A stretch of DNA of 64,000 nt. Source: Eukaryota sp. TZLM1-RC (lineage: Eukaryota > Protista > Metamonada: BaSk clade). The stretch is from NCBI GenBank assembly GCA_040285825.1, contig JAUPSS010000002.1, positions 558,001-622,000 of the forward strand, written 5' to 3'. Under the pieces are notes generated by a model. The model did not search any database. It saw only the letters and a list, made by a program, of their open reading frames with translations, and had not been told where the DNA came from. Below, piece by piece: positions 1 to 64,000 of this stretch. The position numbers were made by a program, and so were the translations under genes. How positions within the stretch are numbered: the stretch's first letter is position 1; each line of letters starts with the position of its first letter.

Positions 1-156
1 TTTCTACCAAATTTGTTATTTACATTTGAGTTGGAAATAAGTCTCATTGGTGCCCAAAATAATCCAACTAAATCAACTGTTATTAGACAAAACAAAACAA
101 AAATTTGCCTATGTATTATTTCTCCATTGGTCAATTGTGATAGGGTCATTACTGAA

Positions 157-1195
157 TTACTCTTTCACCCAATATTTGGGCTAAATGTTTCCCCTCTGAT
201 ATTGTGGAACTTCCTTCAAGAAGCTTGCTCTCCTTACCACTGACTTTTGCAAAATTGCAGAAAAAAATCTTGAAAGTTTTAGAAAACTTGGATTATATTG
301 TACGTCTTAGCTTGGCTAAGGAAAAAAATCCCGTTTTTGCAAACTTTTTGATTGATCTTGAAGACAGTTGTTCAAGTTGCCTAATCTCCCAAATTCCCAA
401 CATTTATGGCCTTCTACTTAATGATCACCAATGGACCACTGCAATGAGAATGAGATGTTTTCTATGGCCTTGTTCATTACCAAATGATTTAATTTGTCGC
501 TGCAAGAGTGTTGTTACGCTTTCCCGTATTTTAAACTGTAAGTATTTTATAACTTATCGCTCAATTGTTCATGACTCAGTTCGTGATCAATTATATGCCA
601 TGTGCAAAAGTTTCAATATAGAGGCATTTATTGAGCCACTAGTACGTAAGCTGTCTTCAGATCAAACTGATGATTCCTGTGGTAAAAGAAGGGCAGATTT
701 AGTAGCTCCAGGGATCGATGGTGTTCTCAATGTTGTAGATGTTGTCTCAGTTGATGTTTGCAAAAATTCTGCTGCTCGTTTAGTGTATTCCGCTGATTCG
801 CCGTTATCTAACGCCGAAAAGAAGAAGATAAAAAAACATGAAGAATCTTTGGCAGAGCTAGGTAGAGTGGAACATGTGAAATATCAGTTTGTGTTGTTTG
901 CAATTTATCTTTTTGGCAATATTGGACCTTCAGGGTTGCGCTTTTTTGAAAATTTTAAAAAAGTGTGACTGAATAGGTCTGGTAAAACAATGAACTCCAC
1001 TTTCTGGTTAAATAGAATTGCTTTTTGCATTTTCAAGTCTATTCCTACAATGATTTCAAAGGCACTTTTAGCTATCGGTGTAGAATATGAACGTAATGCT
1101 GTGAGTAGGTTCAGTAATAGTGACGCTTGTTTGGAGGATATTGAATTCTAGATGGTTATTTTTATCTCAATAAATATTCCAGTTTTTTAAAAACA
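157..1195 (+). mobile_element. 5'-truncated RLE non-LTR retrotransposon (family B), C-terminal Zn-knuckle and endonuclease region
   Basis: ORF 204-968 has CRC..LNC, RSIVHDSVRD and RRADLV..DVVSVD..AEKKKIKK motifs; the frame continues past one TGA to ..LEDIEF* at 1151. AATAAA and an A-rich tail follow. Direct repeat GTCATTACTGAA at 145-156 and 1196-1207. Confidence 0.85.
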
Positions 1196-1228
1196 GTCAT
1201 TACTGAAATGAACATTATTAAAAGGTTA

Positions 1229-1569
1229 ATGAAAATTCTCATGCCCAATATAATTTATGTCCATTTGTTTTTTCTTTGCTTGGATCTCTAGGTAAGGCTG
1301 CTATGGCTTTCCTTGAGGATTTTGTTGTAGTTGTAAAGGAAAGAACTGGAAGAATTTTCAATCGTGTTTACTGGCAAAACAGGATTGTATTTTCTATTTT
1401 TAAGGGAATGGTAACACTAATTTCTGATTCACTATCTTCTTTTGGGAAATTTTCTGAATCTTTAGCGATTAATTGTTTTGATGTAGGGGAGGCAGGTTTT
1501 GAGGATGTGGAGTTTTAATTGTGTATTTCATATTTGTTGTTGAATAAAAATAAATATTTTAAAAAAAAA
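1229..1569 (+). mobile_element. 3' terminal fragment of an RLE non-LTR retrotransposon (family D)
   Basis: ORF 1276-1518 (LGSLGKAA..YWQNRIVFSIFKG..EDVEF) resembles the C-termini of the other families; A-rich tail; about 47-bp direct repeat at 1182-1228 and 1570-1616. Confidence 0.8.
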
Positions 1570-1689
1570 GTTTTTTAAAAAAAGTCATTACTGAAATGAA
1601 CATTATTAAAATGTTATCCATAAATCTGAATCAGTTTCTGAGCGCAAAAAATTAATTTCATAAGAATAATGACTTCATCATTCTCAAGT

Positions 1690-1810
1690 CTTGCTTGACT
1701 GAATATGTTTGCAATGGCTGAATCCAGAATGAGTGGTAATGAAAGGCCTCAATATCTCTGTAGTAGATAGTTTCTGTTTTTATTGCACGAAAATTGATCG
1801 TGTATTTACA
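1690..1810 (+). pseudogene. Fanzor 3'-end remnant (family of the 36537 copy) with conserved downstream non-coding sequence
   Basis: Translates LNMFAMAESRMSGNERPQYLCSR* (stop 1768-1770), near-identical to the C-terminus of ORF 36537-37394. Downstream CACGAAAAT.GATCG.GTATTTA is shared with that copy. Confidence 0.85.
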
Positions 1811-1879
1811 ATACCATTAATCAATCCATTTGGCTGGCCTTGAAATACCCTTCATTGTCTACACTGGGTACTCTTAACA

Positions 1880-4800
1880 ATGGCTACTCTTAACAGTGCT
1901 TCCATAATGGCTTCTATAGAGTTCTATTTTCTCAATAATCTCCATGGACATGCTCTCTACTTAATCAATGAGGCTCTTGAACGACATGGTTCAGACCTTA
2001 CTCTTCGTTTTTGGCGTTCTGTATGTACAGCTTTCTTGGGACTCCACACTGAATCTATCAGAGACCTTCAACGTCTAAAAGAGTCCTCACTAACCTTCTC
2101 AGTCCACTGTGCTCTCATTCACATCCATAATCTTTCCCTCTTCACTGATGAACATGTCTTATCTGAACTTGTTGATAATTGCGAGGATGCAGAAGGCAAT
2201 GCTTCCTCTCAAGACCTTCTGACCGCTGCTCGCTTCTTTTGGCTGTCAAATGATGTCATAAGATCTCGTGATATTATTGCCAGACTTTTCAAAAGAACAT
2301 CAGAACCATGTTTTGAATCCTTAGCGCTCCGTGGTTGGCTTGAATATTCCTTGTCTTTAAGAATAACAGAAAAGACCAGGAAAACTGAACGATTAAAGAA
2401 AGGCGTCAAGGCCTTCAAAGCTTCTATTAAACTTGATGATTCGAATCCTAGCTCCAGAATAGGCCATGCTTTGTGCTTGGCTGAGGCAGGGGCCTCGAAT
2501 CCATGTTCACCACTTCAATCACTAATCAATCAATCAGATTTGACTGCTATTCAAGAGTGTCGATTATTGATTAGCTCAAAATTACGTGATTGGTCAACGG
2601 TTCTCTCCATTGCTGAGTCACTATCACGTGGAGGGAGTTTGATGGGGACTGAATCAGCAATTCTCTGTTTGCTTGGCAAAAATGGGGAACCTTTCTCAAT
2701 TGATATCGTTTCTCAATACACTAGCCACTTGGTCAATGTTCTGCTGGAGAAGGAAGTTGGGAATTCTACACTTTACTCAAACTTTGCTCTTTCCATTCTG
2801 GTCTTGGGGAAATCTTTGGAAGTCAGCAATGATGACGTTTCCAAGCAGATAATAACCCACAGTAATCGATTACTCTATTCCTTAACCAAGGGAGATTCCG
2901 CTGCGGTGTCCTCCAATGTTCACGTGAAACTTCTTTTGGTTAAGGTTAAGTACAAGCTTTTATTGGAAGAATTTGATGCCGCTAAGGAATTGATTCAGCT
3001 ACTTAATCAGAAATTATCAGACCAACAGCTCAAAAATGCATCAACTGATGACGTGTCTGATGATATGTCTTTTGAACTAGAATTAATCAGTATTGATTGT
3101 CACTTATCTTCATTAGAGTCTATGATTATCAACAATGAAATTGAATCTGCGGCTTCCCAATTATCGTTGATACAAGATTTAATAGTTACTATTGATGTTG
3201 AAAGCTTCAATTCTATTCCTTTTATCAATGGTTATTGGACCATTTTACTGGCAAAACTAGGATATTTGAAAGTCGTTTTGGGTCATCTGACAGGGTCTTT
3301 GTCCCGGTCTGAGGTGCTGTCTGGACTATCTGAATCAATCAGACTGTGTTTGAAATACCTTGACTTTTCCGATTGCGTTGGGATTTCTTCACCAGTCGTG
3401 CAGTTTTTGACCTTCTTTTTTGACCTGTTGTCGGCATTCTTCAACGTTTATGGCCCAGTCAGATTGAGTCCAGTTGCTTCCCATTTGCCTTTTGAGCTTC
3501 CAATTTCTCTTATGAATTGTCTATTGAATTTATTCCCAACACATCCGGTTCTGTTGATGTTTCAATCAAAAATCACGTGTATTACTGACCCCACCGATTC
3601 TTCAGTTGCCCAATCAATCAAAATAATTGACAATTTAACCCAATCATTTGAAGATTCTGCTCAAGTACATCTTATCAAGGCACAGTGTCTTTATCCAATG
3701 TTTAACATAATCGACCAGTCCAAATTGATCACGTCATCAGCTCAAAATTCCACATCATCATCACGTGATCTGGTTGCTCTATCCCACACTTTGGAAACAG
3801 TTATCTCTTTTGATTTTTCAGTTCGTAAGACCCAAATGTATTTATTTCTGAATTCACTTAATTGTTTTTTAAAGAATGATTTTGAATCTGTCTTGACTAA
3901 TTTTCAAAGCTTCTTACCCGGTCTGGCTAATTTTTTGGGTCAGTCTTCAAAAGCGTCACCTGACACAAAGGGGTCAATCAATCAGTTATCCATTATGACT
4001 CGGTCAGGATTCTTTAATGGAAAATTTCTTTCCCAATCATTTTTGATTGATTGTTTTTATTTTGCCAGTTTGGCTCTTTATTCCAAAACTTCTTCTGTTG
4101 AAATCTCCAGAAATTTACTTGAAAATGCTGTGATTTTAGTTCAAAATGATGACGAAATGGTATCAAAACTTCATCTTTACCGTTCCATTTTTGAACTTTC
4201 CCCAAGCATTTCTTCTGTCCCCTTGGCCACTGACAGTCTTGCCAAGATCAAATCTCATTCAGAAGCTTTCACCCCCGGAAAATTAATCCAAGCAGAAATT
4301 TATTTGTCTAAGGATATTAGCATTAATAAGTATTTAAAGTGTTTTAGTGATCTACTGAACAATGTCAAAGGTTCTGAATCTGATGTCTATGCCCTCCAAG
4401 GAGATGCTTTTCTCAAAGTGAGTCGACCAAAAGCCGCTCACGAATCATTCAAGAAAGCTCTTGACTTTCTTGAAAAGTCTGGAAATTCTGAACATATTAC
4501 AAAAAAGAAAGCCTTTATGACTGCTAAGATTGCCAATCTACATTGTAGTTGTCATCAGTTTGCCTCTGCTGTCTCTTATTACGAGACTGCGATTGATTTA
4601 TTTCCTGAACCCCGCATTATTTTAGATTTCGTTCATTTACTTCGCCAATTAAATCGAGATGATTATGCCAAGGAGTTACTTGATAAGACAAATTTAACTG
4701 ATTCATCCAACGAACCAGTCAAGAGCAGTCCAGATGATGACGTGATGTCAGTCGAGAACAATGAGTTATTGGAGCTGGCAAAGACTGCAGAAGAGGAAGG

Positions 4801-5935
4801 TGACATTGATTCAGCAATCAATCATTGGAAAGGTTACCTGACTGGTTGTGGGGAATTTAAGTTTGAAGGATTTATGAAGTTTTGCCTATTGCTACGTAAA
4901 AAAGGTAAGCTTTCTGAATTGTTACCTGTTTTAGAAACAGTGAAGAAGCACCATAATCATGAACAATCCCCCCACGTGAACTTTCTCAAAGGAATGTACT
5001 TTCGTTACAGATCATCCTATAAGAAAGCTTTGGAACAGTTTACCTTGGCAAGTCATGATTTAGCTTTGAAAGAAAGTTCGCTTTTGCAAATGGTCACTAT
5101 TTATCTCTATGTTGGTGGAGTTTTTAGAATCCCTGAAAAAAAGTCGATTTTCAAGAGAAAAACTAATGAAAATTCCTCTGCTGTAGATTCAAGCATAAGT
5201 AATGTTGTTACTGACGTTATGAAAAAGCAACACAATGTAGACGTCACGGCCTACACAAAGCAAGATTCAGCCAAGATTGCTCTCCAAACATCTGCTGAAG
5301 AACTCTTGGAACGTATCCCACCTGGTTTTTTTTCTGATGATCGATTACTTGGAATATACAACACTTATTGTAAGTTGATCTCCAATGATAAACCTTTAAT
5401 CACCGATGCATGTTCCTATGCCTTTGCTGCTTACTCTGGTGACATGGACTGGTTTCCTGGTGCTCTGTGCATAGCGGTCTGCTATATACACTCTGATCAA
5501 GCACCCAAAGCCAGAACTATTCTTAAAAGACTATGTAAAACCACCCCCAGTGTCGAATTTGAAGAAGAGTATCAATTGGCTTGTCTGATTTTAGCTCAAC
5601 TGTATATTCAATCAAAAAAGTTTGAATATGCTGTGGAACTTTGTGATAAAGTTTTGGCAATTAATTGTTCTTCATCGTTGGCTTGGGAACTGAAAGGTGA
5701 TATTGATGAAAGTGATCATGCTTATAGAGATGCTGCCCAAAAGTTTGAAAGGGCATGGGCTTTGTGTGCAAAGGAAAGTTCGGTTGTTGGTTATAAATTA
5801 GCATTTAATTATCTAAAGGCCGGGCAGTTATTGGATGCTATTGATGTCTGCCATGCAGTTCTTCGCAACAATCCTGGGTATTCTGCCATTGTAGACGGAG
5901 TGTTGTTGAAAGCAAAAGCAGCAATTAAACCATAA
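1880..5935 (+). CDS. IFT139: IFT-A subunit IFT139/TTC21B-like TPR protein
   Basis: 1351-aa TPR-rich protein; the C-terminus AWELKG..AYRDAA..AW..VGYKLAFNYLKA..DAIDVCH.VL..P.Y is characteristic of TTC21B. Confidence 0.85.
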   Translation: MATLNSASIMASIEFYFLNNLHGHALYLINEALERHGSDLTLRFWRSVCTAFLGLHTESIRDLQRLKESSLTFSVHCALIHIHNLSLFTDEHVLSELVDNCEDAEGNASSQDLLTAARFFWLSNDVIRSRDIIARLFKRTSEPCFESLALRGWLEYSLSLRITEKTRKTERLKKGVKAFKASIKLDDSNPSSRIGHALCLAEAGASNPCSPLQSLINQSDLTAIQECRLLISSKLRDWSTVLSIAESLSRGGSLMGTESAILCLLGKNGEPFSIDIVSQYTSHLVNVLLEKEVGNSTLYSNFALSILVLGKSLEVSNDDVSKQIITHSNRLLYSLTKGDSAAVSSNVHVKLLLVKVKYKLLLEEFDAAKELIQLLNQKLSDQQLKNASTDDVSDDMSFELELISIDCHLSSLESMIINNEIESAASQLSLIQDLIVTIDVESFNSIPFINGYWTILLAKLGYLKVVLGHLTGSLSRSEVLSGLSESIRLCLKYLDFSDCVGISSPVVQFLTFFFDLLSAFFNVYGPVRLSPVASHLPFELPISLMNCLLNLFPTHPVLLMFQSKITCITDPTDSSVAQSIKIIDNLTQSFEDSAQVHLIKAQCLYPMFNIIDQSKLITSSAQNSTSSSRDLVALSHTLETVISFDFSVRKTQMYLFLNSLNCFLKNDFESVLTNFQSFLPGLANFLGQSSKASPDTKGSINQLSIMTRSGFFNGKFLSQSFLIDCFYFASLALYSKTSSVEISRNLLENAVILVQNDDEMVSKLHLYRSIFELSPSISSVPLATDSLAKIKSHSEAFTPGKLIQAEIYLSKDISINKYLKCFSDLLNNVKGSESDVYALQGDAFLKVSRPKAAHESFKKALDFLEKSGNSEHITKKKAFMTAKIANLHCSCHQFASAVSYYETAIDLFPEPRIILDFVHLLRQLNRDDYAKELLDKTNLTDSSNEPVKSSPDDDVMSVENNELLELAKTAEEEGDIDSAINHWKGYLTGCGEFKFEGFMKFCLLLRKKGKLSELLPVLETVKKHHNHEQSPHVNFLKGMYFRYRSSYKKALEQFTLASHDLALKESSLLQMVTIYLYVGGVFRIPEKKSIFKRKTNENSSAVDSSISNVVTDVMKKQHNVDVTAYTKQDSAKIALQTSAEELLERIPPGFFSDDRLLGIYNTYCKLISNDKPLITDACSYAFAAYSGDMDWFPGALCIAVCYIHSDQAPKARTILKRLCKTTPSVEFEEEYQLACLILAQLYIQSKKFEYAVELCDKVLAINCSSSLAWELKGDIDESDHAYRDAAQKFERAWALCAKESSVVGYKLAFNYLKAGQLLDAIDVCHAVLRNNPGYSAIVDGVLLKAKAAIKP

Positions 5936-6369
5936 ATTTTGTCTGTTTAAACAGATTTCCTACAACGATTTAGGAAGTTTAGGAAATGTATTAATGCAAA
6001 TGTATTATTTATTTTTTGTTTTTGATCTTTTCCTCAGGGATCCGAAAAAATACATCTTTTTTTACATTGTATTTTATTTAATAAAGTGTAGTATTGAAAT
6101 AAAGTGTAGTACTTTCCTTCAATTTTATAGCAGTGTTACCCAAAGGCATTATTATCTTCATGGTAATAGGTATGTTTCTTTAATTCCAGTAAGTGGGAAT
6201 CTTACGCTATCCTACATTCTTACGGCTACAATTATTGTTATAATACAATGGAGCAAACTGAAAACATCCAATAAGTTATTGGAGGCCACAGGGTCAACAC
6301 ATATTGTTTTCTATTCAAATGTGTAAAGATTGAAGTTCTCTTTATCACTAGAAAAATACAGCACTGACT

Positions 6370-6473
6370 TTCTTTTCTTTTTTAATTTTCTTTTTTAATT
6401 TTCTTTTTTAATTTTCTTTTTTAATTTTCTTTTTTTAATTTTCTTTTTTTAATTTTCTTTTTAATTTTTTTCT
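6370..6473. repeat. Minisatellite of about 7 AATTTTCTTTTTT units
   Basis: Directly visible 12-14-bp tandem units. Confidence 0.9.
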
Positions 6474-6939
6474 TGACTATGGGTTCGAGGTAAAAGCAGG
6501 TAAAAATGGAAAGAAATATCGAGCGCCTGATCCTACTCCTCACAGCAGAGCAATGGTTCCAATGAATTACTCACTTAGAAGAAGTGTAATTATCTTTGGA
6601 ATTTTTAATTCAACTCTGTTATTAATATGTTTCATGATATCGATCCACAGTTGAAACTATTCTGAGTACTAGTTCAGGAATGTATGAGTTTTCTCGCCAC
6701 TGCTTCTGTTATTCGATGAAAGAAGCGAGGCAGTCTAATAATTACATCGAATTGAATTTGTAATATTACTCAAAAAAAGTCAACTCAAAAAAAGGTTGAT
6801 GAAATTGGTCATTTTTTGGAATTTGAGTTCAATTTTTCAAACAATGATTTGGTAATTTCATCATTTTTTCCTAAAAACGAAATTAAATGACAAAAAGCAT
6901 CAAATGAAAATAATTTTGCTTGAATTTCAATACCATAAA

Positions 6940-7230
6940 CTATTGTAGAAACTGGAGAATTCAAAAGTAAAACACATTTAAGTAAATTAAGTCGAAGGCC
7001 ACTTTTTTAGTAATTGAACTTTTATTAAACTTACACACTTGACACAATAAACTCATAACTAATGGGACGAAATTCATTGAACCAAGATTTCCTCTATAAA
7101 ATCTTGATCTGCTTGCTGTCTAGCTAAAACTTCTCTAATTCGATTGAAAAACCGAGGTAATCTATTAATAATGGCAAATTGAATTCGAGAGCGCCATTTC
7201 AGGTATATTGCCATTGAATGATTGGGGAAA
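6940..7230 (-). mobile_element. Rearranged fragments of RLE retrotransposon family A, including its 3' end
   Basis: WRSRIQFAIINRLPRFFNRIRE..EEILVQ* matches the end of ORF 62018-63379; RT-region pieces at about 6925-7000. Confidence 0.75.
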
Positions 7231-7555
7231 ACATCATCCATATAAGCCAAAAATCTTGAATGAACGAAACATTGTTTAAATTTGTAATAAAATTGGATGA
7301 ATTGCCAGACAGAATAAATAGTCCTCAGACACATTTTTAAAATCAACAATAACTGATATCCTATATCCTCAAGAATTTAATGACGACAAATTTTCGTCAT
7401 TTCCTTGAACAACAATTGGCTTGTTATTGAACTCCGTAATGTTATGCAAATTCAATTTAATGTATTCCATCTAGACACTAAACAACACAAACTAAAATTC
7501 TAAATCTGCATATCTCACATAAGCCAAAAAGTTTTGATTCACTTCATCCTGTAGT

Positions 7556-9567
7556 CTCTGAGAGCTTACATAATATTTTTTCTGTGTGTTGCTTAAGCAG
7601 GTTCAACGAGAAAGCAAAACAAATTTTATTACCCTTTCAATATGGTATTAATACCACAGATCTCTTCAGCGATATTTGCTGCTGATGTTTTATTTCGCCA
7701 AAATGAATCCAATGTTTGTATGTCATTGGATTATTAATGCTTTCAATTCACTCAGTCGTCGCAGTATCCATGGTGCTCTATTGCAATATATGCCGGAATT
7801 AATACCGTATTTTCAATCAACATATTGCACATATTCCTATTTTCCTTTTTTTAATAACATTTTGAGTTCATCAAGTGGTGTAAAGCATGGGGATCCGTTA
7901 GTACCTCTTTTGTTTTGTTTGGCCATTCATCCTATTTTACTGCAAATTCAAGAGATGTTTCCTTCACTAAAAATGATTACATATATGGATGATGTTGTGC
8001 TTATTGGTGATTTAAATATTGTGAAACAAGCAACTATATGTTTTAAAGAATTATTTACCAAAATTGGTCTCCGACTTAATTTACCTAAATGTGTTTTGTT
8101 ATCGAATTCTCCAGTTTCCACAATAGTTGATGGTATTGAAATTCAAGCCAAATTATATTCAATTGATGCTATTCGTCATTTGGGTTCGTTTTTAGGAAAT
8201 AATGATGAAATTACCAAAAAATTGTTTGAAAAGTTGAACTCAATTTCTGACAAAATTGACCGAATGATGAATTTAGATATAAAAAAACACATCAAATTTA
8301 CCATTATAAGACGACTGTGTTTTAGTTCCAATTGTAATCATATATATCGATCTACAAATCCTCTTGTCACTAGACCTTTGGCTCAGAAGTTTAATGAGTT
8401 ACGTGCAAAAGTTCTGTCTCAATTACTGGGATGTAAAATGTTTCAACTTCCAGATCATGCTTACCTTAGTCCACATTATGGCGGTTTAGGGTGGACGAAG
8501 GCTTCTATTCTTACCTCGTGTGCTTTTGTTGGTGGATGCAGAGATGCAATCTTTGAGTTTTCCGAAAGTTTTGCAGATTGGGAAAATTTATTGATGACAA
8601 CGCAAAGTTCCACTGTTTTTGCATTAAATGAAGAAATTTCAAAAATTGATGTAGAAAAATGGGGGCGATGTTTTCCCCAATCATTCAATGGCAATATTCC
8701 AGAAAAAATGTTTTAAATTTGAAGTACACTCTTCGAACATTACAGAAACGATTGACTGGATTGTAAGAAAAAGATCTTTATAATAATATATGCAGCTCGG
8801 CTGTTTTAAATCAAGATCTTCACTCATTGTTATTGGAAAAGGGTGTTTGTGAAAACAAGTCGTCAGATTCTTCACTTTTTGTACCACGAAGATTTGGATT
8901 GTGTGCCACTAATGAAGCATTTGTAACAAAAATGAGATTATATTTGAACATCCCCATTAATCAATTATTATCAAAAGAAAAATGTATTTGTTCGAATTCA
9001 CCTCAACTCACTTTGCGCCATGCTCTGAATTGCTCTAAATTGATAACTTATCGTTCTTCATTACATGATGCTGTTAGAGACACTGTTTTCAATATGGCAC
9101 AAACTGCAAGGATATCGTGTATCAAAGAGCCCCTGCTGAAGGAAACACTTTCTCTGAATAATTTTGGTTCTGATGATAGAGGTGATGTATACTGTGATTG
9201 GATTGATAATTCTGAAGCTATTGTTGACTTTGTCTCATGTAATGTTGCAAATGATACTTTGGTTCACAGAAAAAAACTTAATCCTGTGGCTGCTCTGGAT
9301 TTTAAAGCAAAAGAGAAACATAGAAAATATGATAAAGATATTGAAGAGGCTAATGTCGATAGAAATACACAGCTGGTTTTTATTGCTTTCCCATTTTCGA
9401 TAAATGGAAGCTTATCAGTTGAAGCAGAAACTTTTTTGGATGACTTCCAAAAAATGGTGCAAGAAAAAACAATGAAAAGATTTGATATTTTTTTATGGCG
9501 TTCACGGATTCAATTTGCCATTAGTTATGAGTTAATTTAATTAAGTGAGCAAATTCAATAAATACAG
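7556..9567 (+). mobile_element. 5'-truncated, degenerate RT-RLE non-LTR retrotransposon (family A)
   Basis: RT motifs NAFNS, GVKHGDPL and YMDD; CIC..HALNC, HDAVRD, RGDV..D and K.KEKHRKY; frameshift near 8716; 18-bp TSD TTCAYTTCATCCTGTAGT at 7538-7555 and 9568-9585. Confidence 0.9.
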
Positions 9568-9643
9568 TTCATTTCATCCTGTAGTAATCTCAACGTTTTT
9601 GAACAGCAACAATCTCTATTTTACATTTTTGTTCTCATATCCG

Positions 9644-11077
9644 ATGTCGTTCCCCCATCCTGTGCTTCGTTATGTCCTACATCAGGTTAATACTCTTGAT
9701 GTTTCCTTCTTTTCTCTGAATGAAGCTGGACTCATTTCTGATGGAGCTGCTGAGTTTTTGACCATGCTCAGTGAAGTATCGCCACACGAACAAACCGAAA
9801 TGGTCCTATCTGATTTCAATCAAACATTGAACATTTTTATCGAAGCACTTGCTTTATCTTCCCCTGCACCCCTTGTCCGGGTTTTGACATTTATGTATCA
9901 CCTACTACATAGAGATGAAACTTTGCACATATTTAGTTCATCTGAATCTATTTCTACACTGGTAGATCTTTTTTTAACCATTGCACAGTCGAAAATACCA
10001 CTACCAAAATCACTGGCGTTAATAAATGCGGCTACCATTTTCCGTAGTCTACACAAACCTGCTAATGATCCTCAATTGACAACATTGATATCTTTACTGA
10101 ACTCTGCATTCGATAATATCACCTCGACAACAGACAAGCAGAACCACTCAAGTGATGACCTGTTGATGTTACCTGACGTTTTATTTGCAGAAGCACTGTT
10201 ACGAGCCTTGGCTGAACTCATGAGATGTGTAGACATTAGAAGATCTATCGTGAACCAGGTTGTTCCAAGGCTTCGATTGTTATTTCAAAAGTTCAATTCC
10301 AGTACCCAAATTGTTTATTGTTGTTTGGTTAGTTTGTGGTTGTTGTCCTTTGATTATGATAATTATAATGTTTTCCTCAATCATGGAGTCTTTCAAATCA
10401 TTTCAAACCTTATTACTGTGCAAGCAAGTGATTTTCGTGAACCATTGATTAGATTGTGTCTCTGTATCCTTAATAATGCACTTTCACATGAAATAGATGA
10501 CGTTTCATTAACAATTTTGGACCTTAACCTAGCTAGTCTAGCTCGTAGGTTTATTGAAAGAAAATGGAAAGACACCGATATTAAAGCAGAGAGTACTAGG
10601 TTTTTGAGTAATATTGAACATCTTCAACGGCAATACAGCTCCTGGGATGTCTATGTTAAAGAGATACATAACTTCCGATTTAAATGGTCACCACCTCATC
10701 AGTCTGATATATTTTGGTCTCAAAACATTGCAAAGTTTGAAAGAGACGGGTTTTTATTAGTCCGCATGTTGCTTTCTTATCTAGATTGTTACGGCAAAGT
10801 GTTGTATGGGTCCCTTCCGTCGGACACTTGTATTTCGTTCGAACAACAGGGGAGAACTGTGCAAGTTGATGTAGATAGAGGGTCATTCAATAGAGATAGT
10901 GTCAGTGTTGTATTGAATGATTTGCAAAGATTCATTTCTCAACATCCAGTTGGCAAACAAATTGTAAACAAGTTGAATGGAAAGGAAATAGTGTCACGCT
11001 TATTGATTGATAGTGATTCAAGCATTTCCCGTGATGCTTTAATATGTGTGCAAACTTTGTTAATAACGTTCAAGTGA
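9644..11077 (+). CDS. ATP6V1H: V-type ATPase subunit H
   Basis: Motifs Q..Y.....LWLLSF, R.W.D.DI, SSWD.Y..E....WSPPH.S..FW..N and GK..V..L.GKE.V..L. The ATG at 9644 is preferred because the upstream GTG lies in the retroelement tail. Confidence 0.92.
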   Translation: MSFPHPVLRYVLHQVNTLDVSFFSLNEAGLISDGAAEFLTMLSEVSPHEQTEMVLSDFNQTLNIFIEALALSSPAPLVRVLTFMYHLLHRDETLHIFSSSESISTLVDLFLTIAQSKIPLPKSLALINAATIFRSLHKPANDPQLTTLISLLNSAFDNITSTTDKQNHSSDDLLMLPDVLFAEALLRALAELMRCVDIRRSIVNQVVPRLRLLFQKFNSSTQIVYCCLVSLWLLSFDYDNYNVFLNHGVFQIISNLITVQASDFREPLIRLCLCILNNALSHEIDDVSLTILDLNLASLARRFIERKWKDTDIKAESTRFLSNIEHLQRQYSSWDVYVKEIHNFRFKWSPPHQSDIFWSQNIAKFERDGFLLVRMLLSYLDCYGKVLYGSLPSDTCISFEQQGRTVQVDVDRGSFNRDSVSVVLNDLQRFISQHPVGKQIVNKLNGKEIVSRLLIDSDSSISRDALICVQTLLITFK

Positions 11078-11488
11078 TTCATTACAAAGCACCGATAACT
11101 AAAACAGTTTTCATGATCAGCTAAGTTATTGTAGATATGTATAAAGAATCAACTAGTCCTACAATGACTGACATTGACATAACTTCAAACAAGGAAAAAT
11201 ACATTGATATAGTCGTAGAACTTCTGGAAAGCAAACATCAACAAACACCGGACTCTGGAAGTATTGGTGAATACTGGAAATTCAATAAGTCAAGATAAGA
11301 TAAGTCCTTTGACAAGAGATTTGTTGTGTTCATTGTTATTGTCATTCAAAGACTTCAAAAGACTGATCATAGAATTTCAAAGACTTCAAAAGATCGAAAG
11401 TGATTAGATTAAGAGCTTCTTTTTTGGTCTTCCATTCAAGCTTAGACATAAGTATAGATATATATTTTCTTCATCACCTTTACCAATC

Positions 11489-14147
11489 ATGTCTGGAATT
11501 ATCCCCGAACCTCATCAATCCGATATTCAGGTCAACACCATTGAAGACCTCGATCGTCTTGTTTGTGATAGTTCACAAGAACTTACTTTAGATCGAACGT
11601 GCCAACTCTGCTCAAAAGGAGTTCTCTACCTTCTCCCAGGAAGCTGTTGACAAAATCTTCATGGAAGCTTCGAAGGCCGCTGCTGCTGCCCGTATTCCTC
11701 TTGCCAAAATGGCTGCGCAGGAAACTGGAATGGGTTTAGTTGAAGACAAGGTCATCAAGAACCATTTCGCCGCCGAAATGATTTTCAACGCCTATAAGCA
11801 CTCCAAAACATGTGGAATCATTGAACGCGATGTTTCCGCTGGTATCATCAAGATCGCTGAACCTGTTGGTACAATTGCTGGAATCACCCCCACGACTAAC
11901 CCCACTGCCACAGCCATTTTCAAGTCTCTTCTTTCTTTGAAGACCAGAAACGCTATTGTTTTCTGTCCTCATCCTCGTGCCAAGGCTGCCACTGCCGCTG
12001 CTTGCCGTGTTGTACATGAAGCTGCTGTCGCTGCTGGAGCCCCACGTGGTGTTGTCGCTTGTATTGCTTCTCCCACCGTTGAACTTTCCAAGGGTTTGAT
12101 GCATCACAAAGGTGTCCACTTCATTTTGGCTACAGGAGGACCTGCCATGGTCAAGGCTGCTTACTCTTCAGGCAAACCAGCTGCTGGTGTTGGTGCTGGT
12201 AACACTCCAGTCATTATTGACGAGTCTGCTGATCTTGTCATGGCTGTCAACTCTGTTCTTGTTTCTAAAACTTTTGATAACGGTGTTATTTGTGCTTCCG
12301 AACAATCCATTGTTTGTGTTGATTCTGTTGCTGAAAAGGTACGCAAAGAATTTATTGATCGTGGTGCTTATTTCTGTACCAAGGAGCAAGCTGAACTTTT
12401 GGGTAAAACCATCATCAAGAACGGTGCCCTTAATGCCGGAATTGTTGGTCAACCTGCCCACAAGATTGCTGAATTGGCCGGTTTTGAAGTACCTGAACAC
12501 ACCAAGGTCTTGATTGGCGACGCTGAAGCTGTTGGCCCAGAAGAACCATTTTCTTATGAAAAACTTTCTCCTGTTCTTGGTTTCTACACTGTACCTGACT
12601 TTACCACCGCTTTGGATAAGGCTGAACAACTTATTCGTTTTGGAGGTTCTGGTCATACCGCATGTCTCTATACTGAACCTAGCCGCACTGATCGTGTTGA
12701 AGCTTTTGGATCCAAGATGGTTGCTGGTCGTATTCTCATCAACCAACCCGCAAGTCAAGGAGCTATTGGTGATATTTACAATTTCAGACTTGAACCATCC
12801 CTCACATTGGGTTGTGGAACCTGGGGTGGTAACTCTGTTTCTGAAAATGTCACAATTAAGCAACTGATGAACGTCAAGACTGTCACCGAAAGACGTGAAA
12901 ATATGTTGTGGTACCGTGTTCCTCCCAAAATCTACTTTAAGCGAAACTCCACCGAAGTTGCCTTGAAGGAATTGGCTGGAAAGCAACGTGCTCTCATTAT
13001 TACTGATAAGGCCCTTCACGAATTGGGATACTCGGAACGTGTGGAAAAGATGCTCATGGATCTCAATATCGATTGTGAAGTTTTCTCTGATGTCAAGCCT
13101 GACCCAGATACTGAAACTGTTTTCAAGGGTCTTGCCAGATGCAAGAGTTTCAAGCCTGATGTTTTCATTGCTCTTGGTGGAGGATCTCCAATTGATGCTG
13201 GTAAGATTATGTGGCTCTTGTATGAACATCCTGAATTACGTTTTGAAGACCTTGCCCTTCGTTTTATGGATATCAGAAAGAGAATTATCTCTTTCCCCAC
13301 TGAACACAAATCCATGTTCATTGCTATTCCAACTACTTCCGGTACTGGTTCTGAAGTTACTCCATTCTCTGTCATTACAGACACTGAAACCAAGATCAAG
13401 TATCCACTCGCTGATTACGCCATTGTTCCTGATATGGCCATTATCGATAGTGATTGGGTTATGACTATGCCAAAATCTCTTGCTGCTTTCTCTGGTTACG
13501 ATTCACTCACTCACGCTCTTGAAGCTTACGTAGCCACCACATCATCTCCATACACAGATTCATTAGCTATTCAAGCTTCCAAGGGTGTGTTTGCCAATCT
13601 TACCGAATCAGTCAATGAAGGTACCCCCAAGGCTCGTGAAGCCATGCACAATAGTGCAACAATGGCTGGCATGGCATTTGCTAATGCCTTCCTTGGTATT
13701 TGTCACTCTCTTGCTCACAAACTCGGTTCCAATTACAACATTCCTCACGGGCTCGCTAATGCCATTCTCTTACCACATGTAATGAGCTTCAATGCAACTG
13801 ATGCTCCACAAAAGATGGCCATCTTCTCACAATACCAGTATCCCAAGGCTTTGGAACGTTATGCTTCAATGGCTGATTGCTTAGGTGTTTCTGGATCCAA
13901 CAATGCTGAAAAGACAGAAAACCTTATCAAGGCTTGTGAAGACCTCCGTGATTCCGTCAAAATCCCTGCCACCATTAAGGATGCCGGTGTCACTGAAGAG
14001 GCTTTCATGGCTGGAATTGATAACCTTGCTGAACAAGCTTTTGATGATCAATGTACCGGAACCAACCCCAGATATCCTCTTATTGGTGATCTCAAGAAAA
14101 TCTTACTTGATGCTTTCCATGGAACTAGACAACCAGTTCGTGGTTAA
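11489..14147 (+). CDS. adhE: Bifunctional acetaldehyde/alcohol dehydrogenase AdhE, two exons (11489-11560, 11592-14147), 875 aa
   Basis: EDKVIKNHFA, PTTNPT.TAIFK, TGGP.MVKAAYSSGKP, FDNGVICASEQ, GCG.WGGNS, GGGSP.D, PTTSGTGSEVT and H.LAHKLG. Removing a 31-nt GT-AG intron restores the conserved N-terminus. Confidence 0.95.
11561..11591 (+). other. 31-nt spliceosomal intron (phase 0) in adhE
   Basis: GTTTGTGATAGTTCACAAGAACTTACTTTAG; splicing joins ..IEDLDRL|IERANSAQKEFSTFSQEAVDKIF in frame, matching the AdhE N-terminus. Confidence 0.88.
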
Positions 14148-14456
14148 TTTTTAGCTAGTGTATATTTTTGATTTGATGATTTTTAGTTTTTTGCAGCATG
14201 ACTGAATTATGGTGACATATAATAAACATTTTTCGCTTTGTGAAAACTTAATTCCTCTGATAAAGCTGCACTAGAGAGAGATGATTCGACGAGTATTTGT
14301 CAGTCCTAAAACATTCAACAGATTTTTTATTGTGTATTTCATATTTGTTGTTGAATAAAAATAGAATCATTGAAAAAAAAGATTGAAGCAATTTCTGGAC
14401 AATTTATTATGGAATTTGAATTTATTTATGTGAATTTTCTGGACGTCATTGAGAAG

Positions 14457-14683
14457 CAGGGATTATTAAAGTGGTCCAAAAAATGGAATTAAAGTACTTT
14501 ATTTACTTTAAACTTTATTTTGTACTTTTTACTTGATGCAGTAAAGTTGCTTAAAGTGAGATAAAGTAGTGACAGCTCCCAATCAGGGATGACTAAAGTG
14601 GTCCAACATATGGAATTAAAGTACTTTATTTACTTTAAGTAATGTAAAGTGACTAAAGTACTTTATCACTTTAGTCATCCCTG
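14457..14683. mobile_element. Non-autonomous hAT-type MITE with a duplicated left end
   Basis: 17-bp TIR CAGGGATGACTAAAGTG (14584-14600) and CACTTTAGTCATCCCTG (14667-14683); a second degenerate left end at 14457; 8-bp TSD TTGAGAAG at 14449-14456 and 14684-14691. Confidence 0.85.
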
Positions 14684-15151
14684 TTGAGAAGTTCCTCAAG
14701 ATATGGTTGCACAATGTATATAATAAATGTATGTATCTTTTCTCCGGTGATACAATATATAAAATAGGAGTGTCTGATTGAACAAAATACTGTATGGAGT
14801 TTTGAAATGTTATCTACTGAGTACGTTCAATCTATCTAGTTTGACTACAATGGAATGGGTTAAAGTCAAATTGGTGACCGCATAAGGAATAATTGTATAT
14901 ACTGTATATCAAACTATCTAGATATTGATTCTTAGTTAAATGTGAACTGGGCTTAGTGATGATGAACTGATTGGTCATGAACCATGAAAGTGGATGAAAT
15001 GTATGATGATTAGTGATAAGTATAGATCAATTGCATATATTAAAAACAAATAACACTGAAGAATTGAGAAAAATAATTTGTTTATTGCAGTAATAGAAAA
15101 AATTAACCTAAAATAAGTAGAGGTAAAAAACCAAAAAAAATAAAAAAATAT

Positions 15152-15916
15152 TTACATTTTTTTAAAAAAAGCTGTAATTGAAGGTTGAGTTGATTTTTTT
15201 TGAGTTATTTTACCAGACTTGCTAGTTTTTGTTGTTCTTCCTTTTTCATTTGATGTTAAATCAACCACCTCCTCTCTTTTCTTTTTAAATGGTGGAGCTG
15301 ATGGTTGGGATTGGACGTGATTGGCAGAATTGTCGTTCTTGCAAGGGTCATCATCATCGATATCGAAATCAGACTCGTCATCGTCAGTAATTCGTAGTAA
15401 TTTAGTCTTTCTGGTGAAGTTTGTTTTCTTTGGCTTTGGTTCAACTACTTCTACTATCTCCTCGGACCTTGTAGAAGGTATAGATGGTTTAACCTCACAA
15501 GAAAGCTCTTCAGTTGTTACAAGAGAAGGAGAACCAGAGGCGACTTCCATAGGGACTTCATCTTTTGAACAAAATGGAAGGGCCTCAGTGGGAGTATTGA
15601 GATAATCGTTGATGAGAATAGTCGAGAGAAGAGGTTGGGTATCAGTAACCTTTGGAGCTATAGCATAAAGCGAGCTGTCAATAAGTGAGCTACAGTGAGA
15701 TTTAGATAATGGAGTATGAGAAAAACGGAGACTATACCCCTGATCAGTGGAGACTAAATTGGCGTAATAGAAATACAGTGATTGATGATGAGATTCTGCA
15801 AACTGGAAAAACATGGACCTGCAGTGTTGTGATGATTGGTTTAATCTGGCCTGGAAACTCTTGAGTGTTACTGGGACTTTTTCATCAAAAAGCAAAGACT
15901 GAAGAATTGACGACAT
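15152..15916 (-). CDS. POLD3: DNA polymerase delta subunit 3 (POLD3/Cdc27-like)
   Basis: C-terminal PIP box QPSITAFF, N-terminal DEK.PVT.K winged-helix-like start, and a charged low-complexity linker. Confidence 0.7.
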   Translation of the reverse strand: MSSILQSLLFDEKVPVTLKSFQARLNQSSQHCRSMFFQFAESHHQSLYFYYANLVSTDQGYSLRFSHTPLSKSHCSSLIDSSLYAIAPKVTDTQPLLSTILINDYLNTPTEALPFCSKDEVPMEVASGSPSLVTTEELSCEVKPSIPSTRSEEIVEVVEPKPKKTNFTRKTKLLRITDDDESDFDIDDDDPCKNDNSANHVQSQPSAPPFKKKREEVVDLTSNEKGRTTKTSKSGKITQKKSTQPSITAFFKKM

Positions 15917-15991
15917 TCTGACGAAAATTGACTATAACAATGAAGTAATTTATGTTGATGTAAGGAGATAGAAGTGGAATAATTACAAAAA

Positions 15992-16470
15992 CTATCTACT
16001 ACACAGATATAGAGGCCTTTCATTACCACTCATTCTGGATTCAGTGATCGAAAACATACTAAAACATGTCAGCTTATTTCTTGTCAACAGCTTTTTTGAA
16101 CCATTGTTACTGAATTTACATTCTGGTTAATGCAAGCTACAAAAAGACAACGAGGGTCTTTTCTCGCTTTTCGAATCTGAGATTGGTTACCCTCAAAAAT
16201 GTATAAAGCGATTCAAAACAAACAGGTCATTTTGCAAAACTTATATCCATTTCTTTTGAGAAATTGAAACCATCCAATACCTCAATTCTCTGTTGTTTCA
16301 GATTTTTAGAACCGTTTTTACCATAATCAGCCATTAGTATTAAAGTTTCTTTTGGGTTGCCAAACTGTTGAACAAGGTTTTTTAACAACCAGCTTTCAGT
16401 CTTTTGCTTATGAATAAAGGTTGCATATTATGAATGCTCCACAAGTCAAGACTGTAAACGTCAATAAAAT
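15992..16470 (-). pseudogene. Fanzor C-terminal remnant (family of the 36537 copy)
   Basis: Nucleotide similarity to 36537-37050 (KNLVQQFGNPK, FLKRNG, ..RP.YLCSR*), with several indels. Confidence 0.85.
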
Positions 16471-18087
16471 TTGATTGCATCGGTTGACGAACAATTTTTC
16501 ATTGGTCAACATTGGGTACTTGTCGCATTCTGGATCAAATCCAGAACAGCAAAAGCTTTTCTTTTTGATAGTCTTCGTCATAATGAAGAACAACATCAAA
16601 AAAATTAATTCAATAATTTTTGAAAAACTTTGAATCAATATCAGTCAGAATTTATCTGAATTTTTTCAATCTACTTTGTATGATTGTGGAAAATTCACCT
16701 CATTGTTTGCAAGAAGAATGATCAATTTGTTTTTGCCAAATCAGTTTAATTCAATCGCTTCAGTTCAAATTAAACAATTTGTCAATAAAGACAAAAGATG
16801 TTTCTATAGCTGTGTTGGCAATGAACGAAAATCATTTGAGACAAAGAAATGCTCTTCTGTACAAAAAACCATCAGAAAAATTCGAGCTGATGTACTGAAC
16901 ACACTTTTGAAACGTGTAAAAACCTCTTCAATGAGAATCCGCTGACTCATTAACCTATACCCTTTAATAACACCATCAAATGTCAAATGACAATTTGCTC
17001 TTAGGCTTTTTTTCATATTGATATTGAAACTTTCATGTTGGGTAAAAAAGTCAGTGATGGGGATGAAATAATAGTCATTTCTGCAAGAGAGCATTCCATC
17101 TCTCACTGTCAATCTACAAGAAAGTTTGTTTCTGTTTCTCATATTGTAACCCGAGAACAGATTGAATAAAATCTTTGTTTTTGTGATCTTGTAGAAAAGT
17201 TAACAAGCAGAAATGAACAATATTGTTAAGTTGATGATAAAAATATCACTTTATATCATCATTTCTCTGAAAATGAATTGCTAAATTGATTTAAAAAATT
17301 ACTAGAAACTTACAATCCTCATATAATAGGTGAATTCAATATTGTCAAATTTGACACCCCACATATTATGAAACGTTCTGAAAATGAGGACTTTCTTAAG
17401 GGTGAATTTGATGCTAGTGAATGGATTCAATACTATAATTCAAATCTACTAGTATTGAATCACTACTACTTGAACCCCTTGATTGCTGGTTGATTTATTG
17501 TTGATACTTGTAGTATTAGCACAAATTATTATCAACCACGCAAATTAAAAACAGTTTCTAAAATTTTATTAGGGGAAAGTAAAATTGACCTTGATCCTCA
17601 GTATATTGCAAAGTATTGGAAGGTTCATGCAAATAATCCTTTCTCAGATTTTTCCTTATCCCAAAGAAGAACACAGTTGCAATTTATTGTCAGAGGGATA
17701 CATATTAACCATGAAATTATTTAATTTCTTTAACAATGACCAATTCATGGAAACTGTTAAACATAAACCTTATGATGGTTAGAAGGAGAGTCTAAAAAAT
17801 GTCATCAGAGATCCCAAAATGATTGACGTGATCGCTGAGGTAGTAATTAGGTGTCAGGAAATTTCTATTGTTGGTTTAGAATTCATTTGTGGTTATTATT
17901 TGCATCTTTTTCACTTACACCCTAATGATATTTTACCAAAAATTAAAAAGGAATTATTTCGTGACGGTTTTCTTGTGGTGAAATCTCAAAGTGAGGAGGA
18001 AATTTACCTTAGCCCAAAGACAAAAACAGCTTTACCAGATCCTCGTTGTGCGATTGCTGTAATTCTCTTTCCACCAGTTCAAAGACA

Positions 18088-20174
18088 TGTAGTGGAAAAT
18101 AACTTTATTTTTAATCTGGACTTCAAAAATGCTTTTAATTCTGTAAAGCGAAAAGCAATTTTTGAAGTAATTAAATCTGATTTTCCTGAGCTAACTAGTT
18201 CTTTCTACCAATTTTATGGTAAAGAATCAGATTCAGTATTTAATTCATTTGGTGTAAAATCATCTTCTGGTGTGAAACAAGGTGATCCTTTAGGCTCGTT
18301 ATTGTTTTGTTTAGCTATTCACACAACTTTAGATATCATTGAGCAAAAATATCCTTCTATAAAAATAGTTGCTTATATAAATGATATAACTTTGATTGGT
18401 TCATTTGATTTACTAGAATTGGTTGCTCAAGAAATTGCCGATTCATATAAAAATATTGGGCTTTATCTTAATGCGAGCAAATGCCTTCTGATTGGCTCTT
18501 CTGCTCAAGATCTTGTGATAAACGATTCTATTGTCCCTTTTACTAATTATAGTAGTGATGCTTTTAAGTTCCTTGGTTGTTGGTTAGGAAACGTGCCTCA
18601 AATTCAGAATGAATTGCAAGTTATTTTGGAAAAAATGAAAATTGAACTTGATTCAATTTCTTCTTTTGATTTAGACAACATGTTAAATTTTTCATGCTTA
18701 AAATTTGCTTTACTGGGAGAATAACTAACATTTTGAGATCTTGTGCTCCTTCCAAAGCATTAGGTTTTTGTCGTTCCTTTAATTAATTGAGAACAGCATT
18801 TTTTGCTGTTTTATTGGATGTAGAACGTGGAATATTGAAAAATCACTTATTTTCTTAAGCAAATTTGAGTGGTATTGGATTTACTAAATTTTCTATTCTG
18901 TGTCAATCAGCATTTTTGGGTGGAGGCAAGAATTCTATTTATGAATTTTCTCGTAGATTTCCTGAAGATTCTCATGTGTTAGTTCCCAGTTGCAGTTCAT
19001 ATTTAAACGAATTATCTTGTGAACTTGATAGATTGCCACCACAAATTTACACCAAATGTTTTCCCCAATTAATTCAAGAAATTCCAAACCGATCTCTTTT
19101 AAATTTACCGTTTTGCTGCAAAAACCGTCAACAAAAATTGTCAAGAATTTTTGAAAGCTTGGAGTTATTTTTTTTTATTTGATGTTAGACTTGGCTTGGC
19201 CAAGAAAAAGAATCCCGCTTTTGCAAATCTTTTACAAGATATGTGTGATAGTACTTCTTCTGCCTTAGTAACAACAATTCCTCAAGTATATGGCATTCTC
19301 TTAACTGATTCTGCCTGGACTTTGAATATGAGATTTCCTTCCTTTATTTGGCCTGATAATTTACCTCATAATTTAATTTGAAAATGTTCGCGAAAAATTA
19401 CAGGATTCAAGATTTTGTAGAGCAAATCTTGGTTCAATGATAGTCGTCCCATTAGTAATGAGTTAATTTAATTAAGTGTGCAAATTCAATAAATAATTTT
19501 GTTTACAATAAATTACAATGACTCATTTCTTAAATTGTCAATATTTTATTACTTTTAGAAGCAAAGTTCACGATGCTGTAAGAGACCAATTATATTGTAC
19601 GTGTAAGTTTCATAGAATTGAATCCTTTTTGGAACCTCTGTTGTCAAATCTGTTTGATAGTGAAGATGATTTTCATAAGAATAATAAAAGTGATGTCATA
19701 TTGCTTGGATTGGATGTAACCTTCATTTTATTGGATGTAATGTCTGTTGATCCTTGTAATGCCTCAAATGAAAGGCTTGTAAATTCTGAAATTCACAATG
19801 CTCTTTCAAATGCTGAAAATTTCAAAATCAAAAACTACAATGAACCTTTGTCCAAATTGCCCAGTCAATAGCATGCAAAAAACAATTTGTATCCATTTGT
19901 ATTCTCTTTTTGGTTCACTTGCTCCAACGGCTATACGTTTTTTGTCAGATTTTGAAATGATTGTAAAGAGAAGAACTAATAGAAACTCCAACAGATTGTT
20001 TTGGCAAAATAGAATTGTGTTTTCTTTTTTTCCGGGGTTGTTGAAGATGGTTTCTGATGCTTTGCATTCACTTGGATCTCACTATGAGAGAGTTGCATCT
20101 AGTGTTTTTGTTTTGGGAGAGATGTTTCACTTAGATGTTGATTTATAGGTTTTAAATAAACTTGATAAAAAAAC
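18088..20174 (+). mobile_element. 5'-truncated RT-RLE non-LTR retrotransposon (family C) nested in the Fanzor
   Basis: LDFKNAFNS, GVKQGDPLG, AYIND, HFLNC..HDAVRD and DV....D motifs; A tail; 10-bp TSD TTCAAAGACA at 18078-18087 and 20175-20184. Confidence 0.88.
19403..19509 (+). mobile_element. Short family A 3' end nested in the family C element
   Basis: Matches the family A terminus (..CTTGGTTCAATGATAGTCGTCCCATTAG..AATAAAT); AAATTACA repeated at 19395-19402 and 19510-19517. Confidence 0.75.
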
Positions 20175-22108
20175 TTCAAAGACAAACTTGTTCCAAAAGT
20201 TTTGTGCAAAAAAAGGAATAAGTAATATTTTGTATTACACAATTGCCAAACTGATAGTAAACTTCAAAAAAGCATCCAAGAGTATTTCTTTGATTACTTA
20301 TATCGGTTTGTTGATGTTTTCCATGATGTTGAGAGAAACAACCATGTCGTGAAAAAACAGGATAAGAAAAACTTCTCATCATTCATCAGCAAAGTTAAAT
20401 ATCTCCTTCAAGAAGGACGTAGAGACATTGATAGTGAAACATTTGCAAGGAGAAAAAAAGTCTCGTCAATTACTTCGCTTTTCATTAATGTCCGGAGCCC
20501 TCTTTTACTTCCCAGTAATTCTAAAAGGGAAAAGTATTCAAAATTTAATTTTTCGTCAAAATCAAATTTGTGTTTGAGAGCAATGTTTTAAATTAATAAT
20601 TATTTAGAAGATGAGGAGAGCAAACCCTTTCATGCTCTGCCTTTGAAGAATTCTTGTATTCCCTCGTATATCAGAATTGACAAGACAAGTTTATTGGACT
20701 TGTTCTTTGTTCAATTCAAGGCCATTCTTGGTCAAAGGTCGTCCTACCAATGCAATAATCAAGCTGCTGATTTGGTTTTATGGAATACCTTTTTGAAAAT
20801 GGACCAGATTAAAAACACGGAACCTTATTCAGAAATTCAAAGTACATCATGTCTAGCATCGAGACTGATGGAATATCAGTATCATTCATTCAATCTAGAA
20901 TGGATTTGAAAAAAAACAAGGTAACTGCAAAAGAATTGAAAGATAAAAGAAAAATATATTGATGACCCCAGCATCAATCCTTCTGATTTTCAAGATATGA
21001 CCCTTGCTGCTGCTGATCCAGGTAAATCTGATCTACTCTATTTTTCTGCAAATTTAGCTTCTGGAATGACTCAGTCAAAACAACCTGAGAGAGATAAATA
21101 TGTTCATTTCAGGTTCACTCAAAATCAACGAAGATTTGAGTAGAAATGTTCCAGATTAAAAAGAATAAGAGACAGCATACGGAATGACACTCTTATCACA
21201 ATAAGTAACTCTACTGGTAGAGTAATTATGAACCATCTGATGAGCAACAGCAGAGGATGGATTTAAGCAGCAGTATAATTAATCAAATGACTGAAAGAAC
21301 AATTAGTTTATTAAGAGGAAAAGTACCTCTAAAAAACAATATTCCCCACGAAATTGATAACTCATTAAATTTGAGTAACAATAATCAAAAAACTAAATCT
21401 GTAGCAGAATAAGAAGCAACTGTATCCCAATTCAATTCCAAAAGTTGCAGGTTTGATAGATTTATGGAGTATATTAAACAAAAGAATTTTGTGAATACTA
21501 TCGTTGGTGAAGTCTATCATCAAAAAATACTTAGGAAACTACGATGATGGGCTGAGATTAATCGCACAAGATCTGAGGCAAAGATGATTCAGAGATTCAA
21601 ATCAGTAATAGGTGATACAGGGCAAGTAGTTATCGGAATCGGAGACTGGGAACAACGAAAACACAAGAAATTCAAAGAACCTACGAAAGGAAAAGGTTTG
21701 AGAATTCTATTTAAAAAGGCTGGTTATAAGGTCTTTTGATTGATGAGTTTCAAACCTGTTGTTGTTGCAATTGTAAGAAAGCGGAGAAAACAGTTGAAAC
21801 ACTCCAATGGTGTAAACATCCAAGGCCATGAAAGAGGCATGAGATGTCTATTCGTCACGGGCTTACCATGTGTAAATCATGCGAAAGTTTGTGGAATAGA
21901 GATCGAAATGCTTCGTTGAATATGTTGGCAGTGATGGTAGCACATGTAGAAGGTGGAGATAGGCCGTAATACCTGCAGAGAGTCAAGGTTGAAGGTTCAA
22001 AGATAAAGGTATCAAGGAGAAAATCTTCCACTTTCTCGCAAACTCAGTCCCTCTACATCGGTGTAAAAAGGACACTTTCTTCATTGTTTTAGACATCATC
22101 TGTTACAA

Positions 22109-22486
22109 ATGGATCCACCATTGTCAAAATTTGCAGAACCTTCTGCTAAACCAATGGAAGCCACTTCTACCCACCCTGGAAGTAAAGATCGTGAGGATGC
22201 CATGATTTGCATTCGTCAACTACTTGTTGCCTGTGGGGATAAGGAGCCACATGATCCAAGAACTGAGGAGTTTCTTTATGATTTTGCCATGGCTTATCTT
22301 GATGGTGTTGCTCACTCTATTGCTGATAAAAGCACAAGAAACCCTAATAACCTAATGGATTGTATTTTCAGACACGACACTTTGAAGAGAGAAGCTGCAA
22401 AGGCAGATTATCTCAAGAAGGGAGAGTTTAAAAACACAAAGCTTTTGAAAGGTGGAATACCAGAAGTACCCATATCCATGAGTTGA
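22109..22486 (+). CDS. TAF13/SPT3-type histone-fold protein (TFIID 18-kDa family)
   Basis: IRQLLVACGD..P...T.EFL.D....YL pattern resembles TAF13; 125 aa. Confidence 0.55.
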   Translation: MDPPLSKFAEPSAKPMEATSTHPGSKDREDAMICIRQLLVACGDKEPHDPRTEEFLYDFAMAYLDGVAHSIADKSTRNPNNLMDCIFRHDTLKREAAKADYLKKGEFKNTKLLKGGIPEVPISMS

Positions 22487-22992
22487 ATATCAAGACAATG
22501 TTCAATAGTGCTCTTGTGTACTGGCTCGTTGGCATTATTATCACAATGCTGGTCATTTTTAATTAGGTTCAAGTTTGATCATAGCTCTGTTATTAATTTT
22601 ATACTGACAACTTAATTAGTTTTACATCAATTCAGTGGTTGCAAAATACATGTTTGCTAATAATTTATTAAAATAAACTGCACACAATTTGACTAGATTA
22701 ACTGAAAAACCCTTTTCCATTTTCAAAACTGCCACAAACACGAATTTTGGGTTCCATATGTTTCTTATCAGCTGTTCGTCTAGATTGATCTTTTGTTTAT
22801 CTGTTGTGGGGAAATTCCCCATCTATACTCTGGGGATCAATAAAGTGGATTAAAGTGTGGTTTTCTTTTGATATAACATGGCAATCAAGTAGACCACTAA
22901 TGAAGAGGTGAAAACAACAATGACTGTGATAACCTCTGATACATAATTTGAAAAGAATAAATGTATGTAAATGTAGGTAAATTACAATCCAA

Positions 22993-23598
22993 ATGTTCAC
23001 TCCTCAACCTGCAACTCAACCACAGCCTACACCTCCAGAAAATACTGCTTCTGATGAACTTTCTTCTCTTGATCTTGCTGGAATAATTGAACAATGGAGT
23101 ACCCGTTTGGAATCAGATGTTAATGAGTTTGCTTCTGCAGCCCTTCAATTGCAACAATGGGACGAAAAAATACGCCAAAATCAAACAAACTTAGATAAGG
23201 TTCAGGAAACTGTCACTAATTGCCAACAAGGACATCAAGTTCTAGAAACTTCCCTGTCTCAAATTGCTTCCAGCCAGAGCCATATTGAAAAGAAGATCGA
23301 AGAACTTGAAGATCACATCAAGACTTCCTCTTCTCAGGAAGATGAATCGATGGATGGAGATCGAGCAGAACTTCATCAGAGAACTATCACAGTTGCTGGA
23401 GACTTGGCTCGTCTGAATAGTGAGTTTTCTGATATGATCAACTCTTTAAATGGTCTTAAGCGTGAACACTCAATAGATAAGGACTATGAATCAATTACAG
23501 AAATTTTGAATTACCACAGTAGAATACTAGATAGGTTAGATCAAGAGTCGGAGAATTTACAAAAGGATATGGAGTTTGTTCACAGTCGAACTGGTTAG
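22993..23598 (+). CDS. NUP62: Nup62/Nsp1 C-terminal coiled-coil protein
   Basis: L..IIEQW...LE.DV.EF...A.QL.QWD..IRQN (Nsp1_C pattern) and C-terminal I.EILN.H...L..LD. Confidence 0.75.
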   Translation: MFTPQPATQPQPTPPENTASDELSSLDLAGIIEQWSTRLESDVNEFASAALQLQQWDEKIRQNQTNLDKVQETVTNCQQGHQVLETSLSQIASSQSHIEKKIEELEDHIKTSSSQEDESMDGDRAELHQRTITVAGDLARLNSEFSDMINSLNGLKREHSIDKDYESITEILNYHSRILDRLDQESENLQKDMEFVHSRTG

Positions 23599-24149
23599 TT
23601 TGTATTTGTGAAATAGTAATGTTATTTGATCAAAAATCGCCATAAAGCCGTTCTAAAGTTTGTTCATGAATGAACATGGAGTCTAATATTTAAGTTGAAT
23701 TGTGGAACTGTATCTATTGGCCATTTATGTGGTGGATTATGATGTAATTCATTTTCAGGGTGTGAGATAAAAATGGTGGTTTCAAGTCAAAGAATTGAAT
23801 TTTTAGATGAACAGAACACCACTTGAAATACAACAAACAATGATAGCACTGAAAAGAAATAAATGTGAACATCAGTGGGAATTGCGAAATTGAAACCAAA
23901 GTAGGAACTATCCTTTTGTGAGTCTAGGAAACGATGGTCTGACAATTACGATGGTCTGACAATTAATCATGGTTAAGGTACTCACTGTTGACCTACTATC
24001 ACTAACTCCATCTAATGAATTTGCTCAGATATCAATTATACCACATTATTTACTTGAGATTTTTGACAGACAGTTCATTTGTAGAAGTAAAGATACACTG
24101 TGTTATTCCACATGGTGCATTCACTTAGTCCTGAATTTCTGATTAGCTG

Positions 24150-24370
24150 AACATTGAAAAACCAAAAAAGAGAAATTGATACAGAAAGCAGTCGATATTA
24201 CTGTTCAAGGAATGTCAAGCAAAAAGGATTGCTTGAAGTATGGTTGGGATCATTAAGGTAACTTCTAAGTTTCTACAGCAAAACCAATCCCTAAACATTG
24301 CTACACAAAATTCATGAAATACTTGTGAAACGAAATGGGTTTGATGTCGTTCTTCTTCAAAACAATTTCA
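24150..24370 (+). pseudogene. Possible highly decayed Fanzor fragment
   Basis: Only KRNGFDVVLL, resembling LKRNGFEVLII of the 36537 copy; many stops. Confidence 0.25.
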
Positions 24371-24564
24371 ATGGAGCCATGTTTTCCTAAACATGAATCC
24401 AATAATAAATAGTAAGTATAGTAAAAAATAGTAAGTAGGCAAATTTGATCAACAACCATTATAAGTGGTGAATTCTATTTCAATTCAAAAAAAGGAGTCC
24501 GACTACAAGTCCACACAGATAATTTTGGTTAGAATTGTTATAATACACCTCGAGTAAAGAAGGA

Positions 24565-24920
24565 AACATAATCCTGTAAAACCTCTTGAAAACAAAGCGA
24601 AAGATATGAAAGATAGTAAATATGACAATGATATCAAAGAACTAAAGTTGATTGAAATAAACAACTTTTTTATTGCTTTCCCATTGGCAATAAACGGAAG
24701 ACTATCAGTAGAAGCAGCAAACTCTTTGAAAAAATTCCAAAAATTGGTTCAACAAAACAATGGATTTGATGTCTAATTATGGCGTTTTCGAATTCCATTC
24801 GAAATAATTAAAAGATAACCTCGGTTCTTACATCGAATAAGAGAAGGAATGTGAGAAAACAAGCAGATCAGGATTTTGTAGAGGAAATCTTGGTTCAATG
24901 AATTTAGTCCCATTAGTTAA
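24565..24920 (+). mobile_element. Decayed 3' part of RLE retrotransposon family A
   Basis: Nucleotide similarity to the family A C-terminus, ending GAGGAAATCTTGGTTCAATGA..CCCATTAGTT. Confidence 0.75.
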
Positions 24921-25252
24921 GATTATACATAGTGTTGGAGTTCAATATAATTACAAAATTCGTATAAAGTCCTTGTGATTTCAACAATGCCCAGATAACG
25001 GAGGAGTCTATTCCCAGATCGTTTGTTTCTACCTTGTCTGGTGATACCGAAGATTTGTATAATGCCAAACATGAGCACTACGGACCTGAGTTTGTCGAAG
25101 CTTGAAATAGTGGCTCAGTTGACGGCTTTGATGCTTTGACAACGAACGTTTCTTGATGGAAAATTCCTGTTTTTCTGGAAGAAAAATTCTATTTCCGAAA
25201 TTGTGTTGGAGGATTACTTTTTTGAACCTTCAACATCTGACTCTGTACAAGT

Positions 25253-26038
25253 ATGATTGCTCTAATTCTGTGTGAGGATCACGCTGTTGCTCGCTTTTTC
25301 ACTACATCTATCAACTCTGCACTTTTAAATGGTTCCTATGTAACTTCTACAGGAGCTAAAGTTACTGTGTCTGTATTAGGTCATGACCTAAACCCAACTT
25401 CACCAAACACTACACGAACAGCACGCTCAACTCTCCGTGCAGCTTCAGAACGGTCCTTATCCAGAGGTCATTTCACCATTGTGGATAAGCTTATCGGAAG
25501 TCGTTCCTTACGCTACGAACTATTTCATTCAGCCACCACTCTCTCCACAAGAGCCGGCATACTATACGTCAAGACCCCTGATCATCCACCATCTTCATTA
25601 GATCCTATAGAACCACCGTCCACTGCTGGCAAATGGGAACATCCTGTATTTAACCTAAACTATGACCCATCTAGCATTTCAGACCCTCTTTCGCTTCCTC
25701 AAGTGACTCACCTTATTGATTTTCTTTTAGGTAACAGATCTGCTCCTCCACTAGAACAACAGAAGGAAACTACGAATATTAAGACCACATCATTGTTTTC
25801 TCTAATAGATGCTTCTGTTTCCAACATCCTTTCTTATATTCCTTTTTTACCTGGAGATTCTATTGCTGAAAAGGGGGTCACTATTAGATGTGGAATAGAA
25901 AAGGTTATTGGTCCAGCTTTTATACACTCTTTGAGTACACAATTTAAAAGAGAATTGACTGTTATACCACATGATACTGATGCCATAGAAAAAGAACATT
26001 GTAGATTTTTGGAATTTATAGCTGACAAGTGTGAGTAA
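25253..26038 (+). CDS. KTI12: Divergent KTI12 (Elongator cofactor)-like protein
   Basis: RSTLR...ERSLS....IVD......LRYELF and EPP....KWEHPVF match KTI12 motifs; the P-loop is not recognisable. Confidence 0.65.
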   Translation: MIALILCEDHAVARFFTTSINSALLNGSYVTSTGAKVTVSVLGHDLNPTSPNTTRTARSTLRAASERSLSRGHFTIVDKLIGSRSLRYELFHSATTLSTRAGILYVKTPDHPPSSLDPIEPPSTAGKWEHPVFNLNYDPSSISDPLSLPQVTHLIDFLLGNRSAPPLEQQKETTNIKTTSLFSLIDASVSNILSYIPFLPGDSIAEKGVTIRCGIEKVIGPAFIHSLSTQFKRELTVIPHDTDAIEKEHCRFLEFIADKCE

Positions 26039-26042
26039 GTAG

Positions 26043-27026
26043 TTAGTTTTTTGAAAATTTATTTAAAAATGCAGATATTTTTGCATCAAATATTTGCAAC
26101 AACTCTGTTTTTTCTTTTTGAGTAAGAAATGTCATTTGGATTGAATTTCTGACAATGTCAATAAATTTTTCTAAATCACAATTCAACAGAGTGAAAACTT
26201 TTTCATACTCATCCGTAAAATTGGTTTTAAAAACACCACAGTCATCAGTACATATACTAAATAAGTGGCCTTGTTGAAAGAAATCAATTACTGGGTGATT
26301 ACCTAAGGTAGCTGATTCAGTAATTAGATTTGATGTTAGACAAACTTCAACTGGAATTTGGTGTTCAATGGCTTTCTTCCCGGCAAGTACAGCATGTCCT
26401 AATCGATCAGGCGATAGTTCCATGGTAGCGTTAATGTCTTCTAAAATATCAATTTCAGCAAAATGAATCGTGGTCTTGAGTCCAATATCCTTTGCTCGTC
26501 GAATAAAAGGGGCAAACTGAGATGTGTGTCCTTTGGTAGGATTCCCTGCAATGTCAATACCCCGAATAATATTGTTATGAGCGTTATTGATGGAGGATAA
26601 AAGTGAAAACCAGTCGTCTATATCAGGTATAACCTTTCCTCTGTCAAGAGCCAATATAAGTGTTACAAAATGTGGACGATGTTCAGCAGAGTTGATACCA
26701 TCAACCACAGCATTAAGGTAATCATATGCAGACATTTGATTGGTTGAATGTGATGTGGTTCTCAATTCCAGATATATTACATTGTCTAATGCTGCACATT
26801 CAACCGCTTCTTTTGCGATGCGACGAGCTGCAGAGGGATTGAGTGATACTTTGTGAATTGCATCAAAAACAACAAAGCAGTCAGAAAGTGTTCGGCCAGT
26901 TGGAAGATTGAATTCTTGCCCAAGGACATTACAATGATGAGCCAAGTTCTGTAGTGTTGTTTCAGAAATAGAACCATTAAGATGGAGGTGTAGTTCAATC
27001 TTTGGGAAATCCTTGAATGGAGGCAT
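26043..27026 (-). CDS. ADAL: Adenosine deaminase-like protein (ADAL/MAPDA, N6-methyl-AMP deaminase type)
   Basis: PKIELHLHLNGS, YLELRTT, GIDIAGNP, TIHFAE, PDRLGHA, EVCLTSN and CTDD.GVF.T. Confidence 0.85.
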   Translation of the reverse strand: MPPFKDFPKIELHLHLNGSISETTLQNLAHHCNVLGQEFNLPTGRTLSDCFVVFDAIHKVSLNPSAARRIAKEAVECAALDNVIYLELRTTSHSTNQMSAYDYLNAVVDGINSAEHRPHFVTLILALDRGKVIPDIDDWFSLLSSINNAHNNIIRGIDIAGNPTKGHTSQFAPFIRRAKDIGLKTTIHFAEIDILEDINATMELSPDRLGHAVLAGKKAIEHQIPVEVCLTSNLITESATLGNHPVIDFFQQGHLFSICTDDCGVFKTNFTDEYEKVFTLLNCDLEKFIDIVRNSIQMTFLTQKEKTELLQIFDAKISAFLNKFSKN

Positions 27027-27074
27027 TCAAATTCAACACAACAAATAGAATAGAATTATCAATTACACAATTAA

Positions 27075-27480
27075 AGCTCCACATAATCAAAACCTGGATC
27101 TCCAACATCGAAACAGTGAGTTATCAAAGATTCTGCATTCGATCAAAGAGACACTGTGAATCAGAAATTAATTTCACCTTTCCCTTATAAATTGAAAACA
27201 TAATTCTGTTTTGCCAACTATTGAAAATTCTTCCAGTCATTTCCTCCCCAAGTACGCTGAAATATTCAAGGAATGCTGTACCAGCTATACCTAAAGAACC
27301 AAACAAGGAAAAAAATAAATAGTTATAAATTATATCGGACATGAGAATTTTCATTGAAAGAAGATATAAGTTTCGCGTAATTAGCAATTTTGTATTTTCT
27401 CTCTGCAAGAAGGGGATTATTGACATCAGAATTAATTAAATGTTCATCAGAAGAATTACAAGGGTCAATATTCATACTAT
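27075..27480 (-). mobile_element. Decayed 3' part of RLE retrotransposon family D
   Basis: SLFGSLG.AG.AFLE.F...E.TGRIFN.WQNRI.FSI.KG, similar to 1276-1518. Confidence 0.7.
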
Positions 27481-27584
27481 AAAAGAATTAAATTGTGATA
27501 ACGAATCATGGAACTGTTTGGTTGAAAAGCGGGCGAAAACTACAGGAAAGTTGTAATCATCATTTTATTTTCAGGAGAAAGTGT

Positions 27585-28080
27585 GTGAAGTTGATAACCT
27601 ATCGTTCTTCATTACATAATGCTGTTAGAGACACTATTGTTAATATGGCACAAACTGCAAGAAGCTCGTGTATTAAAGAGCCTTTGCTGAGATAAACACT
27701 GTCATTGAACGAGTTTGAGTCAAATGATAGAGGTGATATATACTGTGATTAAATTGAGAACTCTGAAGCTGTTGTTGACTTTGTCTCATGCAATGTTGCA
27801 AATGACACTTTGGTTCACAGAAGAAGACTTAATCCTGTGGCTGCTCTTGAATTAAAAGCCAAAGAAAACATAGAAAATATGACAAAGATATCGAAGCAGC
27901 TAATGCTGATAGAAACAGACCACTTGTTTTTATTGTTTTCCCATTTTTCATAAACGGAAGACTATCAGTAGAAGCAGAAACTTTTTTTGAAAAATTTCCA
28001 TAAAATGGTTCAGGAAAAAACAATTAAAAGATTTGATATCTTTTTATGGCGCTCTCGAATTCGATTCGTCATAATGATAT
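27585..28080 (+). mobile_element. Decayed RLE domain fragment, family A
   Basis: KLITYRSSLHNAVRDT..SCIKEPLL and downstream similarity to 9040-9520. Confidence 0.8.
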
Positions 28081-28253
28081 TTCCATCAAATAGGAGAAGC
28101 AATGGACATAACAATGGTAAGTTCCAGTTAATATGCAACTATGAACTATAGATGAGATTCTAATAAAAACTCTAAAGGTGAAAGAATCCACTATCAAATA
28201 AATTTTACAGCAAAAAAGGTAATTTTTATACAACTAAGCACAAAAAAATAAAA

Positions 28254-30743
28254 CTAAGAGGAAAGTGTAATATTCTCAATACGGGCTGTTGTTCCAATTA
28301 ACCAGCTTTTACCCCAAGGTGTTAGTTGTGGCATGAACAAGTCCACAATACTATCCAAAGTGCTTGAGGTCCTATGAATAGCATATAAAGTAGTCAATTG
28401 TAACTCACTTAATGGTGGCTTGAAGGAAAACTTATATACTAAACTATTAGCAGGCTTGGCGAAATTTAAAACTACACCAGCTTGTTGTTTCATTATTCTG
28501 CCAACCTCATACCCTTCATAAACAACGTCAACATTTGAGGGAAACTTGACTGCAAGTCTTCCAGATTCTGCTGTTGTCACGTTAAGAATGACATCACATT
28601 GACTGTCATCACAATCGTATTGATAGTTAATAACTGGGGGATCAATAACTACTTCCTCCGCATTAACACAAACAGCATTTTCCTTTAATGGTACAAAAGC
28701 CTGGCATTTGGTTGTCTCAAAACCATTATTCAAAAGCTCCTGTTCTAACAAGGAGAGCGATGCAGGATGGGGCCACAACAATGCAATACGGGAATCATTA
28801 CGGTCGGGAAGAATTTCATGTTGTATGGTGTAACGAAGGGGAGAGTTTGGTGAAAATGGAATAGAAAACATCAACAAAAACAATAAAGGAAGGCTCATAA
28901 CAAAGAAAAACATCGCCAAGTACAAACTACTTGTTCTTTTAAAGCTATAAACAACGGAACACAAAGGCCCAAGTAGCAAAACTGAGACAACACAGACGCC
29001 AATACTGTAAACAATAGTGGATGGGAAAGTGGGAATAACTCTAGCAAAGTTCCCTGGTAATAACTGGAATAACATATATGCGACGGGCGAAGTTGTTGAT
29101 ACGATGATAAATGTAGATACAAAAAGGAGCAAAAGTGCAAACTTTGAGTTTTTGGATCGCAAATGAGAAGGAATAATTAATAACACCGATGAAATTAAAA
29201 CAAAACCAAATAAAACAGCAGAACCAAGTTTAAAAGTAACGCCAAGTAAATAAATGACGAAAAAAGGAATAACAGAAACAATCGAACTCAACATTGAATT
29301 CTTAACCCTACTCAAAAAGGAATGAACCGTTAGTAATCCACTCAAAGTAACGAAGCTAAAGAAAACGATAGAGATTTGGGCAAAACGGTGGAAGCTCATT
29401 GGTGATGTGAGAGAAATAATGTAGCTAAAGACACCACACATTAATAAAGGTAAAACTAAATACAAAACAGGAAAAGAAACAATTATACTCCAATTAACTA
29501 ATGAATGATTTAGTTTTCTTGTTTTAGGTGATTTTCTCAAGAGTAATAATACCATAGAAACCGTACCAACTAAAATTAAGCTGTGAAGAATAAGAGAGAC
29601 ATAAGGACCGAGAAGAACATTACCAAATAATGGTAAACTAAAAACAATTGAATCTCTCTTGTTTTCAGGCTCAATAACATCTGAATCAACATCAACATTA
29701 GATTCGCAGTAAGATTTAGTAATATCAAACAAAATTGCCAATCCCTCCTTGACTGATGCCCTCATGATCTCTTCTTCCTTGTCAGTTTCCAACCGGTCAT
29801 ACAGAGTATGATAGCGATCTGAACGTTCTGCAAAAACAAAGTCTGCTGTTGGAGCAAACTTTGAATAGTGATAGTAATCAGTCATTGAATCAATAATTCC
29901 AGAATTGAAAATATCAACACCCGTTCCACTAATTAACAACTTATTAGCTTTTGCGCAATGACGTAAAATCAACTGTTCAGAATCCCTTGTCCATCTAAAC
30001 AAGCTCATTCTACCACCAAAACCTACAGATTCCAGGTTCAACACAAAGCCAAGGAGATGAGGAAAATTAGTTACCACGACATGAGAATGGAAAAGGCCCA
30101 ATTCTTCACCATCGCCAATGATGAGATGAATGGGGTGGTTGAAGTTCAGCAAGTGTTCAGGGGTGGAAGCGATTGCCTTCACCAACTCAATACCCAATGC
30201 AACATTAACACCATTGTCAAAAGCCCCAGGAGCCCAGTGAATGGAGTCTAAGTGAGCTGAGATTACCAAACCAGGAGAATTTGGGTCTACATTGGGAGGA
30301 GAGATAGAGAGGATGGCTATACAGACGTGGGAATAGGATTCAGGAATGCCATGGAGATGGACTGTGCCACTGTCACAGAAAGTGGTGTAGTTTGTGTTCC
30401 AATGGTTTTCAATGGCCAGGGTTTCCAAATCAGGAAGGACTAAGTCAAAAATAAAAGGGATGACTTGATTATTTTGAGCTGGTGAACCCATGGGGTGAGG
30501 ACCGTGCTTGGTAATTTCACGGACAATGGAGATGGCATTGTCTATGGAGAAATGGTGAGATAGTCGATGGAGCTCAGATAGAGAGGTAGATGGATGTGCG
30601 ATGAGAATTGCAAGGAGGGTACCCGTAATGATAACAAGCAGAAACTTGCAGAAGGTAAGGAACGAGTGTTTCAAAGACGAGTGTTCTTGATCATATGGTG
30701 ATCTATAGCCAGGAATGTCTTTTGTTAGAGCGAGGTCTGCCAT
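28254..30743 (-). CDS. M28 family membrane metallopeptidase (ERMP1/Pff1-like)
   Basis: GPHPMGS, SAHLDS...PGAFDNG, DGEELGL, NLES.G.GG, S.TDY and YHT.YD, followed by multiple transmembrane segments. Confidence 0.88.
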   Translation of the reverse strand: MADLALTKDIPGYRSPYDQEHSSLKHSFLTFCKFLLVIITGTLLAILIAHPSTSLSELHRLSHHFSIDNAISIVREITKHGPHPMGSPAQNNQVIPFIFDLVLPDLETLAIENHWNTNYTTFCDSGTVHLHGIPESYSHVCIAILSISPPNVDPNSPGLVISAHLDSIHWAPGAFDNGVNVALGIELVKAIASTPEHLLNFNHPIHLIIGDGEELGLFHSHVVVTNFPHLLGFVLNLESVGFGGRMSLFRWTRDSEQLILRHCAKANKLLISGTGVDIFNSGIIDSMTDYYHYSKFAPTADFVFAERSDRYHTLYDRLETDKEEEIMRASVKEGLAILFDITKSYCESNVDVDSDVIEPENKRDSIVFSLPLFGNVLLGPYVSLILHSLILVGTVSMVLLLLRKSPKTRKLNHSLVNWSIIVSFPVLYLVLPLLMCGVFSYIISLTSPMSFHRFAQISIVFFSFVTLSGLLTVHSFLSRVKNSMLSSIVSVIPFFVIYLLGVTFKLGSAVLFGFVLISSVLLIIPSHLRSKNSKFALLLLFVSTFIIVSTTSPVAYMLFQLLPGNFARVIPTFPSTIVYSIGVCVVSVLLLGPLCSVVYSFKRTSSLYLAMFFFVMSLPLLFLLMFSIPFSPNSPLRYTIQHEILPDRNDSRIALLWPHPASLSLLEQELLNNGFETTKCQAFVPLKENAVCVNAEEVVIDPPVINYQYDCDDSQCDVILNVTTAESGRLAVKFPSNVDVVYEGYEVGRIMKQQAGVVLNFAKPANSLVYKFSFKPPLSELQLTTLYAIHRTSSTLDSIVDLFMPQLTPWGKSWLIGTTARIENITLSS

Positions 30744-30851
30744 GCTTCTGAGAATTTCACATCAAAGTGATACTCGAATAAATATCGCCAACACTCTCAG
30801 CACTAAGGGTAGTATACACTAAACACTTTGGAAATACGTTGATGAAAACAG

Positions 30852-31660
30852 CTACCGCTGTCTCCTTAGACGTCTTACACGCCTTGGCCTTCGGAATGGT
30901 TCTGGTCTAGTACCAGTGAAATACTCACCGATTGCAATCTCCAGATGATTTCTGGAGGCTGAGAGGTCCCTAGACCAGTTGGTCTCACATCGAGAGCAAT
31001 CGAACTTAGCGTTATTTACCCTTCCGACATCATCATATATCTTTCTATGGAAGACCTTACAGCAATTCACTTTTGCTGAGGTCATAAACTCGTCTCCTTC
31101 CTGACGTTTTCAAAGTGTTTTTGGATTTGATTTTAAATCTTTTCCGGGTGATTTCACAGCTTGACGCGATGGACTACCGCCACCACTGTCAAACCAAACT
31201 ATAGTGTTTCTTCCTTCAGACAAGCTTTTAATTTTTTTAATAAAACGGTTAGTCTCTTTTGTCTTCGTATGAAATCATCATACTTATTTCTTCTAAGTTT
31301 TTTTCTTGCACCACACTGCTGGTTTCCACACATATTTGAAGAATATTCAGGCCCTTTCTCAGATTCAGAAACATAACGTAAACTTTTCAATCAGATACTG
31401 GTGGAAGTTCTGAGCGGAATAAGTGTTAGGAGTTGCTCGAGTGAGAGGAGGAGGGTGATTTGATTTTTGTTTTTTTTTGGGTTTAGCAGTAAGCCACAAC
31501 CCTCAAATACAGGTGCAGAATTGCTGAAAAAACCAGCAGTCCAACCACAAAGATTGGTGTGGTTGGGAATCAATGGCTACAAAAATTTTCATTAGGATCT
31601 CGATAATTGGGCTGTTCATCCACTGGTAACCGTGGTCGTTGCTGTTTTGTTGAAAATTAA
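30852..31660 (-). pseudogene. Fanzor C-terminal half (family of the 46431 copy), frameshifted
   Basis: FVAID/PNHTNLCG, LRRNKYD.FIRRQKR, GDEFMTSAKVNCC, CSRC.TNWSRDLSASRN and RPEPFRRPRR. Confidence 0.88.
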
Positions 31661-31723
31661 GAAGAAACTACTTGAATACTAAAAAACAACTACCTACCAA
31701 CATTGACGATCTTCTCTTTTCTT

Positions 31724-32377
31724 TTAAAGTATATAATTAAAAGCACTGTGGCATTTAAAACTATTCTTCAAAATGATACAACTAATTTCATCTGCTACCT
31801 CATTCCATCCAAATTGGTCAAACAGTATTTTTGTTTTAGTGTAAAAACCCCCATGAACACTAAAAACGAGAGGAACAATTTGGTTAATTAAATTTAATTC
31901 TTTTAAAATTGAATACTTTGCAATTTTATCAGAATAAGCTTTCGAAAAAGCATCACTCCAATTATTACCATAACCTCCAACTATGGTAACATCAAAAGCA
32001 ATTTTAGTTGACGTTTGAAAGCCATCAACACGTAACTGCTTATTTAAACCAAATTTAAATTCCTTTTCAGATTCAAAATTATTTAATTCGTTAATAAAAT
32101 TATTTACCTTGTCATGTCTTTGTGTGACCATTCTTGAGACTTTTCTACATTGAAACGAGTGATCTAAGTCTAGGTCTCCATAACCACACAAAGGACATTT
32201 CACAAATTGTTCTCCTTGAAGCAATCTCAGATTTATTAGGTATTTAAAGCAATCATCTGAAAACGTGAAATTTTGAGAAATAGGCAAGTCTTTCAAAAAA
32301 CAAGATGATTGACTGTCACAATTTGAAATCAATTGTAGTTGTTCACATTCTGATAGTTTTTCCTTCAAAAGACTCAA
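31724..32377 (-). mobile_element. C-terminal Zn-knuckle and RLE region of a further non-LTR retrotransposon family
   Basis: CPLC....DLDHSFQC, RHD, LRVDG..AFDVTIV, K.AKY and PLVFSVHGG. Confidence 0.75.
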
Positions 32378-32448
32378 TTTTTCCTTATAAAAATATATAT
32401 AAGTATATATAATATACGGTTTATTAGTCTTGTATTCAGGTACTAGGA

Positions 32449-32848
32449 TATCTTATCTTATTTCTTTGCAACAGGAAATTGAAACTCTTTCACCCAATAT
32501 TTGGTCTAAATGTTTCCCCTCTGATATTGTGGAACTTCCTCCAAGAAGCTTGCTCTCCTTACCACTGACTTTTGCAAAATTGCAGAAAAAAATCTTGAAA
32601 GTTTTAGAAAACTTGGATTATATTGTACGTCTTAGCTTGGCTAAAGAAAAAAATCCCGTTTTTGCAAACTTTTTGATTGATCTTGAAGACAGTTGCTCAA
32701 GTTGCCTAATGTCCAAGGCGCTTTTAGCTATTGGTGTAGAATATGAACGTAATGCTGTGAGTAGATCTAGTAATAGTGATGCTTGTTTGGAGGATATTGA
32801 ATTCTAGATAGATTTTTCTTATCTCAATAAATATTGTAGTTAAAAAAA
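32449..32848 (+). mobile_element. Internally deleted family B retrotransposon copy
   Basis: Near-identical to about 160-385 joined to about 1055-1180; A tail; 10-bp TSD GGTACTAGGA at 32439-32448 and 32849-32858. Confidence 0.85.
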
Positions 32849-33171
32849 GGTACTAGGAAGAGATAATTGCGATTTGATTTCGGGTTTCCAAAAGTCAATA
32901 AATAAAATGAAGTAAAACATAATTTCTCCTTATAGTCCTAAACTTATGGGAAGAATTGCCATTTTTCAGTATTGAAATATATTAACTTTTTTTAATTAAA
33001 TTTATTTATTCCAATGCAAAACTAAACAACAAACTTAAAATTCTGTATCTTCATTCCCCAAATCAGCAAAGAAGAATTGATTGGAAGTCTTTCTTTCTTA
33101 ATACCGACCAAGAGATAACAAAACAGAAGATTACAAAGGAACATCATCTTTAAAAATAGAAAATACAATTA

Positions 33172-34093
33172 ATGTACTTATTGAATTTGCACACTTAATT
33201 AAATTAACTCATAACTAATGGGACGACTATCATTGAACCAAGATTTCCTCTACAAAATCTTGATCTGCTTGCTGTCTAGCTAAAGCTTCTCTAATTCGAT
33301 TGAAAAACCGAGGTAATCTATTAATAATGGCAAATTGAATCCGTGAACGCCATAAAAAAATCAAATCTTTTCATTGTTTTTTCTTGCACCATTTTTTGGA
33401 AGTCATCCAAAAAAGTTTCTGCTTCAACTGATAATCTTCCATTTATCGAAAATGGGAAAGCAATAAAAACCAGCCGTGTATTTCTATCGACATTAGCCTC
33501 TTCAATAATCTTTATCATATTTTCTATGTTTCTCTTTTGCTTTAAAATCCAGAGCAGCCACAGGATTAAGTTTTCTTCTGTGAACCAAAGTATCATTTGT
33601 ATCATTACATGAAACAAAGTCAACAATAGCATCAGAATTATCAATCCAATCACAGTATACATCACCTCTATCATCAGAACCAAAATTATTCAGAGAAAGT
33701 ATTTCCTTCAGCAGGGGCTCTTTGATACACGATATCCTTGCAGTTTGTGCCATATTGAAAACAGTGTCTCTAACAGCATCATGTAATGAAGAACGATAAG
33801 TTATCAATTTAGAGCAATTCAGAGCATGGCGCAAAGTGAGTTGAGGTGAATTCGAACAAATACATTTTTCTTCTGATAATAATTGATTAATGGGGATGTT
33901 CAAATATAATCTCATTTTTGTTACAAATGCTTCATTAGTGGCACACAATCCAAATCTTCGTGGTACAATGGTTACAAAAAGTGAAGAATCTGACGACTTG
34001 TTTTCACAAACACCCTTTTCCAATAACAATGAGTGAAGATCTTGATTTAAAACAGCCGAGCTGCATATATTATTAAAAAGATCTTTTTCATAA
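33172..34093 (-). mobile_element. 5'-truncated family A RLE retrotransposon
   Basis: Near-identical to 61960-62880; small frameshifts. Confidence 0.9.
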
Positions 34094-34606
34094 TTCTGTT
34101 CTGCCAAAACGTCTTGTCAATAACTCTTCATGGACGCTGTTTCACAATTGCAATAAAATCCAAGCATGATGAAGCAATTGGTCTAATAGAGCTATGTAGG
34201 GAGAATATAACTGGACAAAGGACATAATGAATATTTGATTCAGCATTCAACGATAGCAACCTTGCTTTATATTTAATAATTTTAGTTTTTACGGAACAGA
34301 CAAGGGGTTGAAATAACTTGAATAATTTCTCATTTTCCCTCTCCGATTGATCAGAAGAGATGTGGAAAAAACAATTAACCATCATGCCAGTTATGACATG
34401 TAGTAATCGCTTATGTATTTGGTTGATTTTTAGTTCTTAAAATAAACATTTTATTTCACCTTCTTGTTCTGTAAACCCATGGATCCAAAAATCCCCTTTA
34501 GTGCTTAGTTGGTCAACAATGGGGCAAAAGCTTTGGAATCTACAATTTGAGTCTTTTCAATACTGAATAATTTCATCTTGAATTGATTTGAACATCACTT
34601 CTTCAA

Positions 34607-35602
34607 ATGGCTTCTTGGCCTACAATTGAATCCGACCCTGCTGTCTTTACCGAACTCCTACAGAAAATGGGTGTGTCGGGACTCAAAGTAGAAGAACTGT
34701 ATTCTTTGGATGAGGATACAATCAAAGCTCTTCCTGAAGTTTTCGGTCTTGTTTTCTTATTCAAATGGTCGCCTGGTGTTATGGACTATCAACCTTCTCA
34801 GTCCTCTGTTGACTCAGGAGTGTACTTTGCCCGTCAAATGATTACCAACGCTTGTGCTACTCAAGCTCTCATCAACATTTTATTCAACATTCCTGAAGAA
34901 CGACTAGGGGATGATAAACCAGTTCAGAATCACATAACCTTTAGTGAGGAACTAATGGGTTTCAAACACCACACTAGATACTTTGACCCCGAAGCTAGAG
35001 GATCCGCCATTAATAATTACCCTTTTATACGCGAAGCTCATCAATCTTTTGAAAGACCTGCTCCTGTCGCCATGGAGACTTCAACAGCTGGAAAAGAGGA
35101 AGATACTTTTCATTACGTGGCATATGTCCCCCATAAGGATCAAAATCAAGGTGTTGATCATGTTTTTGAGCTGGATGGACTTTCTAAATATGGACCAGTA
35201 GATTTGGGGGAAGTTCCCCAATCACATGACTGGGTTTCCGTTGCCGTGCCTTCGATTCAAAATAGAATTCAATTATTTGAGTCTTCTGAAATACGATTCA
35301 GTGTTCTGGCTGTTGTCGCAGACTGCAGAACTCAGTGCAGGGAAAAGATATCCAAACTTGATAAACAAATAGAAACACTTACCGAGAGTGTTGGAGAGAG
35401 CCAAGAAGTAAAGGATCTCAGAGCCCAGAGAGCCAGACTTATTGATTACCTTGAAGCAGAAGAGAGGAAGTTTGAACGGTGGAGAGTGGAGAATGTCAGA
35501 AGGCGACACGATTATGTACCATTCTTAGCACGATTACTAGAGTTGTTAGCTCAAAGGAATGAACTTTTCCCTGCCATAGAAAGAGCAAAGAAAAGCTCTT
35601 AA
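34607..35602 (+). CDS. UCHL5: Ubiquitin C-terminal hydrolase UCHL5/UCH37 (peptidase C12)
   Basis: W.TIESDP.VFTEL, GLVFLFKW, FARQ.I.NACATQA, FHYVAYVP, FELDGL and ENVRRRHDY.PF. Confidence 0.95.
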   Translation: MASWPTIESDPAVFTELLQKMGVSGLKVEELYSLDEDTIKALPEVFGLVFLFKWSPGVMDYQPSQSSVDSGVYFARQMITNACATQALINILFNIPEERLGDDKPVQNHITFSEELMGFKHHTRYFDPEARGSAINNYPFIREAHQSFERPAPVAMETSTAGKEEDTFHYVAYVPHKDQNQGVDHVFELDGLSKYGPVDLGEVPQSHDWVSVAVPSIQNRIQLFESSEIRFSVLAVVADCRTQCREKISKLDKQIETLTESVGESQEVKDLRAQRARLIDYLEAEERKFERWRVENVRRRHDYVPFLARLLELLAQRNELFPAIERAKKSS

Positions 35603-35687
35603 CAAAAAAATTTATGATTTTTTATTTATTTACATTGAAAGCAAACTAAAAATACAAAAATCAACAATAAAAACTGATTCAACTTTT

Positions 35688-36473
35688 TTAACTCTCTTTA
35701 TCTTCCTTGAATGTCACATTAATCCCACCCAATTGTTGTTGTACCATTTCTTTTATTCTTTCGGTAGCCTTATCCAAAGTTGAGCTAATTAAATCCTCTG
35801 CACTTTGTAGTTCCATCTCTTCATTGTCTTCTTCTGTATTAACAGAATCAGAACAAGAAGAAGAACTAGAGTCGGGGTCATCGACAATAAACTTATCTTG
35901 ACCTAAATCATTATCATCCCTCATAACTTCCTCCTCCTCCTGTTCTTGCACCAGGTCACCTTCTGCTAAGGGAGGAAGATGAGGGCATTGTACAGGTATT
36001 GGAGATTCAGTGGATGTAAAATAGAATTGATGGTTTGGAACAAAAACAGACTTGAACATTTCGTAAAACCGAAAATAAGTATTGGTGTAAAACTCTGTGA
36101 TTGATTGTAAATCAACATGGGAAAATATAGCACTGGAGAATGGGGGGCGATGGACAGCATGTCGAACTAAACATTGTTTGAAGAGATCAAAGCTTCGTTG
36201 AAGAGAAAGAATAAGGTGCATTGACTGACGGTGATGCCATTCAGTTAAGGATAATAATACCGAAATCTTGCGAGGAGAAAGAGCCTGTGTTTTTCCAAAG
36301 TAGAGAAGAGAAAGGTAAAGGTCAAGCAAAATGAGTTTCAAATGATCTTCAGTGTAAGGTATGTGAACAGAGGTAGCAATCAGCGAGCGACGACGTTCGA
36401 TGTCTACACATTGAAGTGCTGTCAGAATCTGCTCCTCACTGAGCATACCATCTAAAAAAAGAGGAGACTCCAT
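35688..36473 (-). CDS. Flagellar central-pair C1a-32/CFAP119 (CCDC189)-like protein
   Basis: HAVHRPPFS..IFS......ITEF..NTYFRFY..FK.VF motif; probable ATG at 36473 (MESPLF). Confidence 0.75.
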   Translation of the reverse strand: MESPLFLDGMLSEEQILTALQCVDIERRRSLIATSVHIPYTEDHLKLILLDLYLSLLYFGKTQALSPRKISVLLSLTEWHHRQSMHLILSLQRSFDLFKQCLVRHAVHRPPFSSAIFSHVDLQSITEFYTNTYFRFYEMFKSVFVPNHQFYFTSTESPIPVQCPHLPPLAEGDLVQEQEEEEVMRDDNDLGQDKFIVDDPDSSSSSCSDSVNTEEDNEEMELQSAEDLISSTLDKATERIKEMVQQQLGGINVTFKEDKES

Positions 36474-36499
36474 TTTGTCAGATAATGTGGAAAATTCCC

Positions 36500-39400
36500 A
36501 TAAATACCGATCTATTTTCGTGTGGAATAAATACAACTATCTACTACACAGATACTGACGTCTTTCATTACTACTCATTCTGGCTTCAGCAATTGCAAAC
36601 ATATTCAGACAAGCCAGCCTATTTCTATTGAAAATCTTTGTTAAGCCTTTGTTACTGAGTTCGCAACTCTCACTATTACATGCTAATAAACCATGACATG
36701 TAGTAACAGGAGTCTTTTCTCTTCTATAGAATCTGGGATTTGTTACTCTCAAAAACGTAGCAACCTTTTCAAAACAAACAGGACATTTTGCTGAAGTGAA
36801 AGCTTCATTAATGATCAATACTTCAAATCCATTCCTTTTCAGAAATTGAATCCATCCAATGCCTCGAGTAGGCCTATGATGTTTTAAATTCTTCGAACCT
36901 TTTTTACTATAATCACTCATTAGTATTAAAATGTCTTTTGGATTGCCAAACTGCTGAACAAGGTTTTTTAACAACCAACTTCCAGTCTTTTGCTTGTGAA
37001 TAAAAGCTTGTATTTTATGAATGCTCCACAAGTCAAGACTGTAAAAGTCAATGGTCAAAAAAACTTGCCGAAGTTTGGCAATCACAAAGTTGGAAAAATT
37101 TATAAAAGTTGCTGAATTGGCGGCAACTGCGGATAATTCGGTGTTTGCATCTTCGATTGTCATTTCGTTAGACTCTATCATTTGGTTCCTGATGTAATCT
37201 AGCTCAGTGTACTTTGTCGCCCATCGTTTTTGCTTTTCATTCATCCTACTTTTCAAAGACCAGGACATCTGAGTCATTCTCAACCATTTGAATTTCTTGT
37301 CTTGATTCATCACCCGACTATTTCTTTGCTGTTCAGTTTCGTGTTCAGGCACCATGGCTAGTTCTTGATCAGTCTTTTTACTCCCAAAATACAATAAATC
37401 ACGTTTTTCAGAATCACAAACAACAATTCGTTTGTCTTGAAAAGTATCAACATCAACATCATCAATATATAAATCAGAAACACTAGCCTTGTTGTCTGGC
37501 TTACATTTCTGACCTGGTAAATCCTGACGAACAAATTCTACTACAATATTAAATCCATCTGTGTGATAATGTTGTTGAATTTATAGCTCTTCTGTTTGAA
37601 GATTGGTTGGTTTAAATCGAGAATATTAGACCAAAAGTCAAATTGCTCAGGTGGTTTGAATTTCGTAATTTGGGCTTGTGTATTGACCATTTTTAATCTC
37701 TGATCAGGCAACAAATCGTCCATGAATGTTTGTCTAATAATTGTCCATATTGTATCTGTATCAATAGGAAAATATCCAGGGCCTACAGTGGTTGAAACAG
37801 GAGAAATATGATAAGGTTTTTTCTCTCTACTGAAGATATACTGGGCAATTGTAATTGCTGGTTTTAGGAATATTTGAGGATCTTTTTCAACAGCGTCTGC
37901 AAGAAAATGTATATCCACTGGAAATATGTTGTCAACTAAATTCTCGTCAGTGACCAAATTCTCAATTTGACAAGTAAATGGCTCAATAAGACCTTCAAAT
38001 ATGTCTCTAAGTTCATTATTTCTGATATCATGTTGTTCACATAAATCGAAAAATTCATCATTCAGAAGGTCTGAAATATTTTCAGGATGATGAAACAAAG
38101 AACTCAAGCAATCTCTATCAACTAAAAACATGTTTTTGAATTGACGAAGCCTAAATCTAAATAGTGAAATAATTGTAGATAATGGCGTTGAGTATCCACT
38201 CAGCTTGTGCATTTCTGATAACACATTTTCCACATCTGGTTTATCAAAAAAGACATTAATAAATCGATTAATATGTTTTTCATAATCTAATTTCAAATTA
38301 TTCTCAAAATTGGCAAACAGTACTGGAACCATATACTCAGGTGGTCTACTGAATTTATCAGTTGGAAATCGTGGAAACTGTTCAGGCTTGTATCTTAAGT
38401 GATCAAGATAACTCAATGTTTCGTTTAATTTTTGTTGCTCAAAGGTAGTTCTTAAAGTATAATCTCCTTCACCATAAACAAAGTCTTCAAAATCCTGTGG
38501 AAATGCACTTCTTGGTTTTACCATTTTTTGCTCATAATACTCAGCTGAAATATAACGAATTCCGGCCATTAATGATTCATATAATTTGGCAGATATTCGT
38601 GGCAGTAGTAAATTACGTTCAAATCGGGACTGTAAATACAGCTTTAAGCAACATGTGGTGTGAATACGTAATTGTTGAAAATTTAATGCAGTTTCTTTCG
38701 ATTTGAATATCACATTTGAATGTTTAACCATTGAGTTGACGGTTGCTCGAATGGTTTTATAAGATGATAAAATAAATTTGTCTTTCTGAAACAGCACGAA
38801 AAGTTTCAGACAAAGGACACAATAATGAAGCCCATATTGAATCAAATTTTGTATCAGAGGAGGTGTAGCTAAACAATCAATTGGCAAAATATGGGAAAAT
38901 TCCCTATGAAGTTTGAGTTTCTTTTCATTTATCATTTTATATGCCAGATTGCCTAATCCATGTCCGTAGAGTATTTTTATGAATTTTTTGGCAAATACCA
39001 AAGTATCTAAAAGAAAAATGCCATTTTCCCTGATGACAACTTGTCTCCATCTCGGTGAAAGTTGATTGAGTACATCAATTGCTGTATCATCTGGAACAGT
39101 GGGAAATGGTAAATCAAAATAGTTTAATCTATTTTTAAAACCTGTAAATCAAACTGCACTAAATTGTGATTAAGAACACAATGGGGTTGATGATTATTAA
39201 TAAGGTTTAAAAACCTACAAAGCAAGGTTTTTTCGTCAGAGAACATTTTTCTGCCTGAATATCCATATCAATGTCTGGTAATCTGATTTGAGGACTCATT
39301 CTCAATATAAGTGAAAATTAACTCTCCAAAAAGAAAACATGACGGTCAAACTTACCAATAACTATTGAAACTAAAAACACTTTCTGATCTGAAATCCTCT

Positions 39401-40550
39401 CATCCATTTGCTCATCAGTTTTTTTCAAAAGAATTTGCACCCTCTTTGCTTTATTTGTTGATAATCTCGTCAGGAGGGAGAAATTGGCCATCATGATTTT
39501 GGTAAAGGTGACCATCCTGATAGGTTTCAAGATCAAAGCACATAACAGTGGGAAGATTTCGATTTGAGGTCATTGATATGAATTGAATCAATGGATCAGG
39601 CTTGAAACCACTTCGACTTGGCTCAATTTTTTTTGACCATACTCGGTTTTAATGGTTGTTTTGTCAAAATCTTCCTGTTCTCGTTATTCAACATTTCTCG
39701 ATACAAATTTCTCGGTTCAGTGCTTTTTGTTGTTTTTTCCCTTACGCATTGATGTTTCTGGTCAAAAATCGCTTTCCTAATAATTTTTGATGGAGGAGTT
39801 GATTTAAAATTAGATCTTCTCTTTTTGGGACCAGGATTTGCTTCCACATCTCCATCCATTGTTAAATCAACAGTAAATGTGTTTGTTGATAGAAGATGTT
39901 GGCAGCTTCTGGATTGAAAACATAAATTATAAACATAATAATCAAACTCGACGTTATCAAAATAACAGTTGAAGACACAACATCCCATATCTAAAGTGCC
40001 AGTACTTAAACCACAAAAAACAACAAACTCAAAAACATCAAAATAACAATTCAAAACAAAACATAAACAAAAGAAACATCCCATATCCTCAGAACAAGTA
40101 TTTAAACCACAAAAAAACAACAAACTCAAAAACATCAAAATAACAATTCAAAACAGAACATAAACAAAAGAAACATTCCGTATCTAAGGTGATAAGCACC
40201 ATGGCTGATTCAACAGCACCCATATCATGACTCACATGATGACTAAAAAAATGCAATACTCTACCCCCACGGAAGGATCAGAACGACGATTCTGATAGGA
40301 AATCGAGGCTCTGACCTTCCGTTCATGCCTGTAAAGCAGGATGACTGTTCCTGACTGAGGAGTTCGGGAGGAAGTACTCTGCTGTTCTGTGAAGAACAGG
40401 TTGAAGGAGGAGGTGGGTCCGTAACCTCGTTATCCTTTTTCTCGTCTGGCTGCATAATGTTAGAAGAATGGGAAGAATCAAGATAATCTCGCTGTCTGAC
40501 ACGATGTCTGACATGCTGATTGAAATTTCAAATTGATTGCTAATTTCCAC
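36500..40550 (-). mobile_element. Fanzor element encoding [Cys/Phe-rich repeat peptide]-2A-[NLS]-PolB-type exonuclease-Fanzor, with several frameshifts and stops
   Basis: 2A motif at 39827-39868; ExoI VMCFDLETY at 39520-39546; ExoII DEKTLLCRFL..PHCVLNHNLVQFDL at about 39145-39240; ExoIII-position LIQYGLHY; RuvC-I IVVCDSEKRDLLY at about 37390-37430; INEAFTSAKCPVC; HGLLAC..C..FNRNRLACLN. The left boundary is approximate. Confidence 0.85.
39955..40186. repeat. About 96-bp tandem repeat (two full copies and one partial) coding for Cys/Phe-rich units on the minus strand
   Basis: TAAACCACAAAAAACAACAAACTCAAAAACATCAAAATAACAATTCAAAAC..CATAAACAAAAGAAACAT at about 40007 and 40103. Confidence 0.85.
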
Positions 40551-40879
40551 AATGGTATCAAATGCCTATCGACTGTATCTCTATTAGTGGTGATCAACAT
40601 CAGCTCGATTTACCCTCTAGCTGTTCTGGTCGTTGTTACTCCGTCTAAACTCTATGTTTTTTTCCAGTTTCCTTCTCCTTCCTTTACCTCTTGTCCTCTT
40701 CCCATTCAGCTATCTCAACAATTCTCCCTTGCTCTCTCCCTCTCTGTTTCGACGGGACCTAAACAAATGCTTGTTTCCCTACTTTCTACTCTGTCCACAA
40801 TTCTAACTCAATACAGTCTTCTTCATGAGTTCAACTCCACCCTCACCTCTTCTCCTGTCTTGGTGGAAGTAGAAATGTG

Positions 40880-41720
40880 GTGTTTTCAAAACCTGAGAAT
40901 GTGGAGGGGCTGAGTTATAAAAATCTGATTTTTGAAATCAGAAATGATGAACTCTTGTGCGATACTGGTCTTTCTCCACCATTGACATGTGCTTTCATCT
41001 CTGCCACCATTTTTACCGAAGCATTTCGATGTCTATTCCACCAATTTTCTGATGATTTTGCCATAGTAGGATAAGTTCGCTATAAATGTACATCTTATGC
41101 CTCTTCCATGGCCTTGTGTTTCTGCATCATCGCAACGTTTCTACTACTTTCTCTGCTTTCTTGCAATTATATCAACAACAACTAGTTCGAAACTCATCAG
41201 TTAAAAAACCCTTATCACCAACTTTTTTAAATTCAATTCTTAAACCTTGTCCTGTGGTAAGTTCTTTGAATTTCATGTGTTGTTGTTCCCAGTCTCTAAT
41301 TCCTTCTGAATAAAGTTTGGTGTGATTAATCTTATCCATTTTTTAAATAGTGTTTCACAAAAACAAATCAGCATTTTCGTCATTACTGTAAGCTGTTGAC
41401 TTTTTATCAACGGTATTCTGGTATTTGGTAAAATACAATTCCTATAAATTTGTCTTATTCATTCTACTGAAAGATAACATTCAAGATTTCTTTAAGAGCA
41501 GATCTGTTTTAAATAAAAATAATGCATTTAAACATAAATTTTAATTCTCAATACCACTTTTCCGTACAATAACTGGGAAGTAGATGATGTAGATGAGTAT
41601 CAATTATTAAGAAATTCGCAGAGTGACTGTTACTGGGTATTTATATGTTAAATTGATCAAATGTTCTCCTGTTGATTCAAGTCTAGAAATTTAATGACGC
41701 TCTGCACTCATAGAATCAAT
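40880..41720 (-). pseudogene. Decayed Fanzor C-terminal half (family of the 17230-22065 copy)
   Basis: DWEQQHMKFKELTTGQGLRI..TDEFRTSCC*YNCKKAEK..RPWKRH and WWNRHRNASVKM..AHVNGGERP; shared non-coding motif AACTCAGYCCCTCYACAT. Confidence 0.8.
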
Positions 41721-41839
41721 ATGTATGGTGAGTAAAACTACGTTGGGAACTTGAATAGGTTTCAAATAATTGTTTGGAAATATTTCGAAGCAGCGGCACA
41801 AATCGTCTCTCCAAATTCCACCACATCATCCCACGCTTG

Positions 41840-43639
41840 ATGCCTAGACAAAGTCGCAGCAGTGATGTAAGTGTGTCAAGTGGGAATCCTTCACTTCTGC
41901 AGATCATTGTGGAAGAACTTCAAAATGATGATGAGGAACTCCGCATTGCTTCTCTGCAACGCCTTGGTACCATATGTTCTGCCTTAGGACCTAGAAGAAG
42001 CAGAGCAGAGTTGCTCCCTTTCCTCAAGGAAATCCTAAACCATGAATCAGATCTAGCCCTTTACACAATTGCAACTGAGCTTAGTAACCTTGTTCCCCTT
42101 ATTGGAGGACCTTCCTATGCACATCACTTGCTCCCTCTTCTCAATCATTTAATATCTGAAGAGGAGATTATTGTTCGCGAGGCAGCTATATCGTCCATTA
42201 AGCAGATCTTACCTTATATCTCTCCTGAAAGACTTTCAAATCACTTTATACCCTTTCTACTCAAGCTCGTTGATGAGTGGTTCATCTCTAGGGCATCCCT
42301 CTCTTCCCTTATTTGTCCCACACTTATTCACGCAAGCGAAGAAGACAGGGCACGCATATACAGTCTTATTGAAAGAGTAGCTTCAGATTCCACTCCTTTT
42401 GTTCGACGTTCTCTCTGCTCAGAACTTCCCTGCATCATATCTGTAGTTCACCAAAAGTGTGGATCCTCTGAGTTTTACTCTCTGGTTACTGTTATTAAGC
42501 TTTTATCTGAGGATGAGTATGATAATGTAAGATTAATGGCAGTGAAGGGGGTGGTTGCTATGGTCACGGCTGGTTCAAAGAATGTAAATGACAGCTTGGC
42601 AATCAGTTTGATTGAATCTTGTTTAACAGTCATCAAAACTTTGATTAATGATAGGTCTTGGAGAGTCAGATACTCAGTTGCCGAAAACTTTTCCTCAGTT
42701 ATTGATTCGTTTTCCAGTTGGTCACGTGATTGTGTCGAATCTTTAGTCAAAATCTTTGGAAGGTTGATGAAAGATCCGGAAAAGGAAGTTCGTGTGGTTG
42801 CAAGTGAACAATTAGAAGGTTTTTTTGAGCGATTAAATGATTCAGTTATCATTAGTTATGTCATTCCTCTCTTTAATTCGCTGTTGACTGATTCTCTTGA
42901 GAGTGTAAAGATTTTTGGGGTTGAATTACTCCTTAAATGCTCAAAGTTTTGCAAGGATGAACTACTGCAATCTTTATATGACTTGATTCTTTCTGACAGG
43001 TCAATTACTGTCAAAATGAAGTTTATTTCTACATTTCCACTCAAATTGCTGTTAAAACACAGCGGCTATTTAATTAAACTAGAAAAGTTAGTAAAGGAAG
43101 CCATTTCTCACAGCAATTGGCATGTTCGGCATCAATTAGTTTCGACTTATTCGGCTATTGTTGAGAATATTTGTCCTGTCAATTATTCTTTTTTCATGGA
43201 GAAAATATTTCCCCAATTTACAACTTTATTTAAAGATCCTGTATTCATTGTCAGAGAAACTTTATTTGATGAAATACTAAAATCTCGTGAATTCTTTGGA
43301 AAAGATTGGCTCATTAAGACGTTGTACCCTATTCTTTCCTCAATTGATAGTTCTTCTTACTTGATTCGTATTTTCAAACTGCGTTCTGTTTCAAAACTTT
43401 CTCGTTATGTTGACCGCATCTCTTTTGAGGAGGTAATACTACCTTTTATTGTCTCTTTTTACAATGATAGAATAGCTAATGTAAGGTTTAACGTTTTGCG
43501 CACAGTCAATGATGTTTTTGACCTTTTGCCATCAGAACTTCTTGAATCTCTAGTCAAGCCTTGCTTAGAGAAGCTTTGTATGGATTCTGATGATGAAGTT
43601 TCACAATTTGCTCAGAACTTAATAAAAAAAAGTAGCTAG
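41840..43639 (+). CDS. PP2A scaffold A subunit (PR65)-like HEAT-repeat protein
   Basis: EELQNDD..LR..S..RL.TI..ALGP.R.R.ELLPFL, EE.IVRE.A, D.SWRVRY.VA and D.IANVRFNV; probable ATG at 41840. Confidence 0.88.
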   Translation: MPRQSRSSDVSVSSGNPSLLQIIVEELQNDDEELRIASLQRLGTICSALGPRRSRAELLPFLKEILNHESDLALYTIATELSNLVPLIGGPSYAHHLLPLLNHLISEEEIIVREAAISSIKQILPYISPERLSNHFIPFLLKLVDEWFISRASLSSLICPTLIHASEEDRARIYSLIERVASDSTPFVRRSLCSELPCIISVVHQKCGSSEFYSLVTVIKLLSEDEYDNVRLMAVKGVVAMVTAGSKNVNDSLAISLIESCLTVIKTLINDRSWRVRYSVAENFSSVIDSFSSWSRDCVESLVKIFGRLMKDPEKEVRVVASEQLEGFFERLNDSVIISYVIPLFNSLLTDSLESVKIFGVELLLKCSKFCKDELLQSLYDLILSDRSITVKMKFISTFPLKLLLKHSGYLIKLEKLVKEAISHSNWHVRHQLVSTYSAIVENICPVNYSFFMEKIFPQFTTLFKDPVFIVRETLFDEILKSREFFGKDWLIKTLYPILSSIDSSSYLIRIFKLRSVSKLSRYVDRISFEEVILPFIVSFYNDRIANVRFNVLRTVNDVFDLLPSELLESLVKPCLEKLCMDSDDEVSQFAQNLIKKSS

Positions 43640-43861
43640 ATTGTTTATTGTCTTTGAGATGTCACAATAGAATTTTGGTTTAAATTAAACTGAATACATA
43701 GGAAACTTCAAAACTTCAGGGAATTAAACTTTAAATAAATGTCTATAATTGTGATTAAGACCACAGAATTCACTTGACCATAAACATATCGTTTGTCGTG
43801 AGACTGGCCAAATATTGACCAAATATTGACTGAAATACACAGATCAAAATTTGTAAGAATT

Positions 43862-44839
43862 CTAACCCTTTTCTAAATTCCTTAATATATTAATTTCTCT
43901 TTTCCAAGCCTCTGGACCATTAGGGGTTTCTAATATTAAGTTGACCCCTCTAAACACTTCTTCATTCATCAAATATTCGAAACATTCCATACCAATAGTT
44001 CCACTGCCTAAATTCCCATGACGATCCCTTCTACTGTTCAACTCAACAATTGATTCATTCACATGGATACATTTCAACTTATCAATTCCTATGAGTGACT
44101 CAAACTCTTGAATTATTCTCATCCAACCCTTTTTGGTGGAGCAATCAATCCCACTTCCCCATAAGTGTGCTGTATCTAGAGTGACTCCCACCCTTTCTCT
44201 ATAAGCCTCATCCACATTCTGAATAATCAACCCCAATTCACTGATGGATGCACCAAGCAAAAAACCAGAGCCACAAGTATTCTCAAGCAAAACGCCAGTC
44301 TTACATCCATTTTCCTCGCCAAAAGAATCGGTTTCTTTAAGAACCTTGGTAATGCACTGACCCACCTGTGCACAACCCTGTTCTTTAGTCATTTGGTTCT
44401 TCGTGCTCCCAGGGTGAATATTGAGGTAGCCAATGTTGAGCATCATTGCCCTCTTTATTTCTAACTCCAATCCCTTCATTGATTTGTCCAAAAGCTCTTT
44501 GTCTGGAGAAGCTAAGTTGACCAAGTATGACCCATGTGCAACAACGTTAAGAGGACTAATCTTGGCATCTGCAAGCATGGTTCTAAAGGTGGATACCTCG
44601 TCTTTTTTGAATTCTCTGGCTTTCCATGTACGCTGACTTTTCAAAAACATTGCAAAACAGTTTGCTCCAATATCAAGGGCATTCTCTATGGCGGAATAAT
44701 ATACTTTGGCGCTGGAAACGTGTGCTCCAAGTAAGTGGGGAGTTTTAGCAGATGTATTACAGCGTTTTAGTGGAGGAGAGTCACTGGAGGCTAATCTAGA
44801 CAGAGTTTTGACATGGATAGGCTTTGGAGATGAAGCCAT
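43862..44839 (-). CDS. APN1: Endonuclease IV family AP endonuclease (Apn1/Nfo)
   Basis: LGAHVS, HGSYLVNLAS, NIHPGS, LLEN..G.G, VTLDTAH, DRH.NLG.G.IG and LILETP. Confidence 0.93.
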   Translation of the reverse strand: MASSPKPIHVKTLSRLASSDSPPLKRCNTSAKTPHLLGAHVSSAKVYYSAIENALDIGANCFAMFLKSQRTWKAREFKKDEVSTFRTMLADAKISPLNVVAHGSYLVNLASPDKELLDKSMKGLELEIKRAMMLNIGYLNIHPGSTKNQMTKEQGCAQVGQCITKVLKETDSFGEENGCKTGVLLENTCGSGFLLGASISELGLIIQNVDEAYRERVGVTLDTAHLWGSGIDCSTKKGWMRIIQEFESLIGIDKLKCIHVNESIVELNSRRDRHGNLGSGTIGMECFEYLMNEEVFRGVNLILETPNGPEAWKREINILRNLEKG

Positions 44840-44965
44840 TCTTAAAGATGCTGTCTAATGTGGTTGAATTTTAGGTTGAATACAAATCCCTTTTTTCCCC
44901 TCCCTCCCTAATCCCTCCCTAATCCCTTTTTTGTGTTTCTGATCAACCACAGTAGAAGTTTATTG

Positions 44966-45180
44966 ATGACTCCAAAACCTTATACTGCACGTCCGAATAC
45001 GGCTCCTTGGGCACTTCTCAAAGCACTTGCCGAAACCACAACTCCTCTAGGAAAATCTGATCTTTTCACACATGCTACTAGATATCTTCCATCCATGAAG
45101 TATTCTACATTATCTCATCTATCTAAATCGCTTATCCCCAAAGCTTTAATCACCTATGAACACAATTTGTATTCTTTGCA
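44966..45180 (+). pseudogene. Truncated winged-helix fragment resembling the MUS81 WH domain
   Basis: PKPYTARPNTAPWALLKAL..LGKSDL..A....SL..KALI....YSL; similarity stops abruptly after YSL. Confidence 0.5.
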
Positions 45181-45499
45181 TTGTTACAGACTTGTACCAG
45201 TGTGGTGGAAGCGAGATGGCGTTTGAATAGGATAACATGCTGAATGTGACATTAAGGTTTATGTCTATCTTACTTAAAGGGTTTTACTGATAATGTAAAT
45301 GGCTTCTGCTATGAGAATTAGGTCGGATTAGGTCGGAATATAGTATGAATTTCTGGACTGTGATGGGATTTCGTAGAATGAGGGTCATGACTGTTTGTAT
45401 CGGAGGATGAGGAGAACCCTCCTTCGGACATAATGTTTGTGTTGAAACAAAACACCTTTATTCAAATAAATTTAATTGAATAAATTTACCACTCATTTT

Positions 45500-45877
45500 G
45501 GAGTGGAAAACAAGGTCACAAACCTAATCTTAATAAACAAGACAATTACGTAATACTATAAAAGTCGACAAGCAGTTTCATGGGGTTTGAGGCAGTGTAA
45601 TCAATGCAAAACGTTCTGGAATCGAGATACCAATTCTGCTCTAGATATTCTGATGTTGGCTGAAGACATTCTGGATGGAAGAGAGAGATCAGAGGTGTTT
45701 AAGAAACAACAGTCTCAAACCATTGTTATTGAAATTACTGATGACAGTCTAAAGGCTGCTGGAAAGGGTACTAAAGGTGCTGGTATACCTATGAGTCCGA
45801 TGCAACAACTTGATCTCAATACATTATCACCAGTAGCGAAAGCGAAAGTTGAAGAAGAATGTATAGTTTTGAAGTAA
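45500..45877 (+). pseudogene. Fanzor C-terminal remnant (further family)
   Basis: RQCNQCKTFWNRDTNSALDIL..AEDILDGRERSEVF. Confidence 0.8.
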
Positions 45878-46430
45878 CTTAAGAAATCAAGCTTTTGTCT
45901 ATTTAGGTTGGTTCTTAGGAGAAAGGCCAAGAGCGAATGTGGTTAGCGTACTATTGTTAGTTAGGAACGAGACAATTGTAGGTGTAAGGGAGTCAGAAAT
46001 GTTGTTTCCGCTGACGTTGTCAAGTCTTTACATCGGAGAAGATAAAGTTCGTGTAAGAAAGAAGTTGTGAATGTTGTCCTGTCAAGAGTCATTGTTAGGT
46101 TGAGTGGTTTCTATTTTAAGATTAAAGAAGTGTCAAGTTGATCGGATTATGAAAAAAAAACTTTATACGAACTCATTGAAACAACACGTTTTCTTGATTG
46201 GATATGCTAATGTTATCACCTAAAAAACTCCTTCAACTGTAACCTTTTCAAGAAAGAAAATAGTTGCGGCAGCTTAAATATCACGTATTATAGTGTTGAT
46301 AATTATTATTTGTTGTTTATAATTATCATTTTGCTCAGACTTTGTATTTGTATAGATGTAAGCAGTTGTGAATAAATCAAATTTTTATTGTTGACTGTCT
46401 GATCTTTTCTCGACTGACATATTCGCTCCA

Positions 46431-48353
46431 ATGGCAAATCCAGAATTGCCACGTCGAGGGCGTGTACTCCTCTGGGAGGTTAACCGTCGCGAGCAACCAA
46501 TAAACGACAGCAAGACGACAGTTCCAGCAAGTGCTGCTCAGATCTTCTCTACTGCAGCTCTTGTTTCAATGGAAAGACAGTTTCGCTATATTCGAACTGT
46601 CACTGTGCTTATTGCCCGGTTAGCACAGCTGTTCGTCCTGCAATATCCGGAAATGGCTTTCTGGTTATATCAACAACAGTTCTGGTATCAATGTCAAGAC
46701 TTTGTAATGGTACCTCACCCGACTGTGAGACGCCCATTCGAGAATCATATGGAAGTGTACCGCGCACTCTATGATGTCTCTTTCCGACCTGGCTGGCCGT
46801 TTACTCCTATTGGCTTTTAGAAGGGAACCGACAACTGGTGCCACTCTGACATTAGAAGCTTTCGCGCACTGCAAATGGCGAGCAGCTTTTGTCAAATACT
46901 TACTGATGGCACTGTCTCCTGGAAGCTGAACTCCTTGCGGACAATGGCTACCTTCTTTGAGTGCCCTTGCCCAAAGAAATATGCTTCATTAGTGGTGAAC
47001 ACGACTGCAGCCACTATTCCTGACTCTTTTGTATCATTTGACTCTTGGTATCATGAAGGTCACTATGAGTACATAATGGACCTATTTATTCAACAGGTTG
47101 CCGACCCTCATCGTTTTGACGCTATGTTGATGCTGGACAATGTTGATCTCAGTCCAGACAACATCACCTTCTTATTCACTGCTGGGCTAAATATTTTATC
47201 CTTTCTGGAAAATATTGCATCTGACCCCATGCGAAAAAATGCCGTGTCCCCATCCCCCAGTTATTCTCCTGGCTTTATCTCTTTTAGTCAAAAACTGGAA
47301 AAGCATTTTCTCTCTTTTAATGCCAACCACTGTCTGCTGAAAGATCCGTTTGCCTTTTTCAGAAAAAAGAAGTATCTGACTTACACAATCAGTTCAGATG
47401 CTGTTTCAGTCCGCTTCACGTTTTCTTTTGCCCCCAAAAAAAATAAGAATCACCGGACAGACAGAGAATTGGCAACCACCATAGCCAGTGGGGAACTCGA
47501 TATACCTGCAAAGAGTCGGAAGCGAAACTTTAGACTTCAACAACAGGTCCGTTCAAGGCAACGTCGAAGAACTGACGACGCCTATGAGCCTCCGCCAGTT
47601 GATCCAATTGAATATTCATTTTGTGCAATTGATCCTAATCACAAAAATTTGTGTGGTTATTCAATTGGATCAAGAATTGATAATAACAATGTTGATCATC
47701 AACTTTCGGGCCTTGTTCTGAATCCAAAGGCAAGGAAGATGATTCACCAACCGGTCCTGACCCATGCATCACCAAATTGCTATTTTGCTAAGAATTTACA
47801 CAAATATCTTAATGAAATAGCAATGCCTTTGATGTGGGTGCCGACACAAGAAGAAATCAGCAATCCCGACTTCCGTCCGAGAACTATACCAGACCAACTG
47901 CTGATAAGTGGAGATCGCCGAGCCCTGCGCCGCAACAAATTTGATTTCTTTATAAGAAGGCAAAAAAGAATAATGGGATTTATTGAAAAAATTAAACTAA
48001 TGGCTAATGGAAGAGAAACCATAATTTGGTTTGGTAGTGGAGGTGATGGGCCATCAAGACAATCTGTGAAAACCCCAAGGAAGCGCTTTTTGAAGGAGAT
48101 TCAGAAACATTTTACATATGTGAAACCTAATGGAGATGAATTCTACACATCTGCCAAAACGAATTGCTGTAAGGTATTCAATCAAAAGTTGTATCACGAT
48201 GATGGGAGGGTGAACAACGATAAGTTTGTTTGCCCTCAATGTCAGACACTCTGGTCGAGGGACATCTCAGCTTCCAGAAACCAACTGGAGATTGCCATAA
48301 GTGAGCACTACTACAATGAAAGACCTGAGGCGTTCCGGAGACCCCGTAGATAA
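46431..48353 (+). CDS. Near-intact Fanzor of about 640 aa with one in-frame TAG at 46818-46820
   Basis: ORFs 46431-46820 and 46875-48353 share a frame. RuvC D/E/D intact: FCAIDPNH, GDEFYTSAKTNCC, CPQC.TLWSRDISASRN. TISSDAVSV motif present. Confidence 0.88.
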
Positions 48354-48639
48354 GTGTTTTTCCATGTATTGCGTACCTGTACGCGTATTGTGATGTTGCT
48401 GCTTTAACTATTGTTTGATCGTGATATCATATAGTGATAGAACTAAAGAAAGCTTAACGTCTATCAGGATTGCATGAATTGGTCAAAAGCCAGAAGTGCG
48501 TTTTGATAGAAATTCACGGTAATGAAGAGAAATGAGAATTTTTAAGATTAAATGTGGAACATTCATGGTCTTTTTCAACAACCTGACAACCCCTTCAGTC
48601 TCCTTTCAGTCTCTTGTCACCCACTACAAGTTATTATTA

Positions 48640-49015
48640 ATTCAGTCACCATATTCAACAAAGCACCTCGATTTCAGTCTATTATACTTATGAAAATCAT
48701 CTTTATCAAATAAATTTGACAATAGGTGTTCCAAGAAAGATATAATTCTGCGGGATAAACACCTAAAATATAATTGCGCTCTTGCACCATCATGAACTTT
48801 CCTTCTAAAAGTAATAAAATGTTTACAATTTAACAAATGAGTAATTTTAATTTTTCGACTACATATACGAATTAAATTATAGGGCAAACAATCAGGCCAG
48901 ATAAAGGAACGAAGTCTCTCATTTAAAGTCTAGGCAGATTGATTTAATAAAGTACAATAGACTTGAGCAATAGTTGTGACTATAACAGAAGTCGTACCAT
49001 CACAAACTTTTTGCA
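48640..49015 (-). mobile_element. Decayed family C retrotransposon fragment
   Basis: PYNLI.IC..HLLNCKHFITFR.KVHD.AR.QLY. Confidence 0.7.
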
Positions 49016-49614
49016 AAAGTTCTGCATACACATACGAAGCCTTCATTTTGTCAATATTGGCTCAAAAATCCTTTACAGCCTTAAAAAGTTTTAAATGCCA
49101 TTGGAAAAGAACCAAAGGGGAAAGCTGCTGACCCTTCAGGCATTCCATTTAATTTGTTGAAAAGTGCTTGCGAAAACTTTCCTGAAACTTCTGAAGATCT
49201 TGCCAGTTAATTTCAAAATTTAATGTGTTTCATTCGTAATAGTTCTGCTGCTGCTTTTAATTGTATTGAAGAAACTGAAAAGGACAACGTTTACTGCCAT
49301 TCCCATTGACCTCTACGAAACTCTTGGATTTTTATGAGGCTAATAGCAATGTTTTTGGGAGTAATCTGTGTCATTTTTAAAGATGATAAGTCATTTGAAA
49401 AGGAATTCATTCACTGAACAAAAAAACAAAAATTTATTTTGATCATATTTTCTTTAAATTCATTAGAGAATCCAGAATTGATGGACGGTATATTATAGAG
49501 CCCATTGGATCATCAGAGAATTGATCCTACAGTTGTTATCCACTGTTTGTTAGACAAAATTGCAGTTGAGTAGACATTGCTGGAACGAATATTTTCCAAA
49601 ATTCCCCTCCACCA

Positions 49615-52600
49615 ATGAACGTGAACAAAGATGTCATGTCATTCCAGATACCAGTTCTTCCTTACGAGATAGAACGTACCTCTCCGAAATTCGATTACTC
49701 CAACAAGCAATGGTGTGTCTCACCGTTTTTTCATTAACACTAGGGAAGCTAGTGTTACCATTTCCAAGGAGTCTGATTCTGTTTCAGTATTTCTTTCTTC
49801 AACACCTTACGACACTTCCACATTTAAAGTTACCATAAAACTTGTCAATCACAACTCCCTGCTTTCAATTCAACATTCATTCAACTCCAGTTTTGCTGAC
49901 GCTATGGGTTTCAATAAGTTTGCCACAGTCTCCAAGATTGAAGATCCTGTTGCCGGTTTCGTTAAGGATGGTTACCTCACATTTAACATCACTATTGAAC
50001 CCCATAATGACTCACTTACCACTACTCTCGTCTCTCGTGCAGAAGACTCTCGTCAACGTACAGGGTATGTAGGCTGTGTTAATCTAGGTGCTACCTGCTA
50101 CATGAACTCTCTCCTCCAGTCTCTTTTCCACACCAATGTCTTCCGCAAAGCAGTGTTTAGTGTCCCTATTGAAGAAGGAACGTTACCCCACGACTCTATC
50201 CCTCTCGCGCTCCAACGTCTTTTCTTTAAGCTTCAGTTTAGTAACAAACCCTGTAGTACCAAAGAGCTAACCACTTCATTTGGATGGACTCAGGCTGATT
50301 CTTTTGTTCAACACGACGCTCAAGAACTCGACAGAGTGTTGTGTGATAAATTGGAAAACAAAATGAAGGGAACTGACTCGGAGAACACCATTGCTGGAGT
50401 CTTTGAAGGTGAAGTTTACTCTTATATCAAATGCCTTAATGTTGACTATGAGTCTTCAAGAGTCGAGACGTTTTATGATCTTTCTCTTGACGTCAAGGGC
50501 TGTTCCAACATTCAAGAATCGTTCATGCAGTACACTTCTGATGAGCTTTTAGAAGGAGAGAACCAGTACATGGCAGAAGGGCATGGTCTTCAAGACGCAA
50601 AGAAGGGATGTAAGTTCAGAAAGCTTCCTCCAGTCCTTCATTGCCATTTGAAACGCTTTGAGTATGATTTTATGACCGATATGCAAGTCAAAGTTAATGA
50701 TCGCTATGAGTTTTACCCCAAAATAAACTTGGCAGAGTTTATGGATGATGAAGTTGATGCTGAATCTTGTACTTACATTCTCCACTCTGTTCTGGTTCAT
50801 TCTGGGGATGTTAACGGAGGTCATTATTATGCCTACATCAAACCATCAATGGATACTGAGTCTTGGTTTAAGTTCGATGATGATGTAGTCGAAGAAGTTA
50901 CTGAGAAGGAAGCAATTGATGGTAATTTTGGAGGAAGAACTACATCTATTGGGGGTATGAATAACTATAGAGGTGGATGGCCTTATAGAAATACAGGGTT
51001 GAGGATGGAATCTTTTAGCTCAGCTTATATGCTAGTTTATGTAAGGGAAACTGATTATGCTGATGTGATGGGTGACGTGACGGTTGCCGATATTCCCAGT
51101 CAATTATTCGTAAAGTTTAAACAGGAGCAGGAAGCTGCTCAAAAAAAGAAAGCCCTTGATGAGATTCAAAAGAATCAAGTGTTGCTAAAAATAGCAACAG
51201 AGCAAGATTTGGAACGATCCAGAGGTCTATTTGAGCTTATTGATTGGGATAGTATTAAACCAGTTACTTTCAAAAAGACAGACACCGTTGATGATGTCAT
51301 CCAATCATTTGTTCAATCAAATATGATTACTAGTGAATCTGAACTAAGTGTTTGGAAGTTTGAATCTGATGATGGTGTAATTAAACCTTCCTCAGTCATT
51401 AACCGTACCTCGCAAGCACTCTCCGTTGTCACTTCAAAGTATCCTAAAACTAATTATGGTTACAATACTTATAACTATTTGAACAATTGGAACACCAATT
51501 ACAACACCAATTGGCTTTGGGATCGAGATAACTCTTCTGATGACGATATGGAGTTTCCAGAGCAGATTTTTGATGGAGTTAAAGATGTTGTTGTGGAGTG
51601 TGCTGAGTCAATTGAGGACAAGGGAGAAGATCAGAATAGTGTGGATATTCCAATCAATCAGTGTCTTTTAATTGTTGAGAATCAATCAGATTTAATGGTC
51701 AATCATACGTCCAAGTTGCTCATCATCAAAGAACTAAAAGACGGTGAACTTGTCTACAGGGGGGTTGTCTGTACACAAACAGCTTCCATGTCAGTTTCAA
51801 CATTAGAGGAAGAAGTTCAAGATTTGACCAAGGTCCCTGATGGTCAAGATATTTCTTTGATTAAGGAACTGCCACCTAGGAATTATGAGCTCATCTCTGG
51901 CGATTTCGAATTTTTTGATTCATCGGGAATTGTTTCAGTCCAGACAGGTCCTGCTGATATTGATTTGGTTGATCTCTATGAAGCTTTTTGTCAAACCAAT
52001 ACTATTGATGTTTACCTGCTTGATCCATCTGGTACCTACTACTATGTCTCCAAGGAAGATTCACTCGGTACAGTTGTTTTAGATTTAACATTGAGTTATG
52101 ATGATTTAGCTGCCACCCTCATTGACAAATTTGACAAATTATCGGGGTATTCTCCTAATAATATTTTATTTTATCCACCACAATCGTATTTTCATAGTTC
52201 GTCAACTTTCCCTTCTCATTTTGCTTGCCATCCCGATCAAACTAGTGATTTGAAATCCATCCTTAGTGCAAAGTCCACTTCCAAGGTCTTACCTTCAACT
52301 CTTTACCTCAAAGCATTACCATTTGACAGAGAGATGGAACCATATATGAGGGTGGTGTCTGTTAATGTTGTAGGTGTCAAGGGTGAAGGAAAGAATGTAA
52401 AGGTTTTTGTACAGAAAGATTGTAAAGGTTCAGAGCTGAGAAGGGCGATCAAGGGTGGTCTTGGACTTTCTGAAGATCAGTCAAGACCATCAAAAATGAT
52501 TGTTTTCAGAGAATTCCACGCAGGAGTATCGTGGATTAAAAAGTTTGAAATTATTGACGAAGAGCATGAGATTGGAAACATTACATCCTGTTTTGTTCAA

Positions 52601-53005
52601 TACTTGGACAGTCCCATTCACCCTGATTCTTTGCCAATTCTAGTCAGACACATGACGGCTCCTTTTATCTATTCTACACTCTCAAAAGGTCATGTCACCT
52701 TTTTTGAAGATCCAGTCTTTGTTTTTGCTTCAAAAAGTACTACGTTTGACCAATTGTTATCCACATCACTTGGATTGGTTAAGATGTCACCCAAAGACAA
52801 GTCATTAAATGATCTCCAAATCCGAGTCTTACCTATCTCCAACACACAGCCTTCAGAAGGGGGAGAAGTGGAACTTAAGGACAAGGTCTTGGGAGAATTT
52901 GAAGATGAAACTTTCGTTAGTGATCATTTTGTTGCACTTCAACACAAGCAACCAATTGTTAATCATTATTATAGAGCTCCCCAAAAGGGAATTGTTATTC
53001 AGTAG
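49615..53005 (+). CDS. USP7: USP7/UBP15-like deubiquitinase (MATH plus peptidase C19), two exons (49615-49712, 49744-53005)
   Basis: DSR..TGYVG..NLGATCYMNSLLQ, QHDAQE, LPPVLH.HLKRFEYD, VLVHSGD.NGGHYY and WFKFDD. Intron removal completes the MATH domain (SPKF....WEASV..SVFL). Confidence 0.9.
49713..49743 (+). other. 31-nt spliceosomal intron (phase 2) in the USP7-like gene
   Basis: GTGTGTCTCACCGTTTTTTCATTAACACTAG; splicing links ATG 49615 to the long ORF and creates the MATH Trp codon (TG|G). Confidence 0.85.
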
Positions 53006-53049
53006 ATAGTAAATACTTTTTTCTTTTTTTTCTTTTTTTTGTTTTACAA

Positions 53050-54213
53050 ATGTTAACTCCACCATTTACAGTTGCTGAAACACTAACACATATCTTGGTC
53101 AATGTTTCGTTACCTCCTGCCTCTACAAACAGTATAGAGGTGGACCTTACTGCTAATTACCTGAGGGTATTTGCAGAACCTTACTTTCTGCGGCTCAGTT
53201 TTGAACATGCTCTCTGCCATGAGACTCCACTTAAACAAACCCTCAACACTCAGGAATGTACATTAACTGTTCTTGTTTCAAAGCAAGAGAGTGGTACTGT
53301 TTTCACCGAACTCGACAACCCCTCCTCTCTTCTTTCATGTCAAGAAAACTGGGATTGGGACCAAGAATCAGAGGTACTTCCACTTGATAGTCACCAATCT
53401 CAATATGGGTTTGGCTTCAACTTCTCCATTGTCAATTATTTCGGTCCCAATAATCCCTGCCCTCTTATTGAGATTGTTCAGCCAGATACTCTTTCTTTCA
53501 ATGAGCGACTCCAAATAAAGGAAACGACAGAAGATGACTCCTTTGATGTTGATCATTTCATTCATGATAATGTCAGTTATGATTCATACCACTATTTTCT
53601 CAATTGTGCGAAGAATTATCAGAATTACCATCTGTTCAATACTACTTTAAACCAAGAATTTTGTTTTTCGAATGATAATAAGATGGAATTAACCTCGAGT
53701 CAAGAAAAGTCCATTCTCTTTGGACTTGCTGATGTTTTGATTGCAATCATTTATGATTACATTGTTAATGAAGGAGATTTTAGTTCTGAAAGCTGGTGGC
53801 TAATTCCAAAGACATGTGCTAGTTTTTCTTGTTTGGTCAAGTTTGACAAGTCATCACACGTTATAAGGTCAATTTATCGTCGATTATTGACCTTTTCATT
53901 ATGCAGAAACGTTGAACTTGTTGATCTTGTTTTTGATATATTAATATACGCACTATCTAATAGGAATGTTGTTTCAAATTTGCTTATTCATTGTTTTAAT
54001 TTATTTCAAGATAATGAGTCTTCAATTGTTTTAAATAAGTTGTTTTTGGAAAAATACTTGAATTATATCCAGTACTCTTGCACCCAAGAAAAATTAAATA
54101 TTTTAGTTAATGTTTTGAAAAAATCTAAATTAAAGTTCTCCCGTTCACAAATTGGCTTAAATGTATCTGAATTTTTACAACTTTGTGAAGAAATTGTGTC
54201 GGGTGAATTGTAA
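53050..54213 (+). CDS. SHQ1: H/ACA RNP assembly factor SHQ1
   Basis: MLTP.F start, PYFLRL.F (CS domain), YGFGF, FD.DHF..D, GL.D.L.A..YD....EG..SSES.W.I.K and RR.LT..L.R. Confidence 0.88.
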   Translation: MLTPPFTVAETLTHILVNVSLPPASTNSIEVDLTANYLRVFAEPYFLRLSFEHALCHETPLKQTLNTQECTLTVLVSKQESGTVFTELDNPSSLLSCQENWDWDQESEVLPLDSHQSQYGFGFNFSIVNYFGPNNPCPLIEIVQPDTLSFNERLQIKETTEDDSFDVDHFIHDNVSYDSYHYFLNCAKNYQNYHLFNTTLNQEFCFSNDNKMELTSSQEKSILFGLADVLIAIIYDYIVNEGDFSSESWWLIPKTCASFSCLVKFDKSSHVIRSIYRRLLTFSLCRNVELVDLVFDILIYALSNRNVVSNLLIHCFNLFQDNESSIVLNKLFLEKYLNYIQYSCTQEKLNILVNVLKKSKLKFSRSQIGLNVSEFLQLCEEIVSGEL

Positions 54214-54293
54214 ATCAATTGAGTAATTCAATTTTATTCCATATTATTAGTTTTAAACCGTTTTATTTTTTATCAACAAAATATATCAAGTGG

Positions 54294-54794
54294 CTACCTT
54301 CTAGACCTTTTACTTATAACTTTTGGAGGTGTTAGAGGAACTACTGAGCTTTCATGTTCACTTTCACCAAAGAGCAAGTCATCAAATTCCAAATTTGCCC
54401 CTTTAACATGTAATGGATTTGGTGATGACACATCCACCAGTTTAGAAGTTTGAAATGAAGATCGAACAGGAGTGGAATGTGTAGTGTCCTCCTTGACCAT
54501 TAGAACGTTAATTATAGAGTCAATTACAGGGAGTAGTCGACTTGGCTTGCTCATGGTAACGGCTTCAGAAAGAATCTGACCATCTGGTCCCTTAAAGTTC
54601 CAACGAAATTGTGTAGATGTATATGACCATGCAGTAATACTTGGCCATGAAAAGGTCATGGAAGGGGTGGAGTGTCCATCCAAAAGTAAGCTAATACCTC
54701 TAAAATCGAATGAGATTTGAGCTGCAGTGTTCTTGTCGCCAAACTTACACTTGAAACTGTTGTTATCATCAGAAATTTTCTCGAAAAACTTCAT
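54294..54794 (-). CDS. Hypothetical protein, possibly PH-like fold
   Basis: Clean 166-aa ORF; GISLL..F.W.SI..WS pattern is weakly PH/FERM-C-like. Confidence 0.5.
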   Translation of the reverse strand: MKFFEKISDDNNSFKCKFGDKNTAAQISFDFRGISLLLDGHSTPSMTFSWPSITAWSYTSTQFRWNFKGPDGQILSEAVTMSKPSRLLPVIDSIINVLMVKEDTTHSTPVRSSFQTSKLVDVSSPNPLHVKGANLEFDDLLFGESEHESSVVPLTPPKVISKRSRR

Positions 54795-54910
54795 AGAGGA
54801 CTGAAATCAAGGTTAGGCTGTGGGAGAGGTGATTCCAAATGAAACTAGGTGTTGTAGATGCCAAAATGGATTTTGGTTTTTCTTAAACCAAAATCTAAAT
54901 AGGAAACAAT

Positions 54911-55370
54911 TCAGTGTGACTTTGACATACAATAGAGTTGATCCCTTACTGCATCATGAACTTTTGATCGGGAAGTAATAAAGTGTTTACAAATAAAAGG
55001 TTGATTCTGAGAAATTTTTGATCCACATTTAAATATCAAATTATGAGGCACGTTATCAGGCCAAACGAAACATCGAAGGCGCATTGTACAAGAAAATTCG
55101 GTATCATCTAAAGGAAGACCATAGGTTTGAGGAATTTGAATAATTAAACACGAAGAGGAACTGTTCTGAGCATCTAACAGAAAATTTGCGAAAGCGGGAT
55201 TAACTTCTTTGGCCGAGCCAAGACGAACATTAAAATCCAAGCCCTCAAAAACTATTGTTTATTTTTGTTGTTATTTTTGAACACATGACGTCAAATTTTC
55301 TAGTGTTCTAATTAATATTTCCTGTGTTATTAGGAAAACATTTTCTCCAAATGTCAGGGAAAACAATCAA
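54911..55370 (-). mobile_element. RLE retrotransposon fragment related to families B and C
   Basis: RLG.AKE.NPAFANFL.D..MRLRCF.WP..P.NLI..C..HDAVRDQLY.M.KS. Confidence 0.78.
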
Positions 55371-55999
55371 CAACATTTTCAAGGTCTCTTAAATAATTAT
55401 TACTTTCAAAGTTCAGCGATTCAACATCATTTGGAAAAATATTTAAATTCACTGGCCATCACTAGTGAGGTCTATCATGTAAAATGTGTTTTGATGTACT
55501 TTACTAGACTGATTGTTTGCATTACAACACAACATTTCACTAATGTTACTAATCTATTCATTGATTCAGCAAGGCGAGAGTAGATTGAGCTTAAAAAATG
55601 CGAAAAAATGGACTGTTTCACAACATTCAATGAAACTGTTCTTCATGAAAGGAAAATTGTTGATTAAACGTCCCATCTCTCCTCTCTCATCATTATTTCA
55701 TTTTAAAGTATTAATTTTGATGTTTGAGCTATTTAAATTTCTATTTCTGGCTCAATAAAATTGGTTTTAGTATTCTCTAAACAATTCCAGTAATGATAAA
55801 CCAAAGACAGAGTATGAAAATCTCACTCAAAAGATTTGATGATGTTGATGCTTGTATTGTTGGTATTGAGTTCTAGTTTGCATTAACTGATCAGTTTGTG
55901 TTTAAAATATGAATAAATTGAAGCAGATAATTATAGTTCATTACATCTTCAGATGAAATATGGTTGAAATATATAGTTGAAAAGTCCCTATTACTATTA

Positions 56000-56136
56000 A
56001 GACATGGATTACTCACTTGCAAGAAGTGTGGATGTCTATGGAATCATAATGTCAATGCTGTTCTTAATATGACTCATGTTGTGGATCAGTAACTCAAAGG
56101 AAATTAAGACCTCAAGTTTTGAAAAGATCATCTTGA
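56000..56136 (+). pseudogene. Fanzor C-terminal remnant missed by the ORF track
   Basis: RHGLLTCKKCGCLWNHNVNAVLNM..RPQVLKRSS*, corresponding to the Zn finger and RuvC-III region. Confidence 0.75.
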
Positions 56137-56203
56137 TTCATTTCATCATATTCCAGTAATCTCAAAGGGTTACTACTATTTGACATTTTTGTGCTGCTAG
56201 CTG

Positions 56204-57079
56204 ATGTCTTCTCCTGTTCTATGTCCAGCCTTCAGCATTTCCTCTCGACACTCTCCCAAGGTCTTCATTTCTCCTGAACATTCTAGGCTAGAAAGCACTG
56301 GTTGCTCTTCATCATTCACACCTTCTGAGGATCTTATGTCCTCCTTCAATCGCACCAAGCGGTCGGGAGCCAGTGTATCATTTCCCCGTGGATCACACAG
56401 CTCCAAAGTTTTTATCTCTAATGACCACTGTACACCTGATCTTGATGCTCCAGGACCCGGAACCTTTTCTTTGGAAAATTGTACTTTCTCTCATCACAGA
56501 TCCCCTTGTCACAAGTTTTCCGGAAGCTCTCCGTCCAATCGCTTTATATCCAACCTTCATAGTGAAACCAATGGCCCAAAGGACAATCCTTCTCCCTGTC
56601 ATTACTCTCCTCCATCAAGCCAGAAAGCCAAACCTTCAACCAATACCCCATGTTACTCCATAGGTAATCGACATTGTCCCAAAAGGTTCATCTCGCGTGC
56701 CCACTCTCAAACTTCTAGTCCAATGCACACCCCTGCCAGCAATCTTGATCACTCTGTTTGGGCACCTCCAACCAAAATACCAAGCAAGGCAAAGGGACCT
56801 TCATTAAAGGGAACTTTCTCTAAAAAGGTGTACATTAGCAAAACCCATTGCTCAGAACTTTTGAACACAGAGTCTAGTCAATGTGTTTCTTTGTTGAAAA
56901 CCAATGATATTCACAAATCACCTTGTTTTTCGTTTGGTAAGCTTAATCGAGAACAGCGTTCCAAGGTGTACATGGGCAAGGAGTATTTGGTTCCAGGAAG
57001 TCAGAATCAATTGGGACCGGGCAGTTATGAAGTTGTTTCAAGCATGGGAGCGGCAGCAAAAGTAAAAGGGAAAAAATGA
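56204..57079 (+). CDS. SHIPPO/PGP-repeat-like protein (possible axonemal protein)
   Basis: Repeated PGPG.F, PSP.HY and GPG.Y units with P.FS motifs and K.FIS..H repeats. Confidence 0.55.
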   Translation: MSSPVLCPAFSISSRHSPKVFISPEHSRLESTGCSSSFTPSEDLMSSFNRTKRSGASVSFPRGSHSSKVFISNDHCTPDLDAPGPGTFSLENCTFSHHRSPCHKFSGSSPSNRFISNLHSETNGPKDNPSPCHYSPPSSQKAKPSTNTPCYSIGNRHCPKRFISRAHSQTSSPMHTPASNLDHSVWAPPTKIPSKAKGPSLKGTFSKKVYISKTHCSELLNTESSQCVSLLKTNDIHKSPCFSFGKLNREQRSKVYMGKEYLVPGSQNQLGPGSYEVVSSMGAAAKVKGKK

Positions 57080-57303
57080 TTGTACCATTAGTGTTTCCAA
57101 TTTTAGTAAGTGTTATTTGGAAAGTTTTGTTCTTTTGATATAACTTGAATAAAAGGAAAAGGATAAAAGAAGAGTTTAATAAATGGGAAAATTTAAAAAT
57201 TTAAATTTCCAAAAAAAGGAGATAATTATTGCAAAGATAACATACATATTTACAAGAGAGGGACAAGAATTCTGAATTACAAAATTAATTTCCGGTAGTC
57301 AAA

Positions 57304-58917
57304 TTAATTTTTCCTTTTCCGAATCTTTTGAGAAACACTAAATACTAGCGACCTTGTCTCAGATGCTTCACTTTCACACATCATCCTTTCAAAAAGTTTC
57401 AAACACTTTCGAAGTTCCTTTAAAGCTTCCTCTGGGTCTGACCAGGAGGTAAGAACAGCAAGATTCCTTTTAGTAATTAAAGCAGATAGAGAGTCTTTGC
57501 CTAGAACTGTAACTCTTTTATTTTCAACAATTTCAAACAATTCTCGGGCATCATCAATGTTTCCCATCAATGCAAGACAACAAGCTTTGTTGCTCTCCAA
57601 TGCTAAAATGTCCAGTAGACTATTTTCATTCTTAAAAACAATGCATGCTTCATCATAAGCAGCCTGAGCCTCGGCAAAACTTCCTATGGATTGAAGAGTA
57701 GATCCAAGAAGTGACAAGATTCTACCTTTGGTTTTTGGCTTAATGAGTGGGGAGAAATTATTTATAGCTGAGTGACAACAATCAATCGCCCTATCAAAAT
57801 TTGATAGATTAAAATGAGAAATAGCTTGATTTTCCAGTAGAGCAATAAAAATACTCTGAGAACCAATTGAGTACTCCTCTGCTTTAAACGTGTATTCCAA
57901 TGCTTCGTTGAACTTAGCTTTGCTTATGAAGCAGCTAGAGATACCAACAAGAGCTTCTGCAAACAATGAATGATAATTATATGGAGAATCTCGTACAAAA
58001 TCTAAAACGTTATGAAAACTATGAAGGGCCGACTCCACCTTTGAGGGTGTTGTGGAAAGGTTGCACCATCCTATGAGTATCAAAGAATACAGATATTTCT
58101 CATTCCAATTGTCACCATTAGAATTGTTGATTATATCAGCAAAAACATCACGGGCTAAATAAGAAAATGTTAAAGCCTCTGCTGGATGACCAAGGTTCAG
58201 CAGGCACTCAGCTTTGACAAGATAAGCTACTGCAAGAAAAGGAGAAAGGGGGAGGTTAGACTCGAGTTCAGGAAGAACAATAGCTACTTGATCAAGAGCT
58301 TTGTCATACTTTTGGAGGGAGAGAAGACAGAAAGAGAGAGATAGGGTAGGACGAATGATTGATGTAGAAGACGTGTTGACAGAGAGCTGAGATCGTAGGT
58401 CTATAGATGCTTGGGAATGAGTGGCTGCCTTTTGAAGGGAGGGTTTCCGCAATGGGGGAAGAAGGTAGGTCTGGGTAATCTCATCGTGGAGGTCAGCGAG
58501 CATTGATATCTCTTCCTCAGATGGTGAAATTGATGATAAAGAGTCGGTAACACCAGCAATAGCTTGGTTGTAGTGAGTAATAGATGTAGCAACGTCCCCA
58601 AGAAAAGAGCATTGGAAAAAACCAAACAGTCTGTTGTAGGAAATCATGTATTGATGCTTGTGATTTAGTTTAGATCTAATGATTTTGTTAACCTGATCAA
58701 AGTGTTGCTGAATCTCTTCTTTAGACGAACGAGTTTGAATCAGTGAGGATATAATTAAAAGACGGAGATAAACTGTTCTGAGAGGTGGCAAACCCATTCT
58801 GGTAGCAAAAGAAAGTGCACGAGAGCCCTGTTCGAACGCAGAAAGAGGATCATCTGGGAGAAGGGACTTGGTATGTGATTCATAGGATAAAAACCTGTCA
58901 AAAGCACGTTGCGTCAT
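57304..58917 (-). CDS. TPR-repeat protein
   Basis: 537-aa helical ORF with TPR consensus segments (LG..L...G.F.EA...Y). Confidence 0.7.
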   Translation of the reverse strand: MTQRAFDRFLSYESHTKSLLPDDPLSAFEQGSRALSFATRMGLPPLRTVYLRLLIISSLIQTRSSKEEIQQHFDQVNKIIRSKLNHKHQYMISYNRLFGFFQCSFLGDVATSITHYNQAIAGVTDSLSSISPSEEEISMLADLHDEITQTYLLPPLRKPSLQKAATHSQASIDLRSQLSVNTSSTSIIRPTLSLSFCLLSLQKYDKALDQVAIVLPELESNLPLSPFLAVAYLVKAECLLNLGHPAEALTFSYLARDVFADIINNSNGDNWNEKYLYSLILIGWCNLSTTPSKVESALHSFHNVLDFVRDSPYNYHSLFAEALVGISSCFISKAKFNEALEYTFKAEEYSIGSQSIFIALLENQAISHFNLSNFDRAIDCCHSAINNFSPLIKPKTKGRILSLLGSTLQSIGSFAEAQAAYDEACIVFKNENSLLDILALESNKACCLALMGNIDDARELFEIVENKRVTVLGKDSLSALITKRNLAVLTSWSDPEEALKELRKCLKLFERMMCESEASETRSLVFSVSQKIRKRKN

Positions 58918-59326
58918 AAATATGACTACTCAGATGACAACTGAATAATTCTGAGCAGTGTTTGAAACCCAAGCGTTCAAATGCACCCGATGGTTTAAGT
59001 GAACTACTGTGAATGTCACATATCATACATTCCCCTGTGAAATTCACTCCTGTTTTCAACTTTCTCAATGTCTACTCACAGGCTGTAAGAGACATGTAGC
59101 AACATTTGACCAAGACAATCATGATCTTCATCAATGGGCTACCTCACTTAAATACACCTACTGCTTTCACAGAACAAAGCCTCGCGACTTGATGTATCTA
59201 AGTGGATCTTACAAATGCTACTTAGGCATTTGTAGATCGGTCTCAAAAGTTTTAGTTTCTGAAATAACTCAAAATAAAATATCAGTTTTTAAACAGGTTT
59301 TGTTTCTGTATGCACAGGATCCCCAT

Positions 59327-61252
59327 TCATCTCCTCCACAAAGCTTCTGGGCAAATGTATCTTTCCGGCCACAATTCCGCTTTCTTCTTAATTTGAATAT
59401 TTTTTGCAGCGGAAATATCTCTGTCATATACTATTTGACACTCAGTACAAATACGCATCTGCCATGATCCTGCTCGAATATTCTCGGCCATGCAACAACT
59501 GGACAGTTTGCTTGTATTAAATTCACTGGTTGACAAGTGCTTCACGTCCTTTTGATAACACAACCATTTTCTGAAAGCCCTAGCTGATCCATATCGATTG
59601 ACTTTTCGGCAATGAGAAGGGAAATTAGCAGAACCCACAGCAAGATAGAGTTTTTCAGGATGTCCAGCCAGCCTTTGAAATTTGTTGAGAGTCTCTCTGA
59701 ACCGTCTTTCTTTTCGTCTGCGGTTAGCAAATTTAATTATTTTCCATTTCTGACGATTACTTTCCAAATACACTTTCCTCCTGACCAAATTCCAATGGTT
59801 CAAATATTGGTTGAAATTTTGAACGGAATATTGGTTGGGAGAGTGTTTACTAGGTGAAGGTTTTGTAATGTAACTTCTGCCAGTTGGACAAGGGATAACT
59901 CCACATTGATAATCATTTAAGAAGTAACCACATAATCTAGATTGGCCCAGATCAACGCCAATAAGGGATCTTTCAGGTAAAATTTCGACTGGTTGTCTGC
60001 GTCTTCGACGGGACATTTTTTTAGTGCCCTTCAACTGTGTTTCTCTGGTTTTGTTGGCACTAGGGTCACTTTTCATTACTTTTTTGATCTTCTTTGCTTT
60101 TTCGGTGGTTCATCCAGCTCATCTGTGATTTCTGAGTCATTATTTTTACCTTCAAAGGTCATTAGTTTTCAATAAAATTTTTTTAAATCTATTTTTCAAA
60201 CTTTTTCTTTTGATATTAAATTTTTGGTAAGGACATTGTTTGGATATTCGTTTCAGACATGTATTTTTGATAAACTTTGTTTTGGAAGAAGATCCTTCAA
60301 TAAGTGGAAATGTTTTCACAGATTGGAAAACATGTGAAGGTAGCTCATGATATTTAGAACTATTATCAAAAGCTAAAGGTATTATTCTAAATTTCTTTCA
60401 GCAATGCATATGAGAAAAGAAAGTGAGTAAGTATTGTGAAATTTTAAGATTAAAGAGTAAAAGCTCACCAATTTCCTTTGATGAAAAGGTGATTTTATTA
60501 AGTGAAACAGTAGGGAAGCAGTGGTAAAAAATCTTTGAAAAAGATTCAAGATAAACTTACATGCATTTAATCAAAAGAATCTTTCTCTTGAATTATTCAG
60601 ATTGAAATTGATGTAGTGTTCAAGAACAGAATCAACAACTACTTCCTCGGGTTGGGCTAATGGTTCATCTGGCAAAAAAGAGAGAATATAATTGGCACAG
60701 ACATTTGTTTTGTCTAGAGCTCTACAATGAGCACGAATAAAGTTTTTTGTCCAGGATTGACAAATTTTAAACTTGTCTTCACGCCAATTGACGAGGCTGA
60801 CAAGCAAGGTAAGCAAAAAGCCCTTTTCTATTGAGAAAACTACAATTCTGAGACTGCAGCCAAGCATTGAGAAAAAGATTGAATGAATTTCTGTAAGCCA
60901 CTAAAGAATTTTCCCACAAAGAAACAAGAGACTTGTCTTGTGGGCATTCAGGAAGAAATCCATTGTAGAAGATATAGAGTAATTGGTGTTGGCCTTTAGA
61001 TGTGGAAGGCTTTGGAAAAGAACCAGTGGTGATGACAATCATAAAAAGATACCATACATCCTGTTCCACTAAAGCTCTAGATGCCAACGGAAAGTTTGAA
61101 AGAAAAGATTGAAGCAATAAAGAAGCTTCATGACAAATTTCGGTGACCAAAGGAAGGTCAGTCCGAATTTGTTGCACCGCTGCAGGGGTCAGCAGCGAGT
61201 TAAGTGCACAAGACCGAGTGAATACACGTGATACAGAGGGGGTGTCTGACAT
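59327..61252 (-). pseudogene. Full-length but frameshifted Fanzor (further family)
   Basis: ORF 59327-60076: LIGVDLG, AVGSANF, TSEFNTSKLSSCC, ICTEC.IVYDRDISAAKNI. Collinear N-terminal pieces at 60571-61252. Confidence 0.85.
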
Positions 61253-61959
61253 GTAATGAGAATAAAGAGCTCATCTATCAAAATTTACACTTGTCACCCC
61301 ATTTTCGACTTTTGGTTGCCTGTTCTGGGAGGTTTTTAACCCTTGAATTGGTTTCGAGAGGCTTTCACTATTCCTACACTTTCCCGTCACTTCATAAACT
61401 AGGTGCTTATTGCCCTCACTTACCTTCTTTTCCGAGCTTTAGGACTCCCCTGTAATCTTTCAACTTCTTTCTATTACTCCCTCAGTTCATGACCCCACTA
61501 CTGGCCCTCCACAAACTGCAACTTATGCTGCTCTACCACCGACGCCTCAACCGGTACAGTCCATGTACACACCTCCTGCTCCTCGCTCATCCCGTAATAA
61601 TACCAGGAAAACTTTCCTTGAAAGCTCTGATTGGAAGTTAAACAAAACTGTTAGTCATTCATCAAACAAAAACGCTTCTGTCCCAAGCGTTTTACTTGGT
61701 TTGAAGCTTTCTAATGTCATTTGAAGGAAAATGTTAACATTGAGCTAAACGAACGAGAGCTGGAAGCCCTTTTTGATACTGTTGAAGATATCTTTTCTCA
61801 TCTAGACAATGTGTAATAAAGTAAGTTATTTTGTAAATAAATAGTTGATGTTTTTGGTTGTTTATTTGAACATTATTGGCACGTTATTATGCTGAAAAGC
61901 TCCTGAACTGTGTGTTCTAGGTTTTCTGTGTTTTATGTCTACATCATTAAGTAAAAGTT

Positions 61960-63832
61960 ATGTATTTATTGAATTTGCACACTTAATTAAATTAACTCAT
62001 AACTAATGGGACGACTATCATTGAACCAAGATTTCCTCTACAAAATCTTGATCTGCTTGCTGTCTGGCTAAAGCTTCTCTTATTCGATTGAAAAACCGAG
62101 GTAATCTATTAATAATGGCAAATTGAATCCGTGAACGCCATAAAAAAATATCAAATCTTTTCATTGTTTTTTCTTGCACCATTTTTTGGAAGTCATCCAA
62201 AAAAGTTTCTGCTTCAACTGATAATCTTCCATTTATCGAAAAAGGGAAAGCAATAAAAACCAACTGTGTATTTCTATCGACATTAGCCTCTTCAATATCT
62301 TTATCATATTTTCTATGTTTCTCTTTTGCTTTAAAATCTAGAGCAGCCACAGGATTAAGTTTTCTTCTGTGAACCAAAGTATCATTTGCAACATTACATG
62401 AGACAAAATCTACAATAGCTTCAGAATTATCAATCCAATCACAGTATACATCATCTCTATCATCAGAACCAAAATTATTCAGAGAAAGTGTTTCCTTCAG
62501 CAGGGGCTCTTTGATACACGATATCCTTGCAGTTTGTGCCATATTGAAAACAGTGTCTCTAACAGCATCATGTAATGAAGAACGATAAGTTATCAATTTA
62601 GAGCAATTCAGAGCATGGCGCAAAGTGAGTTGAGGTGAATTCGAACAAATACATTTTTCTTTTGATAATAATTGATTAATGGGGATGTTCAAATATAATC
62701 TCATTTTTGTTACAAATGCTTCATTAGTGGCACACAATCCAAATCTTCGTGGTACAATGGTTACAAAAAGTGAAGAATCTGACGACTTGTTTTCACAAAC
62801 ACCCTTTTCCAATAACAATGAGTGAAGATCTTGATTTAGAACAGCCGAGCTGCATATATTATTATAAAGATCTTTTTCATACATTCCAGTCAATCGTTTC
62901 TGTAATGTTCGAAGAGTGTACTTCAAATTTAAAACATTTTTTTCTGGAATATTGCCATTGAATGATTGGGGAAAACATCGACCCCATTTTTTTACAGCAA
63001 TTTTTGAAATTTCTTCATTTAATGCAAAAACAGTGGAACTTTGCGTTGTCATCAATAAATCTTCCCAATCTGCAAATCTTTCGGAAAACTCAAAGATTGC
63101 ATTTCTGCATCCACCAACAAAAGCACACGAGGTAAGAATAGAAGCCTTCGTCCACCCTAAACCGCCATAATGTGGACTAAGGTAAGCATGATCTGGAATT
63201 TGAAACATTTTACATCCCAGTAATGGAGACAGAACTTTTGCACGTAACTCATTAAACTTCTGAGCCAAAGGTCTAGTGACGAGAGGATTTGTAGATCGAA
63301 ATATATGATTAAAATTGGAACTAAAACACAGTCTTATAATGGTAAATTTGATGTGTTTTTTTATATCCAAATTCATCATTCTGTCAATTTTGTCAGAAAT
63401 TGAGTTTCAACTTTTCAAACAATTTTTTGGTAATTTCATCATTATTTCCTAAAAACGAACCCAAATGACGAATAGCATCAATTGAATATAATTTGGCTAG
63501 AATTTCAATACCATCAACTATTGTGGAAACTGGGAAATTCGATAACAAAACACATTTAAGTAAATTAAGTCGGAGACCAATTTTGGTAAATAATTCTTTA
63601 AAACATACAGTTGCTTGTTTCACAATATTTAAATCACCAATAAGCACAACATCATCCATATATGCAATCATTTTTAGTGAAGGAAACATCTCTTGAATTT
63701 GCAGTAAAATAGGATGAATGGCCAAACACAACAAAAGAGGTCCTAACGGATCTCCTTGCTTTACACCACTTGATGAACTCAAAATGTTATTACCAAAATG
63801 TAAATTAGAATATGTGCTATATGATGATTGAA
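61960..63832 (-). mobile_element. 5'-truncated family A RT-RLE retrotransposon, best-preserved copy
   Basis: GVKQGDPLGPLL and AYMDD; one frameshift near 63410; intact RLE C-terminus; 11-bp TSD AAGTAAAAGTT at 61949-61959 and 63833-63843. Confidence 0.92.
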
Positions 63833-64000
63833 AAGTAAAAGTTGAAAACTAAGGCCCATTGATGTCGTAGGGAGAAACCAGACGTTGTTGGAAGATTTGG
63901 TTGGTAAAAAAAATAAACCAAAATGCAACCAAAGGAAAACCACAGTAAATTTTATTGAACAATTTTAGTGAACAACAGTTTTTTTGGACAATAGCTGGAA

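Follow-up and report, generated by a model that had tools for sequence, protein, structure and literature searches.

A decayed protease-like, exonuclease and Fanzor1 element of Skoliomonas litria whose exonuclease-Fanzor fusion is probably shared with a second, divergent family

The window analysed here is a 64,000-nucleotide stretch of Skoliomonas litria TZLM1-RC DNA (contig JAUPSS010000002.1, positions 558,001 to 622,000 of the forward strand). Positions 16461-22108 on its plus strand hold a copy of a protease-exonuclease-Fanzor family that is split by a LINE and truncated at its 5′ end at ~16461 (Table 1). The frame is broken by 14 frameshifts and 16 stops in addition to the 5′ truncation. 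The copy is dead, a protein cannot be made from this frame, and what remains in the window is no more than a fossil. Its 3′ module ends flush against the ATG (22109) of a host gene called in the public annotation. A sequence-only reading of this DNA had described the locus as an exonuclease-Fanzor fusion truncated at the exonuclease and missing ExoI. A motif check of the window placed every motif it quoted at the position it gave, and the account of the 5′ end was wrong on both points. The ExoI motif DIET is present at 17020-17031 in the same frame as the rest of the exonuclease, and paralogue homology reaches 16461, which puts the truncation farther upstream, inside the remnant of a protease-like domain.

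Table 1. Features of the window copy and of the 36537-type element in the same window.
Feature	Window positions	Strand	Evidence or relation
Ulp1/CE-clan-like protease-like domain remnant	16461-16950	+	Homology to L002 (10852 onward) and P0039 (residues 280-474)
Decayed PolB-type DEDDy 3′-5′ exonuclease domain	17005-17760	+	77% protein identity to P0040
Fanzor1 N-terminal region, first part	17761-18087	+	Collinear with L002 to 12483 and with L001 9406-9699; ends with the first copy of the target-site duplication
Inserted 5′-truncated non-LTR (LINE-like) retroelement	18088-20174	+	RVT_1; L002 lacks the insertion at this site
Remaining Fanzor1 reading frame	20175-22066	+	89.7% DNA identity to L002 12471-14424; stop 22064-22066
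Non-coding 3′ terminal module of the element	22067-22108	+	Limit of homology between the window copy, L002 and L003
36537-type 2A-exonuclease-Fanzor element	36540-39600	-	Relatives in Skoliomonas sp. GEM-RC1

The LINE insertion point was located by paralogue alignment. The 10-bp target-site duplication TTCAAAGACA occurs at 18078-18087 and 20175-20184 and flanks the retroelement, as the sequence-only reading had stated. The insertion contains a reverse transcriptase (RVT_1, 56.8 bits, 18095-18583) and has an A-run at 20167-20173 as its 3′ tail, and paralogue L002 is uninterrupted across exactly the duplication point and constitutes the empty site for the insertion. The reverse transcriptase, the A-rich tail, the duplication and the empty site elsewhere identify it as a non-LTR retrotransposon. 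The continuous L002 sequence bears out the claim that removing the retroelement restores a collinear Fanzor. The insertion does not directly follow the exonuclease, as had been supposed; Fanzor N-terminal sequence lies between the two. The LINE split the window copy at a later time. A MITE-like repeat of ~90 bp (19407-19495) is nested within the LINE insertion, and further LINE copies are present in the window and in L002.

Three paralogues in the same genome (L001, L002 and L003) are collinear with the window copy over the protease-like, exonuclease and Fanzor parts. Foreign insertions differ in position among these four copies, and the flanking genes differ among the paralogue loci, which argues against segmental duplication of one region. 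No intact copy of the family was found, and the best one, L002, is broken by 3 premature stops and 4 frameshifts. The protease-like part, the exonuclease and the Fanzor N-terminus of L002 follow one another in one frame with two private stops. The majority sequence of the four copies is a single frame of 1,466 codons that is open across the exonuclease-Fanzor joint, and its apparent stops consist of one mixing artefact and two stops common only to the window copy and L001. The comparison of substitution rates that the sequence-only reading had proposed as a check gave Ka/Ks values among copies of 0.41-0.62 overall versus 0.85-1.09 in control frames, and the divergence of the copies was partly under purifying selection. 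Divided by part, Ka/Ks is 0.42-0.79 for the exonuclease (binomial p for selection 0.002-0.22) and 0.32-0.66 for the Fanzor (p from 0.033 down to 1e-11), and the selection signal of the exonuclease taken alone is modest. An exhaustive search with a 105-residue piece of the element returned a single fragment model (P0034) along with four weak matches that are probably spurious, and a word-based search queried with the exonuclease segment of P0025 recovered nothing beyond P0025 itself. A metagenome scan with a joint-spanning piece yielded no relative, a blank that says little about the spread of the family. A comparison of the upstream region of L002 with the 3′ end revealed no terminal inverted repeat.

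The N-terminal ~460 residues are described here as protease-like. The Atlas, which provides the only leads for this assignment, points to a Ulp1-like cysteine-protease fold with a feature score of 0.85 (the best ten named matches are all C48) and, by structure search, C48 and SseL models with a TM, by the matched model, of 0.51-0.57. A weak ElaD/SseL match (E 0.0067) was also obtained, and the region was not recognised by Pfam (P0039) or by a PDB sequence search. The window retains HWV (16510-16518) and DCG (16682-16690), with HW and DCG in the order expected for the catalytic residues of Ulp1/SENP proteases. This third domain in front sets the family apart from the two-domain arrangement described in the sequence-only reading.

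The exonuclease domain corresponds to the proofreading domain of family B DNA polymerases and is closest to that of Pol delta (PDB 3IAY) and E. coli Pol II, with which it has ExoI, ExoII and ExoIII and the DEDDy residues in common. A profile of the family's exonuclease domain matches yeast Pol delta with E 3.8e-12 and E. coli Pol II with E 3.7e-11. In addition to DIET, the window copy has ExoII as FNIVKFD at 17335-17355, KLKTVSKILLGESKIDL at 17542-17592, and ExoIII as YCQRD at 17685-17699, which is frameshifted and lies one frame off. The window's own piece scores 15.9 bits against PF03104, below the Pfam gathering cut-off of 23, whereas L001 (38.6 bits) and P0040 (32.7 bits) exceed it. The window exonuclease aligns to P0040 with E 7e-92, and at the sequence level its match to PolB exonucleases is beyond chance, but only by way of the paralogues. 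The five DEDDy catalytic codons are all kept in the window copy, in the majority sequence and in three of the four copies; L003 has a Tyr to His change. In contrast to family B polymerases, the element has the exonuclease domain alone, without the N-terminal domain, palm, fingers or thumb. A search for palm, fingers and thumb after the exonuclease gave no polymerase-domain Pfam match, and Fanzor N-terminal sequence is found within ~15 residues of ExoIII. The exonuclease-bearing protein is not a polymerase.

The C-terminal ~740 residues are assigned by homology to Fanzor1, with a split RuvC site consisting of a predicted catalytic Asp, rearranged Glu and Asp, and a zinc-ribbon (TNB) region. The window motifs are RuvC-I ADPGKSDLLY (21012-21041), IDEF with the rearranged Glu (21739-21750), CKSC (21871-21882) and RuvC-III WNRDRNASLN (21892-21921). 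The L002 equivalent of window positions 21100-22063 matches the structurally solved Fanzor1 proteins Parasitella PpFz1 (E 6.8e-22) and Spizellomyces SpuFz1 (E 3.6e-19), and L002 scores 30.2 bits against PF07282 (cut-off 26.3) in the zinc-ribbon/TNB region. The middle part of the Fanzor matches SpuFz1 (E 0.0017) and GtFz1 (E 0.035), and the SpuFz1 match places the Fanzor start right after ExoIII. The element shares the RuvC-I Asp, the RuvC-III Asp and the zinc-ribbon/TNB region with the Fanzor1 proteins SpuFz1 and PpFz1 (PMC10432273, PMC10530073, PMC11423790), and the Glu of its IDEF-TS motif aligns with LIDEFRTS of PpFz1. The Fanzor papers describe disordered N-terminal regions and nuclear localisation signals, and no enzymatic N-terminal domain was found in them; two make no mention of an exonuclease, and no fusion, polymerase or protease came up in the third. 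The present protein differs from known Fanzor1 in having ~720 extra residues ahead of the Fanzor that include the protease-like domain and the PolB-type exonuclease.

The 36537-type family also has an exonuclease ahead of its Fanzor, and relatives of that element score 35-54 bits against PF03104 ahead of the Fanzor sequence. Its arrangement differs upstream. In the 36537 type a canonical 2A (DVEANPGP) precedes the exonuclease, and the ~100 residues ahead of ExoI contain no protease-like domain, whereas the protease-exonuclease-Fanzor family has no canonical 2A and a protease-like region of ~460 residues. A blastn comparison of the window copy with the 36537 element gave no match, in agreement with the earlier statement that the two share no evident nucleotide identity. 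The families were compared by identity matrices and profile alignment. Protein identity between them is 17-29%, and hhalign joined them over 314 columns (probability 96.5%, E 7e-10) in an alignment that runs without a break from ExoII and ExoIII across the joint into the Fanzor N-terminus. A conserved stretch just past ExoIII, L/M-K-L-F .. F-Q/N-K/N-D-K/Q-F, is present in both. Homology puts the end of the exonuclease and the start of the Fanzor within ~15 residues of each other, with essentially no linker, and the profile alignment makes the joints homologous; both families have the same domain order, as the sequence-only reading had stated. The protease-exonuclease-Fanzor family is the outlier in its exonuclease (20-29% identity versus 34-38% among the other families) and also in its Fanzor (17-21% versus 26-38%).

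We conclude that the window copy is very probably the dead remnant of a mobile element whose progenitor encoded one protease-like-exonuclease-Fanzor1 protein, with a fusion that is homologous to that of the 36537 type, had a single origin and was kept. The progenitor protein would have had ~1,460 residues, with the Ulp1-like part (~460) followed by the Pol delta-like DEDDy exonuclease and a complete Fanzor1. The homologous joints suggest that the fusion arose once, and it would have been retained while the two families diverged. If instead each family had captured a PolB exonuclease independently, the recurrence would point to repeated selection. The between-family exonuclease identity of just 20-29%, and an ExoIII region that is nearer to Pol delta in the protease-exonuclease-Fanzor family than in the 36537 type, would fit such a history. 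It is nevertheless very unlikely, given that a single profile alignment spans the joint, the conserved stretch past ExoIII and the Fanzor N-terminus, and that the exonuclease and Fanzor parts diverge in a parallel pattern. We give almost no credence to the view that 17005-17760 derives from a Pol delta-like pseudogene of the host, a fragment of which came to lie beside a Fanzor relic by chance. The window's exonuclease piece is below the Pfam threshold and its nearest solved relative is the cellular Pol delta, but three other copies, each at an unrelated locus, have the segment in the same position and frame, and it is followed by a Fanzor N-terminus rather than palm or fingers. A host polymerase pseudogene that the other copies lack, which the sequence-only reading had named as the finding that would overturn it, is ruled out since four copies carry the exonuclease collinear with the Fanzor. 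An alignment that is unbroken despite 17-29% identity fits a shared old fusion better than either chance juxtaposition or two captures. Together with the collinear copies, the open frame and the selection signal, it upholds the earlier view of an old, maintained fusion.

Two further alternatives concern how the long protein would work. It may be a polyprotein that undergoes cleavage once translated, with the protease-like domain or skipping sites as possible means, so that the exonuclease and Fanzor act separately. The protease-like domain within the same frame and the 2A upstream of the 36537-type exonuclease agree with this proposal. The 2A 'StopGo' motif D(V/I)ExNPGP is absent from the domain boundaries of the protease-exonuclease-Fanzor frame, which contains no NPGP, only a PPGP at the very beginning and an ENPLT ahead of ExoI. 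The ~15-residue gap between exonuclease and Fanzor leaves little room for a cleavage site, and no cleavage motif was identified, which makes separate action of the two parts rather unlikely. We also regard it as distinctly unlikely that the exonuclease domain lacks catalytic activity and serves as a scaffold, such as a module that binds DNA or RNA ends. The higher Ka/Ks of the exonuclease relative to the Fanzor part and the loss of the ExoIII Asp from the window's 36537-type copy would be expected of such a scaffold, but all five DEDDy residues persist in the majority sequence and most copies as well as in the better-preserved 36537-type relatives.

For the single, retained fusion protein we infer a cut-trim-copy mechanism. 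An omegaRNA derived from the 3′ end of the element would direct Fanzor1 to cut the matching empty site, and the tethered exonuclease would trim the 3′ ends at the break. Trimming may block exact re-ligation and may remove a short 3′ tail without homology to the copy that bears the element, so that repair copies the element in. A 3′-5′ exonuclease would also shorten the 3′ tails that recombination needs, and a role as a homing aid is thus one of several possibilities.

The right end offers a possible link between the element and its host genes. Right-end modules lie flush against host start codons in five of five cases, and the last 230 nt at the 3′ end are highly conserved in three copies. RNAalifold on the three 3′ ends gave no meaningful covariation from what are only three near-identical sequences, and Rfam and tRNA scans of the window gave no match. 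A general host promoter motif was rejected as an explanation of the conserved 3′ module, as the motif occurs only beside Fanzor ends. A more speculative proposal, which we consider doubtful, is that the Skoliomonas exonuclease-Fanzor elements target start codons. A common right-end module of ~50 nt would land flush at a host ATG in the same orientation and may take over from the host promoter and 5′ UTR thus displaced. The module may also end the omegaRNA scaffold, with the first codons of the host gene as the guide. Homing would then proceed by cutting, trimming and copying, in which the fused Pol delta-type exonuclease trims the non-homologous 3′ tail and the broken empty site primes copying of the element. 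Should flush start-codon placement prove general, it would amount to a novel insertion preference for such elements.

Fanzors are eukaryotic RNA-guided nucleases that are being engineered as compact genome editors, and genome editors are often improved by joining an exonuclease to the nuclease. Engineered fusions such as TREX2-SpCas9 (PMC13370227; reviewed in PMC11471210) likewise tether an exonuclease, 3′-5′ or other, to an RNA-guided nuclease, and the cut ends are processed at once. These are laboratory constructs with unrelated exonucleases, whereas the fusion described here is natural and transposon-borne, with a polymerase-derived domain. We found no papers describing natural exonuclease-Fanzor fusions. 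Nature appears to have fused an exonuclease to a Fanzor once and to have kept the fusion until the families were ~20% identical. Retention across so deep a divergence argues that the exonuclease is of use to the element. The fusion family offers natural, co-evolved designs for testing, and its accessory domains suggest that ends are processed once the cut is made, which may make the role of Fanzors for their transposons more approachable.

An exhaustive search with the open 105-residue piece of the element (window 20592-20906) returned one close protein model, P0034, and further search found P0039 (protease-like part) and P0040 (exonuclease part). With the loci of these models fetched, three additional copies of the family (L001, L002 and L003) were identified in the genome of TZLM1-RC, the type strain of the soda-lake metamonad Skoliomonas litria (PMC11603281). 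The copies are 85-90% identical and strictly collinear by BLASTN, with varying 5' truncation points and a common 3' end. Window 16461-18085 corresponds to L002 10852-12483 and window 20170-22108 to L002 12471-14424. Because both flanks match continuous L002 sequence, L002 is the uninterrupted state of the LINE site, and removing the retroelement restores a collinear Fanzor, as the sequence-only reading had held. The motifs quoted in that reading all lie where it placed them in the window, and the 10-bp duplication TTCAAAGACA (18078-18087 and 20175-20184) encloses an A-tailed retroelement bearing a reverse transcriptase (RVT_1, 56.8 bits). The insertion begins at 18088, a correction that assigns 17761-18087 to the Fanzor gene. 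LTR retrotransposons interrupt L001 and L003 at other points. The copies are collinear across exonuclease and Fanzor and therefore the exonuclease segment belongs to the element; its derivation from a neighbouring host pseudogene was rejected.

ExoI had been described as missing; it is present as DIET at 17020-17031, in the frame of ExoII. The window's own exonuclease piece scores 15.9 bits against PF03104, which is below the cut-off of 23 and weak evidence taken alone. It is 77% identical to P0040, which scores 32.7 bits, and L001 scores 38.6 bits. The best matches of a Skoliomonas exonuclease profile are yeast Pol delta (E 3.8e-12) and E. coli Pol II (E 3.7e-11), followed by herpesvirus, human Pol delta, T4/RB69 and archaeal PolB, and P0040 alone aligns best with Pol delta, including the surroundings of ExoIII. 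Searches with the C-terminal 338 residues of L002 hit Parasitella Fanzor1 (E 6.8e-22) and SpuFz1 (E 3.6e-19), and PF07282 is above threshold in the L002 Fanzor part. The Fanzor1 match takes in the motif LIDEFRTS, whose glutamate is the rearranged glutamate described for Fanzors in PMC10530073. The 194 residues ahead of this piece match SpuFz1 from about residue 140; thus, Fanzor homology starts directly past ExoIII and the linker is short, as previously noted.

The protease-like region carries HW and then DCG motifs, in order, and Atlas feature and structure searches uniformly return Ulp1/C48 and SseL-type CE-clan proteases. With a weak ElaD/SseL match, and nothing in Pfam or a PDB sequence search, assignment to a Ulp1/C48- or SseL-type CE-clan protease is only a lead. 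The 36537 element has DVEANPGP ahead of its exonuclease, whereas the frame of the studied family lacks a canonical 2A motif. That frame opens with MSDAPPGP (L002 10001-10030), which faintly resembles a 2A end (NPGP) with the essential Asn absent; this apparent start is covered by L002 only and has LINE sequence directly upstream.

No blastn match joins the studied and 36537 elements, in line with the lack of nucleotide identity first reported. Relatives of the 36537 element include sister-species gene models with PF03104 (45-54 bits) followed by Fanzor sequence. Protein identity between the studied and 36537-type families is 20-29% in the exonuclease and 17-21% in Fanzor, compared to 34-38% and 26-38% among the other exonuclease-Fanzor families. 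The studied family is therefore an outlier in both parts alike. It is very improbable that the two families captured a PolB exonuclease independently, because hhalign joins them in one alignment (314 columns, probability 96.5%, E 7e-10) that runs from ExoII through ExoIII and the conserved stretch just past it into the Fanzor N-terminus. The joint itself is homologous between the families, which is what one fusion event predicts.

Apart from two private stops, L002 reads in one frame from ATG through the protease-like region and ExoI-III to the Fanzor N-terminus; two private frameshifts come after that point. The four-copy majority sequence is one frame of 1,466 codons and contains three internal stops. 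A mixing artefact accounts for one; the other two (TCG to TAG, and TGG to TAA/TAG) are common to the window copy and L001 only and are sense codons in L002 and L003. These shared stops suggest that already-defective copies were still copied, or gene conversion. Measured against the majority frame, the window copy contains 16 stops and 14 frameshifting indels, on top of the LINE insertion and the truncated 5' end, and is a fossil; no intact copy of the family was found in the window or the fetched paralogous loci. The dN/dS comparison proposed for a maintained fusion was run as pairwise Ka/Ks between copies and gave 0.41-0.62 for the whole frame versus 0.85-1.09 in two wrong frames used as controls. 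Values were 0.32-0.66 for the Fanzor part (binomial p 0.033 down to 1e-11) and 0.42-0.79 for the exonuclease part (p 0.002 to 0.22). Ratios below the controls and these p values thus indicate that part of the divergence arose in functional lineages, a signal that is clear in Fanzor and modest in the exonuclease. The DEDDy codons are complete in the window copy, L001 and L002.

Transposon debris is abundant in the window and includes LINE fragments, LTR elements and several Fanzor relics. The studied element and a 36537-type Fanzor fragment, head-to-head at a junction near 16461-16466, jointly occupy the spacer between two divergent host genes (ATGs 15916 and 22109). A third relic is 40-65% identical in protein to the window's studied copy and has a WED-like region fused to the second RuvC half through an internal deletion; no exonuclease part is visible in it. 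A 90-120-bp repeat nested in the LINE looks MITE- or SINE-like and is 88-96% identical between copies, with one weaker match. The sequences on either side of it there share an 8-bp overlap in the LINE of L002, resembling a target duplication, and the repeat has no Rfam or tRNA match.

Three copies of the studied family retain its 3' end, and in each of them it stops 0-1 nt short of an annotated gene's ATG on the same strand. The two families have in common a terminal module of about 45-58 nt (core ATTGTTATAGNCA), which lies 0-1 nt before an annotated host ATG on the same strand in five of five cases, two of them behind 36537-type 3' ends. The window and the fetched loci contain no other instance of the core. 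Module-less 36537-type copies end about 16-86 nt upstream of a same-strand host gene, and all seven Fanzor 3' ends examined aim into a nearby gene start. The 36537 Fanzor stop (window 36537-36539, minus strand) runs gapless and in frame into the open frame of the CLAMP-domain host gene, whose first ATG is at window 36473.

Positions of 3' ends, terminal modules, repeat copies and Fanzor relics (window coordinates unless a locus is named; L004 and L005 carry 36537-type copies)
Feature	Position	Strand	Remark
Studied family's 3' end	ATG at 22109	+	annotated gene
Studied family's 3' end	L002	same strand	Hsp70-like gene
Studied family's 3' end	L003	same strand	ARS2-like gene
Terminal module	22067-22108	+	studied family
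Terminal module	15917-15975	-	behind 36537-type 3' end; abuts ATG at 15916
Terminal module	L002 ~14380-14423	same as host gene	studied family
Terminal module	L003 ~19640-19681	same as host gene	studied family
Terminal module	L005 ~5310-5360	same as host gene	behind 36537-type 3' end; ThiF-like gene
Module-less 36537-type 3' end	36473-36540	-	CLAMP gene downstream
Module-less 36537-type 3' end	L004 4271-4357	same as host gene	DUF4200 gene downstream
90-120-bp repeat	19407-19495		inside LINE 18088-20174
90-120-bp repeat	7021-7141	-	
90-120-bp repeat	9518-9565		
90-120-bp repeat	24835-24924		81% match
90-120-bp repeat	33174-33297	-	
90-120-bp repeat	61962-62085	-	
90-120-bp repeat	L002 9800-9923 and 4844-4939		
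90-120-bp repeat	L003 4023-4113		
36537-type Fanzor C-terminus fragment, 5'-truncated	16000-16466	-	head-to-head with studied element's truncated 5' end
Third relic, kin to studied family	40950-41590	-	79% DNA identity to L002 over 340 nt

Full-text searches on Fanzor and exonuclease brought up only reviews and engineered fusions. The word 'exonuclease' is absent from the primary Fanzor papers PMC10432273 and PMC11423790, and the portions of PMC10530073 concerned with fusions, polymerase or protease describe no natural N-terminal enzyme domain. Engineers have fused exonucleases to Cas nucleases for reasons related to the working proposed here (PMC13370227, PMC11471210). On the model of TnpB and Fanzor (PMC10432273), the RuvC nuclease would find the empty site through an omegaRNA from the element's 3' end. 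The tethered 3'-5' exonuclease may then chew the 3' ends of the Fanzor-made break. The proofreading activity of Pol delta removes non-matching 3' tails in recombination. By analogy, 3'-end chewing would remove the short 3' tail unmatched to the element-bearing template, and it would block the exact re-joining that would otherwise recreate the target.

Follow-up and report, generated by a model that had tools for sequence, protein, structure and literature searches.

A mobile gene fusing a PolB-type exonuclease to Fanzor1, present as a decayed copy in the protist Skoliomonas litria

Fanzor1 nucleases (e.g. SpuFz1, PpFz1 and GtFz1) are proteins of 600-800 aa in which a full WED-REC-RuvC-zinc-finger body starts from the first residue and is followed by a conserved non-coding 3′ end; the 3′ flank serves as guide, and DNA is cut about 14-21 nt past the TAM (PMC10432273). 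They are found in mobile elements such as Spu-1, which has no transposase in cis, and the CRe-1,2,3 Fanzor1 Helitron2 families of Chlamydomonas, which are non-autonomous, with intact 3′ ends, frequent 5′ truncation and variable short target duplications, their Fanzors having no reported exonuclease (PMC3627910). Element-borne 3′-5′ DEDDy exonucleases are known from other settings: in Dada DNA transposons the domain lies inside the DNA-cutting protein itself, a DDE transposase (PMC3706591), whereas the DEDDy ORFs of rotifer retroelements are RNase D-like and partnered with a reverse transcriptase (RT) (PMC5408684). RNA-guided nucleases tethered to exonucleases have been engineered, namely TREX2-Cas9 (PMC13370227) and T5-Cas12f (PMC12337685), but these are artificial, and their exonuclease is TREX2 or T5, not the proofreading domain of a PolB. 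No description of a natural exonuclease-Fanzor1 pairing was found in the searchable literature, in agreement with the original prediction, which knew of none; the main Fanzor papers and reviews examined do not mention an exonuclease, and literature searches for Fanzor in Skoliomonas, or for Fanzor1 with DnaQ, returned nothing.

The window (the whole stretch of DNA analysed, 64,000 nucleotides) lies on scaffold 2 of Skoliomonas litria TZLM1-RC, a free-living protist. Its minus strand encodes, between 39859 and 36537, a 2A-like peptide, then a PolB-type DEDDy exonuclease (39546-38792, with three frameshifts and two stops), then a complete Fanzor1 (38791-36537), and, judged from its sequence, the locus is a broken, inactive copy (pseudogene) of a mobile exonuclease-Fanzor1 fusion gene. 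The mobile element extends at least over 40768-36486, where it is homologous to another copy (L011) at 89-91% nucleotide identity; its 5′ end is putative, and its 3′ end at 36486 is common to L002 and L011. The gene had originally been placed at 36537-39620: the 3′ end holds, with the stop codon at 36539-36537, but the start does not, as the gene begins upstream with the 2A-like motif (39850-39827). Reading through with X at each break gives 1107 aa from Met 39859 (1097 aa after the 2A site), close to the predicted length of about 1,100 aa. The broken pieces were queried individually, and the X-joined protein was used for the end-to-end comparison, in which it aligns over its full length with the intact relative P0044 (32%, E=3e-167). 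P0044 has accession KAL0220299.1, and P0007 (KAL0221781.1) is another intact natural copy. As had been foreseen, the last part of the exonuclease and the Fanzor N-terminal region share one ORF, an open stretch of 535 codons (39148-37544) holding the second half of the former and the N-terminal half of the latter.

The copy carries five frameshifts (about 39634, 39422, 39250, 39136 and 37565), two in-frame stops (39453-39451 and 39320-39318), an ExoIII Asp replaced by Tyr and a RuvC-I with DSE in place of DPG. Lesions had been named near 39630, 39425, 39135 and 37560; the frameshift at about 39250 and both stops are additional. The suggestion that frameshifts could be assembly errors has some basis, since this is a Nanopore assembly with Illumina correction and three of the shifts fall in A/T runs. 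However, the lesions look real, because two frameshifts and the ExoIII change recur in an independent 96% copy (and are absent from two other copies), and because RuvC-I is damaged as well. Assembly error was therefore rejected as the main cause, given that lesions are common to copies and that two of them are stop codons. A wider artefact, in which the broken fusion would really be a pair of neighbouring genes or an intact gene wrongly assembled from its long reads, is extremely improbable and largely refuted: single ORFs exist at five loci, and neither the stop codons nor the catalytic substitutions are errors of the homopolymer kind. Among the TZLM1-RC loci seen, none held a fully intact copy; P0085, considered as one, was rejected because its DNA carries a frameshift that the gene call had skipped over.

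All motifs quoted in the original prediction are present on the minus strand at the places given, and the exonuclease is of the PolB type by several lines of evidence. The 47-aa ExoII piece on its own matches Pfam DNA_pol_B_exo1 (PF03104) with 26.9 bits against a gathering cutoff of 23 (E=3.8e-6), and a PDB profile search finds yeast Pol delta at E=9e-12. The predicted structure of the sister copy P0003 (pLDDT 87) points to an RNase H-like exonuclease fold matching PolB, with Z scores of 18-19.5 to PolB exonuclease domains and an rmsd of about 3 Å over about 190 residues. As possible donor, Pol delta ranks best by sequence, but several PolBs tie by fold. Like the proofreading domains of family-B polymerases (Pol delta, herpes/NCLDV PolB, Pol alpha/epsilon), the family has ExoI DxE (39540-39520 in the window), ExoII NxxxFD (39171-39148) and ExoIII YxxxD, the window copy failing at the last position (38839-38822). 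Unlike them, the fusion has a helical insertion after ExoI and lacks palm, fingers and thumb; polymerase motifs A, B and C are absent from the window, as predicted. The catalytic residues are kept across families about 30% identical (ExoI D in 48/48 relatives, ExoI E in 47/49, ExoII D in 55/56 and ExoIII D in 47/48), while Met or Val stands in place of the ExoIII Tyr in 15/48. The Fanzor begins directly after ExoIII (at about 38791 from the motif reading). A truncated PolB gene beside a Fanzor was rejected as an explanation, and so was a viral polymerase remnant.

The nuclease part is closer to Fz1, with its WED and REC extensions, than to TnpB or Fz2. The intact relative P0036 aligns with SpuFz1 from the first residues (E=4e-31 in the PDB search; Foldseek E=4e-30, TM 0.79 by target), the best PDB matches are SpuFz1, PpFz1 and GtFz1, and the closest atlas clusters are NCLDV Fanzor1 of 618-818 aa. 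The TnpB-like split RuvC and C4 zinc finger pattern, D-x(125-275)-[TS][TS]xx-C4-R[DN], is present at 37418, 36809, 36785, 36680 and 36629, corresponding to RuvC-I (37418-37398, its context damaged in the window copy), RuvC-II (36809-36792), the two zinc-finger Cys pairs (36785-36774 and 36680-36663) and RuvC-III (36629-36603). The triad is D-E-N family-wide, and the Asn at RuvC-III could be taken to mean that the Fanzor cuts weakly or not at all and acts as a regulator that binds the starts of host genes under RNA guidance, with an accessory or vestigial exonuclease. Nuclease-dead TnpB repressors do exist (PMC13565253), and the guides predicted below would lie over the leaders and start codons of host genes. 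Nevertheless, this is improbable, given that GtFz1 is active with the same D-E-N triad (PMC11423790), that intact copies retain RuvC-I Asp and RuvC-II Glu, and that the exonuclease carboxylates are near-invariant.

The claim that the exonuclease is fused in frame to Fanzor1, as one gene and not two, is borne out by intact copies. Uninterrupted fusion ORFs occur at five loci in Skoliomonas TZLM3-RCL, L001 being a single ORF of 1312 codons and L004, L006, L009 and L010 single ORFs for exonuclease-Fanzor; a sister copy at 91.7% nucleotide identity has both parts in one frame; in L002 one frame holds both, interrupted by only two stops. In a predicted structure (pTM 0.60, modelled without nucleic acid and giving no geometry of exonuclease to DNA), the ExoIII helix is followed after only about 8 residues by the first strand of the Fanzor. 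Compared with known Fanzor1 proteins, the fusion has about 250 aa of PolB exonuclease plus linker in front and reaches 1100-1900 aa. The dN/dS ratio is 0.18-0.49 for the exonuclease and 0.18-0.39 for the Fanzor, and the fusion is retained under selection in isolates on either side of the deepest Skoliomonas split. The tree in this analysis is a quick IQ-TREE run with no bootstrap and SpuFz1 left out. On the branch to the window copy and L005, the exonuclease reaches 0.84 (18 changes) against 0.26 for the Fanzor (Fisher p=0.066), hinting that the former is relaxed there, with the latter still constrained, and that it may be dispensable. This Fanzor1 is eukaryotic, multi-copy and within a mobile element, as seen from copies with differing flanks in the NCBI Skoliomonas assemblies. 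Word-based searches with either part of the intact protein returned Skoliomonas proteins only, their limited reach leaving absence elsewhere unproven; an atlas feature search with the whole protein gave no usable match, and a scan found no relatives in viral contigs or prokaryotic genomes. A metagenome scan found 40 stand-alone Fanzor1 loci with no exonuclease match nearby. That the domains are correctly identified and fused in a single frame, with conserved catalytic residues and purifying selection in many copies, and that the window copy is inactive, is very nearly certain. The locus is best explained as a decayed member of a family of non-autonomous elements found across Skoliomonas, with the covalent PolB-type 3′-5′ exonuclease-Fanzor1 as sole gene.

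Upstream, a 2A-like StopGo motif, DVEANPGP, fits the D(V/I)ExNPGP consensus; similar peptides lie near the N-terminus of a mobile-element ORF in APE non-LTR retrotransposons (PMC3708506), where they precede APE-RT, whereas in Skoliomonas they precede exonuclease-Fanzor or Ulp1. In all, 24 relatives retrieved across several families carry the motif (mostly DVEANPGP, with His variants in some). A skip predicted before the final Pro would expose a basic, putatively NLS-like start, PKKRR (39829-39815). Further upstream, a 97-nt tandem repeat (40184-39979, 2.1 copies, more in L011) encodes, in the reading frame of the motif, a peptide rich in Cys and Phe, and the relative P0114 spans repeat, 2A and ExoI, its gene call bridging one break. 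2A skipping would free the fusion protein from variable upstream peptides. 2A motifs precede the fusion, in L012 separating it from Ulp1, and none was found between exonuclease and Fanzor in the relatives, so that the tether is kept. This bears on a different function, in which the exonuclease would act on RNA or free nucleic acid instead of a cut DNA end, either by trimming the 3′ end of the omegaRNA guide or by degrading silencing small RNA/DNA, the fusion serving only co-expression and nuclear import. DEDDy exonucleases are recurrent transposon cargo, for which RNA 3′-processing or silencing roles have been proposed (PMC5408684), and these elements bear other cargo (Ulp1, Upf1-like and DEAH helicases). 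Such a function is still unlikely, as the domain is PolB-like and not RNase D-like, and as the exonuclease stays joined in all families seen even though 2A can split off other cargo.

At its 3′ end, the element carries a candidate omegaRNA scaffold of three short hairpins (36560-36486), kept in five copies, the first overlapping the stop codon and the second having its stem damaged by a 1-nt loss in the window copy. Folding of the conserved 50-nt tail is not significant (z 0 to -2.2), with no covariation and no Rfam match. If, as is the rule for Fanzors, the 3′ flank supplies the guide (PMC10432273), the predicted guide would be host sequence at 36485-36466; the ATG of the CLAMP (flagellar C1a-32) gene lies 12 nt past the element end, and the guide would thus cover the CLAMP leader and start codon. 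All six family copies (6/6) end 8-71 nt before a same-strand host ATG, a placement shared by about 1.3% of positions. The neighbourhood is rich in RT retroposons. No long inverted repeat was found between 33 and 44 kb of the window, and the 12 loci seen have neither a constant TSD nor a constant transposase (a DDE_1 remnant lies upstream of L001 only), so that an own transposase with defined termini (TIR/TSD or Helitron ends) is lacking there. The elements differ from those of known Fanzor1s in the 2A motif, the optional Ulp1, docking before host start codons and having no terminal inverted repeats seen.

These ends could also speak for a role in new insertion, whereby a staggered Fanzor break near gene starts has its ends shaped by the exonuclease and receives a one-ended copy from a trans-acting RT or rolling-circle enzyme, leading to 5′ truncation and variable target duplications. 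Copies do share a common 3′ end and are often 5′-truncated to varying extents, they dock before start codons, RT retroposons are at hand, and L010, L006 and L008 each have repeats of 7-10 nt at their two junctions, which recall the 7-19 bp duplications of the CRe-1 families (PMC3627910). Yet a flank-derived guide targets the old site and not new ones, the window locus and L011 have no target duplication, matches of 7-8 nt can be chance, and neither a poly(A) tail, a Rep nor a constant transposase was found; unlike the CRe families, the Skoliomonas elements share no ends with a known Helitron, and no Rep-helicase was seen in them. We regard this role, too, as unlikely.

The alternative we favour, without giving it more than an even chance, is that the empty site is cut by Fanzor, that the exonuclease tethered to it trims back the displaced 3′ tail, and that repair then copies the element; this takes up the original prediction of a guided cut coupled to end trimming. 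An omegaRNA from the element 3′ end would guide Fanzor1 to the element-free allele. Cutting there, as other Fanzor1s do, about 14-21 nt beyond the TAM would leave the left-hand end with a displaced single-stranded 3′ tail derived from the right flank. The exonuclease would shorten the tail in the direction of the insertion point, thereby (i) blocking religation and (ii) yielding a matched 3′ end, able to invade the allele that holds the element and to copy it (homing); for first insertion at new sites, an enzyme would be supplied in trans. There is precedent for the parts: proofreading by Pol delta can shorten an invading 3′ end by as much as about 40 nt (PMC9477423), homing by OMEGA systems is treated in PMC13565253, and the exonuclease domains of Dada transposases have been proposed to process cleaved 3′ ends (PMC3706591). 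Against cut-and-trim count the stand-alone Fanzor1 relatives that function without an exonuclease, Met or Val at the ExoIII Tyr, the non-significant omegaRNA folding and the relaxed exonuclease on the window copy/L005 branch. Slightly more tentatively, the fusion may be a natural enzyme that cuts and trims under RNA guidance within a single chain: Fanzor1 would break the DNA, and a proofreading domain captured from a polymerase would take off the non-homologous 3′ tail, so that repair is steered towards copying an element which lacks a transposase and docks at the starts of host genes.

The homing hypothesis becomes testable here through separation of function, by comparing exonuclease-dead with RuvC-dead proteins. 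The intact natural copies are an evolved counterpart of the exonuclease-nuclease fusions engineered for higher editing rates and deletion sizes. An end-processing enzyme joined to Fanzor and kept under selection across Skoliomonas isolates suggests that the fate of cut ends matters to the element.

A single-chain exonuclease-Fanzor1 protein under selection is carried by a multicopy element, of which the window holds a copy with a broken gene (39859-36537, minus strand). In the sister copy L002, one frame runs through exonuclease (312 codons), Fanzor body (641) and tail (48), with two stops as the only breaks, and five loci of Skoliomonas TZLM3-RCL (L001, L004, L006, L009 and L010) encode exonuclease and Fanzor in single uninterrupted ORFs of 1198-2065 codons each, so that these copies do not present the two as separate genes and the predicted fusion is upheld. 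A 1194-aa 2A-exonuclease-Fanzor protein is encoded at three separate loci, with 97% nucleotide identity and differing flanks. Within the window copy, six-frame translation recovers every motif of the original prediction, and the ExoII fragment alone exceeds the Pfam DNA_pol_B_exo1 cutoff. The reconstructed protein, expected at about 1,100 aa, comes to 1107 aa with an X at each break and aligns end to end with the intact relative P0044 (KAL0220299.1; 32%, E=3e-167). The range first assigned (36537-39620) contains the motifs but leaves outside an upstream 2A-like motif (39850-39827), and homology with the relative L011 extends the element at least to 40768.

The proposed kinship of the exonuclease with PolB exonucleases is borne out by significant matches in both profile and predicted-fold searches. 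A profile of 14 sequences best matches yeast (E=9e-12) and human (1e-11) Pol delta, with ExoII through ExoIII aligned, and the predicted fold of the L002 domain (pLDDT 87, pTM 0.88) matches PolB exonuclease domains (Z 18-19.5) and viral PolBs (E ~1e-10) alike, so that no single donor is picked out. The window has no polymerase palm motif; the protein is not a DNA polymerase. Beyond the exonuclease, the intact protein P0036 matches SpuFz1, beginning at the first residues of SpuFz1, and the structural matches of the full model are headed by SpuFz1, PpFz1 and GtFz1, followed by PolB exonuclease domains; a linker of ~8 residues is modelled between the ExoIII helix and the first Fanzor strand. By sequence, structure and setting, the window-family Fanzor is a Fanzor1, for which RNA guidance and cutting are predicted.

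Identity between exonuclease-Fanzor families is only ~30%. Among the fetched relatives the ExoI Asp is kept in 48/48, the ExoI Glu in 47/49, the ExoII Asp in 55/56 and the ExoIII Asp in 47/48, counts that take in many near-copies, so that the rows are not independent. The ExoIII Tyr is Met in the intact P0044 family and Val in another, with the four carboxylates still kept. Pairwise dN/dS is 0.18-0.49 for the exonuclease and 0.18-0.39 for the Fanzor. A role of the exonuclease in RNA processing or anti-silencing is judged unlikely. Intact copies keep the RuvC-I Asp and RuvC-II Glu, and RuvC-III is Asn in all; active GtFz1 has the same triad, Asn included (PMC11423790), and a Fanzor that regulates without cutting seems very improbable.

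The window copy is dead. Compared with L002 (91.7% identity over 39682-36486), it has five frameshifts (about 39634, 39422, 39250, 39136 and 37565) and two stops (39453 and 39320). Assembly error had been offered for several frameshifts, and the single homopolymer shifts (39634, 39422 and 39136) are putative. As a whole the lesions look genuine: the 96% copy L005 also has the 39250 (+2) and 39136 (-1) shifts and the ExoIII Asp-to-Tyr change, and the stops and a RuvC-I change are not homopolymer errors. The first 669 bases of L005 equal window 63332-64000 (100% identity), which puts the window at JAUPSS010000002.1:558001-622000 provided that it is colinear with that record. L005 carries 59 substitutions of its own; none of the three shared lesions occurs in L002, and L011 lacks the two compared there (39250 and ExoIII). 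On the branch to the window copy and L005, dN/dS is 0.84 for the exonuclease versus 0.26 for the Fanzor, which at p=0.066 is only a hint of a relaxed exonuclease beside a constrained Fanzor.

Other elements populate the window. A second, very decayed exonuclease-Fanzor (17005-21966, plus strand), with exonuclease motifs (PF03104, E=0.009) ahead of the Fanzor, is interrupted at about 17950-20150 by a retroposon that encodes an RT; the Fanzor of this element has Asp at RuvC-III and forms a long branch outside the main group, so the fusion may have arisen a second time, independently. A compact TnpB/Fanzor-like gene without exonuclease (46395-48353, plus strand; PF07282 E=6e-6; one stop at 46818) has relatives in L002 and L011, and a Fanzor C-terminal remnant (45554-45874, plus strand) retains a zinc finger and a WNRD motif. 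A repeat encoding a retroposon-like C-terminal domain, present in many copies (7021-9523, 24558-24927, 27579-28075, 33175-34096, 61963-63219), also interrupts or flanks Fanzor elements at the loci L005, L008 and L012.

The isolate TZLM1-RC belongs to Skoliomonas litria, an anaerobic, free-living metamonad; among the isolates, TZLM3-RCL branches deepest (PMC11603281). The neighbouring genes (IFT139, AdhE, CLAMP and a PP2A-A-like HEAT protein) are in keeping with a flagellate anaerobe. In a protein search, the 535-aa open piece best matched NCBI proteins of TZLM1-RC, TZLM3-RCL and GEM-RC1, the last with partial relatives. A quick tree places the Skoliomonas families in one well-supported group, separate from environmental Fanzor1s; most of the short exonuclease-less entries within this group are fragments of 90% identity, the DNA-level look covering entries other than P0018/P0019/P0090. 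The metagenome scan found no exonuclease at the loci of 40 relatives, all stand-alone Fanzors of 650-720 aa, and viral and prokaryotic scans found no relatives. Exonucleases are also mobile-element cargo in Dada transposases (PMC3706591) and rotifer retroelements (PMC5408684), and have been joined to Cas nucleases, but by engineering (PMC13370227, PMC12337685); the searchable literature, which lacks most subscription papers, yielded no natural exonuclease-Fanzor fusion, in line with the architecture being undescribed.

Window-family copies have a common 3' end and varying 5' extent, and in 6/6 seen a same-strand host ATG lies 8-71 nt past the element end (the 8 nt, at L008, is measured to the second Met, and two of the six ends are slightly eroded), against ~1.3% of window positions; such docking is not clear in TZLM3-RCL families. 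CLAMP begins 12 nt past the window element, which places its start codon within the predicted guide. Copies of the 3' end, truncated at the 5' side, lie at 15974-16465 (minus strand; 57 nt upstream of the ATG of a 254-aa host ORF) and 1687-1808 (plus strand; 71 nt upstream of that of IFT139). A role of exonuclease-Fanzor in one-ended insertion at new sites, for which such ends speak, is judged unlikely. In the window, L002 and L011, the element is immediately preceded by an older Fanzor remnant of another family with the same orientation; that of the window (40918-41303, minus strand; 77% nucleotide identity) is a 3' remnant of the family of the second exonuclease-Fanzor (17-22 kb in the window), resembled by compact-Fanzor ends stacked upstream in L002 and L011. 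Direct repeats of 7-10 nt containing CCAT at both junctions of L006, L008 and L010 are possible variable target duplications; the window copy has no repeat at its junctions. In four unrelated families the 3' tail is predicted to fold into three short hairpins, with weak statistics.

No constant transposase was found among the copies, and the optional cargo includes genes for Ulp1 protease and for SF1 or DEAH helicases. Locus L012 (5690-9704) has the layout 2A-Ulp1-2A-exonuclease-Fanzor, two 2A motifs flanking an Ulp1-like protease that a retroposon piece interrupts. The 1194-aa family element carries a divergently oriented Upf1-like SF1 helicase gene (AAA_11/AAA_12) at L009 (3056-6898) and L006 (6546-6830), L006 looking like an internal deletion of an L009-type element with its 5' end unchanged. 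At L004 (5001-11084) a DEAH helicase shares its reading frame with exonuclease-Fanzor (2027 aa), and upstream blocks common to L004 and L007 suggest elements >11 kb with variable cargo.

A 2A skip in translation would free an NLS-led exonuclease-Fanzor protein, which an omegaRNA would direct to cut the empty allele 14-21 nt past the TAM, as Fanzor1 does (PMC10432273). The displaced non-target strand would then present a free 3' tail, made up of sequence from the right flank and with no match to the donor at the insertion point. PolB proofreading domains favour single-stranded 3' ends. That of Pol delta chews back 3' ends in yeast recombination (PMC9477423). Trimming of the tail by the exonuclease would stop religation and ready the end for copying the element. 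We give an even chance to this reading, in which Fanzor would cut the empty allele, the exonuclease would trim the tail and repair would copy the element.
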